Origin: Candidatus Borrarchaeum weybense
GTDB taxonomy: Archaea > Asgardarchaeota > Sifarchaeia > Borrarchaeales > Borrarchaeaceae
Reading direction: 5' to 3'
Assembly (NCBI GenBank): GCA_019057385.1
Contig: JAHQJS010000004.1
Span: 1,044,727-1,108,726 of the forward strand
DNA: 64,000 nucleotides
This document shows positions 1-64,000 of the stretch, in pieces (position 1 is the first letter of the stretch; each line of letters starts with the position of its first letter). The position numbers and the translations under genes were made by a program. Below the pieces are notes generated by a model. It did not search any database and had not been told where the DNA came from. It was given only the letters and a program-made list of their open reading frames with translations.

Positions 1-494
1 TATTTTATGCAAAGAAATATTTATATACAAGATCAACCAATCCTCTTGCAAATATTTGTCCAAGGATTATCAAGATGGACATATTACAATATCATAAGAT
101 TCGTGATGTGAACTAAACCCCTCAAAAGGCGCCATTGCATTTTGTCAGACTTAATTGCTAAAGATATCAATTTGAATGCAATAGAAAAGATCTTTATGGA
201 CATTGGCGAAATGGATACGTATAGGTTTGTAATGTCCATTTATTAAATGGAGCACGAATCTTTTGATTACACTCCATAAACAGCTCTTCGTAAACAATGT
301 CTATAAAGCTCACAAAAAAATCTGTAATCCAAGACTAATGAATACACTTTCTGCAATATTATATTGAATTTGTATTGCGCGCCTACATTTTTCACACGCT
401 TTTGTAGTTAATGTCCTCAGAATCTCTTTAATTTTCTTTCAAAGAATATTTTATTCAAGAGTGGTGTCTCTCCTGAGCGTTTAAGGTAGACTCG

Positions 495-1130
495 TTAAAT
501 TCCAAGAATAAGAATTATTGCGAATGTTATAAGACCTGCGACCACCATCTTCAATCCTGAGATAATTAAATTATCCTTTGAGATGCGACCGAGAAAAACA
601 CCTAACATAAAAAGTATGGCGATTATTAGAACCATTGATATTTCCATAGCTAGTCTAACAGCACATATATCAAAAAATGATAGATAAATTGGTATTAATG
701 AAACCTGGGCTGCAACAAAAGGTGCTAAAGCATCAATAATTGCAACGTAAAATGACGAAAAACGAGATGCTTTTACTATAATGGAATCTTCCAAATCTGT
801 TAGAAGTGATTGCTCTAATTCTTGAACTTTCTTTTTTCTCTCTGCTGCTTCCGCCATATACGCACCAAATAGTCCCGACATGCCCATGGCTATGCTTGAA
901 CCGAATCCAACACCAATAATAATACGTGCCTCAAAGACTCCCGCAACATACGCACCAACAAGAATTCCTAAGATTGTCAAGCATCCGTCGAACGCATTCA
1001 TAACAAAAAGTCTTCGAGCGATTTCATCAACCTGGGTTATTTCGCTGTAGCGCTTGAATTTTCTACGTAAGTTGTCTATTTTTCCCATTGAGAACACAGC
1101 TTTAATTCTTCGGCGGTGCTTAGAAAACAA
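495..1130 (-). CDS. VIT1/CCC1-family (DUF125) membrane metal transporter
   Basis: RRLFVMNAFDGCLTILG and SGLFGAYMAEAAE motifs, ~5 TM segments; real start may be the internal ATG (MGKIDN). Confidence 0.8.
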   Translation of the reverse strand: MFSKHRRRIKAVFSMGKIDNLRRKFKRYSEITQVDEIARRLFVMNAFDGCLTILGILVGAYVAGVFEARIIIGVGFGSSIAMGMSGLFGAYMAEAAERKKKVQELEQSLLTDLEDSIIVKASRFSSFYVAIIDALAPFVAAQVSLIPIYLSFFDICAVRLAMEISMVLIIAILFMLGVFLGRISKDNLIISGLKMVVAGLITFAIILILGI

Positions 1131-1302
1131 AATTGATGGTAATTAATCTTGTTAACTATGTGAGTTTTTGAAATTAAAAAGATTTTCATTACCTCTCTTA
1201 AAAAATAGGATAATCCTAGCCCGTTGTTCTCCCAACGGACTTTTAAAAACGTATTCAAAAACTATTTAAGATTCATCAAATGATAGGTATGCGGAGATTA
1301 AA

Positions 1303-2328
1303 TTGAGAGCGAGTATCCTTGTAAGCGGAAAGGAAAGTTTAAAGTTTCTTAACGGATTCTTACAAATTATCTCTCCAAAAGACGTAGATGTTAACGTAAT
1401 TGTGGATACCTTTGATTTTTTCAATTTTTATGATATTCGCGTCTACCCACAATTAACAAATGTATTGCTGCTTCTTATGAATCAATTAAATGAAACTAAG
1501 TGGACTGGAAAACATAATGATTCACTGGAAATTAGTACTTTTCTTCAGAAAATTGACGAGGATTTTCCCGCAGTGAAAGAACTTGATGAGATGGGGGATC
1601 TTTTTCTTGCACCAAATATTCTCATTACTCATGGCCTTAAAAAAAATCGTCAATTAAGCACTTGCATAAACGAAATTTCAAAAAACATTACAGAAGCATC
1701 AGTTATGCCTCTTTCAAATGATGAACTTGAATTAGAATTAAACTCTAAAGAATTAAGTGAAGGTGAAGAGCCTAGTAAACAAAAAATTTCCATAGCTTCG
1801 ATGTATGATGCATTTGAATCCGTTACACTTTCACAGGAGGCGCAAACTGCGATCTTAAATTCAGAAGTTATTCTTATTCCAAAGCCTCCAGCTAGGTCCA
1901 TATTAGCGATCTTAAGGATCCAACATTTACAAGAAGCCCTAAAAAATGCTGTAGGGCAGATTATTTTTGTTAGTCCAATTACAGAAACAAAACTTGATTC
2001 AGATAGCCTTCTAGCATTTCAAGGGACGGGATTGGCAGCCTCCGCCATTGGACTTTCAAAAGTCCTACGTGGCTTGGTCGATGTTCATGTGATTGACAAA
2101 ATAGAGGAACCTCTCAAGAATCGGATTACGCGCTATGGCATGAAAGTCGTTTCTTATCCCCTTAACCTTGATACACCTAAGAATCAACTGGAAATTGTCG
2201 AAATGGTCTTAAAGTTGACTTCATTTAGAGATATCGTCGAATCATTAGAATATAAAGCCAAAAAAGAGGTTGACTCACTGAAACAGGGCTTAAAAAAACT
2301 TGTTGGTGGACTTAAACGAAAACGATAA
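1303..2328 (+). CDS. Degenerate CofD/GNK-like (2-phospho-L-lactate transferase fold) protein
   Basis: CofD-like order of motifs (VNVIVDTFD, VMPLSND, SILAILRI, VSPIT, VHVID), but the N-terminal Gly-rich loop is replaced by SGKES. Confidence 0.55.
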   Translation: MRASILVSGKESLKFLNGFLQIISPKDVDVNVIVDTFDFFNFYDIRVYPQLTNVLLLLMNQLNETKWTGKHNDSLEISTFLQKIDEDFPAVKELDEMGDLFLAPNILITHGLKKNRQLSTCINEISKNITEASVMPLSNDELELELNSKELSEGEEPSKQKISIASMYDAFESVTLSQEAQTAILNSEVILIPKPPARSILAILRIQHLQEALKNAVGQIIFVSPITETKLDSDSLLAFQGTGLAASAIGLSKVLRGLVDVHVIDKIEEPLKNRITRYGMKVVSYPLNLDTPKNQLEIVEMVLKLTSFRDIVESLEYKAKKEVDSLKQGLKKLVGGLKRKR

Positions 2329-2355
2329 GATATCGAAAAGTTAGGTCGTGGATAA

Positions 2356-2424
2356 ATGCGCGCGAAATGAAAAAAGAAAAAATAACGAAAAATGCAGCGC
2401 AAACGAAGAAAGAAAAGGAAATAG
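2356..2424 (+). pseudogene. rpl41e: Ribosomal protein eL41 (eS32)-like mini-gene interrupted by two in-frame stops
   Basis: Translates MRAK*KKKK*RKMQRKRRKKRK*, matching the eL41 pattern MRAKW(R/K)KKRMRRLKRKRRK; TGA at 2368-2370 sits at the conserved Trp, TAA at 2383-2385. Confidence 0.7.
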
Positions 2425-2532
2425 TATTGCACAACAACTATTTCAGTTTATCCTAATTTTTCAGACATTTAGATCAAATTTCATGAATAGAATAATTCTC
2501 TTGTAAAATGAAGAAAATATGTAGATATTAAA

Positions 2533-3690
2533 TTGTGTTGTGAATCTATGCGAGTTGCCATTTTCCGTTCAACGCTTCATAAAGGTTCTGGCCAGGTAGT
2601 TCACATTCTTGAATTGGCTAAGCGCTTAGTAAAACTAGGACTAGAAATTGATGTTTTTACAAGAGGATGTGAAATTGAAGCGGATAGAGAAAAAATAAAA
2701 TTAAACGAGATAAAATTCCGTGGATCGACGATTAAGTTTCTTCGAAATATATTAACACCGTTTTACACTAAAGGGTTATTAAGAGACTATTCCCTCGTCC
2801 ACACTATGTACCATCCTGGGATTTATGTTGGCAATTATCTGAATCTCACAGAGACTATGCCCCACGTTTTTACCTATCATGGATTTGCACCCACGTGGAT
2901 ATGGCGCGATATTGGTCAAAAGTTAAAAATGATTGACCATAAGATCGAGACATTCTTTGCATTGAGAAAAGGAAATGACCATATTATTACTGTCTCTAAC
3001 TATTTGAAAAAAGAACTCTGTTCTGTATACAAAGTGTCCCCAAAAAAGATTACCGTCATTTACAATGGTATTGATCTCACCCGGTTCACACCGGAAAATG
3101 TAAAGTATGCACATCAAATTTTAGAGAGATATAAGGTAGAACTACCTGTTATACTATTTTTAGGACGCTTAGCTCCCTACAAAGGTGTGCAATTTCTACT
3201 TAAGGCCGTTCCCCTGATCCTAAAAGAGATCCCTAATGCAAAGTTCCTTATTGCAGGAGGCGCACGTTTTGACATTCTTAATCTAAAGCAGCTTGTTAAG
3301 AAAGAGCATAGATCTTCTGTAATTTTCACAGGTTTTGTTCCAGATGAAGATGTTCCACTCATGTACGCGGCATGTGATGTGTTTTGCTTCCCAAGTTTAT
3401 GGGAGGGGTTCGGCATACCTCCAGCGGAAGCAATGGCAACAGAAAGACCTGTTGTTGCTTTTAACAACTGTGCAGTTCCAGAAGTAGTAAAACAAAATAA
3501 ATGTGGATTCGTAGTTCCACCTAAAAATCATAATGAGTTAGCTAAGGCCGTCATCACTCTTTTACAAGATGAAAAGTTAAGAAAAAAATTTGGCCATGCT
3601 GGAAGAAAACGAGTTGAACGCCTATTCACATGGGAATTAGCTGCAAAAAGAACATTAAATGTCTATAAAAAAGTCTTAAACGAAAGGTGA
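2533..3690 (+). CDS. Glycosyltransferase family 4 (GT-B)
   Basis: VIYNGID, LGRLAPYKG and FPSLWEGFGIPPAEAMA motifs. Confidence 0.9.
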   Translation: MCCESMRVAIFRSTLHKGSGQVVHILELAKRLVKLGLEIDVFTRGCEIEADREKIKLNEIKFRGSTIKFLRNILTPFYTKGLLRDYSLVHTMYHPGIYVGNYLNLTETMPHVFTYHGFAPTWIWRDIGQKLKMIDHKIETFFALRKGNDHIITVSNYLKKELCSVYKVSPKKITVIYNGIDLTRFTPENVKYAHQILERYKVELPVILFLGRLAPYKGVQFLLKAVPLILKEIPNAKFLIAGGARFDILNLKQLVKKEHRSSVIFTGFVPDEDVPLMYAACDVFCFPSLWEGFGIPPAEAMATERPVVAFNNCAVPEVVKQNKCGFVVPPKNHNELAKAVITLLQDEKLRKKFGHAGRKRVERLFTWELAAKRTLNVYKKVLNER

Positions 3691-3697
3691 CCTCCTA

Positions 3698-4366
3698 ATG
3701 AGAGGACTGGCTGCATTTGATATGGATGGAACCCTTTTAGCAAAGCGTACAATTGATGTACTGGCTAATGAATTGGATTTTAAGCAAAAGCTTGTGCAAA
3801 TTGATCAAGCGTCAAAAGGCAAATATGCCTATCAAATCAGTATAGAAGTCGCTCGTTTGCTTGAAAATGTTTCCGCTTCTAGAGTTATTGATATTTTTGA
3901 TCAAATAGAAATTCGCCGAGGAGCCCAGCGTCTAATTAATTTTCTAAAAAAAGAAAAGTTTTTAACAGCAATAATTAGCGATTCTTATACCTTTCTTATT
4001 CAACGTCTAGCTAAAAAACTACAGATCGATGAGATCTGGGGAAACATAGTCGAAATAAATGAAGGTCGTCTGACTGGCAAATTAATTACGCAACCCTGCT
4101 GGAGAAATAATGATCCTAGATGCAAAAGACATTCAGTTTGTAAATTACATGCCTTAGAATCAATAATCAACAAATATAATGTGCCTATGGATAGAATAAT
4201 TGCCTTTGGTGATAGTAGTGGCGATATTTGTATGTTGAAACATGCGAAAGTAGCGATAGGTGTCACTCCAACAAACTTTACTCTTACAGAATATGTGGAT
4301 CTAATAGTCGAAAAAGATTTTGTGGAAAGTTGGAACAGCATAATCAGACTAATTTCAAAAATTTAA
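3698..4366 (+). CDS. HAD-IB phosphatase (SerB-like), possibly a sugar-phosphoglycerate phosphatase
   Basis: FDMDGTL motif I and GDSSGD motif IV; follows the GT4 gene by 7 nt. Confidence 0.8.
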   Translation: MRGLAAFDMDGTLLAKRTIDVLANELDFKQKLVQIDQASKGKYAYQISIEVARLLENVSASRVIDIFDQIEIRRGAQRLINFLKKEKFLTAIISDSYTFLIQRLAKKLQIDEIWGNIVEINEGRLTGKLITQPCWRNNDPRCKRHSVCKLHALESIINKYNVPMDRIIAFGDSSGDICMLKHAKVAIGVTPTNFTLTEYVDLIVEKDFVESWNSIIRLISKI

Positions 4367-4499
4367 AAGGAACACTACGATCTTACGTTTGAGTATTATC
4401 CGATTCTACGTCAGAATAAAGAAGCAGAATCAACTATATTTTCATAAAAAGTCAAAAAGACTATATATATAGAGTTAAAGTATCTCTTTTGAGGGACTG

Positions 4500-5801
4500 A
4501 TGATGACCCCATCAGAAAAGAAAAAGTTAGCAATTATACACTATACGGCGCCACATTTGGAACACGGAGGTGTTGAAAGCGTAATTTCTGAGCATACTGA
4601 ACACCTTTGTGAATATTTGGATGAAATTCATCTAATTTTTGGACGTGGTGGAGGCGGATGGGAGGGTAAAAACGTCATTGAACATCAGATCCCAGAATTA
4701 CATGGATTCCATCCAGATATTGTGCTAATACAGGATATTATCTTTCAAAAAGGCTTGTCAGATGAGAATCTAGTAGGCTTTAACAGAATAAAAGAAAGAA
4801 TTAAAACCCGACTGTGTCAAATTCTTGAGGAAAATGAAATAGACAAGATTATAGTCCACAATATCCCTTCAATGCCCTTCAATTTTCCAGCGCTTGTAGC
4901 TATCAACGAAGTCGCTGAAAAATGTAGCGGCAAAATGATATATTGGATTCACGATTCCATAGTATTTCGGGATATGTATCAGGATCGACTCAACCAATAT
5001 CCATTCACAGAAGTACACCATGCACACAAAAATATTGAATACGTCACAATTACTCACTTTAGAGCCATGCAGTTTGCAGAAACAGAACATGAACAATTTA
5101 GGATAGAAGATATCACAGTAATTCCAAATGGAATCGATCTCGATGATTTTTTAAAGTTAGACAAACACACGTTGGAACTTAAAGAACATCTGGAGATTAA
5201 TCACAATGATTATATTATTTTAGTCCCCGTAAGGGTGACTCCTCGGAAAAATATTGAACTTGCGCTCTATGTTGTTAATGAATTGCGCAATCTGATACGC
5301 ACTGGTAATATTAAATTATTGATATCTGGACCGCCTGATAACCAGGCATACATAGCTGGTAAAAAATATATGCGCTACTTGAAAGACACTTCAACAAAAT
5401 TAGGCGTATCTAAAGATGTCATTTTTTGTCATAACCTCATAAGTAAAGAGAGGGTCAGGAAGGAAGGTCGGATTATCAAATGGGGTATCTCTGACATTTA
5501 TAATCTTGCAGATATAGTCTTTGTTCCCAGCAAAGAGGAAGGCTTTGGTTTGCCAATCATTGAGGCTGGTGCAAGTCGAAAACCATTATTTTGTAGTCGA
5601 ATAGACCCTTTCGAAGAATTAGTAAGGGACAACATTGAAGCATATATGTTTGGTTTAGATGAACCCCCTAAAACAATTGCCTTTCGAATTCATAGATTTC
5701 TTATCTCTAGTGCTGTGGATCTGAATTTCAGAAACGTCTTGCAAAACTTCATGTGGTCAAAAATCGTCAAAAATAAGGTTTTACCTCTGTTATTCAGTTA
5801 A
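4500..5801 (+). CDS. GT4 glycosyltransferase, mannosylglucosylglycerate synthase (MggS)-like
   Basis: GGVESVI, VHNIPSMPFN, WIHD, PVRVTPRKNIELA and PSKEEGFGLPIIEA motifs; GpgS nearby. Confidence 0.65.
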   Translation: MMTPSEKKKLAIIHYTAPHLEHGGVESVISEHTEHLCEYLDEIHLIFGRGGGGWEGKNVIEHQIPELHGFHPDIVLIQDIIFQKGLSDENLVGFNRIKERIKTRLCQILEENEIDKIIVHNIPSMPFNFPALVAINEVAEKCSGKMIYWIHDSIVFRDMYQDRLNQYPFTEVHHAHKNIEYVTITHFRAMQFAETEHEQFRIEDITVIPNGIDLDDFLKLDKHTLELKEHLEINHNDYIILVPVRVTPRKNIELALYVVNELRNLIRTGNIKLLISGPPDNQAYIAGKKYMRYLKDTSTKLGVSKDVIFCHNLISKERVRKEGRIIKWGISDIYNLADIVFVPSKEEGFGLPIIEAGASRKPLFCSRIDPFEELVRDNIEAYMFGLDEPPKTIAFRIHRFLISSAVDLNFRNVLQNFMWSKIVKNKVLPLLFS

Positions 5802-5854
5802 TTTAGTATCTAACTCTCTGTTATCTTTGAGTTCTTAGTGAACTGATGGAAAAA

Positions 5855-7126
5855 TTAACTAACAAGTGTTTCAGTCACTTTCAATTGAATTTCATCTGCA
5901 AATGCTTCGAGTTCTTTTCCTTCAGCATATGCCTTTTTTAAAAGTTCGACTCGTAATATCATAAACTGCATACAGACTGTAACGAGACAACGACCGATAA
6001 ATCCGTAATTTGTCTTATCTATCTCTGATATGAGTTTTCTAAGCAACGTTCCATGGTTCTGACAAACAATGTCTAAATTCGTCACATTAAGCGCTGTTTC
6101 AAAATAGCCAGGACGTATTGAGACAAGTTTTTCATATTCGTCCTTTCTTTCCTTATTATATTGTACAATTATTTTTTTATAGGGATCAGTATCAATTGGC
6201 TTATGTTCAATCTCTTCTTCTAGGTCACCATAAGTTGGTGGGTTTTTTGGAATCGTTGGTGTTCGTTTATTGATATCTAAAAGTGCAATCATCCGTGTAA
6301 TTCCACCGATCAGTTCGTTGAACATTTTTTCAATTGTACCAACACCCGCATCATCATATCTTAGAGCACTTCGATCTACCTTTGGTGTTACTTTCGCAGC
6401 ACAGCATTTGGCGTTGTGTTCCAAAAGACTTAATACAACAATTGACGTATCAATGGCCCATGTTCTGTAATTGTCGATGGAACTCTCAAGAGAATTGGAT
6501 AATTTGATAAACATATTTGGAGAGATATCGATAGTGTTATCCAATTCTTCTTTTATTTGCTCTTCGTTTTGAATATTAAATAGTTTTTTCGCTAAGTTTT
6601 TTGTAAGTAAATAGTAACCTGAAATAAACCCAGGCACGTTGTAATCGAGATAACATGTAAAATAGACTAGCAAGGAGTTTGTTATTAATCCTGAAAATGC
6701 CGAACGCGGCATATCAACAAAACAAATATCTGCATCGTATTTTTTTATTGATTCAAGCATATGAGGAAACTTACCTTCAGGGATGGTTTCATCGCCATCC
6801 ATGAAACCAACGAAATCACAACCATTTAAATACGCTATAATGGCACCGTTTGACATCGAATGGCCTTTTGTGCAATAACCTGAATATTTGGAATCTAGAG
6901 GTTCTTCTAGTATGCGGAGCGGTAACCGATGTTTTTTTCTCAATTCTTTTATAACTGAAACGGCATTCTGTTTATTTGGATCAAAAATAGTTACATAAAA
7001 TTTTACATCATAACTTGATTCTTTAAATTCTTCGTGAATCTTCAGAATACTTTCTGCCAAATCATTAGGGGTACAATCTTCGTTAATATATGCGGAATAA
7101 CAGACTCCAATCGTTCTACGTTCCAC
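5855..7126 (-). CDS. GT-A glycosyltransferase, divergent glucosylglycerate/mannosylglycerate synthase-like
   Basis: TKG..., FMDGD (DxD), SGLITNS and TWAID motifs resemble Ggs/Mgs; downstream of gpgS. Confidence 0.5.
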   Translation of the reverse strand: MERRTIGVCYSAYINEDCTPNDLAESILKIHEEFKESSYDVKFYVTIFDPNKQNAVSVIKELRKKHRLPLRILEEPLDSKYSGYCTKGHSMSNGAIIAYLNGCDFVGFMDGDETIPEGKFPHMLESIKKYDADICFVDMPRSAFSGLITNSLLVYFTCYLDYNVPGFISGYYLLTKNLAKKLFNIQNEEQIKEELDNTIDISPNMFIKLSNSLESSIDNYRTWAIDTSIVVLSLLEHNAKCCAAKVTPKVDRSALRYDDAGVGTIEKMFNELIGGITRMIALLDINKRTPTIPKNPPTYGDLEEEIEHKPIDTDPYKKIIVQYNKERKDEYEKLVSIRPGYFETALNVTNLDIVCQNHGTLLRKLISEIDKTNYGFIGRCLVTVCMQFMILRVELLKKAYAEGKELEAFADEIQLKVTETLVS

Positions 7127-7210
7127 CGTTTCAACTCCAAAACGTTTTCAAAACTGTACACATTCATCCATTTATTTGCTGTGACAAAATTAAAGTGGAT
7201 TTTCTTTGTC

Positions 7211-8668
7211 CTAAATCAAGCCTACTGCATGTATACGTGACCAGGTACTTTGAATGCTCCTTCTTCTTAACATTTCACGAATTTGAAAGTACGCATCTGT
7301 TTCTTTTTCAATCATTCGCCAAGGTGGTAGGTAAAGCGTTTTTCCTTCGCTTTCAAGCCACTTTTTTATTAACAGTGCTCGAATAATTTCAGTATATTTG
7401 TTGATCCTTTCTGTTTCCTCCTCTAATGAGAATACAAACTTTTTTTTAATGAATTCTTCGAATTTATTTTGAAGTGTTTCAACTGTATTCGCATCGGCTT
7501 CTAACATTTCTTTTGCTGTAATTTCATATTCTGAAAGTATTGTTTTGAGTAAATCTTCTTGAGAGAAATCTATACCATGCGAATGAAGATGATCTTTCAA
7601 TGTCATGATAATCTGTTCGGACATTTTCCACAAACCAGTTAAGGACTGTCCTATGTGCTGGAAAAGTCCAAGATCGACTTGCGCTAGAGGAATTATACCT
7701 ATCGTTTCACATAATTGTAGCAGAGTTGAGATTTCAATTCCATAATGATATGGAATCCGTAACATTTCAAGAACGTCTCGTGATAGGGCCGCTTCACCAG
7801 AAAGTGGATATCTAAAAGTTTCGATTCCTTCAAATACATTGAAATGATTTGCAATCACTTTCATTAGTGGCTTTGCGAGAAGACGAGTGACACGTCCTCC
7901 GAGTTTTGTTACATCACTTTTATCGCTTAATCGTGTTGTCAATCTATGATAATAGGCTTTTACATATTTAATCGCGGAATCTTCTACGGTTTTTGTATAA
8001 ATGATCGGGTGGCATAAGCCGACAACAAACTCCTTTTTAAAACCCTTTATGTCTGAATCTACGAAGCATACGACGTCACCGATAGTAATCGGGGTTGATA
8101 GCCATATCCCTGCGCCTTTACCTGGAGGGACGCCAAATCTCCCAGCAACGTTAAATGCCCCATATTTTGCTAATACTTTACCCATATTCTCATCAAACTG
8201 ATTTACAACCTTTAAAACAAAATCAAAAAAGCCTTTCTTCGCTTTAATGCGTTCACTCATGTAGGCATTTAACAATTTAATCTGTTCTTTGAATAACCCT
8301 AATTCCTCAGATGCCGTTTCAACAACTTTTTCTAGAACCGTATATGAAGGCTTCCCTTGGCTATCTGTTGAGCCATCAATTACAATTATTTCGTCAAGAT
8401 ATCCAAGATCTACAAGTTTGCTACATTCTGACAAAACTTCACCAAGAACCTTTAATTCTAACTTTCGAGTCTCTCCATTCTCAATGTCTATTTTAGTAGG
8501 AATAATTAAACTAATGCTAAGAGGTCGATTAAGGTTGGCCTCATCTAAAACAAGCGTATTTAACTTTAGAGAGATCGCTTCATCAAGGGATATCTTTTCA
8601 TAATGGCCCAAATCTAAAACTCGTTTTTTCCATTCAAATCTAGTGTCCAACAATTTATTCTCTCCCAA
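7211..8668 (-). CDS. gpgS: Glucosyl-3-phosphoglycerate synthase (GT81) with helical insertions/extension
   Basis: PGKGAGIW, FVDSDI, VKAYYHR, GGRVTRLLAKPL, YPLSGE and YGIEI motifs. Confidence 0.8.
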   Translation of the reverse strand: MGENKLLDTRFEWKKRVLDLGHYEKISLDEAISLKLNTLVLDEANLNRPLSISLIIPTKIDIENGETRKLELKVLGEVLSECSKLVDLGYLDEIIVIDGSTDSQGKPSYTVLEKVVETASEELGLFKEQIKLLNAYMSERIKAKKGFFDFVLKVVNQFDENMGKVLAKYGAFNVAGRFGVPPGKGAGIWLSTPITIGDVVCFVDSDIKGFKKEFVVGLCHPIIYTKTVEDSAIKYVKAYYHRLTTRLSDKSDVTKLGGRVTRLLAKPLMKVIANHFNVFEGIETFRYPLSGEAALSRDVLEMLRIPYHYGIEISTLLQLCETIGIIPLAQVDLGLFQHIGQSLTGLWKMSEQIIMTLKDHLHSHGIDFSQEDLLKTILSEYEITAKEMLEADANTVETLQNKFEEFIKKKFVFSLEEETERINKYTEIIRALLIKKWLESEGKTLYLPPWRMIEKETDAYFQIREMLRRRSIQSTWSRIHAVGLI

Positions 8669-9150
8669 GAATCTACACAGTTCTTAATCTGTTGTATAGA
8701 AGCCAATTTATAGGAGATCGGAAAGAATGGGTATTTGAATTCATCCGATGTTCTGCGCCTTTACCTTGAATTGGATGAGTATCCAACAAAAAGTACTGTA
8801 TGAATTGTTATAGCTAAATACACATGATTGTCGCAGATTCCATCCGTTAATGCAATAACGCTTTATCTTAGGACGTGTTCTTTTTTAAATATTATCAAAG
8901 TTTTTCCCTAGAAAGTAGTCAGCGTAACCAAGTGCGACGAAACATAACACGCATTTTAAAAAAATTGTTGATAGCAGGCAGCCTATGCGACTGTCTGCAT
9001 TTGTTGGAGATATGCCTTGAATTTTAAATTATTCTTGCGATTTCATCGAATTATGTTAGAGACCTTATACAAGAATGACCTTGTGAGAATGCACAAGCGT
9101 GTGGCAAATAATAAAAAAATTATTGAAGCGGGCATCAAAAACCCATTTAT

Positions 9151-9945
9151 TTAAAATTCGTCTTCTTGCGGTGGGCGTCTCAAATTGTAAAGTGCTCCAT
9201 TATATCGCTTCGTTAATTGGTAGCTATCGTAGATTGCATATAAATACCACACAAGCGCAGGCAGAATGAATAGACCTGCACCAAAGATCCATGATAGACC
9301 TGCACCAAAGATCCATGATAGACCTGCACCAAAGATCCATAATCCAATAGTAATAACAAGGAAGACAAGACCACGCCTAATTTTACCTACAAACAAATGT
9401 CCAAGACCTGCAAGGACGATAGTTAAAAGAACAGAGATGCCTTCGTCTTTCCTTGCGAGAGTAAGTTGTGCATCTGTCATCTGAGTCGGATAAGGCTTCG
9501 GAACAGGCGAGTATTTTGGGGACATTGATGTTGTACCAGGGGATGGAGGTACAAAATCTTTTTCGGGAGTAAGAGAAGCACCACATTGCGTGCAGAAAAG
9601 ACTCTCAGGAATATTAGTTTCACCACAATAAGGACATACTTTAATTCTACTCTGCAACATCCCTTTATACTTTGTTTTGGTTTTATCCTTTACAAGTTCT
9701 GAAAGTCGACTTTTAATTTCGCCTAGTTGACCTTCTAACAATGTCAAGTTTTGCTCAAGCATTTCTCTTTCTTGTGGTGGCGGCATAGCTTCTGGCTGAA
9801 CTATTGGACTAGATTTGTAGGGAGCACCAGATCCGTAAAGATAGGGCATTGCCCACCACCTTCTAGGCAGCCATGGAAACCATCTGCAGGACCAAGAGGT
9901 ATTTGGACCGAATCCGACACCTCTACCGCGTCCACCTCGTCCCAG
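9151..9945 (-). CDS. Fusion of Gly/Arg/Trp-rich N-terminus, DUF5320-like coiled coil, double zinc ribbon and TM2-like membrane domain; probable CTG start at 9945
   Basis: Frame is open upstream of ATG 9849 to CTG 9945 (LGRGGRGRGVGFGPNTSWSCRWFPWLPRRWWAMPY), preceded by GGAGG; CPYCG/CTQCG; LAGLGHLFVGKIRRG. Confidence 0.7.
   Translation of the reverse strand: MGRGGRGRGVGFGPNTSWSCRWFPWLPRRWWAMPYLYGSGAPYKSSPIVQPEAMPPPQEREMLEQNLTLLEGQLGEIKSRLSELVKDKTKTKYKGMLQSRIKVCPYCGETNIPESLFCTQCGASLTPEKDFVPPSPGTTSMSPKYSPVPKPYPTQMTDAQLTLARKDEGISVLLTIVLAGLGHLFVGKIRRGLVFLVITIGLWIFGAGLSWIFGAGLSWIFGAGLFILPALVWYLYAIYDSYQLTKRYNGALYNLRRPPQEDEF
9270..9340. repeat. 24-bp tandem repeat, ~3 copies, encoding WIFGAGL(S) x3
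   Basis: (g)atagacctgcaccaaagatccat repeated with period 24. Confidence 0.95.
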
Positions 9946-9947
9946 CT

Positions 9948-10298
9948 TTATCCCTCCTTTTCAAGTTCTTCTAATCGTTTTCGAACGGTTTCTATTTGAT
10001 CTTCAAGGAACTGTAGTTGTTGTGTGAGCATTTGTTTTTCTTGCTCAGCTGGTAATGTCCCTGGTTGGAAAGGCGTTGTCGCCATCATGCCTAAAGTTGG
10101 TACTCCTGATGTAGGTTGTGCTGATTGGAGGTAGGACAAAAACTGCGGCATTAGTCCGCTCTGCATGATCCATTGTGCGGTTGGAGGCAATCCAGTCGGA
10201 GATCTACCCAACCACCCTGGAGAGAAACCAAATCGCATCCATCCAGGAAGCCCAGTCATCTGATACATCCAACGATATCGATAACCCATTTTCATCAC
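9948..10298 (-). CDS. DUF5320-like protein, copy 2
   Basis: YRWMYQMTGLPGWMRFGFSPGWLGRSPTGLPP plus C-terminal coiled coil EKQMLTQQLQFLEDQIETVRKRLEEL. Confidence 0.8.
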   Translation of the reverse strand: MMKMGYRYRWMYQMTGLPGWMRFGFSPGWLGRSPTGLPPTAQWIMQSGLMPQFLSYLQSAQPTSGVPTLGMMATTPFQPGTLPAEQEKQMLTQQLQFLEDQIETVRKRLEELEKEG

Positions 10299-10429
10299 CT
10301 CACTAATCTGTTAGAGATAGGAAGGCTACAAAGATAGGGCATTGCCCACCACCTTCTAGGCAGCCATGGAAACCATCTGCAGGACCAAGAGGTAGTAGAA
10401 CCTAATCTGACACCTCTACCCCGTCTCAT
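10295..10429 (-). CDS. Unannotated 44-aa Arg/Trp-rich peptide (paralog of the 9945 N-terminus)
   Basis: MRRGRGVRLGSTTSWSCRWFPWLPRRWWAMPYLCSLPISNRLVR*; ATG 2 nt after the upstream TAA, TGA overlaps the next GTG. Confidence 0.7.
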   Translation of the reverse strand: MRRGRGVRLGSTTSWSCRWFPWLPRRWWAMPYLCSLPISNRLVR

Positions 10430-10431
10430 CT

Positions 10432-10797
10432 TTACCCCTCCCTCTCAATTTCTTCTAGTCTCTTGCGAATGCCTTCTATTTGATTTCTAAGGAAATCTAA
10501 TTGTTGTGTAAGCACTTGTTTTTCTTGTACTGCTGGAACTGTCCCTGGTTGGAAAGGTACTTGTGGCATCATACCAGGAGTTGGTACAGTTGTTGGTTGC
10601 CCTGATTGAAGATATGATGTAAATTGGGGTAATAATCCGCTTTGCGTAATCCACTGTGCTGCAGGCGGCAATCCAGTCGGAGATCTACCCAACCACCCTG
10701 GAGAGAAACCAAATCGCATCCATCCAGGAAGCCCAGTCATCTGATACATCCAACGATAGCGTCCTCTACCACCTCTACCACCTTGACCATATGACAT
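10432..10797 (-). CDS. DUF5320-like protein, copy 1
   Basis: GGRGGRGRYRWMYQMTGLPGWMRFGFSPGW plus C-terminal coiled coil; GAGGTGA SD. Confidence 0.85.
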   Translation of the reverse strand: MSYGQGGRGGRGRYRWMYQMTGLPGWMRFGFSPGWLGRSPTGLPPAAQWITQSGLLPQFTSYLQSGQPTTVPTPGMMPQVPFQPGTVPAVQEKQVLTQQLDFLRNQIEGIRKRLEEIEREG

Positions 10798-10842
10798 TTT
10801 TTATTCACCTCATTAGTTTGTTGATTATCATCAATAATGGGA

Positions 10843-10854
10843 TTATGCACAAAA
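10843..10854 (-). promoter_or_regulatory. TTTTGTGCATAA operator-like site just downstream of a TTTATATA box
   Basis: Identical 12-mer on the opposite strand at 11022-11033 and related site at 13566. Confidence 0.5.
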
Positions 10855-11021
10855 ATATATAAATTTTTCTGTGATGAACTTACTTACTTTTCTGTCAATG
10901 TCTTATTAAATTTCTGTATTTCAATAGAATTTAACTATTTAAAATGTTTGTTGCATTATGAATTATTAAATTCGACTTTTTAGTTAATTACTCAACAAAA
11001 AGATATTTAATTCTACAAGAA

Positions 11022-11033
11022 TTTTGTGCATAA
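11022..11033 (+). promoter_or_regulatory. TTTTGTGCATAA operator-like site next to TATA box (TTTATAAA, 11039-11046)
   Basis: Repeated motif upstream of the NifX-CDF operon. Confidence 0.5.
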
Positions 11034-11145
11034 TAAACTTTATAAAAATTGGCCTCACAAAACATCATACTATTGTTATAATTAAAAAGAGATCACCTTT
11101 TAATAATATAAATTTAAGACCTGCACAGTGAAATGAGGGTAAAAA

Positions 11146-11505
11146 ATGAGAATAAGTGTTCCAAGTATGGGAAATAAAGGCTTAGAAGATATGGTAGGAC
11201 AGCACTTCGGAAGAGTGCCGACGTACACAATTTGGGATTCAGAAACCGAGAAAGTCGAAATTGTGTCAAACACAAGTGAGCATATGGGTGGAACAGGCCT
11301 CCCGCCTGAACTTATGCACGCACATAAAGTGGACATTATGTTATGCTCTGGATTGGGTCAACGGGCAGTCCAAATGTTCGAGCAAATGGGTATAATGGTT
11401 TACGTTGGTGCAATGGGGACCGTAAAGGACACCATTGAGGCATGGAAACGAGGGGAATTGCAAGAAGTAACTGATGAGACAGCATGTCAGGCACATCGGC
11501 ATTGA
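11146..11505 (+). CDS. NifB/NifX-family (FeMo-co binding fold) protein
   Basis: HFGRVPTYTI, GLGQRAVQMF, C-terminal ACQAHRH. Confidence 0.9.
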   Translation: MRISVPSMGNKGLEDMVGQHFGRVPTYTIWDSETEKVEIVSNTSEHMGGTGLPPELMHAHKVDIMLCSGLGQRAVQMFEQMGIMVYVGAMGTVKDTIEAWKRGELQEVTDETACQAHRH

Positions 11506-11570
11506 ATGATTTATCATGGCATAATTACCTGTCCATCCATTTTTGCAGAGAGCGTGTTTAGGTGGACTAA

Positions 11571-12791
11571 TTGACAAAAGAATCAGATATTGCCAAAATT
11601 CGAAACGCAGCGATAATAGGCACGGGCATAAACGTTTTTCTTTCAATTATAAAATTCTTAGCGGGCTCTATTACGGCAAGTATCTCTCTCATCGCTGATG
11701 GAATTAACTCTTTGTCAGATGTCTTCCCATCTCTTGCAGTGGCCGTCGGGATTAAAATTTCAGAACGCCCACCTACTGAGGACTTCCCGTATGGATTCCA
11801 TAAAATCGAAAATTTCGTCAGTTTATTTATCTCCCTCGCTATTTTTTATGGCGCTTATGAAATGATAACAGCAGCTATTGATCGTTTTGTGGCTATTCAA
11901 GTAATAGAAAATCCAATAGTTGGAATTATTACTGCAATTGTTTCTATCATCACACTGTTCGTAATTTCCACATATAAAATCAAAATCGGTAAACAAACTA
12001 ACTCTCCAAGTTTGCTTGCTGATGGCGAACACAGCCGTGTAGATGTTTTTGCCTCGTTGGCTGTGCTAATTGGAGTTTCGGGGGCATTTTTCGGCATATA
12101 TATTATGGATGCCATCGCTGCAATTATCGCAGCAATTTTTGTAATTAGGGCTGGCTATGAAACATTCAAAGCTTCTACAAAAGTGTTACTTGATGCTTCT
12201 ATTCCTTATGACGCCCGAGAGCAGATAAAAGAAATAGCCCTAGAAACTTCTGGTGTCAAAAAAGTACAGTGGATACGTGCACGAGGTTCTGGCAAGTATT
12301 TTTTCGCTGAATTGAAGATTGAGGTAGATGCACACATTGATGTGGAGAAGGCTCAACTACTAGTTGAGAAACTTAAAGCGAACATAAAAAACCAAGTGGA
12401 GAATATCGATAACGTCCTCATCTTACTAGAACCTAAGAAAAAGGAACTGATACGCATCGCTGTACCAATAGAAGAGGATCAAGGTTTAAAATCTCCAGTT
12501 TTTCCTCGTTTCGGGGAGACCGCGTATTTTGCCATTATTGATATAAGAGATGATGCGTTATCCGATATGACAATTTTAGAAAACCCGTTTAGGAATGAAC
12601 CAAAACGGAAAGGAATATTGATAGCTGAATGGTTAGGCGATCAACAAAAAGTCGATAAGGTATTCATTAAAGAGCCCCTAAAGAAGGGACCAACGTATGC
12701 GTTCGATAGCTATTATGTTCAAGTTACCGAAACTAAACTTGATTCACTGAAGGACATAATAGCGGAGATCAGCAAAAAAAAGGTGCCATAA
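11571..12791 (+). CDS. Cation diffusion facilitator with C-terminal NifB/NifX domain
   Basis: ADGINSLSD, FPYGFHKIE, ADGEHSRVD; C-terminal IAVPIEED...PRFGETAYF. Confidence 0.9.
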   Translation: MTKESDIAKIRNAAIIGTGINVFLSIIKFLAGSITASISLIADGINSLSDVFPSLAVAVGIKISERPPTEDFPYGFHKIENFVSLFISLAIFYGAYEMITAAIDRFVAIQVIENPIVGIITAIVSIITLFVISTYKIKIGKQTNSPSLLADGEHSRVDVFASLAVLIGVSGAFFGIYIMDAIAAIIAAIFVIRAGYETFKASTKVLLDASIPYDAREQIKEIALETSGVKKVQWIRARGSGKYFFAELKIEVDAHIDVEKAQLLVEKLKANIKNQVENIDNVLILLEPKKKELIRIAVPIEEDQGLKSPVFPRFGETAYFAIIDIRDDALSDMTILENPFRNEPKRKGILIAEWLGDQQKVDKVFIKEPLKKGPTYAFDSYYVQVTETKLDSLKDIIAEISKKKVP

Positions 12792-12801
12792 AAATTCTTT
12801 T

Positions 12802-13383
12802 TTAACTTTGCTCTTGACAGAATTTAACAAACTTCTGCCCATGAAACCACGTTCTGCTCAGTAAATGCTGGTGTTCCTGTTTTATCGGGTTGACTCTAAG
12901 ACTTATTCGTTCGAGATTGGCGAGTTTTTCTAATCCCTTAATCTCAGTTATTTGATTGATGGTGAGATCCAACTCTTTAAGGTTGATCAGCGTCTCCAAT
13001 TCCTTAAGCTCAGAAATTTGGTTGCGTGAGAGATTCAGATATTCGAGATTTGTAAGCGTTTCCAGACCCTTGATCTCACTAATCTTGTTCCGATATAGAC
13101 CTAATCTTCTAAGCTTCGTCAAGTTATCCAGACCTTTAATCTCTTCGATCTGGTTTTTATTGAGGTACAGCTCTTGGAGGCTGGTGAGCGTTTCCAGACC
13201 CGAAATTTCTTTTATCGTATTCTCACAGAGAATAAGACTTTGGAGAGAAGTAAGATCTGCCAAATCTTCGATCTCTTCAATGTCGCTAATTCCCTCGTGA
13301 TAACGAAAGAGCCGGGATCTACCTGTTTCAGCTTCTCTTTCAACAAAATATTGCTTTCCTTTAAAAGTAACTGAGTCGGTCAT
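12802..13383 (-). CDS. SDS22-like leucine-rich repeat protein
   Basis: ~6 repeats of 22 aa, LxxLxxLxLxxNxIxEIKGLE. Confidence 0.9.
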   Translation of the reverse strand: MTDSVTFKGKQYFVEREAETGRSRLFRYHEGISDIEEIEDLADLTSLQSLILCENTIKEISGLETLTSLQELYLNKNQIEEIKGLDNLTKLRRLGLYRNKISEIKGLETLTNLEYLNLSRNQISELKELETLINLKELDLTINQITEIKGLEKLANLERISLRVNPIKQEHQHLLSRTWFHGQKFVKFCQEQS

Positions 13384-13565
13384 GGATACTCACTTAATAC
13401 ATACTTAACGATCTATATAAATGCTAATTGAAGGAAGAGAATTAATAATAGTTCCTGAACAAAGTGAAACTTAAAATAAGATTGATTTCTTCTTAGATTA
13501 ATGCAGTTCATTATTTTAGTTGACATTTATGATCATATTTCGTTATCAGAGTAAGACTTATAAAT

Positions 13566-13579
13566 TGTGCATAAGCACA
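13566..13579. promoter_or_regulatory. Palindrome TGTGC-ATAA-GCACA directly after a TATA box (TTATAAAT)
   Basis: 5-4-5 inverted repeat sharing TGTGCATAA with the 10843 and 11022 sites. Confidence 0.55.
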
Positions 13580-13589
13580 TAAATACAGG

Positions 13590-13605
13590 TTTAGGTTTAC
13601 CTAAA
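13590..13605. promoter_or_regulatory. DtxR/MntR-type operator TTTAGG-N4-CCTAAA
   Basis: TTTAGGTTTACCTAAA palindrome upstream of the DtxR-family gene; second copy at 20422. Confidence 0.7.
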
Positions 13606-13752
13606 TCACCCATAAATTAATCTTGTTATCACATTCGATAGTTTTTACATTCAAGTTATTGAAACCAAGCATGAGTTACTTAAGGATATAATTACCGAGA
13701 TAGGCGAAAGAAAAGCACCCTGAAAAATCCTAGTATTTAAAATCAGATTTAG

Positions 13753-14184
13753 GTGTTTGAACAAAAAATGGAGAAAAATAAGATAAACAAAATCGAAGAA
13801 GAATACCTAAAAACCATTTACCAACTTATACAAAGTAAAGGTCAAGCTAGAGTTTCTGATATTGCTAAGAAACTATCTATTCGACCAGCTAGTGTGACAG
13901 AAATGATTCAAAAGTTATACAAAAAGGGCTTCGTCTCCTATGAACGTTACAATCCCATAACTTTAACGCAAGATGGTGAGGTTTTAGCAAAAACCGTAGT
14001 CAAAAGGCATGAAGTATTGAAAGAATTCCTACAAAGATTTCTTGGGATCGATAAAAAAATTGCGTCAGAAGATGCGTGCAAAATGGAACATGTGGTTCAT
14101 GCTGAAACTATGACTCAGCTAATAAATTTCATGAACTTCATTCGTAAAACCCCAAATTTCATGAAATGGCAGAATTTGGACTAA
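13753..14184 (+). CDS. DtxR/MntR-family metal-dependent repressor
   Basis: EEYLKTIY, PASVTEMIQKL, KRHEVLKEF and EDACKMEH motifs. Confidence 0.92.
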   Translation: MFEQKMEKNKINKIEEEYLKTIYQLIQSKGQARVSDIAKKLSIRPASVTEMIQKLYKKGFVSYERYNPITLTQDGEVLAKTVVKRHEVLKEFLQRFLGIDKKIASEDACKMEHVVHAETMTQLINFMNFIRKTPNFMKWQNLD

Positions 14185-14294
14185 AAGACTTTAAGAATTT
14201 GCTATATAGACATTTCAAAGCAAATCTTGTTTAAGGATTGACCTATTATGATCACCTTAGATTTTAAATCTGTATATTTTTTGGAGGTGAAAAT

Positions 14295-14933
14295 ATGATC
14301 GAACGAATTGTTGTGAGTTCACAAAGTCAAGGGGGATTGGACGACATGGTGTCACCCGTGTTTGGACGATGTCCTATCTATACGATCGTAGATATTGATT
14401 TGGATAAAAAGGAAATCAAAGAAGTTACCACGGAAAATAATCCCGCTATGGGCGCTATGGGAGGCGCAGGCATTCAAGCCGCACAATTAATCGGTAATCT
14501 GGGTGCTAAAGCCGTCATCTCAGGAAATTTTGGCCCTAACGCCTTCATAGCCCTCCAGCAACTGGGAATAAAAATTCATGCTGGTGTTTTCGGCATTTCT
14601 GTAAAAGAAGCTGTAGATCAGTATCTTGCAGGAAGTTTAACACCCGTTACAGGTCCTACCGCTCCAATGCATGCGGGCATGGGCATGGGCATGGGTCGTG
14701 GTATGGGTATGGGACGCGGCATGGGTATGGGTCGTGGTATGGGTATGGGACGCGGCATGGGTATGGGAATGGTTACTCCCCAACCTGGAGCGCCGATGGT
14801 TGCCCCTCCACCTACACAACCTTTAAGTCGAGAAGATGAAATTAAATTACTTAAAGACCACCTAAAAGCTATTGAAGAAGAAGTTAGTCGTCTAAAGTCC
14901 CGTCTTAATGCATTAAAAGAAGAGGATAAGTAA
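14295..14933 (+). CDS. NifB/NifX-family protein with GMGRGMG repeat linker and DUF5320-like coiled coil
   Basis: VFGRCP, GAGIQAAQ, GNFGPNA; Gly-Met repeats; EIKLLKDHLKAIEEEVSRLKSRL. Confidence 0.88.
   Translation: MIERIVVSSQSQGGLDDMVSPVFGRCPIYTIVDIDLDKKEIKEVTTENNPAMGAMGGAGIQAAQLIGNLGAKAVISGNFGPNAFIALQQLGIKIHAGVFGISVKEAVDQYLAGSLTPVTGPTAPMHAGMGMGMGRGMGMGRGMGMGRGMGMGRGMGMGMVTPQPGAPMVAPPPTQPLSREDEIKLLKDHLKAIEEEVSRLKSRLNALKEEDK
14676..14768. repeat. 18/36-bp coding tandem repeat (GMGMGR units)
   Basis: atgggtcgtggtatgggtatgggacgcggc repeated with period 36. Confidence 0.9.
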
Positions 14934-14982
14934 GACTGACTCTCTTCAGCTTTCTTTTTTTACTTCATTTAAATTTTGGATC

Positions 14983-15963
14983 TTATCCTTCACTCATTAT
15001 TTTTTTCGTGACATCTGATTTGAATTTGCGGAGAATGAACTCGTGGTTCATGTAACTAAGTTTTACTATTTTATTTTCTTCTAAGAGCTTATTTATAACT
15101 TCTTCGGGTTGTAAACCTCTTTCAGAAAAAAACTTGTGTGCATAATCGACCATCATCGGATGAACTGAGGTTATTGCTAGAAATCCGTGAATAGGATCTT
15201 TTGAAACACTATCAAACAAAGCATCTTCATAACCTGTAAGTAATTCCACATGTTTCTTTCCTAAGTGATTTGAGAATATTTCATGAGCCATTAAAATAAT
15301 TTTTTCATCTGCGGGTTCAACCCATGGTTCTGCTGGAGGTCTCGTGGGTATCGCAATATAAGCAATATCTACCTTCATTTCGGAAAGAAATTGAGCAATT
15401 TTGGTGATTTCATCCTCTCGATCATTAATCCCTTTAATGAGCATTGTCTCCGTTATGATCCGTCCCTTATATTTTTTCGAAAAATTTACTATGCCGTCTA
15501 ATATTTCATCGAGTTTTAGCTTTGGATGTGGTCTATTAATCTTTTTCCAGATTTTTTGAGTTATTGCATCAATCTTTATGGATACAGTATCTCCATAGTA
15601 TATGTCGTCTTTAACATCATCTCGATACATTAAAGACGCGTTTGTAATGACTGCCACTTTTGTAGAACGTTCTTTTTTTATTTCAGCGATTTCAAAACCT
15701 AGATTTTTGTCTAATGTTGGTTCTCCGTCAGGAACAAAAGTAATATAGTCTATGGACGCATCAAACTTCTTAGCTTCTATTACAATTCTTACAAGTTCAT
15801 CGGGGTTGTAGTACTCGTTACGTTCGATTTCAAAATGTTGTGTTCTGCCAATCTGACAATAAACGCAAGAATAACTGCAATTTTTATAAAGTACATTATT
15901 AACCCCCAAAGACATGCCTAATCGTCTCGATGGAACAGGTCCAAATACTACTTTTTCCGTCAT
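14983..15963 (-). CDS. Radical SAM protein (FGPVPSRRLG family, often found with NifX/DUF134 clusters)
   Basis: FGPVPSRRLGMSLGVN, CSYSCVYC, DGEPTL; start moved to ATG 15963 with AGGTGA SD. Confidence 0.85.
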   Translation of the reverse strand: MTEKVVFGPVPSRRLGMSLGVNNVLYKNCSYSCVYCQIGRTQHFEIERNEYYNPDELVRIVIEAKKFDASIDYITFVPDGEPTLDKNLGFEIAEIKKERSTKVAVITNASLMYRDDVKDDIYYGDTVSIKIDAITQKIWKKINRPHPKLKLDEILDGIVNFSKKYKGRIITETMLIKGINDREDEITKIAQFLSEMKVDIAYIAIPTRPPAEPWVEPADEKIILMAHEIFSNHLGKKHVELLTGYEDALFDSVSKDPIHGFLAITSVHPMMVDYAHKFFSERGLQPEEVINKLLEENKIVKLSYMNHEFILRKFKSDVTKKIMSEG

Positions 15964-16236
15964 TGATGCTTCACCTGAATGCAAGTGACGCTTGCATTTT
16001 TTTTACTTTTGCGATAATTGTCGTGTTTATCAATATTTCTTTAAATGGCATTGAAAGATTTTGAAAAGCTTTAGTGACACCAGCATTGAAACATTATTTT
16101 GCATAGATATTTCTATAGTTAGAAAAAAGCAAAATCGAATGGCGGAATTCTTCCGTGAAATATTTAAGTAAGCTCCCGAGAAAATATTTAGAGGTCTTTT
16201 TATAATTGATAATAAAAACGAGGAAAGAGATAGAAA

Positions 16237-16923
16237 ATGAGGAAAGAGATAGCGGTTGTGGGAGTTGTTATTTTAGTTTTTGGGCTAGTTTTAGCAGCCG
16301 CAGGAACGAGGACAACGTACCAAAGCGTTGAATATACTGAAAATCTACTTGACACTTCTTACACTCTTCCAGACAATTACTATGTGTATTGGTACACGGA
16401 TCTAGATGCAGGAGATAAGGTATCAGGATCGATAGAAACCACCCAACCAGTGAACTTCTTTATTTTCACTTCGAATCAGTTCAACGAATGGCAGACAACC
16501 TACGCATACTCATTAACTGCACCCTCAGTTGTCACAAGAACTAATTCGCAAAGTATGGCATTCAGCGCAACTATCCAGTCCACAGATACGTATTATTTAG
16601 TTGTGTATAACGATGGACTCACAAGTTGCGAAATAACTTCAATACAAGTTGACAGAGCTTACTATGAAACTGTAGAACGTCGAGATTATACATTAAACAT
16701 GATCGGCGGAATATTGGCTTTAGTTGGGATTATTATAGCAGCAGTTGGCGCTACACGAAAAGAAGTTGAAAAAGAAGCTCCACTACCTACTCCAGTTGAG
16801 CCTGCACCAGTAACACCTAAACCTGAGCCGACAATAGAACCAAAACCGGAGTTTTGTCCTTCCTGTGGTTCGGAAGTTCCAGCTGGTACGGAATTCTGTC
16901 CGCACTGCGGTTCTGCAGTTTAG
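16237..16923 (+). CDS. Membrane protein: signal anchor, beta-rich external domain, TM, Pro-rich linker, double zinc ribbon
   Basis: Two hydrophobic segments; PLPTPVEPAP linker; CPSCG...CPHCG. Confidence 0.75.
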   Translation: MRKEIAVVGVVILVFGLVLAAAGTRTTYQSVEYTENLLDTSYTLPDNYYVYWYTDLDAGDKVSGSIETTQPVNFFIFTSNQFNEWQTTYAYSLTAPSVVTRTNSQSMAFSATIQSTDTYYLVVYNDGLTSCEITSIQVDRAYYETVERRDYTLNMIGGILALVGIIIAAVGATRKEVEKEAPLPTPVEPAPVTPKPEPTIEPKPEFCPSCGSEVPAGTEFCPHCGSAV

Positions 16924-16974
16924 CACGGATTCCATACGATTTTTATTTTTTTTAAGATTTGCGTCAGCATCACT

Positions 16975-17481
16975 CTATTTCTTCATAGGTAGAGCGAATG
17001 TCTCTGCAAGGAGTTTTACTTGTTCTTTTGCTTCCCAGAATTGACGCGGAAAATAAATTTCGATTATTCCACGAAGCCTGAAACTAATGTCATTGAATTC
17101 ATCAATGAATGCCTGGGCATCATCCTTCGTTTTTATGTCCTCTATGATTGTTTTCGACTTTTCAATGATGTTCTCAACGGTCGTTTGTTCCACTTCTTCG
17201 ATAAAACGACTAAACGTTGATATAGGGGAAATTATTTTTTGTAATCGAACGACGGTAGTTTTTCCTATCTCTCGAACTTCAACAAATCCAGTTCTTTCTA
17301 AGACTTCTAAGTTCTCACGAACTGTTGCAGTGTCAAGTCCAGTGAATTTTTCTAATATGCTTGCAGCTGCGCATCCACCAAGCCCTATTGTCGTCATCAA
17401 GAGCTTCATGCGTTCTTCTGAAGAAAACGCTTCTACCACATCGCAGCATAATGGCTTTGGCACGAACTTTAACTTTGACAT
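16975..17481 (-). CDS. ArsR/SmtB-like winged-HTH regulator with N-terminal CC pair and helical C-terminus
   Basis: LCCDVVEAFSSEERMKLL...TVRENLEVLERTGFV. Confidence 0.65.
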   Translation of the reverse strand: MSKLKFVPKPLCCDVVEAFSSEERMKLLMTTIGLGGCAAASILEKFTGLDTATVRENLEVLERTGFVEVREIGKTTVVRLQKIISPISTFSRFIEEVEQTTVENIIEKSKTIIEDIKTKDDAQAFIDEFNDISFRLRGIIEIYFPRQFWEAKEQVKLLAETFALPMKK

Positions 17482-17597
17482 ACAATTCCCTCTCTATATA
17501 ATATAGAATCGTTCACATAAAACCTTTAGTCAATAATCTAAATTCACTTAATTCATAAAAATTATGGAAGAGGAAATGTTCTACATCGAATTTTCTG

Positions 17598-18506
17598 CTA
17601 AGAAAATCTTAGACTTTGAAGAAGTCTTTCTGCAATTAGTTTCAATGATACGGCTGCAGGACTCTCTGGCGCATAGGTAACAATTGGTTCTGCTTGGCCA
17701 ATAGAATATGGTACATTCTTATCGAGTGGGATCTCTCCAAGCACCTCAACGTTATTCTTTCTGGCTATTTCGAGTATCTGGACTTTTGACGGTTCATGTA
17801 TATCCGATTTGTTGATAACAAGTCCAATCCCTAGTGGAAAATGTTGTGCAATATATGTGATCCTTTCGAAAGCTTTCATTGCAGAAGGTGTTGGTTCAGT
17901 TACGATGATGACATAATTCGCTCCCGTTATAGCGGCTATCACTGGGCAACCTGTCCCGGGCGCACCGTCAACTAAAAGAATATCTGCATTTACCTTTTGT
18001 GCCTCTTCTCTTCCCCGCTTTTTAATTTCTGTAACAATCTTGCCAGATCCAGTCTCACCGATAGCTATCTGTCCCGTAATTATTGGAAATCCGTCTGTAT
18101 TGTTCTGTGAACTGATAACTTTTCCCCCCCGTACTGCACGTATCTCTATTGCCTCTTCTGGACAAAGTATTGCACATTTTCCACAGCCTTCACAGAGATA
18201 TGGTATGATTATTGGTGGTTCTGCCAAATCTGGTTGCATTATTGCGTTTTCACTGCAAGATACAACGCATTGTCCACAATGGGTACATCTGTCAGCAAGG
18301 ATGAAAGCTTTTTCTGACACCTCAATTTCGTCTTCAACTCTTCCATCGTCCTTTGCGCTCAAGAGCAATGCTAAATTTGGTGCGTCGACGTCAGCGTCCA
18401 ACGCCACAAGGTTTAGATTCTTTTCGCGAAATAAAATGGCTAGTGCTGCAGCAACTGAAGTTTTTCCAACTCCGCCTTTTCCCGAGACTACCACAACTTC
18501 TTTCAT
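17598..18506 (-). CDS. MinD-family P-loop ATPase with inserted 2x[4Fe-4S] ferredoxin
   Basis: SGKGGVGKT, DADVDAPN, CTHCGQC/CEGCGKC, DGAPGTGCP. Confidence 0.92.
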   Translation of the reverse strand: MKEVVVVSGKGGVGKTSVAAALAILFREKNLNLVALDADVDAPNLALLLSAKDDGRVEDEIEVSEKAFILADRCTHCGQCVVSCSENAIMQPDLAEPPIIIPYLCEGCGKCAILCPEEAIEIRAVRGGKVISSQNNTDGFPIITGQIAIGETGSGKIVTEIKKRGREEAQKVNADILLVDGAPGTGCPVIAAITGANYVIIVTEPTPSAMKAFERITYIAQHFPLGIGLVINKSDIHEPSKVQILEIARKNNVEVLGEIPLDKNVPYSIGQAEPIVTYAPESPAAVSLKLIAERLLQSLRFS

Positions 18507-19477
18507 TTTAAAAGCAACTCCTGAGTTTTTTCTGCCAGTTGAATTAATATTTTCCCGCTTGTGGACTCTGGGTTATAATTCACTATGGGAATTCCTTTGA
18601 CATAGCTTTTAATCAGTTCATCATCGTATGGAATCCGTGCTAGCAACTCCACTGATTTTTTCTGGCATGTTGAATCAATTATTTCACTATCCGCAATATC
18701 AGATCGATTTAGTACTACTTTCGAATCAAGCATCATGACGTTCTTGGTCAGTTCGATTATTAGATCCAAATCGTGAGCCCCAAAGGGTGTTGGCTCTGTT
18801 ACAGCTAATACGAGATCAGCCCCTTGCAAAGCACGGATGACGTCGCAATGGGCACCTGGGGCAGTATCGATTACCACAATATCATAGTTTTTTCCATTTT
18901 CTTTGACTTTCTTAAACGCCCTTTCTCTTGCGGCATCTACTGCGATAGCAGATTCTGGTTCTCTCAATTTTAACTCGCCACTGACAATATCGACACCATT
19001 ATTTTGCCCTTCAGATGTATAACCGACAATCTTCTCCTTGTCTACTATTGCATCGGATGGGCACACTAATTGACATACTTCGCAACCTGTGCAAATTTCT
19101 GGGAACAACAGGGGTGGCTTATCGCCTACCTGCAATATAGCGTGAGCCCTACAAAATTCTGCACACTTCCCACAAAATGTGCAGTTTTCCAAAATAAATT
19201 CTGGAAGAAAACGTTTGATTACTTGCTCATTCTTTAATTCGGCACCCAAAAGAATGGCAACATTAGGACTGTCAACATCACAGTCGATGATTAAAACTCT
19301 TTTGCCCATATTTGCTAACTGGGCTGCAAGGTTAATGGCTACGACAGTTTTACCAGTGCCACCTTTGCCGCCAGTGCATGCCAGTATCGGTACGTCAACT
19401 GGTTTCCTATGGAAGATTTCTGATGGAAGAGATGTCATCTTTCTTAAACTCCTGCATTTTAATAATTCTCTTGTCAA
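18503..19477 (-). CDS. MinD-family P-loop ATPase with inserted 2x[4Fe-4S] ferredoxin (partner paralog)
   Basis: GGKGGTGKT, DCDVDSPN, CTFCGKC/CTGCEVC, DTAPGAHC, TEPTPFG. Confidence 0.92.
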   Translation of the reverse strand: MTRELLKCRSLRKMTSLPSEIFHRKPVDVPILACTGGKGGTGKTVVAINLAAQLANMGKRVLIIDCDVDSPNVAILLGAELKNEQVIKRFLPEFILENCTFCGKCAEFCRAHAILQVGDKPPLLFPEICTGCEVCQLVCPSDAIVDKEKIVGYTSEGQNNGVDIVSGELKLREPESAIAVDAARERAFKKVKENGKNYDIVVIDTAPGAHCDVIRALQGADLVLAVTEPTPFGAHDLDLIIELTKNVMMLDSKVVLNRSDIADSEIIDSTCQKKSVELLARIPYDDELIKSYVKGIPIVNYNPESTSGKILIQLAEKTQELLLK

Positions 19478-19492
19478 ATGTTTAAGAGTTAA

Positions 19493-19876
19493 TTATAAAA
19501 AACCAGCCTTTTTTGGTTTCGTTGGCTCTTCTAAGGACTTATATTTACCAGAAAGATAGCGATCAATTGCTTCTTGCACAGTTAAGTGTAGATCACATTG
19601 TATTATTTCAAACCCTAAGGAATTCAAGGCTGTAAAAGCACTTGGACCGAAATTTTCAGCAATGGCAACACTACACCCTAACTGGGCAAGAAACTGGGTG
19701 GATTGAATTCCAGCCCCACTACGTGCATTCCTCGCATTATTTTCATATAATTCAACGTTGATTACCTTTTTGTTATCATCCACTTCAACAACTGTCCACA
19801 TGAAGCACCGACCGAAGCGATCATCAACAGGTGAATCTAGTCCTTCAGGCAAGCTTGATGCTACGCCGATCTTCAT
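19493..19876 (-). CDS. NifB/NifX-family protein
   Basis: DRFGRCF, GAGIQSTQ, ENFGPSA. Confidence 0.9.
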   Translation of the reverse strand: MKIGVASSLPEGLDSPVDDRFGRCFMWTVVEVDDNKKVINVELYENNARNARSGAGIQSTQFLAQLGCSVAIAENFGPSAFTALNSLGFEIIQCDLHLTVQEAIDRYLSGKYKSLEEPTKPKKAGFL

Positions 19877-19916
19877 AAAATCTCCTATTTTTTTGATGTT
19901 ATTTACAAATTACCAA

Positions 19917-20399
19917 TTACCAATTTTGGCCGCCACCGCCGCGTCCACCGCCACCGCCGCGTCCACCGCCACCGCCGCGTCCACGTCCTGCACCTCTACC
20001 TGCGCCACCGCCGCGTCCACCAATTCCTGACTTAGCTCCCGCTGTTGGCCCTGAAGTGGAAGTTAATGCTCCTGTAAGATATTGATCAATTGCCGCCTTT
20101 ACTGTTGCGCCAAAAACACCTGTATATATCTGTATACCCATTTGTTGGAGAGCCGTAAAGGCATTTGGCCCCACGTTGCCTGTCAAAACTACAGTTGCGC
20201 CCGCGGTGACAACCAGCTGGGCTGCTTGAATACCTGCACCTGAAAAACTTTCTGCAGCCATATTCGGAACAACTTCGACATTCCCTGTATCCGAATCGTA
20301 AATTGTGAAAGCTGCACATCTCCCGAATCTGGGATCTATAATGACTTCTAACCCGCCTGGGGGTTGAGAACTTACTGCAATCTTCATTTTATACACCAT
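19917..20399 (-). CDS. NifB/NifX-family protein with RGG-rich C-terminal tail
   Basis: PRFGRCA, GAGIQAAQ, GNVGPNA; tail GGRGGGAGRGAGRGRGGGGGRGGGGGRGGGGQNW. Confidence 0.9.
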   Translation of the reverse strand: MVYKMKIAVSSQPPGGLEVIIDPRFGRCAAFTIYDSDTGNVEVVPNMAAESFSGAGIQAAQLVVTAGATVVLTGNVGPNAFTALQQMGIQIYTGVFGATVKAAIDQYLTGALTSTSGPTAGAKSGIGGRGGGAGRGAGRGRGGGGGRGGGGGRGGGGQNW

Positions 20400-20421
20400 A
20401 TTTCTACTGTTTTTTTAAAAA

Positions 20422-20439
20422 TTTTAGGCATCCCTAAAA
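20422..20439. promoter_or_regulatory. DtxR/MntR-type operator TTTTAGG-N4-CCTAAAA
   Basis: TTTTAGGCATCCCTAAAA ~23 nt upstream of the NifX-NifX-MinD-MinD operon. Confidence 0.7.
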
Positions 20440-20554
20440 ATTTTTTTGTGTGTCTAAGCACAACATTACAGTTTGAATATTTATTTGTCTTTCTACATAC
20501 AAATGTTAATATTAACTTTGATTCAACTTACAAAAAAACTCTATTTAAGTTTTG

Positions 20555-20905
20555 TTATGTTTCGGGTACTATTATAAGTTCTCTTCCTTCGGTTAACACT
20601 TGCGCAACCTTAGAACGGGCGCTTTGGAGCACTCTCCAGATGGTACCCCTTGAAACGCCCATCTGCTTACCTGCTTCCTCTTGCATCATTCCCTGTAGGT
20701 CCACAAGCCTCAAAACTTCCAGTTCTGCATATGTTAGAAAAATAGGCTCTTTTGAACTATGTTCTTCTATGGTGTCTTTAGGGATGGCTGGCACAAAGTT
20801 CTTGATAGGCGGAGTGAAGTTTATTTTTCTGGGTGTCATAGGTCGCCCTGGACCTGTTTTCCTCATTTTTCCTCGTCCGCGTCTCCATCTCGGCATAATA
20901 GTCAC
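20555..20905 (-). CDS. DUF134 (UPF0251) HTH protein
   Basis: GRPMTPRKI, ELEVLRLVDLQGMMQEEAGKQMGVSRGTIWRVLQSARSKVA. Confidence 0.92.
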   Translation of the reverse strand: MTIMPRWRRGRGKMRKTGPGRPMTPRKINFTPPIKNFVPAIPKDTIEEHSSKEPIFLTYAELEVLRLVDLQGMMQEEAGKQMGVSRGTIWRVLQSARSKVAQVLTEGRELIIVPET

Positions 20906-21275
20906 TTTTATATGCGTTTGTGTTTATCTGTGTAATTATGTTCAATGTCACAAAATATTGTGATTTTGATTCTAATTAATCTTGCTATGTTCCCAAAAAC
21001 CTGCTAGCAAAATAATGAGCCACTTTTGAAAATCTTCTCTTTTTTCTAAAATATATGGCATTTTGGAATTATAGAATTCTACAAACTATCTGAACCAATC
21101 GGGATATTTCATCAAAATTTCATTATAACCATAATTTTTGCTGCAAAGAGATAAAAAAACATTTAGATTATTTGCACCTTAGTCAAACTCAACAATGTAA
21201 TTATATGTGTTGTATCTATGAATCCTTCCGAATTAAACCCATATTGTACTAAGTCGATGGAGAGGGTGTTTCCTT

Positions 21276-21830
21276 ATGGTTATCAAGAGAGTTTTAAAAG
21301 AAGGTCTGCCTGTACTTTTCTTAGTCGCTATAGGGGGTACTCTCACTGGGTTTATTTTAACTAGAATGGAATCGTATCTTCAATCTATTGCTGGCTTGTT
21401 CGTTATACTTCCTGCGCTGTTTGCGCTGCGTGGAAATATAAGCGCATCATTAGGGTCACGTATCGGCTCAGGTTTTGCCACAGGCGCTATAAAATCAGAA
21501 CTTTTTGGAAATAAAGAACTTTTTGAGAATATAAAAGCATCAGTCCTGTTATCTACAGTTCTTTCAGCTGCAGCTGGTGTGATTGCTGTGATTTTCTTAT
21601 TTGTTTATGGAATAAGCGGCATAAATCCTGTCTTGATATTTCTTATTGCGCTTTTTGGAGGGTCAATCAGTGGATTAATTTCTCCGTTATTTACTACTCT
21701 CTTAGCAAGCATAGCATTTAGAAGAGGTCTCGATATTGACAATATCTTAAATCCTGTTATTACCGTAACGGGTGATATTCTTACTATATCGTGTATATTT
21801 CTAGCTATTTTACTTGTTATTGGACTCTAG
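21276..21830 (+). CDS. mgtE: MgtE/SLC41-type divalent cation transporter half-module
   Basis: LRGNISASLGSR, RGLDIDNI..PVITVTGD. Confidence 0.85.
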   Translation: MVIKRVLKEGLPVLFLVAIGGTLTGFILTRMESYLQSIAGLFVILPALFALRGNISASLGSRIGSGFATGAIKSELFGNKELFENIKASVLLSTVLSAAAGVIAVIFLFVYGISGINPVLIFLIALFGGSISGLISPLFTTLLASIAFRRGLDIDNILNPVITVTGDILTISCIFLAILLVIGL

Positions 21831-22400
21831 GTGAAAGTTATGCAAGTCTATAATGTTCGACGAATTGTTAGGGAAAGCGTTTTCGTCATTTTAATCTGTA
21901 TAGTTCTAGACTTGCAGGCAGGGATCATACTTGATTTAAATCTAAATTCTTTTCTTCAGTGGACTGCTTTACTTCTTTTAATTCCTTCATACCTAGCTAT
22001 GGGTGGAAATATTGGAATTATATTAGGATCAAGGTTATCTTCTGCGCTTTATCTGGGTACAATAGAGCCAAACTTCTCACAGTGGACTAAAACAGCTAAA
22101 GAAAACTTGGCTGCCAGTTTGCTATTAGGACTAAGCGCCTTTATCTTCGTAGGTATGATCACATTTGTTGTTTCAGTATTTCTAAACTTAAGTTTTCCTG
22201 ATATCGGTCGGCTACTTCTACTAACTATAGTTTCGGGTTTTCTTCTGATTGTTTGTTTGTCTTTGTTAACATTTTTCACAGCGATCTTAGCATTTCGTCG
22301 GGGATTGGATCCAGATAACATTATTGCCCCAATAATTGCAACCTCTGGTGATTTAATTGGAGCTGTAATTTTTGTGGCGTTGCTTCCTTTATTATTTTAG
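21831..22400 (+). CDS. mgtE: MgtE/SLC41-type divalent cation transporter half-module
   Basis: GGNIGIILGSRLSS, RGLDPDNIIAPIIATSGD. Confidence 0.85.
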   Translation: MKVMQVYNVRRIVRESVFVILICIVLDLQAGIILDLNLNSFLQWTALLLLIPSYLAMGGNIGIILGSRLSSALYLGTIEPNFSQWTKTAKENLAASLLLGLSAFIFVGMITFVVSVFLNLSFPDIGRLLLLTIVSGFLLIVCLSLLTFFTAILAFRRGLDPDNIIAPIIATSGDLIGAVIFVALLPLLF

Positions 22401-22494
22401 ATTTCTATTCTTAGTTTCAAAATTAAGTATAATATGATTCTCAGGCGCTCCTTCAATCAACCAGAATTAAAAACCTTCTTTAGACAGCATGAAC

Positions 22495-23133
22495 CTACTT
22501 CATGGGAAGTGTATGAACGATTTTCTTTAGACGTTCATGCCCATCTTCAGGTCCACGGATTATCAAAAGGTCTCCTGATAAAATTATAGTATTTGCATTC
22601 GGCCCATATATCCACTTTCTACCTCTCTTGATAGCGATAACTCGTGTCCCGAGAGTAGAATGTAATCTTAAATCTCCTAGTGTTTTTTGATCTACTAGAG
22701 AGTCTGGTTCAACTCTCACCCTAAAAATTTGCTCATCCGCATCAGCTAAGGCGCTTGCAATAACCGGATGGACGTCCAGTTTTCGCAATATTATTTCGAC
22801 GATCTGATCTGCAGCGTTAGAAATGTTTTCAGCGGCAGTTGCTAACTGTAAAATCCCCACAAGCTGTTCCGCATCTTCTTTGTCACGTGCGGCTAGCATG
22901 GCCATCATGGTTATCTGATATTTCAGTTTATCCATTTCCTCTTCGAGTTCATGAACTTCTTCAGCAAGCTCCTTGTTATTAAATAATACAGCAGAGTATG
23001 CTAAGTCCACTATCAGTTCACTTATATCCTTCATCTCTGTCAAAATTTGCTTGATTCCCATTGGCTCGTATTTTACGGGCTCTTTAATATCTTCAAGCTC
23101 TTCAATTATCTCTTCGTTACTTCCTTCAGACAA
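22495..23133 (-). CDS. PhoU + TrkA_C domain protein
   Basis: EMKDISELIVDLAYSA and VIAIKRGRKWIYGP motifs; usual MgtE neighbour in archaea. Confidence 0.85.
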   Translation of the reverse strand: MSEGSNEEIIEELEDIKEPVKYEPMGIKQILTEMKDISELIVDLAYSAVLFNNKELAEEVHELEEEMDKLKYQITMMAMLAARDKEDAEQLVGILQLATAAENISNAADQIVEIILRKLDVHPVIASALADADEQIFRVRVEPDSLVDQKTLGDLRLHSTLGTRVIAIKRGRKWIYGPNANTIILSGDLLIIRGPEDGHERLKKIVHTLPMK

Positions 23134-23381
23134 CTAAATCAAATTCCTCCAAATATATGGATAAAAAGCGTTGAAAAAGTGTACCCAAAAGCAAGTAAAA
23201 AAATATACCACTAAAACGAATTTCCTCAAGGCTATATTGAAACATGTTCTATCATGTTCCTTATTGTGCTCAAATGTAGTTAACAGATACTTTTAGTATT
23301 AATTTTTTTTGGTAAATTGGGCTTCACTAATTTAGTATGAATTTTTTAAAAAACAGTTTAAAAACAAAGGGTTTAGGTAGA

Positions 23382-23873
23382 TTAAATCTCTTTTTGTCGT
23401 TCTTTTCTTTCATAATGTTTTTCTGCCTTTTCTCTTATCAGTTGAACATATTCATTTGCAGTTATCAGGTTTGATAAATCAGACTCTAAGTTATTGGCTT
23501 TTATCTTAAGAATCCAACCCTCTTTATACGCCGATTTGTTAACAATTTCTGGAGACGCTTCAAGTTTTTCATTTATTGCGACTATAGCTCCCCCAACAGC
23601 TGGGATTATATCGAGCACTGTTTTTACTGATTCAAGTGATCCAATCTCTTCTCCAGGAATGACCTCATCGCCAACTTGTTTCTCAAGTTCGAGAAACAAA
23701 ATATCGCTCAAAATCGTTTGAAAATAATCAGTTGCACCTATGACAACTATTTCATCATCTTTAGATACCCACAAGTCATCTTTTGAGTAGAATAAATCCT
23801 TAGGAAATTTCAAAATGAATTTTTCGATAGTAACCTTGAATTTATCTTCTTCTTCAACTACATTGAAGATCAT
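23382..23873 (-). CDS. gcvH: Glycine cleavage H-like lipoyl carrier (no P/T/L genes in window)
   Basis: GATDYFQTILSDI, LESVKTV (lipoyl-Lys motif), PEIVNKSAYKEGWI. Confidence 0.88.
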   Translation of the reverse strand: MIFNVVEEEDKFKVTIEKFILKFPKDLFYSKDDLWVSKDDEIVVIGATDYFQTILSDILFLELEKQVGDEVIPGEEIGSLESVKTVLDIIPAVGGAIVAINEKLEASPEIVNKSAYKEGWILKIKANNLESDLSNLITANEYVQLIREKAEKHYERKERQKEI

Positions 23874-23886
23874 AATATTCCCAACC

Positions 23887-24333
23887 TTATTCGTCTTTTG
23901 GCCTTATGTCCAGCAAGATTTCATCCACTTTTTTAGCAGTTAATTCTGCAATTCTGCGAGCTAGTTTCATCCCGTTGTTTCCTAATTCAACTACATCTTC
24001 TGGATTCAACTTGATATCCATTTCTTTCATAACTTTTTTTACATCTATTACAGCTGAAGGTTTATCGCTGTATTTTTCAGTGCCAAGAGAAGAACACCGT
24101 TTTTCACACCCATCTAAGCAAATAGTAGGAAAGAATTTCGCAAAATTTTGTTCTCCTTCATCCCCTGCAAGAAATAACGGTAAGCACATTATTACTGTAC
24201 TTTCAGGTAACTCCTCGACAACAAGACGCGCTGCTATTCGTGTTACAGTCCCCTCTGGGATTGCTTCACCACTACAAGCGATAATCCCGACCTTTGTAGG
24301 CCTCATAGTTTCAAGAAAATCTGGCATAAGCAA
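23887..24333 (-). CDS. DGC-domain putative zinc-binding protein, type B
   Basis: KVGIIACSGE..EGT, CLPLFLAG, DGCEKRC. Confidence 0.85.
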   Translation of the reverse strand: MLMPDFLETMRPTKVGIIACSGEAIPEGTVTRIAARLVVEELPESTVIMCLPLFLAGDEGEQNFAKFFPTICLDGCEKRCSSLGTEKYSDKPSAVIDVKKVMKEMDIKLNPEDVVELGNNGMKLARRIAELTAKKVDEILLDIRPKDE

Positions 24334-24342
24334 ACTTCCTTA

Positions 24343-24750
24343 CTAATTACACTCAAGAAGTTTATCTACTTCTTCGGCAACCCTTTCTGCTACTTTTCGT
24401 GCAAGTTTCTTCCCATTTTCGTCTAAGAACGTTACTTGTTTTGTACGGAACTCTTTATTTTCTCTTAGTACGTCCATGACCATAACAGATGCGTCTGAGG
24501 TACGTCCGATAGATCGTTCAACATCTTTGAAAGCGCAAGCTTTCGCACATCCATCAATGGAAATCACAAAATTGTTTTTAGTGAGATCTAGAGCTTCTTT
24601 ATCCGCTATCTGAAGCAAAGGCAGACAAAAAGTTTTAGTTTTGTCAGTTCGTAGTTCATTAACAACGATATATGTTGCTTGCCTCGCTACCGTTCCGAAA
24701 GATTTTCCAATCCCGCTGCAGGGCAAAATAACCGCTTTTTTTAAAATCAT
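24343..24750 (-). CDS. DGC-domain putative zinc-binding protein, type A
   Basis: PCSGIGK..GTVAR, CLPLL, IDGCAKAC. Confidence 0.85.
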   Translation of the reverse strand: MILKKAVILPCSGIGKSFGTVARQATYIVVNELRTDKTKTFCLPLLQIADKEALDLTKNNFVISIDGCAKACAFKDVERSIGRTSDASVMVMDVLRENKEFRTKQVTFLDENGKKLARKVAERVAEEVDKLLECN

Positions 24751-24767
24751 TGTCTTTCAATCATCCT

Positions 24768-25154
24768 TTAAGCAGAGAGAATTAATTCCTTAAGTTCTTC
24801 ACGTTTCGGCACACGCCCCATTGAAACAACTTCACCATTGAATACAACTACAGGAGTAAGAAAAATTTCCTGTTCCTTAGCTAATTCAACATAGGGTGCG
24901 AGTTTTTCGTCAATGGTTTTGATATCACGTTGTTCGAACAATTTACGGTAGTCGAGATCAATTCCCATTTTCTCGGCAAATACTTCTGCTTCAACTATTT
25001 TTCCGTATTTTTCTGCTTCTTCAGAGCCAGCGTAAATTCGCTCGATTTCGATGTTCATACCCCGTTCTCTTTTTAACTGTTTTAGCATCCTATGAACTCT
25101 GTGGCAACGAATGCAAGGCGGGTATGGTCCAATTACTTCTACTTTAAGCACCAT
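24768..25154 (-). CDS. Small thioredoxin-fold protein with ~40-aa insertion
   Basis: PPCIRC, TPVVVFNGEVVSMGRVP. Confidence 0.8.
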   Translation of the reverse strand: MVLKVEVIGPYPPCIRCHRVHRMLKQLKRERGMNIEIERIYAGSEEAEKYGKIVEAEVFAEKMGIDLDYRKLFEQRDIKTIDEKLAPYVELAKEQEIFLTPVVVFNGEVVSMGRVPKREELKELILSA

Positions 25155-25156
25155 GT

Positions 25157-25459
25157 TTATTCTTCTCCTAGTACCTCTAATATAGCTGCTTTGAATTCTT
25201 CTTTATGCGGCACTTCACCTTCGGCTATAATCATATCTCCAACTACAATTGTGGGCGCAAGTTGTACGTCCCATTCTTCAGCTTCGGGAGTCAGACAGCT
25301 GATCCTGCGTATATTTACCTTATCTCCAAAATATTCATCTTTTATCTTCTTTGCTACTTTTGCTGCCCGATGGCAAACTGTGCAAGGCGGTTCAGTTTCG
25401 AAAATAATCACATCAATTGGTCCAGACATTATTTTTCCTCCATCATCGATTAGTCCCAT
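25157..25459 (-). CDS. Small thioredoxin-fold protein
   Basis: PPCTVC, APTIVVGD..AEGEVP; likely starts at the internal MSGP. Confidence 0.8.
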   Translation of the reverse strand: MGLIDDGGKIMSGPIDVIIFETEPPCTVCHRAAKVAKKIKDEYFGDKVNIRRISCLTPEAEEWDVQLAPTIVVGDMIIAEGEVPHKEEFKAAILEVLGEE

Positions 25460-25719
25460 TCTAGTTCGATATCAATCATTTTCTTCATCGTTTCTCTGCT
25501 AGGTGTTAATCCTATAATAAAATATGTTTCATTGATAACGATTGCTGGCGTAAGTTCGATGTGGTATTCTTCAAATTTTTCCTTTGCTGATGGTCCGATG
25601 TACTTTTCTACTTCTACTTTATCTCCGTATTCTTTTACAATCTCATCCACGAAATTCAAACAAATCTCACATTCTCCACAAACTGGCTCTCCAGAAAAAA
25701 ATTCTATGAGAACGGTCAT
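25450..25719 (-). CDS. Small thioredoxin-fold protein with CxxCxxC
   Basis: PVCGECEIC, TPAIVIN. Confidence 0.8.
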   Translation of the reverse strand: MTVLIEFFSGEPVCGECEICLNFVDEIVKEYGDKVEVEKYIGPSAKEKFEEYHIELTPAIVINETYFIIGLTPSRETMKKMIDIELEWD

Positions 25720-25736
25720 AGTACGCTACCTCCGCT

Positions 25737-26810
25737 TTAAATTGTTGGAGAAATGGTCGCTTTTTCCTCCTCGATATCTTTCATGGATCGCTTGTGAGCA
25801 ATGTAGGCACCTATAACGGCGACTGCCAGAAGTCCAAGAAGAATTATGTCATGATATTCACCGTAAAGATTGCCTCCGACTGCTGTACCGGCTGTAGTGA
25901 ACTCAAGCAATATTGGGAAGAATAGAACTCCAAGTAATATTGAGAAACCATAGACTCCTAGGGCATAGACTAATGTTCGCTTCCATTTGAGGACACGTAC
26001 GACTACCATAAGAGTAGCGATACTAATTGTTGGTGCTGCCAGCAGAAATACTAATGCTGCGCCTGGGCTCATCCCGAGTGCTAAAAATGTGGCCGCCAAT
26101 GGAATTTCAACGGGAGGAATGACAAACAAGGGGATTCCTATAAATGCCGCGAGCAGATAAGCGGTCAAACCTGTTGAGCCCATAGTACTTTCAATCCAGA
26201 CCGGTGGTAAAACTGTTCTTAATAATGCCGCTACGAACACACCTACCACAATGAGCCAGAGTATTTCTTTGATATAGTCCCAGGTGTACGTCATAGCCTT
26301 TTTCATTCTCGAGACAAAAGATACAACGACTTTTGGTTTCATGCGCCGTACTTTCCGTACTTTCTGTGCCTCTTCTTGCTCTTCCTTGCCAAAAACGAGG
26401 TCTACAACGATACCAACTGCTATTGCAATAAGAACTGCACCAATAATTCTTGCAATTCCTAAACCGACATTTAACAATCCCATGGTGAGTAGAACACCTA
26501 CTGGATTTATAGATGGACCTGCGATAAGGAACGTAACAGCGGGACCGATACCTGCACCTCTTCGTCTTATACCTGCAAATAATGGAAGTATCGCACAAGA
26601 ACATACGCCTAATAATGCACCAGCGGCGGTTGCTGTGACATAAGCATACCATCTTCCACTACCCAAGAGTCGTAAGAAGGTGTCCCTCGAAATAAATTCG
26701 CTAAAAATACCCGCCACAATGAACCCTACAGCTATACACCACCAGGCGTGGGAAAAATACTCGATTGCTATGATCCAAGTGCCAGTCAATATTTCTACAA
26801 TAGTTACCAT
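25737..26810 (-). CDS. DUF318/ArsP-family permease
   Basis: GVCSCAILPL, FLIAGPSINP, GAALVFLLAAP two-repeat architecture. Confidence 0.88.
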   Translation of the reverse strand: MVTIVEILTGTWIIAIEYFSHAWWCIAVGFIVAGIFSEFISRDTFLRLLGSGRWYAYVTATAAGALLGVCSCAILPLFAGIRRRGAGIGPAVTFLIAGPSINPVGVLLTMGLLNVGLGIARIIGAVLIAIAVGIVVDLVFGKEEQEEAQKVRKVRRMKPKVVVSFVSRMKKAMTYTWDYIKEILWLIVVGVFVAALLRTVLPPVWIESTMGSTGLTAYLLAAFIGIPLFVIPPVEIPLAATFLALGMSPGAALVFLLAAPTISIATLMVVVRVLKWKRTLVYALGVYGFSILLGVLFFPILLEFTTAGTAVGGNLYGEYHDIILLGLLAVAVIGAYIAHKRSMKDIEEEKATISPTI

Positions 26811-26837
26811 TATTTTAGATCCTCACATAAGTAATAT

Positions 26838-26863
26838 ATTATATCGTTATATGGCGATATAAT
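26838..26863. promoter_or_regulatory. Palindromic operator ATTATATCG-N8-CGATATAAT
   Basis: Perfect 9-8-9 inverted repeat between a TATA box (26873-26880, - strand) and the permease start. Confidence 0.75.
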
Positions 26864-26967
26864 CATATTTCAATTATAAGTCTTTTGGTGAAGGATGATC
26901 TCAAGAGCATTTCACAGTTGATAAAAAGCTGATGTGTAATTCATTCTCTCTCTAAATTTTTCCTTGC

Positions 26968-27111
26968 TCATTTAACAAGCAAAAAGGTAAGAGCAATCAA
27001 GAGCAATATGTTTCCGAGGCAAAAAATAGTCTCTAATTGTCCAGTTGGAGATTCACACCACCTGAATAGGCAACCAAAACCCAGAATTATAGCTGCAATA
27101 GCTATACTCAC
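26968..27111 (-). CDS. Possible 47-aa two-helix membrane peptide or gene relic
   Basis: AGGAGA SD then GTG: MSIAIAAIILGFGCLFRWCESPTGQLETIFCLGNILLLIALTFLLVK*. Confidence 0.35.
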   Translation of the reverse strand: MSIAIAAIILGFGCLFRWCESPTGQLETIFCLGNILLLIALTFLLVK

Positions 27112-27218
27112 GATCTCCTTCTTTTAATTAAGTCTTATACTTTGAAGTTATAAGGTCATTTGTAATTATGAAATCTAGAACACATGTTCCAATAGACACA
27201 CTTTATCTTGTGTAAAAA

Positions 27219-27271
27219 GGCTTTGGCTTTCATCCCCCCACCTGTAGGAAGAGGACTTCCAGACGATATAG
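27219..27271 (-). mobile_element. IS200/IS605-family left-end relic
   Basis: - strand reads TTTAA|ctatatcgtctggaagtcctcttcctacaggtggggggatgaaagcc, an imperfect GC hairpin similar to 30695-30739. Confidence 0.55.
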
Positions 27272-28135
27272 TTAAATGGGAATTCCAAGCCAAGCAAAGA
27301 CCCCAATCAATCGTAAGCCTACATAGATATATAGGATTGCAAGTAAAATTTTGAGTTGCTTTGGCTGTATCCTATGAGTCATTGAGGCACCTAATTGGGC
27401 AGTTATAACACTGGTAGATGCGAGGGTTAAAAATGCAATTAAGTTAAACCAGCCGAAGCTATACGGAGGATATGCTGCAGTCTGTTGTAGAGATCCTAAA
27501 ATGCCAAAAGATACGGCACCCACAGAAGAGCCTATCACCATAGTACTTATCGAAATAAGGACTGCCGTATGTATGGGAATCTCAAGTAACGTATTTAGTA
27601 CCGGCATATAAACAAGGCCACCTCCAATGCCCATGAAATGGGCGACACCTCCAGATCCGAGTCCCCCTGCAACATATTTTTCTTTGTTTAACTCTTTTAA
27701 TTCCGCAACCTGTTTTGGTCTAGCCGTCATAAATCGATATGCCCCTATTATACATGCAATTCCGAAGAGTATTTTTAAAAGATAACCTGGGGCGAAGTAT
27801 GCTCCAACACTTCCAATAACAGATCCAATCCCGACAGGGATTGCATAGTATAAGTAATGTTGTTTCGGAAATGAAATTTTTTTGCTATGTTTCCAAGCAC
27901 CACTAAATGCTGTCGGCACTACTACTGCCATATTGGTTCCAAATGCGATTTTTACTGCAATATCAAGAGGCACGCCCATAAGTTCATTAAAACAAAAGAT
28001 CATCACAGGCACCATAATAAAACAGCCACCAACTCCAAAAAAAGCGCTTACAAATCCAACTAAAGCGCCAGCGATAAGTAAAAACGCAATAATTTCCGGT
28101 GTAAAAATTGCTGCCATATTTCTCACCAAATTCAA
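27272..28135 (-). CDS. TauE/SafE (DUF81) sulfite exporter-family membrane protein
   Basis: FGVGGCFIMVP and MGIGGGLVYMP repeats, AFGTN; likely start ATG 28117. Confidence 0.9.
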   Translation of the reverse strand: MNLVRNMAAIFTPEIIAFLLIAGALVGFVSAFFGVGGCFIMVPVMIFCFNELMGVPLDIAVKIAFGTNMAVVVPTAFSGAWKHSKKISFPKQHYLYYAIPVGIGSVIGSVGAYFAPGYLLKILFGIACIIGAYRFMTARPKQVAELKELNKEKYVAGGLGSGGVAHFMGIGGGLVYMPVLNTLLEIPIHTAVLISISTMVIGSSVGAVSFGILGSLQQTAAYPPYSFGWFNLIAFLTLASTSVITAQLGASMTHRIQPKQLKILLAILYIYVGLRLIGVFAWLGIPI

Positions 28136-28260
28136 CTTTTAATCCGATGGGAAGATTTTCAAATAGATTAGTATATCGAAATATATGCATTTAACAGTTA
28201 CAATACTAATATAATTATATGTTTTCGGTTACAGATTGTAATATGTCTAACAATGGCAAA

Positions 28261-28824
28261 TCACTTTCGATGTTGTAACCTTTTTATCATCATTATCATG
28301 GATTTTGCTAGATATCTTGCACTTTTGATAGCGTGAATATCACTCGTGATCTCTCCTTTGCTAAATGCGAACCCTACGACACCTCTGTAGCTTACAGTGA
28401 TTTCATGTTTTAGAAAAAAAGAGTGGATAGCTTGAATTGCAGTTTCGTGTCCAAATCGTCTTCCTACAACAACACACCCGCCTACTTTTCCCTTTAGTTT
28501 TCTTCGCATGCACCACGTTCTATCTATAAATATTTTAGTCTGTGCTGTTACGTTGTTAAAATAGACGGGGGAAGCTATCAGAATCCCATCAGACGCAAGC
28601 AGTTTTGGATAGATTTCTTCCATTTCATCCTTAATAGCACATTTTCCATTTTCTACACATATCCAACAACTATCACACGGATGGATTTTAAATTCTGACA
28701 ATCTAATAAGATCAACATTGGCTCCAAGTTTTTCTGCAGTTTTTAAAAATACATCAACTAAGTATTCTGTATTTCCTTCCTTTCTTGGGCTTCCAGAAAT
28801 TGCTAGAATTTGCAAATATGTCAC
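28261..28824 (-). CDS. Iron-sulfur flavoprotein (flavodoxin-fold, Isf-like)
   Basis: SGSPRKEGNT, CDSCWICVENGKC, ASPVYF. Confidence 0.9.
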   Translation of the reverse strand: MTYLQILAISGSPRKEGNTEYLVDVFLKTAEKLGANVDLIRLSEFKIHPCDSCWICVENGKCAIKDEMEEIYPKLLASDGILIASPVYFNNVTAQTKIFIDRTWCMRRKLKGKVGGCVVVGRRFGHETAIQAIHSFFLKHEITVSYRGVVGFAFSKGEITSDIHAIKSARYLAKSMIMMIKRLQHRK

Positions 28825-28868
28825 CTAAAGCTTTCTAACATGTTAAGTAGTTGTAAGGCACAATATTG

Positions 28869-29633
28869 TTATTCCCTTTCTAAAGTTCTTTTTTGTGCTG
28901 CTAATGCTGCTACAAAAAGAAAGATAGTAAAACATAGAAGAATCACTACATTTATAGTCCAGTTATGTCCTACGTACCCCTCAAATGCACATCTATTTAA
29001 GTTGTGCGTATAGGTAAGTGGTGAAAGTGCTGCAATTATTTGTCCCCAGACCGGTAACTGTTCAAGAGGGATAAAAACCCCACTGATGAAGATGAGGGGC
29101 AAGCGTACTAAATTTGCTAAAGTCATAATTTCAGATGGCGTATCTGTAGGAAGGGCTGAGAATAGAGTACCAAGTGAAGCAAAACAAAATGCAGACAAAG
29201 GTATGCTGATTATCAAAGCATTTACGCTGATTATACTCGCTCCAAATAAAAGAACTCCGAGAATTATGGGAATTATTACTAAAAATGTGCCAAATAATAA
29301 GCCCGATAAAATATCGCCGATGAGGACCGAATGCAACGAAATCGGCGTAGAAATCAATCGTTCAAAGGTTTTCGTTCGTCGTTCCCATGGCGCTATGACC
29401 GGTGTCACAGAAGAGGATGTAAAGAATATCGTAAGAGAGATCATACCAGGAACAAGAGCTTGTGGCGGGAGGTTTCTTCCTACGGAAAATGCAAGAAATA
29501 GGAAAAATGGGAAAAGAATTCCAAAAATAAGAACCGGGCCTTTTAAATAATATATGCGTACATCCTTTTTAGCTATGGCGTATATCCCTTGCAATTCTCT
29601 TCTAAGATCAACTTTCATAAACTTTGCCTTCAT
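28869..29633 (-). CDS. ABC-2 exporter permease
   Basis: WERRTKTFERLISTP, FISGVFIP, LSPLTY. Confidence 0.9.
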   Translation of the reverse strand: MKAKFMKVDLRRELQGIYAIAKKDVRIYYLKGPVLIFGILFPFFLFLAFSVGRNLPPQALVPGMISLTIFFTSSSVTPVIAPWERRTKTFERLISTPISLHSVLIGDILSGLLFGTFLVIIPIILGVLLFGASIISVNALIISIPLSAFCFASLGTLFSALPTDTPSEIMTLANLVRLPLIFISGVFIPLEQLPVWGQIIAALSPLTYTHNLNRCAFEGYVGHNWTINVVILLCFTIFLFVAALAAQKRTLERE

Positions 29634-30568
29634 TTACGATTTGTTTTAGAGGTAAACCTAACAAAAACATCTTCCAATGAAGGTGCGAGCGTGTTTATCG
29701 TAATAAATTGGAGATTATTGCTAGTTGCATATGAATGGAGTTCACGAAGCACTGGGTCTATCTTGGAGGTATATAACCTGAATTTATCGCCAAGCTTTCT
29801 TACTTCGATAACACCCTTAATTGTTTCTAGATCTACTTTCATGTGATTAGAAGACTTGTTAAACGCTACTTCGATAGACTGGGCACTTTGGATTGCTTTC
29901 TTTAAGTGCTCTGGCTTATCTATAGCAATTATTTTTCCATGGTTTATTATAGCTACTCTGTCACACAATTGATTCGCTTCTTCGATGTTATGAGTCGTTA
30001 AAAAAACTGTTGTTCCCTTTTTATTAAACTCTCGAATCAAGTCTCTTATAATACGTGTACTATGAACATCTAGTCCAGATGTTGGCTCGTCAAGAAAAAG
30101 AATTTTAGGGTCGTTTAGCAGCGCCATAGCTAGTATTACACGGCGTTTTAGACCTTTAGACAATGCCTTAAATTTTGTGTGGATCTTCTCGGATAGCTCT
30201 AGTAATTCTAAGAAATTTTGCGCCTTCGATTCTCTTACAGCCTTAGGAACACCGTAGAGTTCTCCCATTAACATCAAATTGTCCCATGTCGAGAGTTCTA
30301 CATATCCATTTGAAATCTCTGGCACGATACCCATAAGTTCCTTAGCAGAAGCTGTTTCTTTTTGAATGTCATATCCGTAGATCCGCGCGGAGCCTTCACT
30401 GGGCTTTGAAATTCCGATCAGCATTTTCACAGTTGTCGTTTTTCCTGCGCCATTTGGTCCAAGAAATCCAAATATTTCTCCTTGTTCAACTTCAAAATTG
30501 ATATGATCCACCGCTAGGAGCTCGCCATAATATTTTGTAAATTGTTCTACTTCAATAGCTATACTCAA
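29630..30568 (-). CDS. ABC exporter ATP-binding subunit (DrrA-like)
   Basis: GPNGAGKTT, LSKG, LFLDEPTSGLD, TTHNIEEA. Confidence 0.93.
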   Translation of the reverse strand: MSIAIEVEQFTKYYGELLAVDHINFEVEQGEIFGFLGPNGAGKTTTVKMLIGISKPSEGSARIYGYDIQKETASAKELMGIVPEISNGYVELSTWDNLMLMGELYGVPKAVRESKAQNFLELLELSEKIHTKFKALSKGLKRRVILAMALLNDPKILFLDEPTSGLDVHSTRIIRDLIREFNKKGTTVFLTTHNIEEANQLCDRVAIINHGKIIAIDKPEHLKKAIQSAQSIEVAFNKSSNHMKVDLETIKGVIEVRKLGDKFRLYTSKIDPVLRELHSYATSNNLQFITINTLAPSLEDVFVRFTSKTNRK

Positions 30569-30694
30569 AGAAAGATACCCCCAAAAATCTGATTGTTACT
30601 CTGCGATATATAAATCTCATAGAAAGAGGTACGGAATGAACTTTCCAAAGATAAAGTAACATAAAAAAAGAAAGTAACGCTTAGAGTGCTTTAA

Positions 30695-30739
30695 CTTTAT
30701 CGGCGGGAAGTCTCCTTCCGTCAGAGTGGGGTAGTTCAC
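30695..30739 (+). mobile_element. 45-bp IS200/IS605-derived palindromic mini-element (PATE-like)
   Basis: Follows TTTAA (30690-30694); ctttatcggcgggaagtctccttccgtcagagtggggtagTTCAC ends like a tnpB-element right end. Confidence 0.65.
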
Positions 30740-30852
30740 TGAATAATTAATACCTTAAAATTAAGTTGATTTGTAGCCACTTAAGAGTATAGATGAACTT
30801 GATGGATGACAAGGAAGTTAAAGGATAAAATTAAAAAACAAAAGAAATCTTT

Positions 30853-31482
30853 CTAAGGTGAATCGTTCCTAGGTTCTTTTTCTTCTTCTTTTTCTTCTTC
30901 TAAACAGAAATCAAGGCTTCCCTTATAAGCTGATGTAGCAGGGCATCCTAAACAATGCTCCAATTCATATTCTTCACATTCATAGCAGTTAAGATCACAG
31001 GGTGTCACACCATTGTGTTTCAATTTAAAGTTTACAGGGAAATATGGGGGGCTGACTAACCGACCAACACTGAGAACACTAACATTTCGAATACCATGAG
31101 GCGAACGAAGAATGCATGTACGGAGTATAGTTTCAAGTTGATGTTTATCCTCTGCAAATACCGTCGCAATGAGATCAAATTGCCCTAAGACTGTACTCAT
31201 TTGAATTATCCGCGGACATTCCTTGAACCGATTTATTAGTTCCCGGGTGCTTGCAGCACCATCTGTTTGAATCAGAAGATATACAACTTCTATATTAAGT
31301 TCCAAAATGTTGATTAGCACGCCCATTTTTATTATATTATTTTCACAAAGATTGACAAGCCTATTTCTGATTGCTACATGAGATAAATCAAGCTTCCTAC
31401 CTATCTCTGATAAAGTTGTGCGTGCATCCTTTCCAAGCCAGCCTATAATCTGTTGATCTATCCCGTCTATTTTTTGATCCAT
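30853..31482 (-). CDS. Lrp/AsnC-family regulator with C-terminal Cys cluster
   Basis: DARTTLSEIGRKL HTH, RAM domain, PCDLNCYECEEYELEHCLGCP. Confidence 0.88.
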   Translation of the reverse strand: MDQKIDGIDQQIIGWLGKDARTTLSEIGRKLDLSHVAIRNRLVNLCENNIIKMGVLINILELNIEVVYLLIQTDGAASTRELINRFKECPRIIQMSTVLGQFDLIATVFAEDKHQLETILRTCILRSPHGIRNVSVLSVGRLVSPPYFPVNFKLKHNGVTPCDLNCYECEEYELEHCLGCPATSAYKGSLDFCLEEEKEEEKEPRNDSP

Positions 31483-31607
31483 GAGCCAGAAGCCCCCGTG
31501 TGTTTATTTCAAATTGAAAGTTTCAAAATGGAATGAATGAAGTTGTTGTTATTACACAATGAATCGTTTGCCCTAAAAAAGTTATCTTTTTGAAACTTTA
31601 TATTTTT

Positions 31608-31648
31608 GTAACAAAAAAAGTTGATTGTCGTAACAAAAGAAGTTGATT
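31608..31648. repeat. 19-bp direct repeat x2 (period 22), candidate Lrp-binding sites
   Basis: gtaacaaaa(a/g)aagttgatt at 31608 and 31630. Confidence 0.6.
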
Positions 31649-32079
31649 TAAATCTAAATTAATTTTTTAATTTTTTTGAATGTCATTGTACTGACCTCTG
31701 TGTATTTATCTGCTTTTTAGGATTTAAATTCAACTTTTGTGTGAATGACTATTGCATAGAGAGAAGGATTGGTTGAAAGTAATGTTGAAAAAGACTCTCT
31801 GGCAATGGTCTCGAAGGATCGCCATTCTTTTAATGATGTTGTTTTCTTCCTGTGAATTTCTACTGTGAAATATTTAGTAATTCCTAAATTCAATTTGTAA
31901 CCAAAATCTTAAATATAAGATATTTTTTTTAAGTATAATCGCTTAATTAGTTACAATTTTATAATAGTAACTTCTTCACTTTGTAAGTCACATAATAAAA
32001 TGGACGCTATACGCACCCGGATCCTTCAGATACCGTCTATTTTCACATCTATCACAATATTGGCATAGAGGGACGAAAA

Positions 32080-32286
32080 ACGCATACGATCGCTTACGTA
32101 GATATAGAACGCTGTATTGGTTGTAAACAATGTGAGAAATATTGCCCTGTTGGCGCTATAAGGGTAGTTGGAAAGAAGGCGTATGTTAATTGGATGCAAT
32201 GTATTGGCTGCGGACTTTGTGCTAATAACTGTCCCCAGAAGGCAATAATTCCGATGTTACGTTATATTCCTGCCTATACGCGGTGA
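32080..32286 (+). CDS. 2x[4Fe-4S] ferredoxin missing from the ORF track; probable ACG start
   Basis: HTIAYVDIERCIGCKQCEKYCPVGAIRVVGKKAYVNWMQCIGCGLCANNCPQKAI; no in-frame ATG/GTG/TTG between the upstream stop and the first Cys motif; GAGGGA 6 nt before ACG. Confidence 0.8.
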   Translation, partial: THTIAYVDIERCIGCKQCEKYCPVGAIRVVGKKAYVNWMQCIGCGLCANNCPQKAIIPMLRYIPAYTR

Positions 32287-32344
32287 TAGGATAAAGGGAT
32301 GATTCTACAAAGTCTAATCCTATTACATTAACGGAGTTGATAAC

Positions 32345-33262
32345 TTGATTAAAGACCTAGAAGAGATATTCAGAGTCCTTGAAACACAGAAAAAATCAAA
32401 AATTGTGTGGACACTTTTCGAAAAAGGAGAACAGGATCTCTGCGCATTAATGGAATTGATTGATTATCCCTCCAGATACAAATCGAAATTTGTATCCCGA
32501 TATATCTTAAAACTTCAAGATTTGGGTTATATTGACCGCAATAACGAACATTATGCTCTCACTCCTCACGGAACCTTATTTCTTGATACTTTAGGTGATC
32601 TTGCCAACTCCAACTTAAAAATGTCTAACAAAGTTCGACTCCTCAAATTGCTAAGAAGACCAAAAACAATGGAACAGTTGTATGACACCTTATCAATTTC
32701 ACGAATGCAATGTCATCAACTTATGAAATGCCTTATGAAAAGGGGTTTTGTTAAAACAGAAGCACAAAGATACAGAATATGCCCCCCAATCCGGCTAAAG
32801 GAGCTGAAAAATATCCCCTTTTACTACTGGAAACTTCTTAAAATCCTTCTGACTAAAGAAAGTTGTAGTGCTCAAGAACTCGCAACTGCTACTGGATTAG
32901 CATTAAAAGGCGTTCAAACACGCTTATCAGAATTAAAACGAATGGGTATTGTAGAGTCCACAGGTCCAGATCCTCTTCCGCAAGGAAATTTCTTCAAGTT
33001 TTACCGACTTACGGCTAAGGGTAACGAGATTTTGAAGAAAATAGATGAATTTGAAAGGCAGTTTAGTTTGGTTGACTTGATTTTTCAACTTCTCTCTAAG
33101 GAACAACGACTAACGGAAAGGGAACTGTGGAGAACTATTTCGAGAAAAATGAACCACCCAGCGAACACTTTTGATGTTAGACATGCGATTAACTTTCTAA
33201 AGAAGATTGGCGTTTTAGATGGCGACATCGTGAATGGCTACGTCTGGCATGAGTTGTCTTAG
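32345..33262 (+). CDS. Protein of tandem winged-helix domains (probable regulator)
   Basis: Repeated wHTH-like motifs: KLQDLGYI..YALTPHG, LMKRGFV, RLSELKRMGIV..YRLTAKG, FLKKIGVL. Confidence 0.7.
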   Translation: MIKDLEEIFRVLETQKKSKIVWTLFEKGEQDLCALMELIDYPSRYKSKFVSRYILKLQDLGYIDRNNEHYALTPHGTLFLDTLGDLANSNLKMSNKVRLLKLLRRPKTMEQLYDTLSISRMQCHQLMKCLMKRGFVKTEAQRYRICPPIRLKELKNIPFYYWKLLKILLTKESCSAQELATATGLALKGVQTRLSELKRMGIVESTGPDPLPQGNFFKFYRLTAKGNEILKKIDEFERQFSLVDLIFQLLSKEQRLTERELWRTISRKMNHPANTFDVRHAINFLKKIGVLDGDIVNGYVWHELS

Positions 33263-33357
33263 GAAATAACGCAGTTATTTGTTTATCTCATGTTATCTTT
33301 TTTTGGATCTCTGACTCAGATAAACTGCATTTTCCGTAATGTTTATAAACGATATCT

Positions 33358-33380
33358 ATATATCGCTATGAAACGATAAA
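33358..33380. promoter_or_regulatory. Operator ATATATCG-N8-CGATAAA
   Basis: Same half-sites and spacing as 26838-26863; lies between TTTATAAA (33342-33349) and the ATG. Confidence 0.7.
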
Positions 33381-33393
33381 CAGGTGTCATAAA

Positions 33394-33813
33394 ATGGCAG
33401 GAAATGAACAGAAGGTAGGAATCATTTCGTGCACTGGCGTTTCGAGTGATAGTCAATGTTCAAAGGAAGGTTTGATTGCACGACAGGCAATGTACAAAGT
33501 ACTCGAAGATCTCAGACCTGACAAAACTTTACTTGTCTGTTTACCAGCTCTTGCAGCAGAAGTTGAAGAAGATGTGATTTTTGTGAGAGATTCTCCGACC
33601 ATAGTTATTGAGGGTTGCCCAGACGATTGCTCAACGAAAGTACTCGGACAATTTGAAACAAAGCAAATATACTCAACGTATTATGTCAAAGATTTCATAC
33701 AAGATATTGAATTCTCAGACTCACTAATCGACTTATCTCCCGAGGAAGACTCCGTTTCAGAACGTATAGCAGAAAAAATTGCGCAAGATGTTGATAAAAT
33801 CTTGCAAGGATGA
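33394..33813 (+). CDS. DGC-domain protein, type B (second pair)
   Basis: KVGIISCTG...EG, CLPALAA, EGCPDDC. Confidence 0.82.
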   Translation: MAGNEQKVGIISCTGVSSDSQCSKEGLIARQAMYKVLEDLRPDKTLLVCLPALAAEVEEDVIFVRDSPTIVIEGCPDDCSTKVLGQFETKQIYSTYYVKDFIQDIEFSDSLIDLSPEEDSVSERIAEKIAQDVDKILQG

Positions 33814-33825
33814 AGGTGACTTAAC

Positions 33826-34221
33826 ATGGGACACAAAATTATGGTAGCACCCTGCACAGGCATGGGAAAGGTATTGGCGACGGTAGCACGTGTTGGCGCG
33901 TTGTTGGCAACAGATGAGGGTAAAAGTGATGATCTTGAACTGATCTGTACACCATGCGTTGCAGCTGGACTTCAAAAAGAGATTGAGCGAATAAAGGGGG
34001 CAGATATGATTATAATCGACGGTTGCATAGACGAATGTTGTCGCAAAATCTTCGAAGAAAATGGTGCAAAAATCGTGGCAGACATAAAAGTATGGGAAGT
34101 TCTTCGCGAGAATAAGGACTTAAAACCAGAGTCAAGGGTAAAATTAGGTCCAAAGGGCATGGCGCTTGCAAAGAAAGTTGCAGAGAAAGTCAAAGAAGAA
34201 ATAATTAAGTTAAAAAGTTAA
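33826..34221 (+). CDS. DGC-domain protein, type A (second pair)
   Basis: PCTGMGK..ATVAR, CTPC, IDGCIDECC. Confidence 0.85.
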   Translation: MGHKIMVAPCTGMGKVLATVARVGALLATDEGKSDDLELICTPCVAAGLQKEIERIKGADMIIIDGCIDECCRKIFEENGAKIVADIKVWEVLRENKDLKPESRVKLGPKGMALAKKVAEKVKEEIIKLKS

Positions 34222-34638
34222 ATTGCTCCTTTATTTTCCCTTAGAATAACTAACAGGTCTCTATTTTTTTCACTAAATAATATTTCTCGATTTTTTTTGG
34301 ATTTTAATTTGATTTCCAGTTATAATTGTCTATAGTCTTTCATAAGATGTTTAACTCAAGATTTCAAGTTATGCTAAGACGCAGGCAATCTCAAAAAGAT
34401 ATTACGGAAAGGGTTTAATTTATAAGAAGAAGATAGCTTAAGCACTACAAAATAAGCACATTTCGATTCGAGATGGAAAACAAATTCAACCGAGTGAACA
34501 ATAATGATAAATCCGTTTTGTACTTATGTGCTTAACAATACAAATAAATAGCCAGAGGCTATGCCATTAAATACGAAACGGTAATTCTCATATATTTAGT
34601 TCTTGTTGAAAGGAGAAGATAGAAAAGGAGGAAAATGA

Positions 34639-36996
34639 ATGACTGAGAAACCTGCCAGTTTGAAATTCAAGAAATTGAAGACCCCAACGTTAGAGATCGA
34701 TGGACTTGAATTTGCTATCGGTAAACTCCTCGAAGAAGAAGAATGGGCAGAACCAATGGGTCCTACGCCAAAGCCAGAGATAACTGATCTTCGCTCATGG
34801 GATCGAAGAATGTTAGAACGGTATAAGCCTTACTACATGCCTTTCTTAGACATTTGTCCTGCACTATGCACTTATGGCCCCTGTGACTTATCCGCAGGGA
34901 AGAAGGGTGCATGTGGGTTGGACATAAATGCTCAAGCAAGTCGAATAGTTCTTCTTGCGTGTTGTATGGGTGCATCTGCTCATGGAGCACATGGACGACA
35001 TTTACTAGATCACTTAATCGAAGAACACGGGAGTGATTATCCTATAGATCTAGGGGACAAAGTAGAGGTCGAAGCTCCACTGACTAGATTGATTGTAGGT
35101 ATAAAACCAAAAACACTTGGAGACTTAGTCGAAGCACAGAATTATGTTGAAGAACAAATAACGCATTGCGTAAGTTCTGCACACACTGGACAAGAAGGCG
35201 ATAATATCGATTACGAATCAAAGGCATTGCACGTTTCAATGTGTGATAGTTTAGCTATGGAAATTGCAGATTTAGCACAAATTGTTGGCTATGATTTACC
35301 AAAAGGCGAACCGGATGTCCCGCTCATCGAATTGGGTGCTGGGACAATTGATAGAACAAAGCCCGTAATCTTAGTAATCGGACACAATGTTGCTGCTGGA
35401 GCAGAAATCGTTGACTACCTACAAGCAAACGAAAATTACGATTTCGACGATATCGAACTCTGTGGAATCTGTTGTACAGCGCTTGATATTAGTCGTTATT
35501 CTGACAGGGCAAAAGTTGTAGGAGCAATGTATGAACAAATAAAGTTTATACGTTCTGGACTAGCTGATGTGATCATGGTCGATGAACAATGCGTACGGAC
35601 AGATATACTTGATGTAGCAAAAGAGGTAAAGACTCCTGTTTTAGCGACATTGAATAAAATGGCGTTAGGATTGAAAGATCGTACGCATGATTCCGTTGAT
35701 CAGATAGTAAGTGATCTTGTATCCTATAAGGAGCCAGGTGCGCTAATATTAGAACCAGAGGTTTCTGCTGAAGTAGCAGTGAAGTTAGCTATGGCCATCG
35801 CACCAGAGAGGAAGAAGTTCAAGGTGATTCCCGACATGGAAGAATTCAATTCAATGATCAACAAGTGTATAAACTGTGAGCTTTGTAAGCGGGCGTGTCC
35901 TTTGGATCTCGAAATTCCTGCGGCAATGACAGCAGCAAAGCAAGGCGACTTACAACCACTTGCTGAACTTCACAATGTTTGTATCGGGTGCGTAAGATGT
36001 GAGGGAATTTGTAGAGAAGGTATTGATATTTTAAGCGTAATTGAAAAAGCAGCTGAGAAATACGTTAAAGAAGAGAAGTACAAAGTACGTGCTGGACGAG
36101 GTCCAATAACTGACGTAGAAATCCGTGATGTCGGTGCTCCTATTGTATTAGGTGAAATCCCAGGCGTTGTAGCAATCGTTGGCTGCCCAAATTATCCTAA
36201 TGGTGCGAGCGAAATAGGGCTACTAGCTGAAGAATTCCTCAAAAGACGATATATTGTAGTTGCGAGCGGTTGTGGCGCTATGGACATCGGAAAATATAGA
36301 GATGAAGAAGGCCAAACGCTTTATGAAAAATATCCAGGATATTTTGATGCTGGTGGCCTTGTCAATGTTGGTTCATGTGTTAGCAACGCACATATTGATG
36401 GAGCAGTAATAAAAATTGCTAACATTTTCGCAAGGAGGCCTCTACGTGGAAACTATGAAGAAATTGCGGACTATTCCCTGAATCGTGTAGGAGCCGTAGG
36501 TGTTGCATGGGGAGCAATGAGCCAAAAAGCAGCCTCTATTGGAACGGGAGCGAACAGACTCGGCATTCCTGTGATTGTAGGGCCGCATGGTGGTAAATAC
36601 AGACGATTCTATATGGGTCGTTCAGAGAAAGATGAAGACTGGAATGTCTACAATGCCCGTACTGGTGAAGAAATGTATGTTGGACCCGCACCGGAACATC
36701 TTATTTATGGTGCAGAATCTATAGAAGAATGCATTGTTGCGACAGCAAAATTATGTTTGCGACCAAACGATACTACTAAGGGACGGGCAATAAAACTAAC
36801 GCATTACATCGACCTTCATCAGAAGTATATCGGAACATTCCCAGATGATGTCCACAAATTCGTAAGAACTGAAGCCGATATTCCAATTACAATGAAAGAT
36901 AAGGTAATAGAGCATCTGAAGGAAAAGGGCTGGGAACCGAGTGAAGTCCCTGATCCAACTTTGTTACCACGACTAATTAGAAAACCAAAGTCATGA
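34639..36996 (+). CDS. cdhA: CO dehydrogenase (ACDS) alpha subunit
   Basis: EPMGPTPKP, HGAHGRH, C-cluster ligand motifs (GHNV, ICCT, DEQC, GCPNY, SGCG, GSCVSN), two ferredoxin motifs. Confidence 0.97.
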   Translation: MTEKPASLKFKKLKTPTLEIDGLEFAIGKLLEEEEWAEPMGPTPKPEITDLRSWDRRMLERYKPYYMPFLDICPALCTYGPCDLSAGKKGACGLDINAQASRIVLLACCMGASAHGAHGRHLLDHLIEEHGSDYPIDLGDKVEVEAPLTRLIVGIKPKTLGDLVEAQNYVEEQITHCVSSAHTGQEGDNIDYESKALHVSMCDSLAMEIADLAQIVGYDLPKGEPDVPLIELGAGTIDRTKPVILVIGHNVAAGAEIVDYLQANENYDFDDIELCGICCTALDISRYSDRAKVVGAMYEQIKFIRSGLADVIMVDEQCVRTDILDVAKEVKTPVLATLNKMALGLKDRTHDSVDQIVSDLVSYKEPGALILEPEVSAEVAVKLAMAIAPERKKFKVIPDMEEFNSMINKCINCELCKRACPLDLEIPAAMTAAKQGDLQPLAELHNVCIGCVRCEGICREGIDILSVIEKAAEKYVKEEKYKVRAGRGPITDVEIRDVGAPIVLGEIPGVVAIVGCPNYPNGASEIGLLAEEFLKRRYIVVASGCGAMDIGKYRDEEGQTLYEKYPGYFDAGGLVNVGSCVSNAHIDGAVIKIANIFARRPLRGNYEEIADYSLNRVGAVGVAWGAMSQKAASIGTGANRLGIPVIVGPHGGKYRRFYMGRSEKDEDWNVYNARTGEEMYVGPAPEHLIYGAESIEECIVATAKLCLRPNDTTKGRAIKLTHYIDLHQKYIGTFPDDVHKFVRTEADIPITMKDKVIEHLKEKGWEPSEVPDPTLLPRLIRKPKS

Positions 36997-37005
36997 GGGT
37001 AAAAA

Positions 37006-37533
37006 ATGAGTATGCCATATAATATAGCTAATGTAAGAGGTCCACTTGAAGCAACAGTTATGAAATCACCAAAAACTGTTGTTAATATACTCAAACATGC
37101 AAAACGTCCTATACTGATCGTTGAAAGCAATGCGTTGAAGACAGTAGATGACAAATCGCCAATAGATTTTGCAATCGAGTTTGCTAAGAAGACAGAAATG
37201 CCAGTTGTAGCTACCGCACATACTATGAAAGCCTTTCTTGAAAGAGAATTCGAAGCAGCCACTGTTATGGGCGTAGCAGATATCACTAATCGGATTATTG
37301 ACCCTGAATGGAAAGGTCTAGACGGAAAGGGCGGTTATGACGTCATTTTTTATCTAGGCGGTCTCTATTACTTCCAAACACAAATTCTCTCTTCTATAAA
37401 ACACGGTGCTACGAGTTTAAAGTCGGTCAGCTTAGATCGATCATACGATCCTAATGCTACCTTTAGTTTTGGAAATTTAACAGTGGATGAATGGAGTGCA
37501 GCACTCGAAGAAATACTTACTCTATTGAAATAG
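37006..37533 (+). CDS. cdhB: ACDS epsilon subunit
   Basis: AKRPILIV, DPEWKGLDGKGGYD, PNATFSFGNL; directly after cdhA. Confidence 0.93.
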   Translation: MSMPYNIANVRGPLEATVMKSPKTVVNILKHAKRPILIVESNALKTVDDKSPIDFAIEFAKKTEMPVVATAHTMKAFLEREFEAATVMGVADITNRIIDPEWKGLDGKGGYDVIFYLGGLYYFQTQILSSIKHGATSLKSVSLDRSYDPNATFSFGNLTVDEWSAALEEILTLLK

Positions 37534-37845
37534 TGAGTTCACTAAATTTACCTCTCTTTTTTTATTTTTACGCCTTTAACTGAATTTTTTCCAAATCTTA
37601 AGTGAAAAAGCTTTAGAGGATCTGTGAAAATAGGCGAACAAAGAAAATTCTCTTTAGCAAGTTTTGTCGGAAATCACAAGTGCATTCTAACACCCGATCA
37701 GCTTAGCAAAGAATTCTGTAGTTCTTCTAATAGCAGAATAATTCAAATAGGATAATTATACTATTATATAATGGGGTTGATTTTGTCCCAATTTTAAGTT
37801 TGAACGTTATCTTCCAAGATTAGTTAATTAGATGAGGTTGCAAAA

Positions 37846-38184
37846 ATGACCGAAAAGGAAAGCGCAAAAGAAGAGGAAAAAAAAGAGCAAGAAGATATCT
37901 GGTTTACTTTTGGGAATATTAGAATGGTCATAAACAAACAAGCAGAAGGATGGACCAATATCGCTGTGTTTTTTCAAGATGAGGATATAAGAGAAACAAA
38001 GATTGGCAAAAGAGTCCAATTTGGCATTATGGATCGTCACTTACCACAGTTTCTCGATGCTTTGTCAGGGACATCGACAGAACCTGAAAAGCCAATAGAG
38101 ACAATTAGTGAAGTCGATAAGAAAATATTGGAACTAGGAAAGAAGATAATTGAATTAATCAAATCTTCAGCTGTTTTAAACTAA
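37846..38184 (+). CDS. Hypothetical protein
   Basis: 112-aa ORF with GAGGT SD and downstream T-tract. Confidence 0.65.
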   Translation: MTEKESAKEEEKKEQEDIWFTFGNIRMVINKQAEGWTNIAVFFQDEDIRETKIGKRVQFGIMDRHLPQFLDALSGTSTEPEKPIETISEVDKKILELGKKIIELIKSSAVLN

Positions 38185-38310
38185 AATAGTTTTATTTACT
38201 CTTTTTTTTTGTATAAGTTCCCTATTTTTATTTATGAGATGCAAAAATGAATTTTAGCAACAAATTTGCAGCGAAGATTTTTTATTACACCTTTTGACTA
38301 AATGACTTAA

Positions 38311-40131
38311 GTGAGGGAGTACACGATGAGTTCGAATAATAGCGAAATTCTTTCTAAGATTTTAGACGAAGAGCAATATAAAGTGTATCTTTCGGTCTAC
38401 TCGATGGGATCAGTAGCAACCATCGGTCAAATAAGTTTGATCACGGGATTTGATCTTCTAAAGGTGTCAAAGGTCATAGAAGACCTAATAAGCCTTGGCT
38501 TTATAAAAAAGGTAGAAGGCTTAATGCCCCGATATATAGCCCTTCATTCACAACTTCTTTCAACAGTCGAAATTGATAAAAATTTTCGGTATGAGATGCT
38601 GAATCTTAGATTTCAGATTGAAAAAGACTTAGAGGAAGCACTTCGTGATACTCTTTCGTCTCTAAAAGAATATACAGAAAAATATACATCAAAGTTTACT
38701 GAGGCAATTGAGAGTTTTTATGGAAGTTTTCTCCAAGAAAAAGAAAGCCTTGAAAGAAGTATTTCTCAGATATTCTCTTCTTTTGACGAATTGATTACAG
38801 AAACAAAGCAACAATATTCCACGATTTTTACCAATATCGTTCGTAATTATTTCTTTGAAGAACATGGACCTCTAATAAAACTGCGAAACCATATTTTTAG
38901 CGAACTTGATAATCAAGTTCAAATACATGAAGAAAAACTACTAAAAAGCCAACCCGAAACAGAAGAGGTTTTTGATAGCTATAAAGACTGCCTACACACT
39001 TCAAAAACCCAATTTCAACAAACTATTGAGAGAATAGTCACTGCGAATGAAGCAAAATTCTTGAGTATAATAGAAGAGATTCGCAGATTGTATAGTGAAT
39101 CTATTATTAAAACTGATGAGTTTGCCCAAGCGCAAAAAGAATTCGATGAAAAAACCAATAATCTAAAAGATACCTTGATATTAGATAATGATATGTTCAA
39201 AAAGGATTGTAAAAAGGATTTAGTTGATGTACTAGACTCAACAACTTCTAATCTTTCAGAAAAACTTCTCAATGTTCTTCAAGACTCCGTTGAACATTAT
39301 AAATCTACAACTGCTGCACTAAAAGATGAACTAATTAAAGGTATTGCTCAATTTCAGAGCGAAGAAATAGAAAAATCACTAGATGACTATACACAAAAAC
39401 TAGAAGACCGATTTTCTAAAATTGTTGTCTCCTCGAAAGAAAAAATTCAGGAATCCTCACAAATTATTGAAAAACTGCTATCCGACTCAATGAAAGAGTT
39501 AGAAGCATCATTAAACGAATCAGTTACTTCTTTAGATAGTGATGTGAATAATTTTCTAAGAGAAAAGCAAGCTTATTACAAGGACAAAATGGCTGTTTCC
39601 AAGCAAAAGATAAGCGAAAAAATTGAAGCTAGTGTCTATTTACTTGAAGAAAGTGAAAAACTGCTAAATAAGATTGTGGATGATAGCAAATTCATTAAAC
39701 TACCAGGATATCAAAGAACGTTCACCATCACGGGAACAACGAATGCAATTAATTACGCCCGTGATATGATCCTTCGAACTAAATCTACAATAACCCTAGT
39801 TACGCCAACTCTCTCCCCTGAACTCCTTGGAACTGCAAAAAACGTATCAAATCGAACACGTCTGATATTCGTAACAGATATTGATCTGACTCGTTATGGA
39901 GATTCAGTAAAAGAGCTAATAGCGAAAGGAAATATCCGTTTTAAACAATACGATAGGCAGGATTATTGGGCTGTCTTAAAAGATCGTGAGGAAGTACTTT
40001 TTGGACCACAAGTTGAAAAAGAAGGTGATGAATTCGTCGCAATTCTATCTGAACATGAAGGGACCGTGCAGATTTTCGAACAGTTTATGAACTCACAGTT
40101 CTTGGGACGTTCTAAAGAGGTACTCTTATAA
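38311..40131 (+). CDS. TrmB-like protein: wHTH, ~370-aa helical/coiled-coil insert, PLD-like sensor domain
   Basis: KVYLSV...IEDLISLGFI..RYIA N-terminus; DMILRTKSTITLVTP...KDREEVLF C-terminus. Confidence 0.75.
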   Translation: MREYTMSSNNSEILSKILDEEQYKVYLSVYSMGSVATIGQISLITGFDLLKVSKVIEDLISLGFIKKVEGLMPRYIALHSQLLSTVEIDKNFRYEMLNLRFQIEKDLEEALRDTLSSLKEYTEKYTSKFTEAIESFYGSFLQEKESLERSISQIFSSFDELITETKQQYSTIFTNIVRNYFFEEHGPLIKLRNHIFSELDNQVQIHEEKLLKSQPETEEVFDSYKDCLHTSKTQFQQTIERIVTANEAKFLSIIEEIRRLYSESIIKTDEFAQAQKEFDEKTNNLKDTLILDNDMFKKDCKKDLVDVLDSTTSNLSEKLLNVLQDSVEHYKSTTAALKDELIKGIAQFQSEEIEKSLDDYTQKLEDRFSKIVVSSKEKIQESSQIIEKLLSDSMKELEASLNESVTSLDSDVNNFLREKQAYYKDKMAVSKQKISEKIEASVYLLEESEKLLNKIVDDSKFIKLPGYQRTFTITGTTNAINYARDMILRTKSTITLVTPTLSPELLGTAKNVSNRTRLIFVTDIDLTRYGDSVKELIAKGNIRFKQYDRQDYWAVLKDREEVLFGPQVEKEGDEFVAILSEHEGTVQIFEQFMNSQFLGRSKEVLL

Positions 40132-40137
40132 ACTACC

Positions 40138-40245
40138 TCACGGTGGAGACGTGATAGTTCTACGATAGTATATCTCCAAGAAGATCTTAGAGTTAACAGT
40201 TAGGATAATCTCTTGACAAAAACCACAATCAATATTTTTTTCCAT
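40138..40245 (-). pseudogene. Possible truncated HIT-family N-terminal relic
   Basis: SD-like AGGTTGA, then MEKNIDCGFCQEIILTVNSKIFLE resembling the HIT DCxFC start; ends inside a palindrome. Confidence 0.3.
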
Positions 40246-41028
40246 TTCAACCTTTTTCCCCTTTTAATATCAGATAGTTATGAGTTTAAGGATCTAGTTT
40301 TTCTTTTCATGTTTGTATCTCTTAAAAATCACAAAAACATGAACAATATACAAAAAGATGTATTATTTAGCAGCTAGTTGAACTCTATGCAAATATATTC
40401 GGAAAATATTCACCAAGCGTCTTTGATAGTCAAGAAATTGTATAACGCGCACGTTGTTTACTGAATTTCACACTAATTATTTGAATTATTTTGGCTAGCG
40501 TAAAGAAACTCAACATATCCGTTTTTGTGCCCCTCTGTATGTTTCTTATTCTCTATATGTGAATTAGATGTTAAATTAGTCTTTTATATGTTAATTCTGT
40601 GGCAATTTGAAATATATCAGTAATTTAAAAGACGGGCTTCAGAAGCGAATGTAGGGGAAAAAATGAATACTCATAGCAAAAATTAACTGAAAATATGCGC
40701 ATAGGGGTAATATTTTTTAAAGAAACTTACCCAATTAGATTATTTTGATGAATACACTTACAATATGTAATATTTAGCGGAATTCTATTAAAATAGCCAA
40801 TTATTTATTGAAATCTCTATCAATAATTGTGATTAACCGATAGACTCAGTAATCCACTTAAGATTAAAAATGCGCGCGACAAAAATATTGAAGCTGCAAC
40901 CAACTCTCGGGGTATTAGATAAAGGCACTAACAATGATTTATGACCCAAAAATGACATTTGATTCATAATATGCCTTCCATGAGATCACTAATAACTCGA
41001 ATATAAGCCTAACGAATGATGTATCTAA

Positions 41029-42441
41029 ATGAGCGTCTTACTAATTAACCCTCCATCATTTGTGTCTGAAAACGAAGTGATGGATCGGTTTCAAATTATT
41101 ACACCTCCTTTAGGCTTAGCCTATCTCGCAGGAATGCTAGAACATTATGAGCATCCTGTCAAAATTCTTGACGGGATAGCATTAAATCTCTCGTTATCAA
41201 GACTAAAGAAATTAATAAAAAAAGAACAACCACGCATTGTAGGAGTCACAGCAACTACAAGTCAAATATTTGATGCGCTAAAGGTGGTCAAAGCAGCTAA
41301 AGAAGTCTGTCCAGGATGCTTTACTATTATTGGTGGTGCACATGTAACATTCTTACCGCTTGAAACAATGAACGATCCCTTATATGGAAAATATCTTGAT
41401 GCGGTGTGCATAGGGGAAGGTGAACAAACACTATTAGAATTAACACAGACTCTTGAAAAGAATGGTGATGATTTATCTACAGTCCGTGGGATTGCCTATC
41501 GAAACAATTCATCAATTAAAATAAATAACCCCCGTCCTCCAATAGAAGATCTAGACAGTTTACCTTGGCCATCTCGTCATCTACTCCCTATGGATCGCTA
41601 TAAACTCTTGGGAAAAGAAGAAGATATCGGTCATATCTATACCAGTCGAGGGTGTCCGTTTAATTGTATTTTTTGTTCAAGTTCAAAAATCCTTGGAAAT
41701 CGCTTTAGAGCACGTTCACCTGAGTCAGTTGTGGAGGAATTTGAGCATATAGCAAGCGAATATGATCCTATGACAATCGAATTCGTTGATGATATATTTA
41801 CCTTGAATCGAAAAAGAGTCACAAAAATTTGCAGAAAATTGAGGACCCAGCATCTTTATGATATATCATGGGCCTGTTCCAGCAGGATAAACATTACAAC
41901 AAGAACCATGCTTTCTGAAATGAAAAAAGCGGGTTGTTTCCTTATATATTACGGCATCGAGTCAGGATCTCAGCATGTTTTAGATCTAATGAAGAAACAG
42001 CTTCGTATCGAACAAATCGTTAAAGTGGTTAAATGGACTCAGGAAGCCAAGATAAATGTATTGGGCTCATTCCTTTTCGGAATTCCGGGTGAAACAAAGG
42101 TTGAAATGGAACAAACTATTCGCTTTGCAACGAAATTAGGCCTTTTATATACACAATTCTCTATTGCAACGCCTTATCCAGGAACTGAGTTATATGAAAT
42201 AGCATGTAAAAATAACTATTTGATAGAAACCGATTGGAGTAAGTACACTAGTGGCAAGCCTATAATCGAAACTGACGATTTTACTTCGGATGATCTAAAG
42301 TACTACCTAAGAAAGGCATACCTCACTTTTTATCTTTCACCAAGAGTTTTGCTTAATCAAATTAGAGCAAAAAACTTTTTTCTTTTTGTAAATGCAGCTA
42401 AATTACTTATCAAATCAAAATTAGCGTCATTGGCAGCTTAA
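41029..42441 (+). CDS. Cobalamin-binding radical SAM methyltransferase (class B)
   Basis: PPLGLAYLA, GGAHVT, SRGCPFNCIFC, GIESGS, TPYPGT. Confidence 0.9.
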   Translation: MSVLLINPPSFVSENEVMDRFQIITPPLGLAYLAGMLEHYEHPVKILDGIALNLSLSRLKKLIKKEQPRIVGVTATTSQIFDALKVVKAAKEVCPGCFTIIGGAHVTFLPLETMNDPLYGKYLDAVCIGEGEQTLLELTQTLEKNGDDLSTVRGIAYRNNSSIKINNPRPPIEDLDSLPWPSRHLLPMDRYKLLGKEEDIGHIYTSRGCPFNCIFCSSSKILGNRFRARSPESVVEEFEHIASEYDPMTIEFVDDIFTLNRKRVTKICRKLRTQHLYDISWACSSRINITTRTMLSEMKKAGCFLIYYGIESGSQHVLDLMKKQLRIEQIVKVVKWTQEAKINVLGSFLFGIPGETKVEMEQTIRFATKLGLLYTQFSIATPYPGTELYEIACKNNYLIETDWSKYTSGKPIIETDDFTSDDLKYYLRKAYLTFYLSPRVLLNQIRAKNFFLFVNAAKLLIKSKLASLAA

Positions 42442-42502
42442 TGTATCAATTCGAGAGCAAATCGAAAAAATAGAACCTATTACAGATTAGGAGGAAATAA
42501 AA

Positions 42503-44002
42503 TTGAATGAGACAAATGAAAATAATATAAAAGCAAGTCTTGTCGATTCTATACAGGTTCTTAAGGCAAATATCGACCGACCAATCATTCGAAAAATTCT
42601 AAGACTAATTAGCACAAAGTGCCCAAAGGATAGAAAAAATCGCCTTGAGATCGCCCTAGAACTTATGACAAATACTCGCTCTAGAGCAGATACCTGTGTT
42701 ATATGCAATCTATTTGCACCTTTGCTTAACGGCATCGTTACCCGAAGTGCGAAGGCCTTTGGAGTGACAAAAGAACAATTAGTTGAAAAATTTGAGAACC
42801 CCTATTGGAGACGAGGCTTAGTCAATACAGTAACAGGAATTGCAAAGTTCGGCGTAACTAAACCTTTTGTCCCTTCTGCACCTTTTCTGGTCGTCTGGGA
42901 TTATACATATGCATGCAATTTGCAGTGTAAACACTGCTATGCAACTGCTGGAAAACCATTAAAGGACGAACTCACCACAAAAGAAGCATTCAAATGTGTA
43001 GATCAACTTGCAGAAGCGGGCGTCACGTCAATTGCTTTTTCTGGAGGCGAAGCGCTCATCCGTAAAGATTTTTTCAAAGTTGCAGGACATGCTAGAGATC
43101 TTGGCATCTTTCCAGCTGTAGCTACCAATGGAACATTATTAACGAAGGAAATGGTGAAAAAACTCAAGAAATTGAACTTAGGTTATGTACAGATAAGTCT
43201 AGATGGGGCGTGTGCAAAAACCCATGATATGTTTCGCGGTGTACCAGGGATGTTTGAAAAAACTGTTCAAGGAATAAAAAACTGCGTAGAAGCTGGAGAC
43301 ATCTTTGTAGAGGTAGCCACAACCATTACTAACCTAAATTATAAGGAATTTCCTGAGATCGTTCGATTATGCCGAGAACTAGGGATAGATTGGTTCATGC
43401 ATTACAATTTTGTCCCTGTTGGAAGAGGTACAACGATTATGGATCTTGATTTAGATCCTTTTGAAAGGGAAAAAATGATACGATATTTGTGGCATGAGCT
43501 TCGAACTGATGATTCGATGGCGTTGCTATCCACAGCTCCACAATTTGCTCGAATAGCGATTCAAGAGGAACATGGAGACTCTGCCGTAATTCCATCTCAC
43601 TTCTACAATTGTGATTTACCGGGACAATTACAAAATCTCAGTTCGTTCGTTGGAGGTTGTGGCGCAGGAAGATTTTACTGTGCAGTTCGACCTAATGGAA
43701 ATATTGAGCCCTGTGTGTTTTTGCCAATTACAGTGGGTAATATTCGGCATGACAATTTTGAAGAGTTATGGGAAAACAACAGAACTCTCTGGACATTAAG
43801 AGATCGTGATAAACTTCAGGATAACTGCGGTAGTTGCAAATTCAAATATGTCTGTGGAGGATGTAGAGCCCGCGCCTATGCCTATTTTGGGGATATTAGA
43901 GCGCCTGATCCTGGCTGTATAAATAATAAAGAGGCCTATTACGTTGCAATGCAAAAACAACTCCTGAAGACTCAGTTAACGCAACTAAAAGTACGTGTTT
44001 AA
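42503..44002 (+). CDS. Radical SAM/SPASM protein with ~125-aa N-terminal extension (Gms-like candidate)
   Basis: CNLQCKHC, SGGE, GCGAGRFYC..PC, CGSCKFKYVCGGCRARA..PDPGC. Confidence 0.85.
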   Translation: MNETNENNIKASLVDSIQVLKANIDRPIIRKILRLISTKCPKDRKNRLEIALELMTNTRSRADTCVICNLFAPLLNGIVTRSAKAFGVTKEQLVEKFENPYWRRGLVNTVTGIAKFGVTKPFVPSAPFLVVWDYTYACNLQCKHCYATAGKPLKDELTTKEAFKCVDQLAEAGVTSIAFSGGEALIRKDFFKVAGHARDLGIFPAVATNGTLLTKEMVKKLKKLNLGYVQISLDGACAKTHDMFRGVPGMFEKTVQGIKNCVEAGDIFVEVATTITNLNYKEFPEIVRLCRELGIDWFMHYNFVPVGRGTTIMDLDLDPFEREKMIRYLWHELRTDDSMALLSTAPQFARIAIQEEHGDSAVIPSHFYNCDLPGQLQNLSSFVGGCGAGRFYCAVRPNGNIEPCVFLPITVGNIRHDNFEELWENNRTLWTLRDRDKLQDNCGSCKFKYVCGGCRARAYAYFGDIRAPDPGCINNKEAYYVAMQKQLLKTQLTQLKVRV

Positions 44003-44081
44003 TTTTTTTCTTTTTTTTTAAAATTAGCAGCGTTTGATGGCTTTCATTTCACTAGAGAAAGCCCACTTGGATACAATAACG

Positions 44082-44978
44082 CTATCGAAAGATAACGGCT
44101 GTTGTACAGTATGCTAGCTTTGCAATATTGTACACATCTGTACCAATAAGGCCTCCAAATCCTCTAGGTCGATGTTTGGCACCTACAACCAGCAAATCAA
44201 AGTTTAGTTTCTTGGTAAGTTCTACGATTGATTTACTGAAATCCCGTCCAATTATGATTCGAGGAATCAGCGGTTCGCCAATGACACAACTTAATTCTCC
44301 AACGTTCCTTAAAAACTCTTTTTTCTCTTGTTGAATTTCAGGGGATGTCGCATTTAATGGAAGGATATCAGGGAGTTCGACAACATGAGCGAGGTGGATT
44401 TCAATATTTGGGGATATGACACTGTAGGCACTTGAAGCCATAGCTGTAGTTAATTTAAGAGCAGCCTTATCATCACCAAGTGTACGGTATGGAACTAGGA
44501 TACGTCGAATTTTTACGCGTCGATATGCCGTCCAGTCTTCAAAAGGTGTGAAGACTATGAAAACTGGAACTTCTGCCCTTCTAGCGACTTCGTAAGTACT
44601 AGTTCCTAAAAGTTCTCGTGTTAGTTTTATACGTTGGGCGCCCATCACAATGAGGTCTGCATCAATTTCATCGGATTTCTTTAAAATTAATTCTTCAATG
44701 CTTCCATCGCCTTCAACTGTATCAAGATCAACTGTGATTTTTAGCTCTTCTGCATATACACTAATCTCATCATATAAATCCTCAAGTAGCGGTTCTTCTT
44801 CCTCTTCCTCTTCCTCTTCGACGTGTAAAATCCATATCTTCGCATTTGCACATTCTGCTAAAAAGAATGCCAGCGTAATTGCATCTCCTTCAGCAGGAAA
44901 ACCTTTTATTGGGAGTAGAATGTTATTTAAGCCTATAGTACAGCCCCATTCCAAATCGTCTAAAAAACTTCTTGTCAC
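44082..44978 (-). CDS. Tandem universal stress protein
   Basis: ILLPI..., ADLIVMGA, LLGTSTYEV; second domain DLLVVGA..LIGT. Confidence 0.88.
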   Translation of the reverse strand: MTRSFLDDLEWGCTIGLNNILLPIKGFPAEGDAITLAFFLAECANAKIWILHVEEEEEEEEEPLLEDLYDEISVYAEELKITVDLDTVEGDGSIEELILKKSDEIDADLIVMGAQRIKLTRELLGTSTYEVARRAEVPVFIVFTPFEDWTAYRRVKIRRILVPYRTLGDDKAALKLTTAMASSAYSVISPNIEIHLAHVVELPDILPLNATSPEIQQEKKEFLRNVGELSCVIGEPLIPRIIIGRDFSKSIVELTKKLNFDLLVVGAKHRPRGFGGLIGTDVYNIAKLAYCTTAVIFR

Positions 44979-45310
44979 TGGTCGAGAACGTTGAATTCTG
45001 AAACCTCCAGAGCGCCTTTTTTACATTATTACTAGTTCTTTAAAGAACTTATACTTTTCGCTTTATGCTATTTTACTAAATCATTCAGGTTAAAAAACTC
45101 AGTAAAAGCTCTGAGTTGCTCAAATTGAGAAGCTCTAAATTTATCAAAGGATTTTCGGTAACAAACCAGCCTCGACAAAAGGGAGCTATTGAATATACCA
45201 TCCATAAAAGTAATATTTTTATATCTAAGCATTTCCTCACAATTTCAATCGGATCAGACAAATTTACCACCTATTAAACAATTTTTCTCAATTTATGTGA
45301 GCGACTTGCT

Positions 45311-46753
45311 ATGACAGCTGAACCAATCTTGCTTGACATGGAATATGAATTAGCAAGAACGTTAAGCCTCCTCGATCTCACAATGATCGGAGTAGCTGGC
45401 ATGATAGGCGCAGGAATATTTGTATTAACTGGTGTTGCCGCAGGAGTCGCGGGACCAGCTTTAGTGTTAGCATTCTTGTTGAACGGAATAATAACAACTT
45501 TTACAGCCTTATGTTATGCTGAGTTGGGATCGGCCATACCAGAGGCGGGGGGTGGATTCCTTTGGGTAAAAGAGGGAGTAGGAGGACCAAGTGGATTTGT
45601 ATCTGGATGGATGTCCTGGTTAGCTCATACAGTTGCGGGGAGTTTGTACGCTCTTGGATTTGGCGCATATTTTGCACTGACATTGGAAATTATGGGTGTG
45701 TCTCTTTTTGGTTTCGGGTTGGAGTTGACAATTAAAATTCTCGCTGTCATTATAGTAGTAATCTTTATGTTGATTAACTTTAAGGGCGTTTCAGAGACAG
45801 GAACCGCTGGTAATATTGTCACCATTGCAAAAATAATCATATTAGCCGTATTCATTGGTAGCGGTCTCTATGTGATGTATACCCACCCAGATTTCGGTCT
45901 TAGCAATTTTCAGCCTTTATTCCCACATGGCCTGGGCGGCCTTTTTTTAGCATGTGGCTTGACATTTATTGCATTCGAAGGTTATGAGATTATTGCACAG
46001 GCAGGAGAAGAAGTACGTAATCCCAGAAAAAACGTCCCAAGGGCGACTTTTGTTTCAATCCTGATCGTAGTTCCCATCTATTGTCTAGTTGCATATGTTT
46101 CGATTGGAGCGCTCATAGTTGAAACCGGCACGACATGGGAATTCTTAGCACAGTTTGGAGAACTTGGATTAGTTGAAGCAGCTAAGCAGTTTATGCCAGC
46201 TGGTATATTTTTATTGACAATTGGAGGGCTTTTGAGCACGATGTCAGCGCTCAACGCAACAACCTACTCATCAACCCGAGTTTGTTTTGCGATGGCTCGC
46301 GATAATTTCATTCCGAAGAAATTGGCAACAATTCATAAAAAGACTCGTACCCCTCATATGGCACTCTTAATGAGCGGGATTATAATGATCAGTATGGCAG
46401 TATCGATTCCTTTGGAAGATGTTGCATCAGCGTCATCGATTATGTTTCTGCTCCTTTTTTTGCTGGTCGATGTTTCCGTGATTATGATTCGCAGAAAGAT
46501 TGGTAAACAGTTGGACTATGGCTATAAAACGCCACTCTTTCCGCTAGTCCCAATCATCGCAATTTGTGCAAATCTTGGTCTTGCAGTTTATCTCTTCTTT
46601 TACAGCCCAACAGCTTGGTATGTTACGCTCGCCTGGATTGGTGTCGGAATTCTGATATATTATCTTTACAGCAATAGGCACTATATTAGAAGAAAAGATC
46701 ACTGGAAGAAATTTGCTCACTTAAAGAGCGATATTGAAGAAAAAGGAAAATGA
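45311..46753 (+). CDS. APC-superfamily amino acid permease
   Basis: MIGAGIFVL, YAELGSAIPEAGG, AFEGYE, EEVRNPRKNVP. Confidence 0.93.
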   Translation: MTAEPILLDMEYELARTLSLLDLTMIGVAGMIGAGIFVLTGVAAGVAGPALVLAFLLNGIITTFTALCYAELGSAIPEAGGGFLWVKEGVGGPSGFVSGWMSWLAHTVAGSLYALGFGAYFALTLEIMGVSLFGFGLELTIKILAVIIVVIFMLINFKGVSETGTAGNIVTIAKIIILAVFIGSGLYVMYTHPDFGLSNFQPLFPHGLGGLFLACGLTFIAFEGYEIIAQAGEEVRNPRKNVPRATFVSILIVVPIYCLVAYVSIGALIVETGTTWEFLAQFGELGLVEAAKQFMPAGIFLLTIGGLLSTMSALNATTYSSTRVCFAMARDNFIPKKLATIHKKTRTPHMALLMSGIIMISMAVSIPLEDVASASSIMFLLLFLLVDVSVIMIRRKIGKQLDYGYKTPLFPLVPIIAICANLGLAVYLFFYSPTAWYVTLAWIGVGILIYYLYSNRHYIRRKDHWKKFAHLKSDIEEKGK

Positions 46754-46782
46754 TTTTCTACGTAAAACGATAAAAATCTATT

Positions 46783-48264
46783 CTAATCCACTTTTTTTGT
46801 GTGAGAATTATTTGAACTCATTGTTTCAAACTGTTTTAAGATAATTTTTGTATTTGTATGAGCAATTCCTGAAATCTCACGGATCTTTTCCAAGAGATCA
46901 TTAAGTTCAGGAACCGAATCTGTTTGTGCTATAGCTACTATCTCGTATTCCCCGCTCGTTTCGTAGACCCTGTCTAAGGGAAGCGCAGCCATTCGTCTCA
47001 CTATGTAACTGGTATAATATGAAGGATCAATTTTGCACGAAATCAACCCCATGACTTTACTAGGCGATATCCCCCTGAAACTTACTTTTAGGACTTCTTC
47101 TGCAATCTCAAGCAAGTCTTCATCTACGAAATTTCGTTTTTTATCTGCTACTTCTTTGATTTTTTGAACGATTTTGCTTAGTTGTTCATCATTAACAACA
47201 ATTCCTAGTTCTATCAACTTCTGTTCAACTGCTTTCTTGCCTGCGTATCTATCAACTAATAGTTGTCTCCCTCTTCCTACAAGATCTGGAGCAAACACTT
47301 CATATGTTTTAGGATTCGCAAGAACTCCCGCAGTATGTACACCTGCTTTATGAGAAAATGCATAATCACCAATAACAACAGCCTGTTGTCCTATAACCAC
47401 ACCACTTGCTCTTTCAACATATCGAGCGATTTTTGGAAGCATATCAAGCTTAAATCCAAGGTCAAGTCCATACATGACAGTCAGAGCAACACTTATTTCC
47501 TCAAGCCCTGTAATACCAGTCCGTTCTCCTAATCCATTTACAGTAGCATGTACACAGTTAGCGCCAGCCTCAAGTCCGGCTAATGCGTTTGCGGCAGCTA
47601 AACCAAGGTCATTGTGACAATGTACATCTATCCCAACGCTTTTTCCAAGGTGACGTTGCATGAATTTCACAAATCCTTTCATACCACTTGGAGTTAACAT
47701 GCCTACTGTGTCAGCAATTGAAATTCTATCAGCACCTGCTTCGTGAGCTGTGTCGCATGCTTCAATTAAGAATTGTGAATCAGAACGACTCGCATCTTCA
47801 GGTGTGAATCTTACTTTCAATCCATGATTACTTGCATAGTTCACTGAATTATAAATCATGTCTAGTACTTGTTCTCTGGTTTTTTTCAATTTATATTCAA
47901 GATGGATATCTGAAGTTGCTATAAATACAGCTACACGATCAACATTGCATTCAATTGCTTCCTCGATATCTGGTACTTTTGCTCTTACATGAGCAAGAAC
48001 TTCTGCTTTTAAACCCTGTTCCGCAATGGCTTTTACAGCTTCTTTAACACCTTTAGATACAGTAGGACACCCTGCTTCAATCATATGTACTCCAAATTCG
48101 TCTAGAAGTTGTGCAATCTTAATCTTGTCTTCAAGTGTGAAGAACACATTTGGGGTTTGTTCACCTTCTCTAAGCGTTGTGTCAAGTATTAAAATGTCTT
48201 CTGAAATCTTGACATCAGGCTTGAACTGTAAATCAAAGAAATTCTGATCTTCTAGTTTACTCAC
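46783..48264 (-). CDS. Homocitrate synthase / LeuA-family enzyme with C-terminal RAM (Lrp ligand-binding) domain
   Basis: DTTLREGEQ, RFTPEDASRS, HCHNDLG, GLGERTG, HKAGVH; VYETSGEYEIVA RAM tail. Confidence 0.8.
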   Translation of the reverse strand: MSKLEDQNFFDLQFKPDVKISEDILILDTTLREGEQTPNVFFTLEDKIKIAQLLDEFGVHMIEAGCPTVSKGVKEAVKAIAEQGLKAEVLAHVRAKVPDIEEAIECNVDRVAVFIATSDIHLEYKLKKTREQVLDMIYNSVNYASNHGLKVRFTPEDASRSDSQFLIEACDTAHEAGADRISIADTVGMLTPSGMKGFVKFMQRHLGKSVGIDVHCHNDLGLAAANALAGLEAGANCVHATVNGLGERTGITGLEEISVALTVMYGLDLGFKLDMLPKIARYVERASGVVIGQQAVVIGDYAFSHKAGVHTAGVLANPKTYEVFAPDLVGRGRQLLVDRYAGKKAVEQKLIELGIVVNDEQLSKIVQKIKEVADKKRNFVDEDLLEIAEEVLKVSFRGISPSKVMGLISCKIDPSYYTSYIVRRMAALPLDRVYETSGEYEIVAIAQTDSVPELNDLLEKIREISGIAHTNTKIILKQFETMSSNNSHTKKVD

Positions 48265-48364
48265 AGGATCACCAAGTTGAATTAAAAACTAATCTGGATT
48301 TGATGCTATAACAAAACTTTTTTTGCATCAAAGTGTCTTAATGTATTTAAACGTTGTGATAGAA

Positions 48365-48420
48365 AGTTTGAAAAAATTACCAAAAAGTTTGAAAACATTC
48401 ATCTTTAGTTTGAAAACATT
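48365..48420. repeat. AGTTTGAAAA x3 at 21-bp period in the divergent promoter
   Basis: Copies start at 48365, 48386 and 48407. Confidence 0.75.
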
Positions 48421-48504
48421 TAATTTGTTTAAAAAACTTATACTGAAAAAAACTAAACGAATACAAAGAACAACAATAATAAGTAACAACAATAATAGGC
48501 GAGT

Positions 48505-49761
48505 GTGTCTACAATGGGAAAGACGTTAACTGAAAAGATTCTTTCGAAAGCATCTGGTAAAGAATGTAGAGCCAACGACATCGTTGTTGTAGATGTCAAT
48601 GTTGCGATGGCACATGATAGCACAGCACCTTTGGCTATTGAAGAAATGTACAAAATGAAAGATCATGTGTTCGATCCTGATAAGATTGTTATTGTGCTTG
48701 ATCATGTAGCCCCTTCTCCAACTGTAATTATGTCTAATGTGCATAAGGGCATAAGAGAATTCGTTCGTAAGACTAACGTTCATTTTTATGATGTAGGTGA
48801 AGGAATTTGTCATCAACTTCTCATTGAGAACCATATTAAGCCTTATGATGTTGTTATTGGCGCAGATTCGCACACCTGCACTCATGGAGCGGTCGGCGCA
48901 TTTGCAACTGGTATGGGAAGTACAGACTTAGCAGCTATTTTTGCATATGGAAAGACTTGGTTAAAAGTTCCTGAAGCTGTTAAAATTTCAGTAAATGGGG
49001 ATCTTAAATTTCCACTCACGCCAAAAGATGTGATTTTGGATATCGCAAGGGAAGTTACCGCCGACGGGGCAACCTACAAGGCTATTGAATTCGAGGGTGA
49101 AACGGTATCCAATATGAATATGCCTGGACGATTCACCTTATGTAATATGGCGATTGAAATGGGCGGAAAAACTGGATTAATCGCAGTTGATGAAGTTACA
49201 GAACGTTTTTTTAAAACAGAACGCGGTATAGGTAGTATCCCATCTCTTACAAGTGATGAAAATGCTGAGTATATAGATCACTATGAATTTGACGCAACAA
49301 GCCTAGAACCTATGATCGCATTTCCACACAGAGTTGACAATGTAAAACCAGTGACCGAGTTTGAAGGGTTAGAAATACATCAGTGTTTCATTGGAACCTG
49401 TACAAATGGTCGACTTGAAGATTTAGAAATCGCAACTCGATTCTTAAAAGGAAAGAAAGTCAAATCAAGGTTGATTGTGATACCAGCATCAAGGAAAGTA
49501 TATCTGGAGGCATTAGAGCGGGGGTATATAAACACCTTGATGGAGGCTGGAGCGATTATTGGTCCAGCTAGTTGCGGCCCTTGTGTTGGGAGGAACTTTG
49601 GGATACTAGCTGACGGCGAAGTGTGTCTTACAACGCAAAATCGAAATTTTAAGGGTAGAATGGGAAACCCAAAATCAGAATTATTCCTTGCTTCACCAGC
49701 AACTACTGCCGTTTCCGCAATTTATGGAAAAATTACAGATCCAAGAGGTGAACTCAAATGA
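48505..49761 (+). CDS. hacA: Homoaconitase / isopropylmalate dehydratase large subunit
   Basis: GICHQ, GADSHTCT, IGTCTNGR, SCGPC, NRNFKGRMG. Confidence 0.85.
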   Translation: MSTMGKTLTEKILSKASGKECRANDIVVVDVNVAMAHDSTAPLAIEEMYKMKDHVFDPDKIVIVLDHVAPSPTVIMSNVHKGIREFVRKTNVHFYDVGEGICHQLLIENHIKPYDVVIGADSHTCTHGAVGAFATGMGSTDLAAIFAYGKTWLKVPEAVKISVNGDLKFPLTPKDVILDIAREVTADGATYKAIEFEGETVSNMNMPGRFTLCNMAIEMGGKTGLIAVDEVTERFFKTERGIGSIPSLTSDENAEYIDHYEFDATSLEPMIAFPHRVDNVKPVTEFEGLEIHQCFIGTCTNGRLEDLEIATRFLKGKKVKSRLIVIPASRKVYLEALERGYINTLMEAGAIIGPASCGPCVGRNFGILADGEVCLTTQNRNFKGRMGNPKSELFLASPATTAVSAIYGKITDPRGELK

Positions 49762-50270
49762 AAACCGTAATTCGAGGAAAAGTATTTGTCTTCGGAGATG
49801 ATGTAAACACAGATGAGATCATTCCAGGCATTAGAATTCGCGATGCTCCCAACTTACAAGACCTCGCAAAATATACCTTTGAACCAGTAAGACCTAATTT
49901 TTGGAAGGAAGTAAAAGAAGGCGACATAATAATGGCTGGAAAAAACTTCGGATGTGGAAGCTCGAGAGAGATGGCTCCTTTAGTAATAAAAGAAACTGGA
50001 ATAAGAGCAATTCTTGCCAAATCTTTTGCCAGGATTTTCTATAGGAATGCAGTTAATATTGGTCTGCCACCACTTGAATCTAAAGATATTAATCAATTTG
50101 TTCAGGAAGGCGATGAACTAGAAATCAATTTGGATGAGTTTGCAGTAACAAATATTACGAAAAATAAGTCAATACGGCTCAAACCACTCCCTACGTTTTT
50201 AATAGAAATGCTGCAGGAAGGAGGGCTTGTCTCTTATCTGATAACGAAAGATGGTTATTCAACTATTTAG
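49758..50270 (+). CDS. hacB: Homoaconitase / isopropylmalate dehydratase small subunit
   Basis: GDDVNTDEIIP, NFGCGSSRE, SFARIFYRNAVNIG. Confidence 0.85.
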   Translation: MKTVIRGKVFVFGDDVNTDEIIPGIRIRDAPNLQDLAKYTFEPVRPNFWKEVKEGDIIMAGKNFGCGSSREMAPLVIKETGIRAILAKSFARIFYRNAVNIGLPPLESKDINQFVQEGDELEINLDEFAVTNITKNKSIRLKPLPTFLIEMLQEGGLVSYLITKDGYSTI

Positions 50271-50325
50271 GAAATTATAGAATCTGAACTAGAATGTGCT
50301 CTATTTGTTTCGAAACTCATAAGAC

Positions 50326-51558
50326 TTGATTGCAATGCATGAAGAGGCAATTAAGAATTTGATAGTGGAAAAAATTTCATCCTATCAATCAGAAATTCTT
50401 GATTTCACTAAGAGACTTATAAGTATACCAACTGAAAATCCGCTAGGTACGTCATATAAGGCATGTGTTGACATCATTGCAAAGAAATTACATGAGATTG
50501 GATTGGATTACACCATAATCGACGTCCCTGATATCACAGACAGAAACCCATTTCCTCGTTATTGCCTCTTAAGTTTCAATGGAAAGGGTAAAAGGACTTT
50601 GTACTTCCATGGTCACTACGATGTTGTCCCCGCACAGAACGATACTCAGTTCCGTCCGTATGTTGAGGATGGCAAACTCTACGGCCGTGGTTCCTCGGAT
50701 ATGAAGAGTGGCTTAGCAGCTATGATTTATGCCATCAAAGCAATAAAGGAAAGTAATATCGAACTCAACGGCAGGATTGGATTAGTTATAGTCCCAGATG
50801 AGGAGACTGGTGGCGCACGAGGATCACAATATCTCGTTGAAACCGGCTTGCTCGGAAAAGACGGCATCGGAATGCTTATGCCAGAACCGACAAGCGGTAT
50901 GATCTGGAACGCAAACCGCGGTGCCATTTCACTCCGTATAACTGTGAAGGGCAAACCTGCTCATGTTGGTCTACATTATCAAGGTGTTAATGCATTTGAG
51001 CGAATGCTCGTTGTAGCAAATGCCTTACTAGAAGTAAAAGCTGATATTGAGTCTCGAAAGACTGATTTCAAGATTGAGCCAGAAGCAGCTCGACGCTCCA
51101 TTCTATTGATTGGAGGAAGAAGTGAAGGCGGTACAAATTTTAATATCACACCTGCTGAGTGCTCGTTCACAGTAGATCGAAGAATTAATCCAGAAGAAGA
51201 TCTTGAAACAGAAAAAAAGAGTTTATTCGATCTGTTTGACAAGCTTAGACGCGATGGTATAGATCTTGATATTGAGATTCTCCAAGAAGGGAGATCAACA
51301 GGCTTTCCAGAAGATCATCCTGTAGCAAAAACATTGGCTGATAGCGTAAAATTGATTATAGGGCGAATTCCATCATTTGAAATGTGTCCTGGACTTTTAG
51401 AAATTCGTTTTTATGCCCAACAAGGAATTCCATCCTTTGCTTATGGACCGGGACTTTTGTCTGTTTCACATGGTCCTAATGAATTTGTTAAAATCAAAAA
51501 AATTTATAATTGCGCTACGATTTATGCTCTCACAGCCGCGCAATTACTGACATCTTAA
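50326..51558 (+). CDS. M20 metallopeptidase / ArgE-DapE-family deacylase
   Basis: HGHYDVVP, GRGSSDMKSG, DEETG, EPT, HGPNE. Confidence 0.9.
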   Translation: MIAMHEEAIKNLIVEKISSYQSEILDFTKRLISIPTENPLGTSYKACVDIIAKKLHEIGLDYTIIDVPDITDRNPFPRYCLLSFNGKGKRTLYFHGHYDVVPAQNDTQFRPYVEDGKLYGRGSSDMKSGLAAMIYAIKAIKESNIELNGRIGLVIVPDEETGGARGSQYLVETGLLGKDGIGMLMPEPTSGMIWNANRGAISLRITVKGKPAHVGLHYQGVNAFERMLVVANALLEVKADIESRKTDFKIEPEAARRSILLIGGRSEGGTNFNITPAECSFTVDRRINPEEDLETEKKSLFDLFDKLRRDGIDLDIEILQEGRSTGFPEDHPVAKTLADSVKLIIGRIPSFEMCPGLLEIRFYAQQGIPSFAYGPGLLSVSHGPNEFVKIKKIYNCATIYALTAAQLLTS

Positions 51559-51579
51559 TTCAAAGAAAAGCCAAATACT

Positions 51580-53634
51580 CTAATAATCCTCTAGACTTGT
51601 AGGAATTGGTTTAATCATAGAACTAGAGCATAATTCATGACTTGTACGCCCCTCTTTAGGTGCAGGAACATGGCAATTCGTGCGTAAAGTTGTTCCTAAG
51701 GAAGTTATAGTATCTCCAACTGCTCTGAACTTTTCTGCTAATTCTGTAAGTGCGGAAGGTCCGACAAAACCTGTAACATCCTTTAAGAGGTTATTGTATT
51801 CGTGGGCTTTCCATTTACCGAAGAGTGAAATATAATTAAGTTTTTCTAGATCTATTATCGCTTCGCCACAACTTGGGCATACGAAATTAGGTCCAGTCAA
51901 AATCTCGTTGACCAGTTCATCGTATTCTTTTGAACCAAAGTTTAAAGCGCCCATTCGCTTAGGTAACACGCTTTGCAAACCAACAAGTTCAAGAGGAGGT
52001 TCTGATCTATGTCCACATTTTATACAGTAAAATTGTTTTTCTGTAAATAGTCTCCAGCAAACCGCTGGCAGTGGGTTATAAAAAATCCCGAGCTTGTGGA
52101 AGAAATAAACGCGAACTTGTTTATTTTTCCTCCAGTGAACCGTGTCTATTCCTAATGTGAGGAACTTAACATCAATAGGGAGTTTTGCATCCTCACAATC
52201 TAAAAAGAATTCTTTCCAATGAACGTCGGTTGCAATGTATTTTACGATTGTCTGCTTTTTTCTAAATCCTCCGGGTTCGCCTCCAAAAGGCTGGAAAACA
52301 AAGTCTATTCTCTCAAAATCAGGAAGTTCATGCTCCCAGTAGACCGGTTCATACCAAGGTTGCTCTCTAATGCGCTTGTCAATCCAGAAATACCATAATC
52401 GTAATGCTAGATGATCTTCTTGGCTTGAAAATCCACTTGAAGACCCAATAAACGAAAATAACTCGGGAACAACCATTCTGATAGGGTCATAGAAGATGTC
52501 GTCAGTGATATGTCCAAATAATTTACCAATCTTTTCATCAGCAAGATAGGCCTCCACTGTGCCTTTTTTGTGATAAATCACCTTAAGATCAATATTTGGA
52601 TCATAAGGCACATATTTTATCGTATCAATGGGATACCATCGTGGGTTATAGAGTGGTTTTCTGTTTCCATCAAAACGAATTTCAATTTTGTCTTTAGCGA
52701 TGCGTTCATATACTGGTCTTACATAATCTAGATTTCCTTGGAGATCCTTCGGATAATGGAAAACAAAAGTTTGCTCACCAGAAGGAATTAACATATTATT
52801 TTTGTATTCTTCTTCAGCTAATAGAGTGACTGAATAAGATTTATTCAGAGTTCCGCTAGCACCTGGATAATGACGTACGAAGAAATAAGCAAAGCTCTCT
52901 GGCGCTACGTTTTTCATATTGAAACCAAAAGTTGACCCACCGCCCCAGAGAATCCTTAATCCATCTTTTCGAAGGTCAACGTTTACGTTTTCGTCATCAA
53001 CGCCTAACACATATTTGGAATATTCCGCGTTGTCACTCTGAAATCCAGTGATCTTGGGTCGTATAATTAAATTTTCAATAGAGGGATCAGTCACAGTTAC
53101 TCGAACTTTGAGAGTGCAAAGGCCTTCAGGTAGATACTCTAATTCATTGAATGGAGGTCTATCGACAAGTTTTTCTAATTTCAGTTTAACACGATTGCGT
53201 CTTTTCTCAAAGAAATCCTCTCCATAATCTCTTTTTGCTAAGAAAGCACTTTGGGCTGCAATCGCGGCCTTTTCTTTACCGTACAGTTTTGGCGTAAATT
53301 TTTCAAACCATTTGCTATTGTTTTTAACAAAGCGTTTTTGTTTATCGGAAAGAGTGCCTAATAGATTTTTTACCCGATTATTAATATTATGAAGTGTCCG
53401 AGCTAAGTTCTGAGTTTTATCGAAGTTTAGCTTCTTTATTTCATCATCGATATTGTCAAGTCGTTTATTAACGTACTTTTTGGCATACCAAACGTATTTC
53501 TTGACAGTAGCTTCCATTAATTTGATTGCATCACGATTTTTAGGATCGATTTCAAGTATTTTTTGTAAATCATCTAAAGCAGCAGTGTAATATCCTCTTT
53601 TTAAACGCTCTTTTATTAAATCTATGGTCTCCAT
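51580..53634 (-). CDS. Hypothetical 684-aa protein: N-terminal TPR-like repeat, aromatic-rich core, split zinc ribbon
   Basis: YTAALDDLQKILEIDPKN; CIKCG...CPSCG. Confidence 0.75.
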   Translation of the reverse strand: METIDLIKERLKRGYYTAALDDLQKILEIDPKNRDAIKLMEATVKKYVWYAKKYVNKRLDNIDDEIKKLNFDKTQNLARTLHNINNRVKNLLGTLSDKQKRFVKNNSKWFEKFTPKLYGKEKAAIAAQSAFLAKRDYGEDFFEKRRNRVKLKLEKLVDRPPFNELEYLPEGLCTLKVRVTVTDPSIENLIIRPKITGFQSDNAEYSKYVLGVDDENVNVDLRKDGLRILWGGGSTFGFNMKNVAPESFAYFFVRHYPGASGTLNKSYSVTLLAEEEYKNNMLIPSGEQTFVFHYPKDLQGNLDYVRPVYERIAKDKIEIRFDGNRKPLYNPRWYPIDTIKYVPYDPNIDLKVIYHKKGTVEAYLADEKIGKLFGHITDDIFYDPIRMVVPELFSFIGSSSGFSSQEDHLALRLWYFWIDKRIREQPWYEPVYWEHELPDFERIDFVFQPFGGEPGGFRKKQTIVKYIATDVHWKEFFLDCEDAKLPIDVKFLTLGIDTVHWRKNKQVRVYFFHKLGIFYNPLPAVCWRLFTEKQFYCIKCGHRSEPPLELVGLQSVLPKRMGALNFGSKEYDELVNEILTGPNFVCPSCGEAIIDLEKLNYISLFGKWKAHEYNNLLKDVTGFVGPSALTELAEKFRAVGDTITSLGTTLRTNCHVPAPKEGRTSHELCSSSMIKPIPTSLEDY

Positions 53635-53938
53635 ACTGACCTATCTCCGCATTCGTCAGCTATAAGTTTCGATTATATAAGACGAATTATTCACGAAAAA
53701 TATTGTTTTGTTGGTTTGTATTTCTTTCTATGATGAAAAATGACTACATCCTAAAAAAATATTTGGACACATCATCTGTTCGCCTGATGTCATCTAAATT
53801 TCATTGGTATTAAATTAAGAATTCGCAAAACAAGTATTCACAAAAAAAAGGAAAAAAAAGATCTCAATTGCCTTTTAAAACCATATATCACATATAGAAA
53901 CAATAGTCTACGTTTATCGATTGATCTATTCCAGGTGC

Positions 53939-54166
53939 CTACTTATTAAGTACAACGTAAATAATGCTTGCTATCTGTCCGATTACGGCTATTACCATCC
54001 CTACAAACATTAGCACAATGCCTACGACTCCTCCAGCTAAACCACCGAGACCAATCGCAGCGCCTAAACCGCCGACAATTGCAATCACAAAACCGATCAC
54101 GAGCCAAATCAAACCATAGAGAAATGCTTTAATTCCTAAAATGAAGGCTTCGCCCCATGTTACCAT
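53939..54166 (-). CDS. Small Gly-rich two-TM membrane protein
   Basis: GAGGT SD; two hydrophobic helices. Confidence 0.7.
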   Translation of the reverse strand: MVTWGEAFILGIKAFLYGLIWLVIGFVIAIVGGLGAAIGLGGLAGGVVGIVLMFVGMVIAVIGQIASIIYVVLNK

Positions 54167-54334
54167 AGATACCTCTCCGTTTTTTTAAATGAAATATTGG
54201 CGTTCACCTTAATATATCATTTTGTTTTTTAAACAAAGTCGATTCTTTTTGGAAAGGCGTTTCAAAGCAAAGGCAATATGATTAAATGGCTAATTGTCGA
54301 AATATGTAGGAAAAATATCTGGAGAAGTGGTAGT

Positions 54335-54940
54335 TCAGAAAGAAACATACGGTCTACATTGGTTTTTTCGAATTGCGTCTACAATATCATCTATAGATTC
54401 AATAGTTGTTTCAAAAATTGTAGTAGAACGTCCAACACATTTTAATGAATGTGCGTCTGAGCCTCCTATCATAGTTAAGTCTAACTGCTGCGCTGCCAAC
54501 CGAGCTTTCGCTTTCGCTTTTTTACTATCCATTGCATTAGCAACTTCAATTCCGTCTAAGACATCTCCCAGATTATAAACCAAGTCACCTAAACTTCCAT
54601 AAACGTTTCGAAAAGGATGTGATGCTACGACAACACCTCCCTTTTTGTGAATCTCTTTTATTGTGTCGATTGCACGTAGCCCCACAGGAAGTGTTTCGTC
54701 TATTCCATAAGCCAATAGATGCCCGTCTAAGGTAGTAACTTCAATCCCAAAAAAAACTTTGATATCATATTTTTCCTTTGCATATTTCTGAGCAATCCTC
54801 GCCCCATTTATGACGTCATGATCCGTAATAACAATACCATCAACATTTAATAGTGCTGAAAGAGTAGAGAGAAGTTCGTGAATCTCGATATGAGAACAAG
54901 CAGAATATTTTGTATGTACGTGCATATCTATAATCGACAT
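54335..54940 (-). CDS. PHP-family phosphoesterase
   Basis: DMHVHT, ITDHD, GIEV, SHPF, GGSDAH. Confidence 0.92.
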   Translation of the reverse strand: MSIIDMHVHTKYSACSHIEIHELLSTLSALLNVDGIVITDHDVINGARIAQKYAKEKYDIKVFFGIEVTTLDGHLLAYGIDETLPVGLRAIDTIKEIHKKGGVVVASHPFRNVYGSLGDLVYNLGDVLDGIEVANAMDSKKAKAKARLAAQQLDLTMIGGSDAHSLKCVGRSTTIFETTIESIDDIVDAIRKNQCRPYVSF

Positions 54941-54948
54941 TTGTTTCC

Positions 54949-55701
54949 CTAAGCCTTTTTTTTGAGGAGATTCTCTGGTTTTTGTTTTCGTTGATTCAGA
55001 AAATACTCCAAGATATATTTTTGTGTCCTAAAAATAGACTTAATTGATAGTTTTGACTCACCTAATTTTCTTAGTTGATGTCGTACAGGTATTTCGATAA
55101 CTTTGAACCCTAAATCTTCAGCCTTTTTTACTAATTCTGCATCAATTAACCAGCCTTTTGAAGATATCTTTATTTTGGAAACAAATTCTCGTCTTAATGC
55201 TTTAGGCTTTCCATTAATATCATTATAATTCAATCCAAAAAATAGACGCATAAGAACCCGATTATAAACCATTGAAACAATTTTCCGAAATAAAGAGTCT
55301 TTTCTATTCTTTCTCCATCCAATAACTAGTCCAACATTATCTCGTTGTAAATAATCCAAAAGAACCGGAATATCACTTGGATCGTTTTGTAGATCTGCAT
55401 CGATCCATACTATGAATTCTGTTACAGATTCTTTGAACCCTGTTTTAATTACATCGGAGTATCCTTTATTCGTTTCATTTTGGACAAGACGTAAAAAAGG
55501 ATATTCAGTAATAGCATTTTCGACTATTTCTGCAGTTCTATCAGTACTTCCATCATCTATTACAATACATTCCATTTCCAATTTGGAGTTGGAATATAAG
55601 TCGTTCAAAGCATCAATTGTTGTTCTAATGGACGCTTCTTCGTTAAACGCTGGAATGAAGATGGATAGTCTTTTCATCTGAACCCTCATTTTTGTTGGCA
55701 T
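54949..55701 (-). CDS. GT2 polyprenol-phosphate glycosyltransferase (DPM1-like)
   Basis: IPAFNEE, IDDGSTD, IDADLQNDP. Confidence 0.9.
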   Translation of the reverse strand: MPTKMRVQMKRLSIFIPAFNEEASIRTTIDALNDLYSNSKLEMECIVIDDGSTDRTAEIVENAITEYPFLRLVQNETNKGYSDVIKTGFKESVTEFIVWIDADLQNDPSDIPVLLDYLQRDNVGLVIGWRKNRKDSLFRKIVSMVYNRVLMRLFFGLNYNDINGKPKALRREFVSKIKISSKGWLIDAELVKKAEDLGFKVIEIPVRHQLRKLGESKLSIKSIFRTQKYILEYFLNQRKQKPENLLKKKA

Positions 55702-55795
55702 TGAGCAATTGTTTTTTCGTTGTGTCTTTTAGACTTTAATTGAAAATAGTTATGTGTAGATTATTTTAATATTCATCGTCTTAACGTAAGGAAAA

Positions 55796-57565
55796 CTACA
55801 TTAGCACTTCAAAAATTTTTACTCTTTCATTTGTATAGACCTCTTGAAGATATATACTTGCTTCTGGATCAAATCCTTTAGCAGACTCCCAAGGACCAAA
55901 ATATATGTATTGCACTTCAAAGTTTTCAATAATCTCAACTCTTTCTAGTTCAGAAGTGTCATCATCAAAGAATCTTTGTGTTATACGATCTCTTTCATCA
56001 TTGAAAGGTGTTAATGCATCGTGACCATATACTACTTTGTTTCCTGTAAACACAGGAATTAGATATCCTGCTTTTTTCAGACAAAGTACAACCTCAGAGT
56101 CATCAGTATTTTCATTGAGCCAGTTAAAGGCATCCACTTCTTCTTTGTAAATGAAGGCATAGTAAGTGGGCTCTTGGTACAAGTCTATAATGAAGACGAA
56201 ATTTGATGGAATGGTCGTTAAGAAAAGAATAAACAGAATTTGTTTTGCTCTTTTTGGTTTCATAAATCCTTGAGAGAACGTTTTTCCTGAAATTAGCTTC
56301 TTGTATAGAAAATAAAAACCTTCTGTAGATAATACAATAAGAGGAAAGGCAAAAGTATTTGCATAGTGAGATGGTTGAAAGGGATGGGCTATTCCTAATA
56401 ATGGAGTAATATAGAAGTGATTTAAAAGAGCAAAAATTCCAATTGCCCATGAAATAAAGAAAATGCTTTGATTAGTTCTTTCTCGCAGATAAAGGTATCC
56501 TCCAGGTATAGCTAAGATAAGAAGTAAGCCCCATGCTAGAATATAATCATATAAGGGAATACTAAAAACTAATTGACGAAACTGAGCTACAACAATAGCT
56601 ACGGACTCGAATTTACTTGTGATATATAGATTCCAGGCCATAGGCGGAATAATTGAACTAATGATCGGAATCATTTCTTTCCATAGTATTCGTTTATTGA
56701 GCAAAGCACTTAGTATAACATGCATGAAAACGATTGCAGTCAATGAGAATGCTGTAAAATAGTGTGAACTCCATGTTAAGAGAGAAAACCCTGCTGAAAT
56801 TAAAATGAAGTTATATTTATTTTCATTGGTTCCTCTTAGCCAATAATAAAGGCTAAGCAACATTAAGCAAAATGGGAAGACCCAATGTGGATAAAGTGTT
56901 AATGTAAAATGAGATGGCATCCACCAGTCATAAAATCTAGATATGTCCTTATATTGAGTATAGCCGGTGTAAAAATCGCCGTAAAAGGCAATCATTATTA
57001 TAAAGAGAATCCATGACCATCCCGATGACCATGCTGCTAGTGTAAAAGAAATGAAGACCTTTCTTTCATTATCTGGGAATATATATTTTAAGAATTTGTA
57101 AATAATCAGAAACAAAATGCTTCCTAGGATAATCCGTGACGCATGCCATAAAGGAATAAAGGAAATTCCAGTAATTAGCATAATTTTGCCAAGCAAGTTG
57201 AAATACAAGTAATAATAGACTTTAGGACTATTTGATGATGCGTCATAAGGATTGGCAAAAAGAAATCCAAAAGATTCAGAGGCTTCATGTGACCAGGCGC
57301 CATAGTAAAACTCATCATACTGATATATCCCTAGAAAAACCATTCCTTCAGGTGCATGTTGGTACCAATAAAGTAAAGGGATAGAAAGAATGATTGGTAT
57401 GATTATTGAAGTAAAAAGGACATAATGGATCATTTTAATGGGATAAATCTTAGAAAGACTTTCAAATCGTTTCATTTTTTCCCACAATTTTGCGATGTTT
57501 TTCACTTGATTTTTTTGCACTTTACAATTTATTAGATAATATAAAATCTTTGGATTTGGACACAT
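55796..57565 (-). CDS. Multi-pass membrane protein, GT-C-like glycosyltransferase candidate
   Basis: ~12 TM segments, YDE acidic motif in first loop, C-terminal AFNWLNENT...GNKVVYGH domain. Confidence 0.6.
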   Translation of the reverse strand: MCPNPKILYYLINCKVQKNQVKNIAKLWEKMKRFESLSKIYPIKMIHYVLFTSIIIPIILSIPLLYWYQHAPEGMVFLGIYQYDEFYYGAWSHEASESFGFLFANPYDASSNSPKVYYYLYFNLLGKIMLITGISFIPLWHASRIILGSILFLIIYKFLKYIFPDNERKVFISFTLAAWSSGWSWILFIIMIAFYGDFYTGYTQYKDISRFYDWWMPSHFTLTLYPHWVFPFCLMLLSLYYWLRGTNENKYNFILISAGFSLLTWSSHYFTAFSLTAIVFMHVILSALLNKRILWKEMIPIISSIIPPMAWNLYITSKFESVAIVVAQFRQLVFSIPLYDYILAWGLLLILAIPGGYLYLRERTNQSIFFISWAIGIFALLNHFYITPLLGIAHPFQPSHYANTFAFPLIVLSTEGFYFLYKKLISGKTFSQGFMKPKRAKQILFILFLTTIPSNFVFIIDLYQEPTYYAFIYKEEVDAFNWLNENTDDSEVVLCLKKAGYLIPVFTGNKVVYGHDALTPFNDERDRITQRFFDDDTSELERVEIIENFEVQYIYFGPWESAKGFDPEASIYLQEVYTNERVKIFEVLM

Positions 57566-57721
57566 ATTTAGCAGAAAAAATTATATTTTATAATGAAAAA
57601 CGCTTTAATAGAGAAGAACAAATACTTTTACAATAAAGAAATGATTTTAGTAATTTCATTCTCTTATATAAGAGACAATTAAACTTAGAAGTGATAGCAT
57701 AATCAAGGTGGGCAAAATAGT

Positions 57722-58087
57722 ATGGCGGATTTTGGGCAGATAGAAGCTATACTAAAGGAGATCGGCAACGGGACTCCTGATATTCATGGACTTGCAGTTG
57801 TAAGCTCAGAGGGCTTACCTATCGCTTCTGAACTTCTTGGAGAAGCAGAAATGGAACGTGTTGCAGCTATGACTGCTGCTATGCTGGCCGTTGGTCAACG
57901 TTCAGCTGAAGAACTAAATAGGGGAACTTTTGAGCAAGTTTTTATAAAAGGAGAGCTCGGAGCTATTATTATCATTGAAATCGGGGAAGAAGCGGTATTA
58001 GCAGCTGTTACTGGTACTAAACCACGATTAGGACTAGTTTTTATGAATATGAGACGTGCTGCTGGGCAAATCAAAAGTTTGCTTTAA
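57722..58087 (+). CDS. Roadblock/LC7 (MglB-like) protein
   Basis: AVVSSEGLPIAS, VAAMTAAML, LGLVF. Confidence 0.92.
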   Translation: MADFGQIEAILKEIGNGTPDIHGLAVVSSEGLPIASELLGEAEMERVAAMTAAMLAVGQRSAEELNRGTFEQVFIKGELGAIIIIEIGEEAVLAAVTGTKPRLGLVFMNMRRAAGQIKSLL

Positions 58088-58135
58088 ACAGAAAATACAT
58101 TTTAAAATAAAATTGAACTTTCTAATAGACCATTT

Positions 58136-58507
58136 TTACATTTTATTGTAGATGCGCCAATTAAACTCAATATCATGTAAAAATGTTTGAAATTCGAGAT
58201 CTCTGCCTTCTGGATCCCTCGAAAAAAACCGATAAATGTTGTATTTATCATTTTTTTGAGGTTTTGTTTCTGCTCGATCCTTCATTTTTTCATATAGAGC
58301 ATCAACTTCCTGAGGGGTCTTATAGAAGAATGTCAAAAGCCAACCTTTAGTTACCTCTCCTCCTCTTTCGCAAAAACCAAAGAGAAAATTGTCACGTTGG
58401 AGGATTACGCAATCTCCTTGGTCCAACCATACTTTTGAGCCAATAGATCTGTAGAATTCAACTATTCCTCGAAGATTGTTCGTCTTAAGAAATACTATGC
58501 CTGCCAT
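58136..58507 (-). CDS. VOC/glyoxalase-family protein
   Basis: EVDALYE, FFSRDPEGRDLEFQ. Confidence 0.85.
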   Translation of the reverse strand: MAGIVFLKTNNLRGIVEFYRSIGSKVWLDQGDCVILQRDNFLFGFCERGGEVTKGWLLTFFYKTPQEVDALYEKMKDRAETKPQKNDKYNIYRFFSRDPEGRDLEFQTFLHDIEFNWRIYNKM

Positions 58508-58671
58508 TTTCCTTCCCCATCTATTTTGAGTGAATCTGAATAATAAAGCACTATCTAATTCATTTCGGTTAACAAGTTAGATTTTCATGCTTATAACTAA
58601 TTATTTAAGAGAAAAATAGTTAAAGGTGGACAGTGTTAAGACTCTTAGAGTTTTCTATGATTGAAGTATAG

Positions 58672-59334
58672 GTGAATTGCGTGATTCCTAATCCTCTTTA
58701 TCTCGACACTATTTCAATCGGTTGCTGGTTTGTGGTAGCTGGTTATCATTTTCTCATGTTTGGATTCTTTTTCTTTCAACGATTTCGCGCTAGAAGAATA
58801 GTATATTGGCTGTATCTAGCGCTCTTTTTCCTTCTTATGGCTTTTGGACGTGGCTTTTTTATTGTTTCGGATTTCTATCTTGACACTATTTTATGGTGGA
58901 GAATCGGAACCTGTATTCAATGGTTTGCACTGGCGTTTCTAGCGCTTCTCATCGGACATCTCATTTTGGATAACCTTTATCACCAAATCATAATAGCTAT
59001 TCCTCCCCCTGTCATCGCGGTTCTAATTCTCTTTATTCCAGGAGTAGCACTATCGCCCTTTCGTTTTGCTGTCAATTATGTCTTAGCACCAATCTACGCG
59101 ATTTTTCTCCCTGCTCTCTTCTTCTATTTGGCATATCACAGCGTCGGAACCATTCGCCGTGGTTCTATACTGAACGGCGTTGGCTTTTTGATACTTTATG
59201 CTGGAAGAGTTATGTCGTCTGAGGCAGTTAAGCAAGTATTAGCACCTTGGGTAGGCGCAATTTTTGCACCAGGTTTAGTAATCCTTGCATTACTTCTCAT
59301 AAGCTGGGGCAACCAATACGAACTATTAACTTGA
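58672..59334 (+). CDS. Stand-alone ~7-TM membrane protein
   Basis: About seven hydrophobic segments and no soluble output domain. Confidence 0.7.
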   Translation: MNCVIPNPLYLDTISIGCWFVVAGYHFLMFGFFFFQRFRARRIVYWLYLALFFLLMAFGRGFFIVSDFYLDTILWWRIGTCIQWFALAFLALLIGHLILDNLYHQIIIAIPPPVIAVLILFIPGVALSPFRFAVNYVLAPIYAIFLPALFFYLAYHSVGTIRRGSILNGVGFLILYAGRVMSSEAVKQVLAPWVGAIFAPGLVILALLLISWGNQYELLT

Positions 59335-59382
59335 TTTAGCTGATTTAACCTCTACCGTCGATTTTTTCTTTTCCCTCTCCCC

Positions 59383-60000
59383 TTATTCCTCTGGGTCAAC
59401 CATTTCAACCCAGCCCATTTGTTCCAAATCATCTACTTTTATGATAACTTCATCTTCTGGCATGCCTATTTCTTCAGCAATATCTTCTATAGTTCTTTTG
59501 CCGTCACAAAATTTGCCAATCTTACTCAATATTTCGTCCATTAATCCCATTTTGACTGCCATCTTTGGTATCTTCTTAATTAGCTTAGGTACTTTTATGG
59601 GAACTTCGGCTATCTCACCGTTCTTAAGCTGTCCATCCATTATTTCACTGAAATCTTCAAAAACAGAAACATTACCCATCCATTTTGCCAATTCATCTTG
59701 ATATTTCTCGTTAAAGGTTTGCACCAATATTTCTAATGAATTCATAGCGATGTTCTTATCATCTAATTTGTCCGCAGCTGCGGCCAGCATTACTCCTTCT
59801 CTAAAAACAAGAATGACATTATATTCCTTCATATCGATGATCCTAATAACCCCTCTGCCTGCAGTAACCTCAGTTGTAAAATCCTTTAAAGCTGTCAGAA
59901 ACCCCGCTATTAAATCCTCATCGAACGTGATCTCTCCATAACGACGTGAGAGAACACACAAACCGCTGCTTGCGATTATAAGATATATACTATGTATCAA
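59383..60000 (-). CDS. Longin-like domain + C-terminal winged helix
   Basis: IHSIYLII..SGLCVLSRRY, DEDLIAGFLTAL; CDGKRTIEDIAEEIG. Confidence 0.75.
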   Translation of the reverse strand: MIHSIYLIIASSGLCVLSRRYGEITFDEDLIAGFLTALKDFTTEVTAGRGVIRIIDMKEYNVILVFREGVMLAAAADKLDDKNIAMNSLEILVQTFNEKYQDELAKWMGNVSVFEDFSEIMDGQLKNGEIAEVPIKVPKLIKKIPKMAVKMGLMDEILSKIGKFCDGKRTIEDIAEEIGMPEDEVIIKVDDLEQMGWVEMVDPEE

Positions 60001-60293
60001 GGAACACCCTCATGTTTCAATGCGTTTTCTGTTTCAATTCCCCGTTATTCAAAAATCATGAAGTCTATTTCTTTTAACTACACTATATTATTCCTAAAAA
60101 ATCTTGTGAAGATTTTCGACTCTTCTAATTATAAATCCAACTTAATTAAATCATCGTTTTCTCAATTTCCTATGTGTAGAAATTAGTTTCGTATTCTAGA
60201 ATGATTATAGTACTTTTTTAAAGAAGGTTATTAAGCACAAAAAATATGTTTAGGATTGCTCATAAAATAATAATGAATATGTAAAAAACTAAA

Positions 60294-61817
60294 TTGCCCG
60301 TTTTATGGGGGATTTTTGTGTCTGAAGATTTTAAGTTAGAATTATTCGCGAGGTTGGATAAACTCCCAATGAATCAGGCTGTTGCGGAAGCTCTTCAAGT
60401 CTTAGAAAGGATACGTACCGAGGGTTCTCCAGAAGAAGCTAACCAAGCAGCAAAACACGCTGTAGAACTTCTTTGGCTAAACTCAGAACGTATGCGAGAC
60501 TCGAAATCTCTAAAAAATGCAGCGTCACAACTGGCAACAGCGTATACTATCGCCAACGAAGTTCTTGATGATAAAGAAATGGCAAAAAAATCTATTTTAC
60601 AAGCGGCGGAGTACTTGATTCAGGCGGCGAATGAATATCTTATTTGGGAAGACGTAGACAGTGGTACTGGAATGTTGACTACTGCTAGTTTGCTGAAATT
60701 TTTAGCAGATGACTATGATTTATCACTAATTGAATCAAAGAAAGGAACGATCAATTTTGGGCGAAGCATATTGGGTGCGGATCAGATGATTGGAATCCCT
60801 GAATTACTTGTTCAATCGATCAATAAAGTAGATCCGAATATGCTTAACAAAGCAAAACAACGGTGCTTGAGTTTACTTCCGCGTGTAAAAGATGCGGCAG
60901 AATTTATGGAACTAATCAATAAATCTTTAATGCATGTAGAACAACGACTTAGCAAATCTATTGAGTTTCCTGATATTAAGAGTATTGTCGAAATACCAAA
61001 AGATTTAGTTCTGGGACAAGAATTCATGGCAAAATTCAAATTGAAGAATATTGGCGAAGGTAATGCTAAAGATGTTTCTTACTCGATAGATATTCCAACA
61101 GAACTTAGGGTAATTGGAACTACTAAAGATTCTGTTGCAGAAATGAAACCTGGTGATGAAGTTGAGAAAAACCTTGAATTGACACTTCCAGAAGCTGAAA
61201 CTGCTACAGATCAAGAATATAAGATCCACATCTCTTTATCATTCAAAGATATTGTGGGTAATATGCAAACGCAAACCTTAGGTCCCTTTTCAGTAGTAGC
61301 TGGGACAGTAAGTAAAGCTGAAGAAACCGAAAAAGCAATCAACACACATAATGAAGCGCTTTCTGCACTTTCTTCACGTATAGCAGGAATTACTCTTCCA
61401 AATGTATTTCAACCTTTTATTAATGGCATGACAGACTTGGCATCTGATATTCTCACCAAATGTAAAACTTATAGAGAAACAGAAGAATATAAGCTGATTC
61501 CGGCTTTACTCAAGGTTTTTGAGGATCTAATTTCAAAAACAAATGAGACAATGCCAGATGCTATAGCTAATTATGAATCTGAAAAACAACAATTTGATGA
61601 TTTGAAAGAAACTCTTAATACTTTGGCGAAAAAAGTTGATGATTTAGACCAATATACTAAGAAAATTCAGGATATCGCTCAATTAATAAATGAAACAGAG
61701 CTAACAGAAGAAGGACAAATACTTATCAAACGAGCAATTCAAGAGTTAAATGATGCAAGTGAGTCACTCACAGAGGCTGTCTCTCAAATTAAAGAATTAA
61801 CTGAAGAAAAGAGTTAA
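60294..61817 (+). CDS. Alpha-solenoid + Ig-like (CARDB-type) + coiled-coil protein
   Basis: Helical repeats; LKNIGEGNAKDV beta-sandwich; heptad C-terminus; possible start GTG 60318. Confidence 0.7.
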   Translation: MPVLWGIFVSEDFKLELFARLDKLPMNQAVAEALQVLERIRTEGSPEEANQAAKHAVELLWLNSERMRDSKSLKNAASQLATAYTIANEVLDDKEMAKKSILQAAEYLIQAANEYLIWEDVDSGTGMLTTASLLKFLADDYDLSLIESKKGTINFGRSILGADQMIGIPELLVQSINKVDPNMLNKAKQRCLSLLPRVKDAAEFMELINKSLMHVEQRLSKSIEFPDIKSIVEIPKDLVLGQEFMAKFKLKNIGEGNAKDVSYSIDIPTELRVIGTTKDSVAEMKPGDEVEKNLELTLPEAETATDQEYKIHISLSFKDIVGNMQTQTLGPFSVVAGTVSKAEETEKAINTHNEALSALSSRIAGITLPNVFQPFINGMTDLASDILTKCKTYRETEEYKLIPALLKVFEDLISKTNETMPDAIANYESEKQQFDDLKETLNTLAKKVDDLDQYTKKIQDIAQLINETELTEEGQILIKRAIQELNDASESLTEAVSQIKELTEEKS

Positions 61818-61821
61818 ATGC

Positions 61822-62343
61822 TCATTCTATTTTTCTTTTTGTCATTTTCATAGCTAGATTTACTGCTTCTTCAGGAGTAGTTGCTATCTGGATTTTATCC
61901 TTAGACCATGGAAGTTGCCATTCATCACCCGTATGAAGGTCACTAAACAAATCAGCGACGCCGCCACTTCCTTTAAGTACGATTGCTGGAATTTTATAAT
62001 TCATTGCCATAGCGATCTCGCTAAGTGTACCCGTTGATCCGTTTATTGCAATAACAGCATCACTAGCTAATACAACTGTAGTATTTCGCGAATAACCTAA
62101 ATCGGTCGGTATCAAGATTTCAATGTATTCATTGGCCTCTTTTTCTTCCGTTGGCAGGATTCCAACGGTTAAACCATTGTTCGTTTTAGCGCCCTTTGCT
62201 GCGTATTCCATTACAGAACCTAATCCCCCACACAAGAGGATACAACCCTTTTGAGCAATCAATTTACCGATTTCTTCTGCTTGGTCCTTGACATGGTCTG
62301 ATATATCCCCCCCGGCTCCTATAACTCCAATTTGTATAGGCAC
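61822..62343 (-). CDS. LOG/SLOG-family Rossmann protein (TIGR00725-like)
   Basis: CGGLGSVME, TVGILP, RN, GTLSEIA. Confidence 0.88.
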   Translation of the reverse strand: MPIQIGVIGAGGDISDHVKDQAEEIGKLIAQKGCILLCGGLGSVMEYAAKGAKTNNGLTVGILPTEEKEANEYIEILIPTDLGYSRNTTVVLASDAVIAINGSTGTLSEIAMAMNYKIPAIVLKGSGGVADLFSDLHTGDEWQLPWSKDKIQIATTPEEAVNLAMKMTKRKIE

Positions 62344-62616
62344 TGCTATTTCACCTCCTTCTAAACCACAACTATTTCCTTACAATTCTAGCTATACTTT
62401 TAAAATAGATCTACGCTTTTTGATATGTATGTATTAACATAACTAATTTTTGAAGTGTAAAAAATGATGTACTCGTTAAGGATTCTCTATAATAACTAGT
62501 TATTTTTTAGTTATTTTGAATATTTCCTTGTCTTAATTAGGTTTTTCGCTGATTACAGTTTGTAATCAAATAAGAGATGAAAGGATAAAGTTTTTATACG
62601 ATATGTATGGAATTAC

Positions 62617-63693
62617 ATGTCGATTAAAATGGATACACGGAAACAACTATGGATAAGTGCAATATTCATTGTCGTATTAGTCTCTGGAGTGACAGCTGGA
62701 CTTCTAATAACTACCCCTCATATCTTCAATGAAGATACAGTGACAGTCACTGATTCTGATGGTAGAGTTGTACCTATACCTACTCAAGTAGATACCATCG
62801 CTTCCAACTATCCGATCTCAACATCGGCGATTTTATTTCTAGGAGGTGCTGATATGCTTATTGCGGTGGATAGTTCAACACTAAGTACTTCCTTTATGTT
62901 GAACCTCTATCCCAGTCTGAGCGATGCAACAGATATAGGATACCCGTGGACTGTAAATATGGAGCAAATCGTAGCACTTGATCCCGATATCTTCTTCACG
63001 GCGTGGAACTCTGAAATAGCCGATCAACTTCAGGAAAAGGGTATACCAACGGTTTGCCTGAATTTTGAAAGCCCTGAGGAATTTAACAGAGCGTTAACAA
63101 TAATTGGTAATTGTTTGGGCTTACAAACAGCAGCTGCAAATGCGGTCGACTATTATCAAACCAAGGAAAAAGACTTGGAACTGCAAACAAAGACGCTAGC
63201 AAAGAGTGCACGACCCAAAATTTTGTTTATGAGTTACGGAGCACGTAGGATGACAGTTTTCCAGGTACCTGGGAAAGGAATGTTGCAAAACGAGTTAATA
63301 TCGTTGGCTGGTGGCGTGTCAGTATCCGAAGATTTGCCTGGAGGCTGGTCGGAAGTGTCGGTAGAACAAGCAGCGGTATGGAATCCAGATATCATAATAA
63401 TAACCAGTTATTCTTCCGAAACAACGGCTACCGATTTAAAAAATCAGGTACTCGACGATGCTGCTTGGGATATCACTACAGCTGCCCAAAACAGTGCGGT
63501 GTATGCTTTTCCAGGAGATTGGGAATCCTGGGATGCTCCAACCCCTAAATGGATCTTAGGACTCTATTGGCTCGCAACAGTTATTCAACCAGACATGTTT
63601 AGTGACATTAACTTCCAATCGATAGCTACGGAGTTCTACCAAGACTTCTATGGTGTTACATGGTCCACAGCCGGAGTTACTGGTGATATTTAG
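62617..63693 (+). CDS. BtuF/FecB-type ABC substrate-binding protein
   Basis: N-terminal anchor, VTDSDGRVV, NMEQIVALDPD, VSVEQAAVWNPDIII. Confidence 0.88.
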   Translation: MSIKMDTRKQLWISAIFIVVLVSGVTAGLLITTPHIFNEDTVTVTDSDGRVVPIPTQVDTIASNYPISTSAILFLGGADMLIAVDSSTLSTSFMLNLYPSLSDATDIGYPWTVNMEQIVALDPDIFFTAWNSEIADQLQEKGIPTVCLNFESPEEFNRALTIIGNCLGLQTAAANAVDYYQTKEKDLELQTKTLAKSARPKILFMSYGARRMTVFQVPGKGMLQNELISLAGGVSVSEDLPGGWSEVSVEQAAVWNPDIIIITSYSSETTATDLKNQVLDDAAWDITTAAQNSAVYAFPGDWESWDAPTPKWILGLYWLATVIQPDMFSDINFQSIATEFYQDFYGVTWSTAGVTGDI

Positions 63694-64000
63694 TTGAGCA
63701 AAAAGCTACCTATTGAGGTAAGTTTAGTAATTTTACCTCTGCTCCTTTTTTTTTTATCAATTTACCTTGGTAGATATCCGATAAATCCCTTTATTATCAC
63801 TAGACCTTTGAGTTACAATGAATACGTGATTATTTTTCTCATCAGAATGCCCAGAGTACTTATTGCGATGAGTGTAGGGGCAGCCCTATCGATATCAGGG
63901 GCTACATTACAAGGTACTGCGAGAAATCCTCTTGTGGGCCCAGAAATTTTGGGGGTTTCTTCAGGTGCCGCTTTTGGAGCAGCACTGGCTATAGTGTTCC
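63694..64000 (+). CDS. BtuC/FecCD-type ABC permease (runs off the window)
   Basis: TTG right after the upstream TAG; IRMPRVLIA..GAALSISGATLQG..RNPLVGPEILGVSSGA. Confidence 0.9.
   Translation, partial: MSKKLPIEVSLVILPLLLFFLSIYLGRYPINPFIITRPLSYNEYVIIFLIRMPRVLIAMSVGAALSISGATLQGTARNPLVGPEILGVSSGAAFGAALAIVF

Follow-up and report, generated by a model that had tools for sequence, protein, structure and literature searches.

What could a GcvH protein with an intact lipoylation motif be doing as the last gene of an operon that opens with an ArsP-family permease? The question is raised by a locus in a Promethearchaeota MAG of 100% completeness, within a window (the whole stretch of DNA analysed) of 64 kb. 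Our comparisons of sequences and gene neighbourhoods lead us to propose, with modest confidence, that the operon is an Asgard variant of a lipoyl-dithiol/cysteine relay of arsenic islands, coupled here to an ArsP-family exporter. An earlier interpretation, the sequence-only reading, had suggested a lipoyl-dithiol relay for a metalloid or sulfur, and as a whole it is partly supported. A published description of the module was not found in the literature searched, relative to which calling it a new system is fair.

The operon and its control

The seven open reading frames run on the minus strand from 26810 to 23382 (Table 1) and form a single operon, led by the ArsP_1/DUF318 permease and followed by three Thioredoxin_3 (Trx_3) proteins, DGC-A, DGC-B and finally GcvH, with intergenic distances of 17, -10, 2, 17, 9 and 13 bp counted from the permease. 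The sequence-only reading had described seven co-oriented genes with gaps under 20 bp, and its coordinates and gap limit agree with our minus-strand genes and distances (-10 to +17 bp), as do the motifs CSC, CGECEIC, CTVC, CIRC and ESVK, all recovered from the sequences and their alignments. Since three related assemblies keep the identical gene set and order, and 72 of 80 loci of other phyla share the GcvH/DGC-A/DGC-B core, the arrangement is not due to chance. A TauE gene is located 460 bp upstream, and genes related to metals, such as MgtE-like and NifX/MinD-like clusters, are present in the flanks.

Table 1. Features of the operon and its surroundings, in coordinates of the 64-kb window
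Feature	Position	Strand	Size and motifs	Evidence
ArsP_1/DUF318-family permease	25737..26810	-	357 aa, CSC motif, GVCSCAILPLFA	PF03773 189.9 bits (cut-off 32.3)
Thioredoxin_3 protein A	25450..25719	-	89 aa, CGECEIC	PF13192 44.2 bits (cut-off 24.8)
Thioredoxin_3 protein B	25157..25459	-	CTVC	PF13192 27.2 bits (cut-off 24.8)
Thioredoxin_3 protein C	24768..25154	-	128 aa, CIRC	PF13192 49.4 bits, two stretches (cut-off 24.8)
DGC-A	24343..24750	-	135 aa, PCSGIGK...DGCxxxC	PF08859 52.4 bits (cut-off 27)
DGC-B	23887..24333	-	148 aa, CSGE...CLPL...DGCxxxC	PF08859 53.8 bits (cut-off 27)
GcvH paralog, DGC-linked clade	23382..23873	-	163 aa	GCV_H PF01597 106.8 bits (cut-off 22.2)
T-rich stretch directly after the GcvH stop codon	23330..23381	-	T5 and T6 runs	Direct sequence reading
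Operator-like palindrome, perfect	26840..26861		TATATCG-N8-CGATATA	Pattern search
Lrp/AsnC-type regulator	30853..31482	-		Pfam HTH_AsnC-type and AsnC_trans_reg
Second operator-like palindrome	33359..33380		One half imperfect	14 bp upstream of second DGC pair
Second DGC pair	33394..34221	+	139 aa, B-like; 131 aa, A/third-type-like	PF08859 44.8 and 49.3 bits

The permease is the sole ArsP_1 gene of the genome (a single match). Its best NCBIfam match is to SO_0444 (170.7 bits, cut-off 300), then to SaoE (133.7 bits, cut-off 325), so that it passes no NCBIfam equivalog cut-off, and its CSC motif aligns with the CSC of other permeases linked to the module. Thioredoxin A reaches 46.9 bits with TIGR00411 and 30.7 bits with TIGR00412, meeting neither cut-off. 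Thioredoxin B likely starts at the ATG at 25429, after a GGAGG, which would make it about 90 aa long and match its relatives (89 aa for the orthologue in L013). In thioredoxin C, an insert of about 45 aa separates the CxxC half from the C-terminal half, and TIGR00412 gives 37.5 bits, under its cut-off of 62.

The perfect palindrome has a TATA-like box (about 26867-26880) on one side and the start codon of the permease on the other, and is kept at the equivalent place upstream of the permease gene in loci L013 and L015. Its pattern is matched five times in the window versus 0.22 expected, and the strict 20-mer occurs once genome-wide. An operator-like palindrome of this kind is common to both DGC units: the sequence-only reading had reported two DGC paralogs, and while the pair in the operon is confirmed, the window holds a second one, made of the only DGC genes that the genome has outside the operon. 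This second pair precedes cdhA (34639-36996) and cdhB (37006-37533), both assigned by Pfam, in the same orientation; a JGI contig repeats the order, with two DGC genes and then a partial 505-aa product ended by the contig edge. The AsnC-type regulator carries an invariant Cys-rich tail (PC-x3-C-x2-C-x7-CLGCP). Homologues in Bathyarchaeia and L013 have the same tail and adjoin the DGC/GcvH module along with Trx_3-ArsP or ACR3. The regulator is our candidate for the sensor that recognizes the palindrome, and it would probably switch the operon together with the second DGC pair. At the other end of the operon, the T-rich stretch reads as a likely archaeal transcription end.

The lipoyl carrier and the DGC pair

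The operon GcvH has no cysteines and bears its lipoyl lysine, K84, within the intact ESVK motif. It passes the cut-off of the GcvH subfamily NF002270 (125.7 bits against 117) and misses that of TIGR00527 (109.2 bits against 115.85). GcvP (GDC-P) and GcvT (GCV_T) are missing from the window, as had been claimed, and equally from the whole complete genome. Because the genome lacks both despite its eight GcvH paralogs, the operon GcvH is not a glycine-cleavage part; for the same count of paralogs, its earlier description as an orphan is valid only for the missing P and T partners. In the GcvH tree, the DGC-linked proteins form one clade (90 rows, SH-aLRT 99) that leaves out the canonical GcvH of a gcvT-glyA-gcvH-gcvPAB operon as well as six Hdr-linked paralogs, so that the operon protein stands apart from a canonical H-protein; with eight copies, it is also not the only one of the genome. 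Other paralogs of the genome are located in Hdr-like redox gene clusters. Lipoylation of the operon GcvH is possible, judging from the four LplA-like ligase genes of the genome and from K84, which is kept in 100% of the DGC-linked clade.

DGC-A clusters with A-type DGC proteins from other phyla, and in its alignment Cys11, Cys68 and Cys72 are universally conserved, Cys42 only in archaeal forms. The invariant cysteines of DGC-B are C20, C50, C76 and C80, and in its AF2 model (pLDDT 94) these four come after strands 1, 2 and 3 of a predicted fold that is flavodoxin/DsrE-like. Foldseek gave no match to the DGC model at E <= 0.001, and the fold search returned generic alpha/beta matches only, the top one (VIA Z 9.1) to a small uncharacterised alpha/beta protein. 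We also looked at the GcvH:DGC-A:DGC-B complex that the sequence-only reading had proposed to model. With GcvH as partner, the DGC pair scored 0.35 (runs 0.35, 0.52 and 0.13) against 0.00 for the best of three controls, the runs sharing at least 68% of contacts with a partner pLDDT of at least 82. In the benchmark, 58 of 80 solved complexes and 2 of 110 mismatched pairs attained the mark, but at a score of 0.60 or under just 7 of the 80 did so, plus both mismatches. These counts are only rough for DGC-A/DGC-B/GcvH because own alignments and three chains were used here. The predicted complex is a weak pass.

An exhaustive search with DGC-B yielded 292 representatives. Our survey sampled the best 80 DGC-B loci at species level, chosen as the closest DGC-B relatives, and what follows therefore describes one orthologous group and not DGC proteins at large. 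In 72 of these loci a GcvH gene shares the strand of a DGC gene and is within 300 bp of it (five of the remaining eight are interrupted by contig ends), and 79 contain at least two DGC genes. The fixed core of the module is a putatively lipoylated GcvH paralog with a DGC-A/DGC-B pair, and it is conserved well outside Promethearchaeota, the loci belonging to Bathyarchaeia, Chloroflexota, Acidobacteriota, Aminicenantes and Desulfobacterota. Natural fusions provide Rosetta-stone links between its parts: DGC::GcvH in 17 of 30 Asgard loci, DGC-DGC in P0017, P0102 and P0114, and DGC-Trx_3 in P0020, P0056 and L050. Of the expected co-conservation of GcvH, DGC and DUF318, the first two held together, whereas the link to DUF318 proved loose, with a permease near the module in just 10 of the 80 loci and 20-35% identity to that of the operon.

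Arsenic neighbourhoods and other explanations

Among the 48 long loci (12 kb or more), 42 have an ars-type gene, and 34 have ACR3, ArsC, ArsM, ArsD or ArsA within 8 kb. Representative neighbours meet the NCBIfam cut-offs for ACR3, ArsM, ArsD, ArsR/SmtB and Trx_3/ArsE; CcdA genes are also found beside the GcvH/DGC core in other phyla, and in Asgard genomes the module frequently adjoins ArsR or ACR3. The module thus appears to be widespread and to reside chiefly in arsenic-resistance islands of anaerobes. Regarding the host itself, its genome has genes for ArsM (354.6 bits, cut-off 263) and for an ArsC-like protein, together with an ACR3-like gene beside ArsR (the nearest such pair about 185 kb from the operon, on the same contig); it follows that this cell deals with arsenic and is able to produce methylarsenite. 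Methylarsenite is a known class of ArsP substrate. Between the metalloid and sulfur versions of the earlier interpretation, neighbourhood statistics side with arsenic, and sulfur and selenium received no specific support.

It is hardly credible that the last gene encodes an ordinary glycine-cleavage H-protein, placed by chance after unrelated genes. The NF002270 score and the public records, where orthologues are named 'glycine cleavage system protein H', agree with this, but it is contradicted by the missing P and T proteins, the 13 bp separating GcvH from DGC-B, the adjacency to DGC in 72 of 80 distant loci, the DGC::GcvH fusions and the separate clade. More deserving of attention, although we judge it unlikely, is a general lipoyl-dependent antioxidant or disulfide-repair relay that is not specific for arsenic. 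Here the DGC pair, perhaps through an Fe-S or Zn site, would reduce the disulfide of lipoyl-GcvH, whose arm would then reduce thiol peroxidases or thioredoxins; the permease would be an unrelated, co-regulated exporter, and the ars neighbours would only reflect the thiol and oxidative stress caused by arsenite. A role of lipoylated proteins as reductants against ROS is known (PMC10332631) and, according to PMC12440151, S. aureus GcvH-L, a paralog outside the GCS, promotes oxidative-stress resistance. The thiol-peroxidase relays (Lpd, lipoyl protein, then OsmC/Ohr or AhpD/AhpC) likewise use a lipoyl carrier as dithiol reductant for defence and not for metabolism. Bacterial versions of the module carry such companions: 49 of the 80 loci have an OsmC-like protein, which conserves two cysteines and is the direct downstream neighbour in 44; 10 have AhpD/CMD-like genes and 6 a dihydrolipoyl dehydrogenase (504 bits, cut-off 408.8), while a ferredoxin is found directly upstream in 8, mostly Bathyarchaeia, and also ahead of the module in Asgard loci. 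The Hdr-like redox clusters that hold other GcvH paralogs of the genome point the same way. However, OsmC, AhpD and Lpd are all missing from the operon, nothing in those relays corresponds to the DGC proteins, the OsmC-like neighbour has its second cysteine off the usual resolving position, and the cross-phylum neighbours are ACR3, ArsC, ArsM, ArsD and ArsA, not catalase, peroxiredoxin or OxyR/PerR-type genes.

Metals and sulfur offer two further explanations. The operon could be a soft-metal (Cu, Zn, Cd, Hg) efflux unit, which we find improbable. The permease would then be a SO_0444/SaoE-like metal exporter, and the thiols of the thioredoxins, the DGC proteins and the lipoyl arm would chaperone the cation in the cytoplasm. 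This would follow the proposal for the SAO locus, saoTECXLBPAD (Haft 2022, 10.1101/2022.07.06.499078), for which handling of thiophilic metals or organometals has been suggested; it joins SaoT, SaoE and SaoD and, like our operon, combines in anaerobes a small thioredoxin-like protein, a CSC-bearing ArsP-family exporter and a DsrE-like protein whose cysteines are invariant. That CSC is common to the Cu/Zn (SO_0444) and SaoE exporters (same source) also counts against an arsenic relay, and the two top NCBIfam matches of the permease and the flanking MgtE-like and NifX/MinD-like clusters favour metals. But the permease and thioredoxins score far under the SaoE and SaoT cut-offs, and the permease equally under that of SO_0444; no further SAO component was seen, the ABC importer, MerB-like lyase and selenocysteine being missing, and SAO has no lipoyl carrier; the 30 most frequent clusters of neighbouring genes at the 80 loci include no Cu/Zn/Hg resistance family, whereas ars genes dominate. 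Slightly less probable still is a sulfur (persulfide) or selenium trafficking relay, by analogy with LbpA in sHdr, in which the lipoyl arm would carry sulfane sulfur or selenium, the DsrE-like DGC proteins would relay it, and TauE or the permease would export it. LbpA, which is essential for sHdr sulfur oxidation (PMC6067878, Cao et al. 2018), is likewise a lipoyl-lysine GcvH homologue outside glycine cleavage, with Cys-/Fe-S-rich partners (see also PMC10332631, Tanabe et al. 2023), and our host genome also has several dedicated LplA-like ligases. The modelled fold of DGC-B and its best structural match, the TauE gene upstream, SepSecS in the genome and the weak matches of the thioredoxins to selenoprotein-related Trx families could be read in this sense. 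Yet the TauE association is rare (9 of 80 loci), hdr (HdrA/B/C included), dsrE, tusA and rhodanese genes are absent from the operon and from the frequent neighbours, the partners being DGC proteins and thioredoxins instead, the Hdr-linked GcvH paralogs of the genome fall on other branches than the DGC-linked clade, the seven genes have no in-frame TGA or selenoprotein feature, and the context of the module is arsenic resistance, not sulfur oxidation.

A possible arsenic relay

In the arsenic relay that we favour, DGC-A and DGC-B would form a heteromer displaying its cysteines (four in B, three to four in A) at one edge of the flavodoxin/DsrE-like sheet, and the swinging dihydrolipoyl arm of the GcvH paralog would dock and exchange at this site. 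The exchange might consist of reducing equivalents, taken or given, or of handing over a thiol-bound trivalent (methyl)arsenical, in a direction that we can only suppose. The three CxxC thioredoxins would link the relay to the cellular disulfide pool, and the CSC-bearing permease would expel the thiol-reactive species, presumably an arsenical. Lipoic acid is a classic victim of arsenic; given that the carrier and its two partners recur in arsenic-resistance islands of many microbes, it may here serve defence.

Several observations count against this arsenic relay. Canonical ars genes are absent from the operon and its flanks, and so are companions of the core elsewhere, namely the OsmC-like protein (the closest match in the genome, E 9e-5, is at another place), the ferredoxin with an HdrA-like fragment and Lpd. 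The loose link to DUF318, the permease scores below every equivalog cut-off, the negative Foldseek search and the weakness of the complex prediction weigh in the same direction. Also, the ArsR/SmtB family senses many things other than arsenic.

Compared with known arsenic systems, the module has both familiar and unfamiliar parts. The ArsP and Trx_3 passages of PMC2963123 (Castillo and Saier 2010) describe canonical ars operons and islands with ArsR, ACR3/ArsB, ArsC, ArsD/ArsA, ArsM and ArsP, and with accessory redox genes for Trx_3 ('redox-active disulfide protein 2', MTH895/ArsE family), thioredoxin and CcdA, and those passages mention neither a lipoyl carrier nor DGC. The pairing of an ArsP-family permease with Trx_3 is shared, and elsewhere the GcvH/DGC core sits among ars, Trx_3 and CcdA genes; the operon here differs in having no ArsR, ACR3 or ArsC, three Trx_3 genes in tandem and apparently an AsnC-type regulator. 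ArsD, a small three-cysteine protein, takes up As(III) and delivers it through thiol exchange to the machinery of efflux. Its sequence and fold are unrelated to those of our proteins, the putative carrier here is a lipoyl dithiol arm and the pump a secondary permease, but the logic of the ArsD-ArsA hand-off may by analogy be the same, and ArsD genes are found near the module elsewhere.

Composition and probable control of the operon

The seven genes, which the sequence-only reading had described as co-oriented and tightly spaced, do follow one another on a single strand with spacings of 17, -10, 2, 17, 9 and 13 bp, and the motifs attributed to their products (CSC in the permease; CGECEIC, CTVC and CIRC in the thioredoxins; ESVK in GcvH) are all present. 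Their order is unchanged in two NCBI Promethearchaeota assemblies and in one JGI contig, in which GcvH identity is 79-86% and the flanks are in part syntenic. This conservation among close relatives shows that the operon is stable, and little beyond that. Inspection of the sequence reveals a TATA-like box and a perfect palindrome 5' of the first gene, as well as T-runs 3' of the last one, and there is no in-frame TGA in any of the seven genes. We regard the operon as very probably a functional unit.

Features of the window and of the compared loci. Positions without a prefix refer to the window; G000 is the source genome, L-numbers are compared loci
Feature	Position	Strand	Score or remark
Operon of seven genes	26810-23382	minus	
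ArsP_1/DUF318 permease	operon gene 1	minus	Pfam 189.9 bits (cut-off 32.3)
Thioredoxin_3, three genes (A, B, C)	operon genes 2-4	minus	Pfam 44.2, 27.2, 49.4 bits (cut-off 24.8)
DGC-domain proteins, two genes (DGC-A, DGC-B)	operon genes 5-6	minus	Pfam PF08859 52.4, 53.8 bits (cut-off 27)
GCV_H	operon gene 7	minus	Pfam PF01597 106.8 bits (cut-off 22.2)
Palindrome before the permease	26840-26861		perfect
Palindrome before the second DGC pair	33359-33380		near-perfect copy
Second DGC pair	33394-34221	plus	
Second DGC pair with cdhA and cdhB	33394-37533	plus	
Cys-tailed AsnC-type regulator	30853-31482		
Cys-tailed AsnC-type regulators, compared loci	L030:4504-5094; L060:8755-9366; L067:33-467; L013:293-904		
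TauE/SafE, Isf-like and ABC-2 block	27272-30568	minus	upstream of the operon
DUF134, NifX-like and MinD/ferredoxin block	17598-20905		
OsmC-like gene after DGC-B	L049:8744-9196		example; L022-L101
Bacterial DGC-B with C-terminal extension	L049:7980-8747		example; L026-L101
ArsR/SmtB gene and GcvH paralog H8	G000:C7:820518-821408		L141
E2 acyltransferase and LplA-like gene	G000:C7:198624-200108		2-oxoacid_dh, 277.8 bits
Hdr-side GcvH paralogs	G000:C6:368876-374161; C6:681820-689056; C5:414414-419247		L017; L019; L016
SepSecS gene	G000:C6:679040-680374		L019:5040-6374; 410 bits

The palindrome, TATATCG-N8-CGATATA, is located between the TATA-like box and the start of the permease gene, and its copy precedes the second DGC pair by 14 bp. 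The pattern has five matches in the window against 0.22 expected. The site recurs at the equivalent position in two relatives, and as a strict 20-mer it occurs only once in the genome. Its likely reader is the Lrp/AsnC-type regulator encoded in the window, which carries an invariant C-terminal PC-x3-C-x2-C-x7-CLGCP(A/S)T. Regulators with this cysteine tail are encoded beside Trx_3-ArsP or ACR3 genes in Asgard archaea and Bathyarchaeia, and in the latter beside the DGC/GcvH module as well. They may represent an archaeal metalloid or redox sensor acting in place of ArsR.

Family membership places the permease in PF03773 (ArsP_1) and in the ArsP family of TCDB. The nearest NCBIfam families are the SO_0444 Cu/Zn efflux proteins and SaoE, and the permease falls far short of both equivalog cut-offs (170.7 against 300 bits and 133.7 against 325 bits, respectively). 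It has a vicinal cysteine pair (CSC) in a membrane helix (GVCSCAILPLFA), a motif common to the SO_0444 and SaoE exporters (Haft preprint, 10.1101/2022.07.06.499078). Neither the operon nor its flanks contain ArsR, ACR3, ArsC or ArsM, and any link of this transporter to arsenic would run only through its DGC and GcvH partners. The three thioredoxins, each with a CxxC, are near the MJ0307 and MTH895/ArsE families of NCBIfam and under both cut-offs (for MTH895/ArsE, TIGR00412, 30.7, 21.6 and 37.5 bits with a cut-off of 62).

Further genes surround the operon. Upstream and on the same strand are genes for an exporter of the TauE/SafE type, for an Isf-like FMN reductase that contains a cysteine cluster, and for a pair of ABC-2 exporters; such pairs also adjoin the permease operon in relative L015 and in the JGI contig, and lie near the module in some other phyla. 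On the other side is a gene for a DUF134 regulator, behind which come two NifX-like genes and two for MinD/ferredoxin ATPases, a block that is also downstream of the operon in L015 and in a second relative, L013. The second DGC pair is upstream of, and co-oriented with, cdhA (785 aa, Prismane and Fer4 domains) and cdhB. In L013, cdhA adjoins the permease operon in divergent orientation, and in the JGI contig the DGC pair is again present, followed by a large gene that runs off the end of the contig. DGC proteins may possibly be linked to CO dehydrogenase.

The GcvH and DGC core across phyla

An exhaustive HMMER search with DGC-B returned only 292 representatives at E <= 0.001. We scanned loci using B-type DGC sequences and one genome per species, and compared the best 80 of at least 549 DGC-B relatives, which come from Bathyarchaeia, Nitrososphaeria, Chloroflexota, Acidobacteriota, Aminicenantes and Desulfobacterota. 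Joint conservation of GcvH with DGC and DUF318 had been one check proposed with the reading of the sequence, and for GcvH and DGC it holds: a GcvH gene lies on the same strand and within 300 bp of a DGC gene in 72 of these 80 loci, and five of the remaining eight end at a contig border on that side. At least two DGC genes are present in 79 of the 80. Bacteria have the order GcvH, DGC-A, DGC-B, and Bathyarchaeia have ferredoxin, DGC-A, DGC-B, a third DGC and GcvH. In the window, a GcvH of the DGC-linked clade directly adjoins DGC-A and DGC-B on one strand, and among the DGC proteins of other phyla these two most closely resemble type A and type B, respectively.

DGC genes also occur in 41 of 151 sampled genomes of the window's own phylum, and among 30 loci retrieved from it, 17 encode an H-protein fused behind the DGC domain. 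Ahead of this fusion are an HdrA-fragment-like protein and a ferredoxin, and two further DGC genes come after it. Natural DGC-DGC and DGC-Thioredoxin_3 fusions exist among the 292 DGC-B representatives, so that, with three types of fusion, DGC is joined to DGC, to GcvH and to Trx_3. It was the search of Asgard genomes that brought up the fusions with GcvH; a shared-word search for longer homologues of the operon GcvH gave no fused form. The operon has neither the OsmC-like gene that accompanies the module in bacteria nor the ferredoxin and HdrA-like fragment of Asgard archaea and Bathyarchaeia, and in place of these usual companions it contains three genes for Trx_3 proteins and one for the permease.

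In 44 of the best 80 loci, the OsmC-like gene comes immediately downstream. Located right after DGC-B, it encodes a protein of about 150 aa with an OsmC fold and high conservation, which is the commonest bacterial companion of the module and is absent from the source genome. It has two invariant cysteines (NTC...SYEC) 21 residues apart, unlike the usual peroxidatic and resolving spacing of OsmC/Ohr. Bacterial DGC-B proteins bear 90-100 extra conserved C-terminal residues, starting with C-x-C-G-S-GIP and without a Pfam match, and in a few proteins (in locus L050, and the individual proteins P0020 and P0056) a Thioredoxin_3 domain replaces this tail.

The neighbours of the best 80 loci were clustered by single linkage and representatives were checked against Pfam and NCBIfam. 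Fusion proteins had joined the ArsR/ArsC cluster with that of GcvH, and the Trx_3 cluster with that of DGC, and these were split again. The neighbours include ACR3 (333 bits, cut-off 282.8), ArsM (351 bits, cut-off 263), ArsD (108 bits, cut-off 90), a Trx_3 of the MTH895/ArsE type (99 bits, cut-off 62) and an ArsC-like protein of the LMW-PTP type that scores under its cut-off, together with ArsA-family ATPases, ArsR/SmtB, CcdA with a membrane thioredoxin, an AhpD-like protein, a Radical SAM/SPASM enzyme, dihydrolipoyl dehydrogenase and the OsmC-like protein. Of the loci, 48 span 12 kb or more; an ars-type gene is present in 42 of these, and ACR3, ArsC, ArsM, ArsD or ArsA in 34. With a handful of ars genes per genome of several Mb, we would expect one within 8 kb of a random gene in only a few per cent of cases. 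The association of the DGC/GcvH core with ars genes is strong. ArsR or ACR3 is often found beside Asgard copies of the module too. In the 64-kb window there are no canonical ars genes (ArsR, ACR3, ArsC, ArsM, ArsD/A), only the ArsP-family permease; elsewhere the source genome encodes an ACR3-like/ArsR pair, an ArsC-like gene and ArsM (354.6 bits).

An H-protein without glycine cleavage and its DGC partners

The operon GcvH slightly exceeds the cut-off of the subfamily NF002270 (125.7 against 117 bits) and falls slightly short of that of the equivalog TIGR00527 (109.2 against 115.85 bits). The lysine of its E-x-x-K motif, K84, is the predicted lipoylation site, and in the alignment both E81 and K84 are kept in 100% of the DGC-linked clade. 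The absence of P and T partners, which had been noticed within the window, extends to the whole source genome (4.18 Mb, 8 contigs, 100% complete; closest proteins in Promethearchaeota MAGs): neither PF02347 nor PF01571 has a match, while the same profiles match in 10 and 11 of 14 control genomes. Since there is no P-protein and no T-protein, none of the eight GcvH paralogs of this genome can serve glycine cleavage.

A grouping of the operon GcvH with canonical H-proteins would have spoken against a separate role, and we find it apart from the one canonical protein compared. In a tree of 99 H-proteins, comprising the eight paralogs, close orthologues, module and fused forms and one canonical GcvH, the DGC-linked proteins form a single clade of 90 rows with an SH-aLRT of 99. 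The tree was made by quick search and has a single verified canonical anchor (P0015, from a gcvT-glyA-gcvH-gcvPA-gcvPB operon), which lies outside this clade, as do six paralogs of the source genome. The paralog H8 groups with the branch of the window GcvH, on a long branch. Its gene directly follows an ArsR/SmtB gene, it has KSNK instead of the usual E-x-x-K round the lipoyl lysine, and just downstream is a TnpB/Cas12f-like gene.

Both DGC proteins carry the N-terminal cysteine and the DGC-x3-C motif. DGC-B has four invariant cysteines (C20, C50, C76 and C80); in DGC-A, C11, C68 and C72 are conserved everywhere and the fourth cysteine is kept in archaea. The confident AlphaFold model of DGC-B (pLDDT 94) places the cysteines after strands 1, 2 and 3 of an alpha/beta fold that has four parallel strands. 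A profile search of the PDB with the DGC alignment yielded no solved relative by sequence (best E 0.9), and Foldseek with the model gave no PDB match at E <= 0.001, its weak rows being SIS domains, low-molecular-weight phosphatases and flavodoxins. A wide fold search with VIA recovered only common alpha/beta arrangements, the best being the uncharacterised 3pu6_A (Z 9.1, rmsd 3.0 over 118 residues). These matches to the model are generic, flavodoxin- or DsrE-like, and we draw no function from them. Wzb and LMW-PTP rows at a TM of about 0.45, which might point to an LMW-PTP/ArsC-like fold, were rejected as evidence for it because their E-values are about 0.01 to 0.05 and the CX5R loop is missing.

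We examined a physical association of the two DGC proteins with the carrier by predicting all three chains together and scoring GcvH as the partner. The complex scored 0.35, and the best of three controls 0.00; the mark used is attained by 58 of 80 solved complexes and by 2 of 110 mismatches, and scores at 0.60 or under are those of only 7 of the 80 solved complexes and of both mismatches. Contacts agree between runs to at least 68% and partner pLDDT is at least 82. The prediction lends weak support to the idea that DGC-A and DGC-B may form a complex with GcvH.

Possible roles and nearest known systems

Arsenite and trivalent organoarsenicals owe their toxicity largely to clamping the dihydrolipoate dithiol on 2-oxoacid dehydrogenases, and the source genome has two E2 genes of this target type. 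That a private lipoyl carrier is kept beside arsenic pumps, reductases and methylases in at least six phyla suggests that microbes have made a tool of the target. The best-supported reading of the operon is that it is a Promethearchaeota variant of this arsenic-island module of lipoyl carrier and DGC proteins, in which three Trx_3 proteins, an ArsP-family exporter and a putative AsnC-type switch stand in for the usual companions (OsmC-like protein, ferredoxin with HdrA-like fragment, ArsR). The operon itself may well deal with arsenic or antimony. Its products would form a thiol relay. In it, the H-protein's dihydrolipoyl arm would exchange either reducing equivalents or a trivalent arsenical in bound form with a heteromer of DGC-A and DGC-B; the thioredoxins would connect this relay with the disulfide pool, and expulsion of the thiol-reactive species would fall to the permease. 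The arm probably carries electrons rather than the metalloid. A bolder proposal, which we put forward only tentatively, is that DGC-A, DGC-B and the lipoylated GcvH paralog constitute a new kind of metalloid-handling machine whose working thiol is protein-bound dihydrolipoate. It could act as a swinging-arm chaperone that takes up As(III) or methylarsenite and passes it via the DGC cysteines to an exporter, or it could supply the electrons to a DGC-based reductase that acts on pentavalent (methyl)arsenicals. If true, lipoate would for the first time have a part in detoxifying the element that is its classic poison, and the DGC family would have its first function. Since all the parts are small and soluble, the idea is open to direct test.

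Known systems share some of these features. The SAO locus (10.1101/2022.07.06.499078) likewise combines a thioredoxin-like protein, an ArsP-family exporter and a DsrE-like cysteine protein. In sHdr systems, LbpA (PMC6067878) offers a precedent for an H-protein paralog outside glycine cleavage, as does GcvH-L of S. aureus (PMC12440151). The lipoate-binding protein of sHdr systems is encoded with hdrC1B1A-hyp-hdrC2B2, whereas no CCG/HdrB or HdrA gene is in or beside the operon. Unlike its GcvH, the paralogs H2 and H5 of the same genome adjoin Hdr genes, and both are outside the DGC-linked clade. We found no paper on DGC (PF08859/COG4273) proteins, on GcvH in ars operons or on a DGC/GcvH module; the papers listed for the DGC domain all deal with diguanylate cyclases and contain neither accession. 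The paper on the Asgard selenoproteome does not mention the operon genes, and the ArsP and Trx_3 passages of the ars-operon account of Castillo and Saier 2010 (PMC2963123) mention neither a lipoyl carrier nor DGC. With the arsenic-island module, the orphan family PF08859 gains a first testable context, and anaerobic arsenic cycling in sediments and soils a candidate component.

An Asgard archaeon with eight GcvH paralogs and no glycine cleavage system also draws attention to GcvH-like carriers as apparent thiol shuttles. Several of the paralogs adjoin redox genes, and two are near FAD-oxidase/CCG pairs. One lies inside an hdrA-gcvH-hdrC-hdrB cluster (HdrA of 1017 aa, with an MvhD fusion), another after hdrA-mvhD-mvhG-mvhA...hdrC-hdrB, and a third is 5' of a pyridine-nucleotide disulfide oxidoreductase, near hdrC/hdrB. 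The occurrence of GcvH beside Hdr genes in a genome without glycine cleavage suggests that lipoyl-protein-dependent Hdr complexes exist in an Asgard archaeon outside the sulfur-oxidation context of sHdr, and in the Promethearchaeota lineage GcvH-like proteins look like general dithiol shuttles. The genome has four LplA-like ligases, one of them encoded directly after one of the two E2 acyltransferases, and a canonical LipA was not found in it (best match 27.7 bits, cut-off 310). The presence of a SepSecS gene shows that the organism encodes the selenocysteine pathway.
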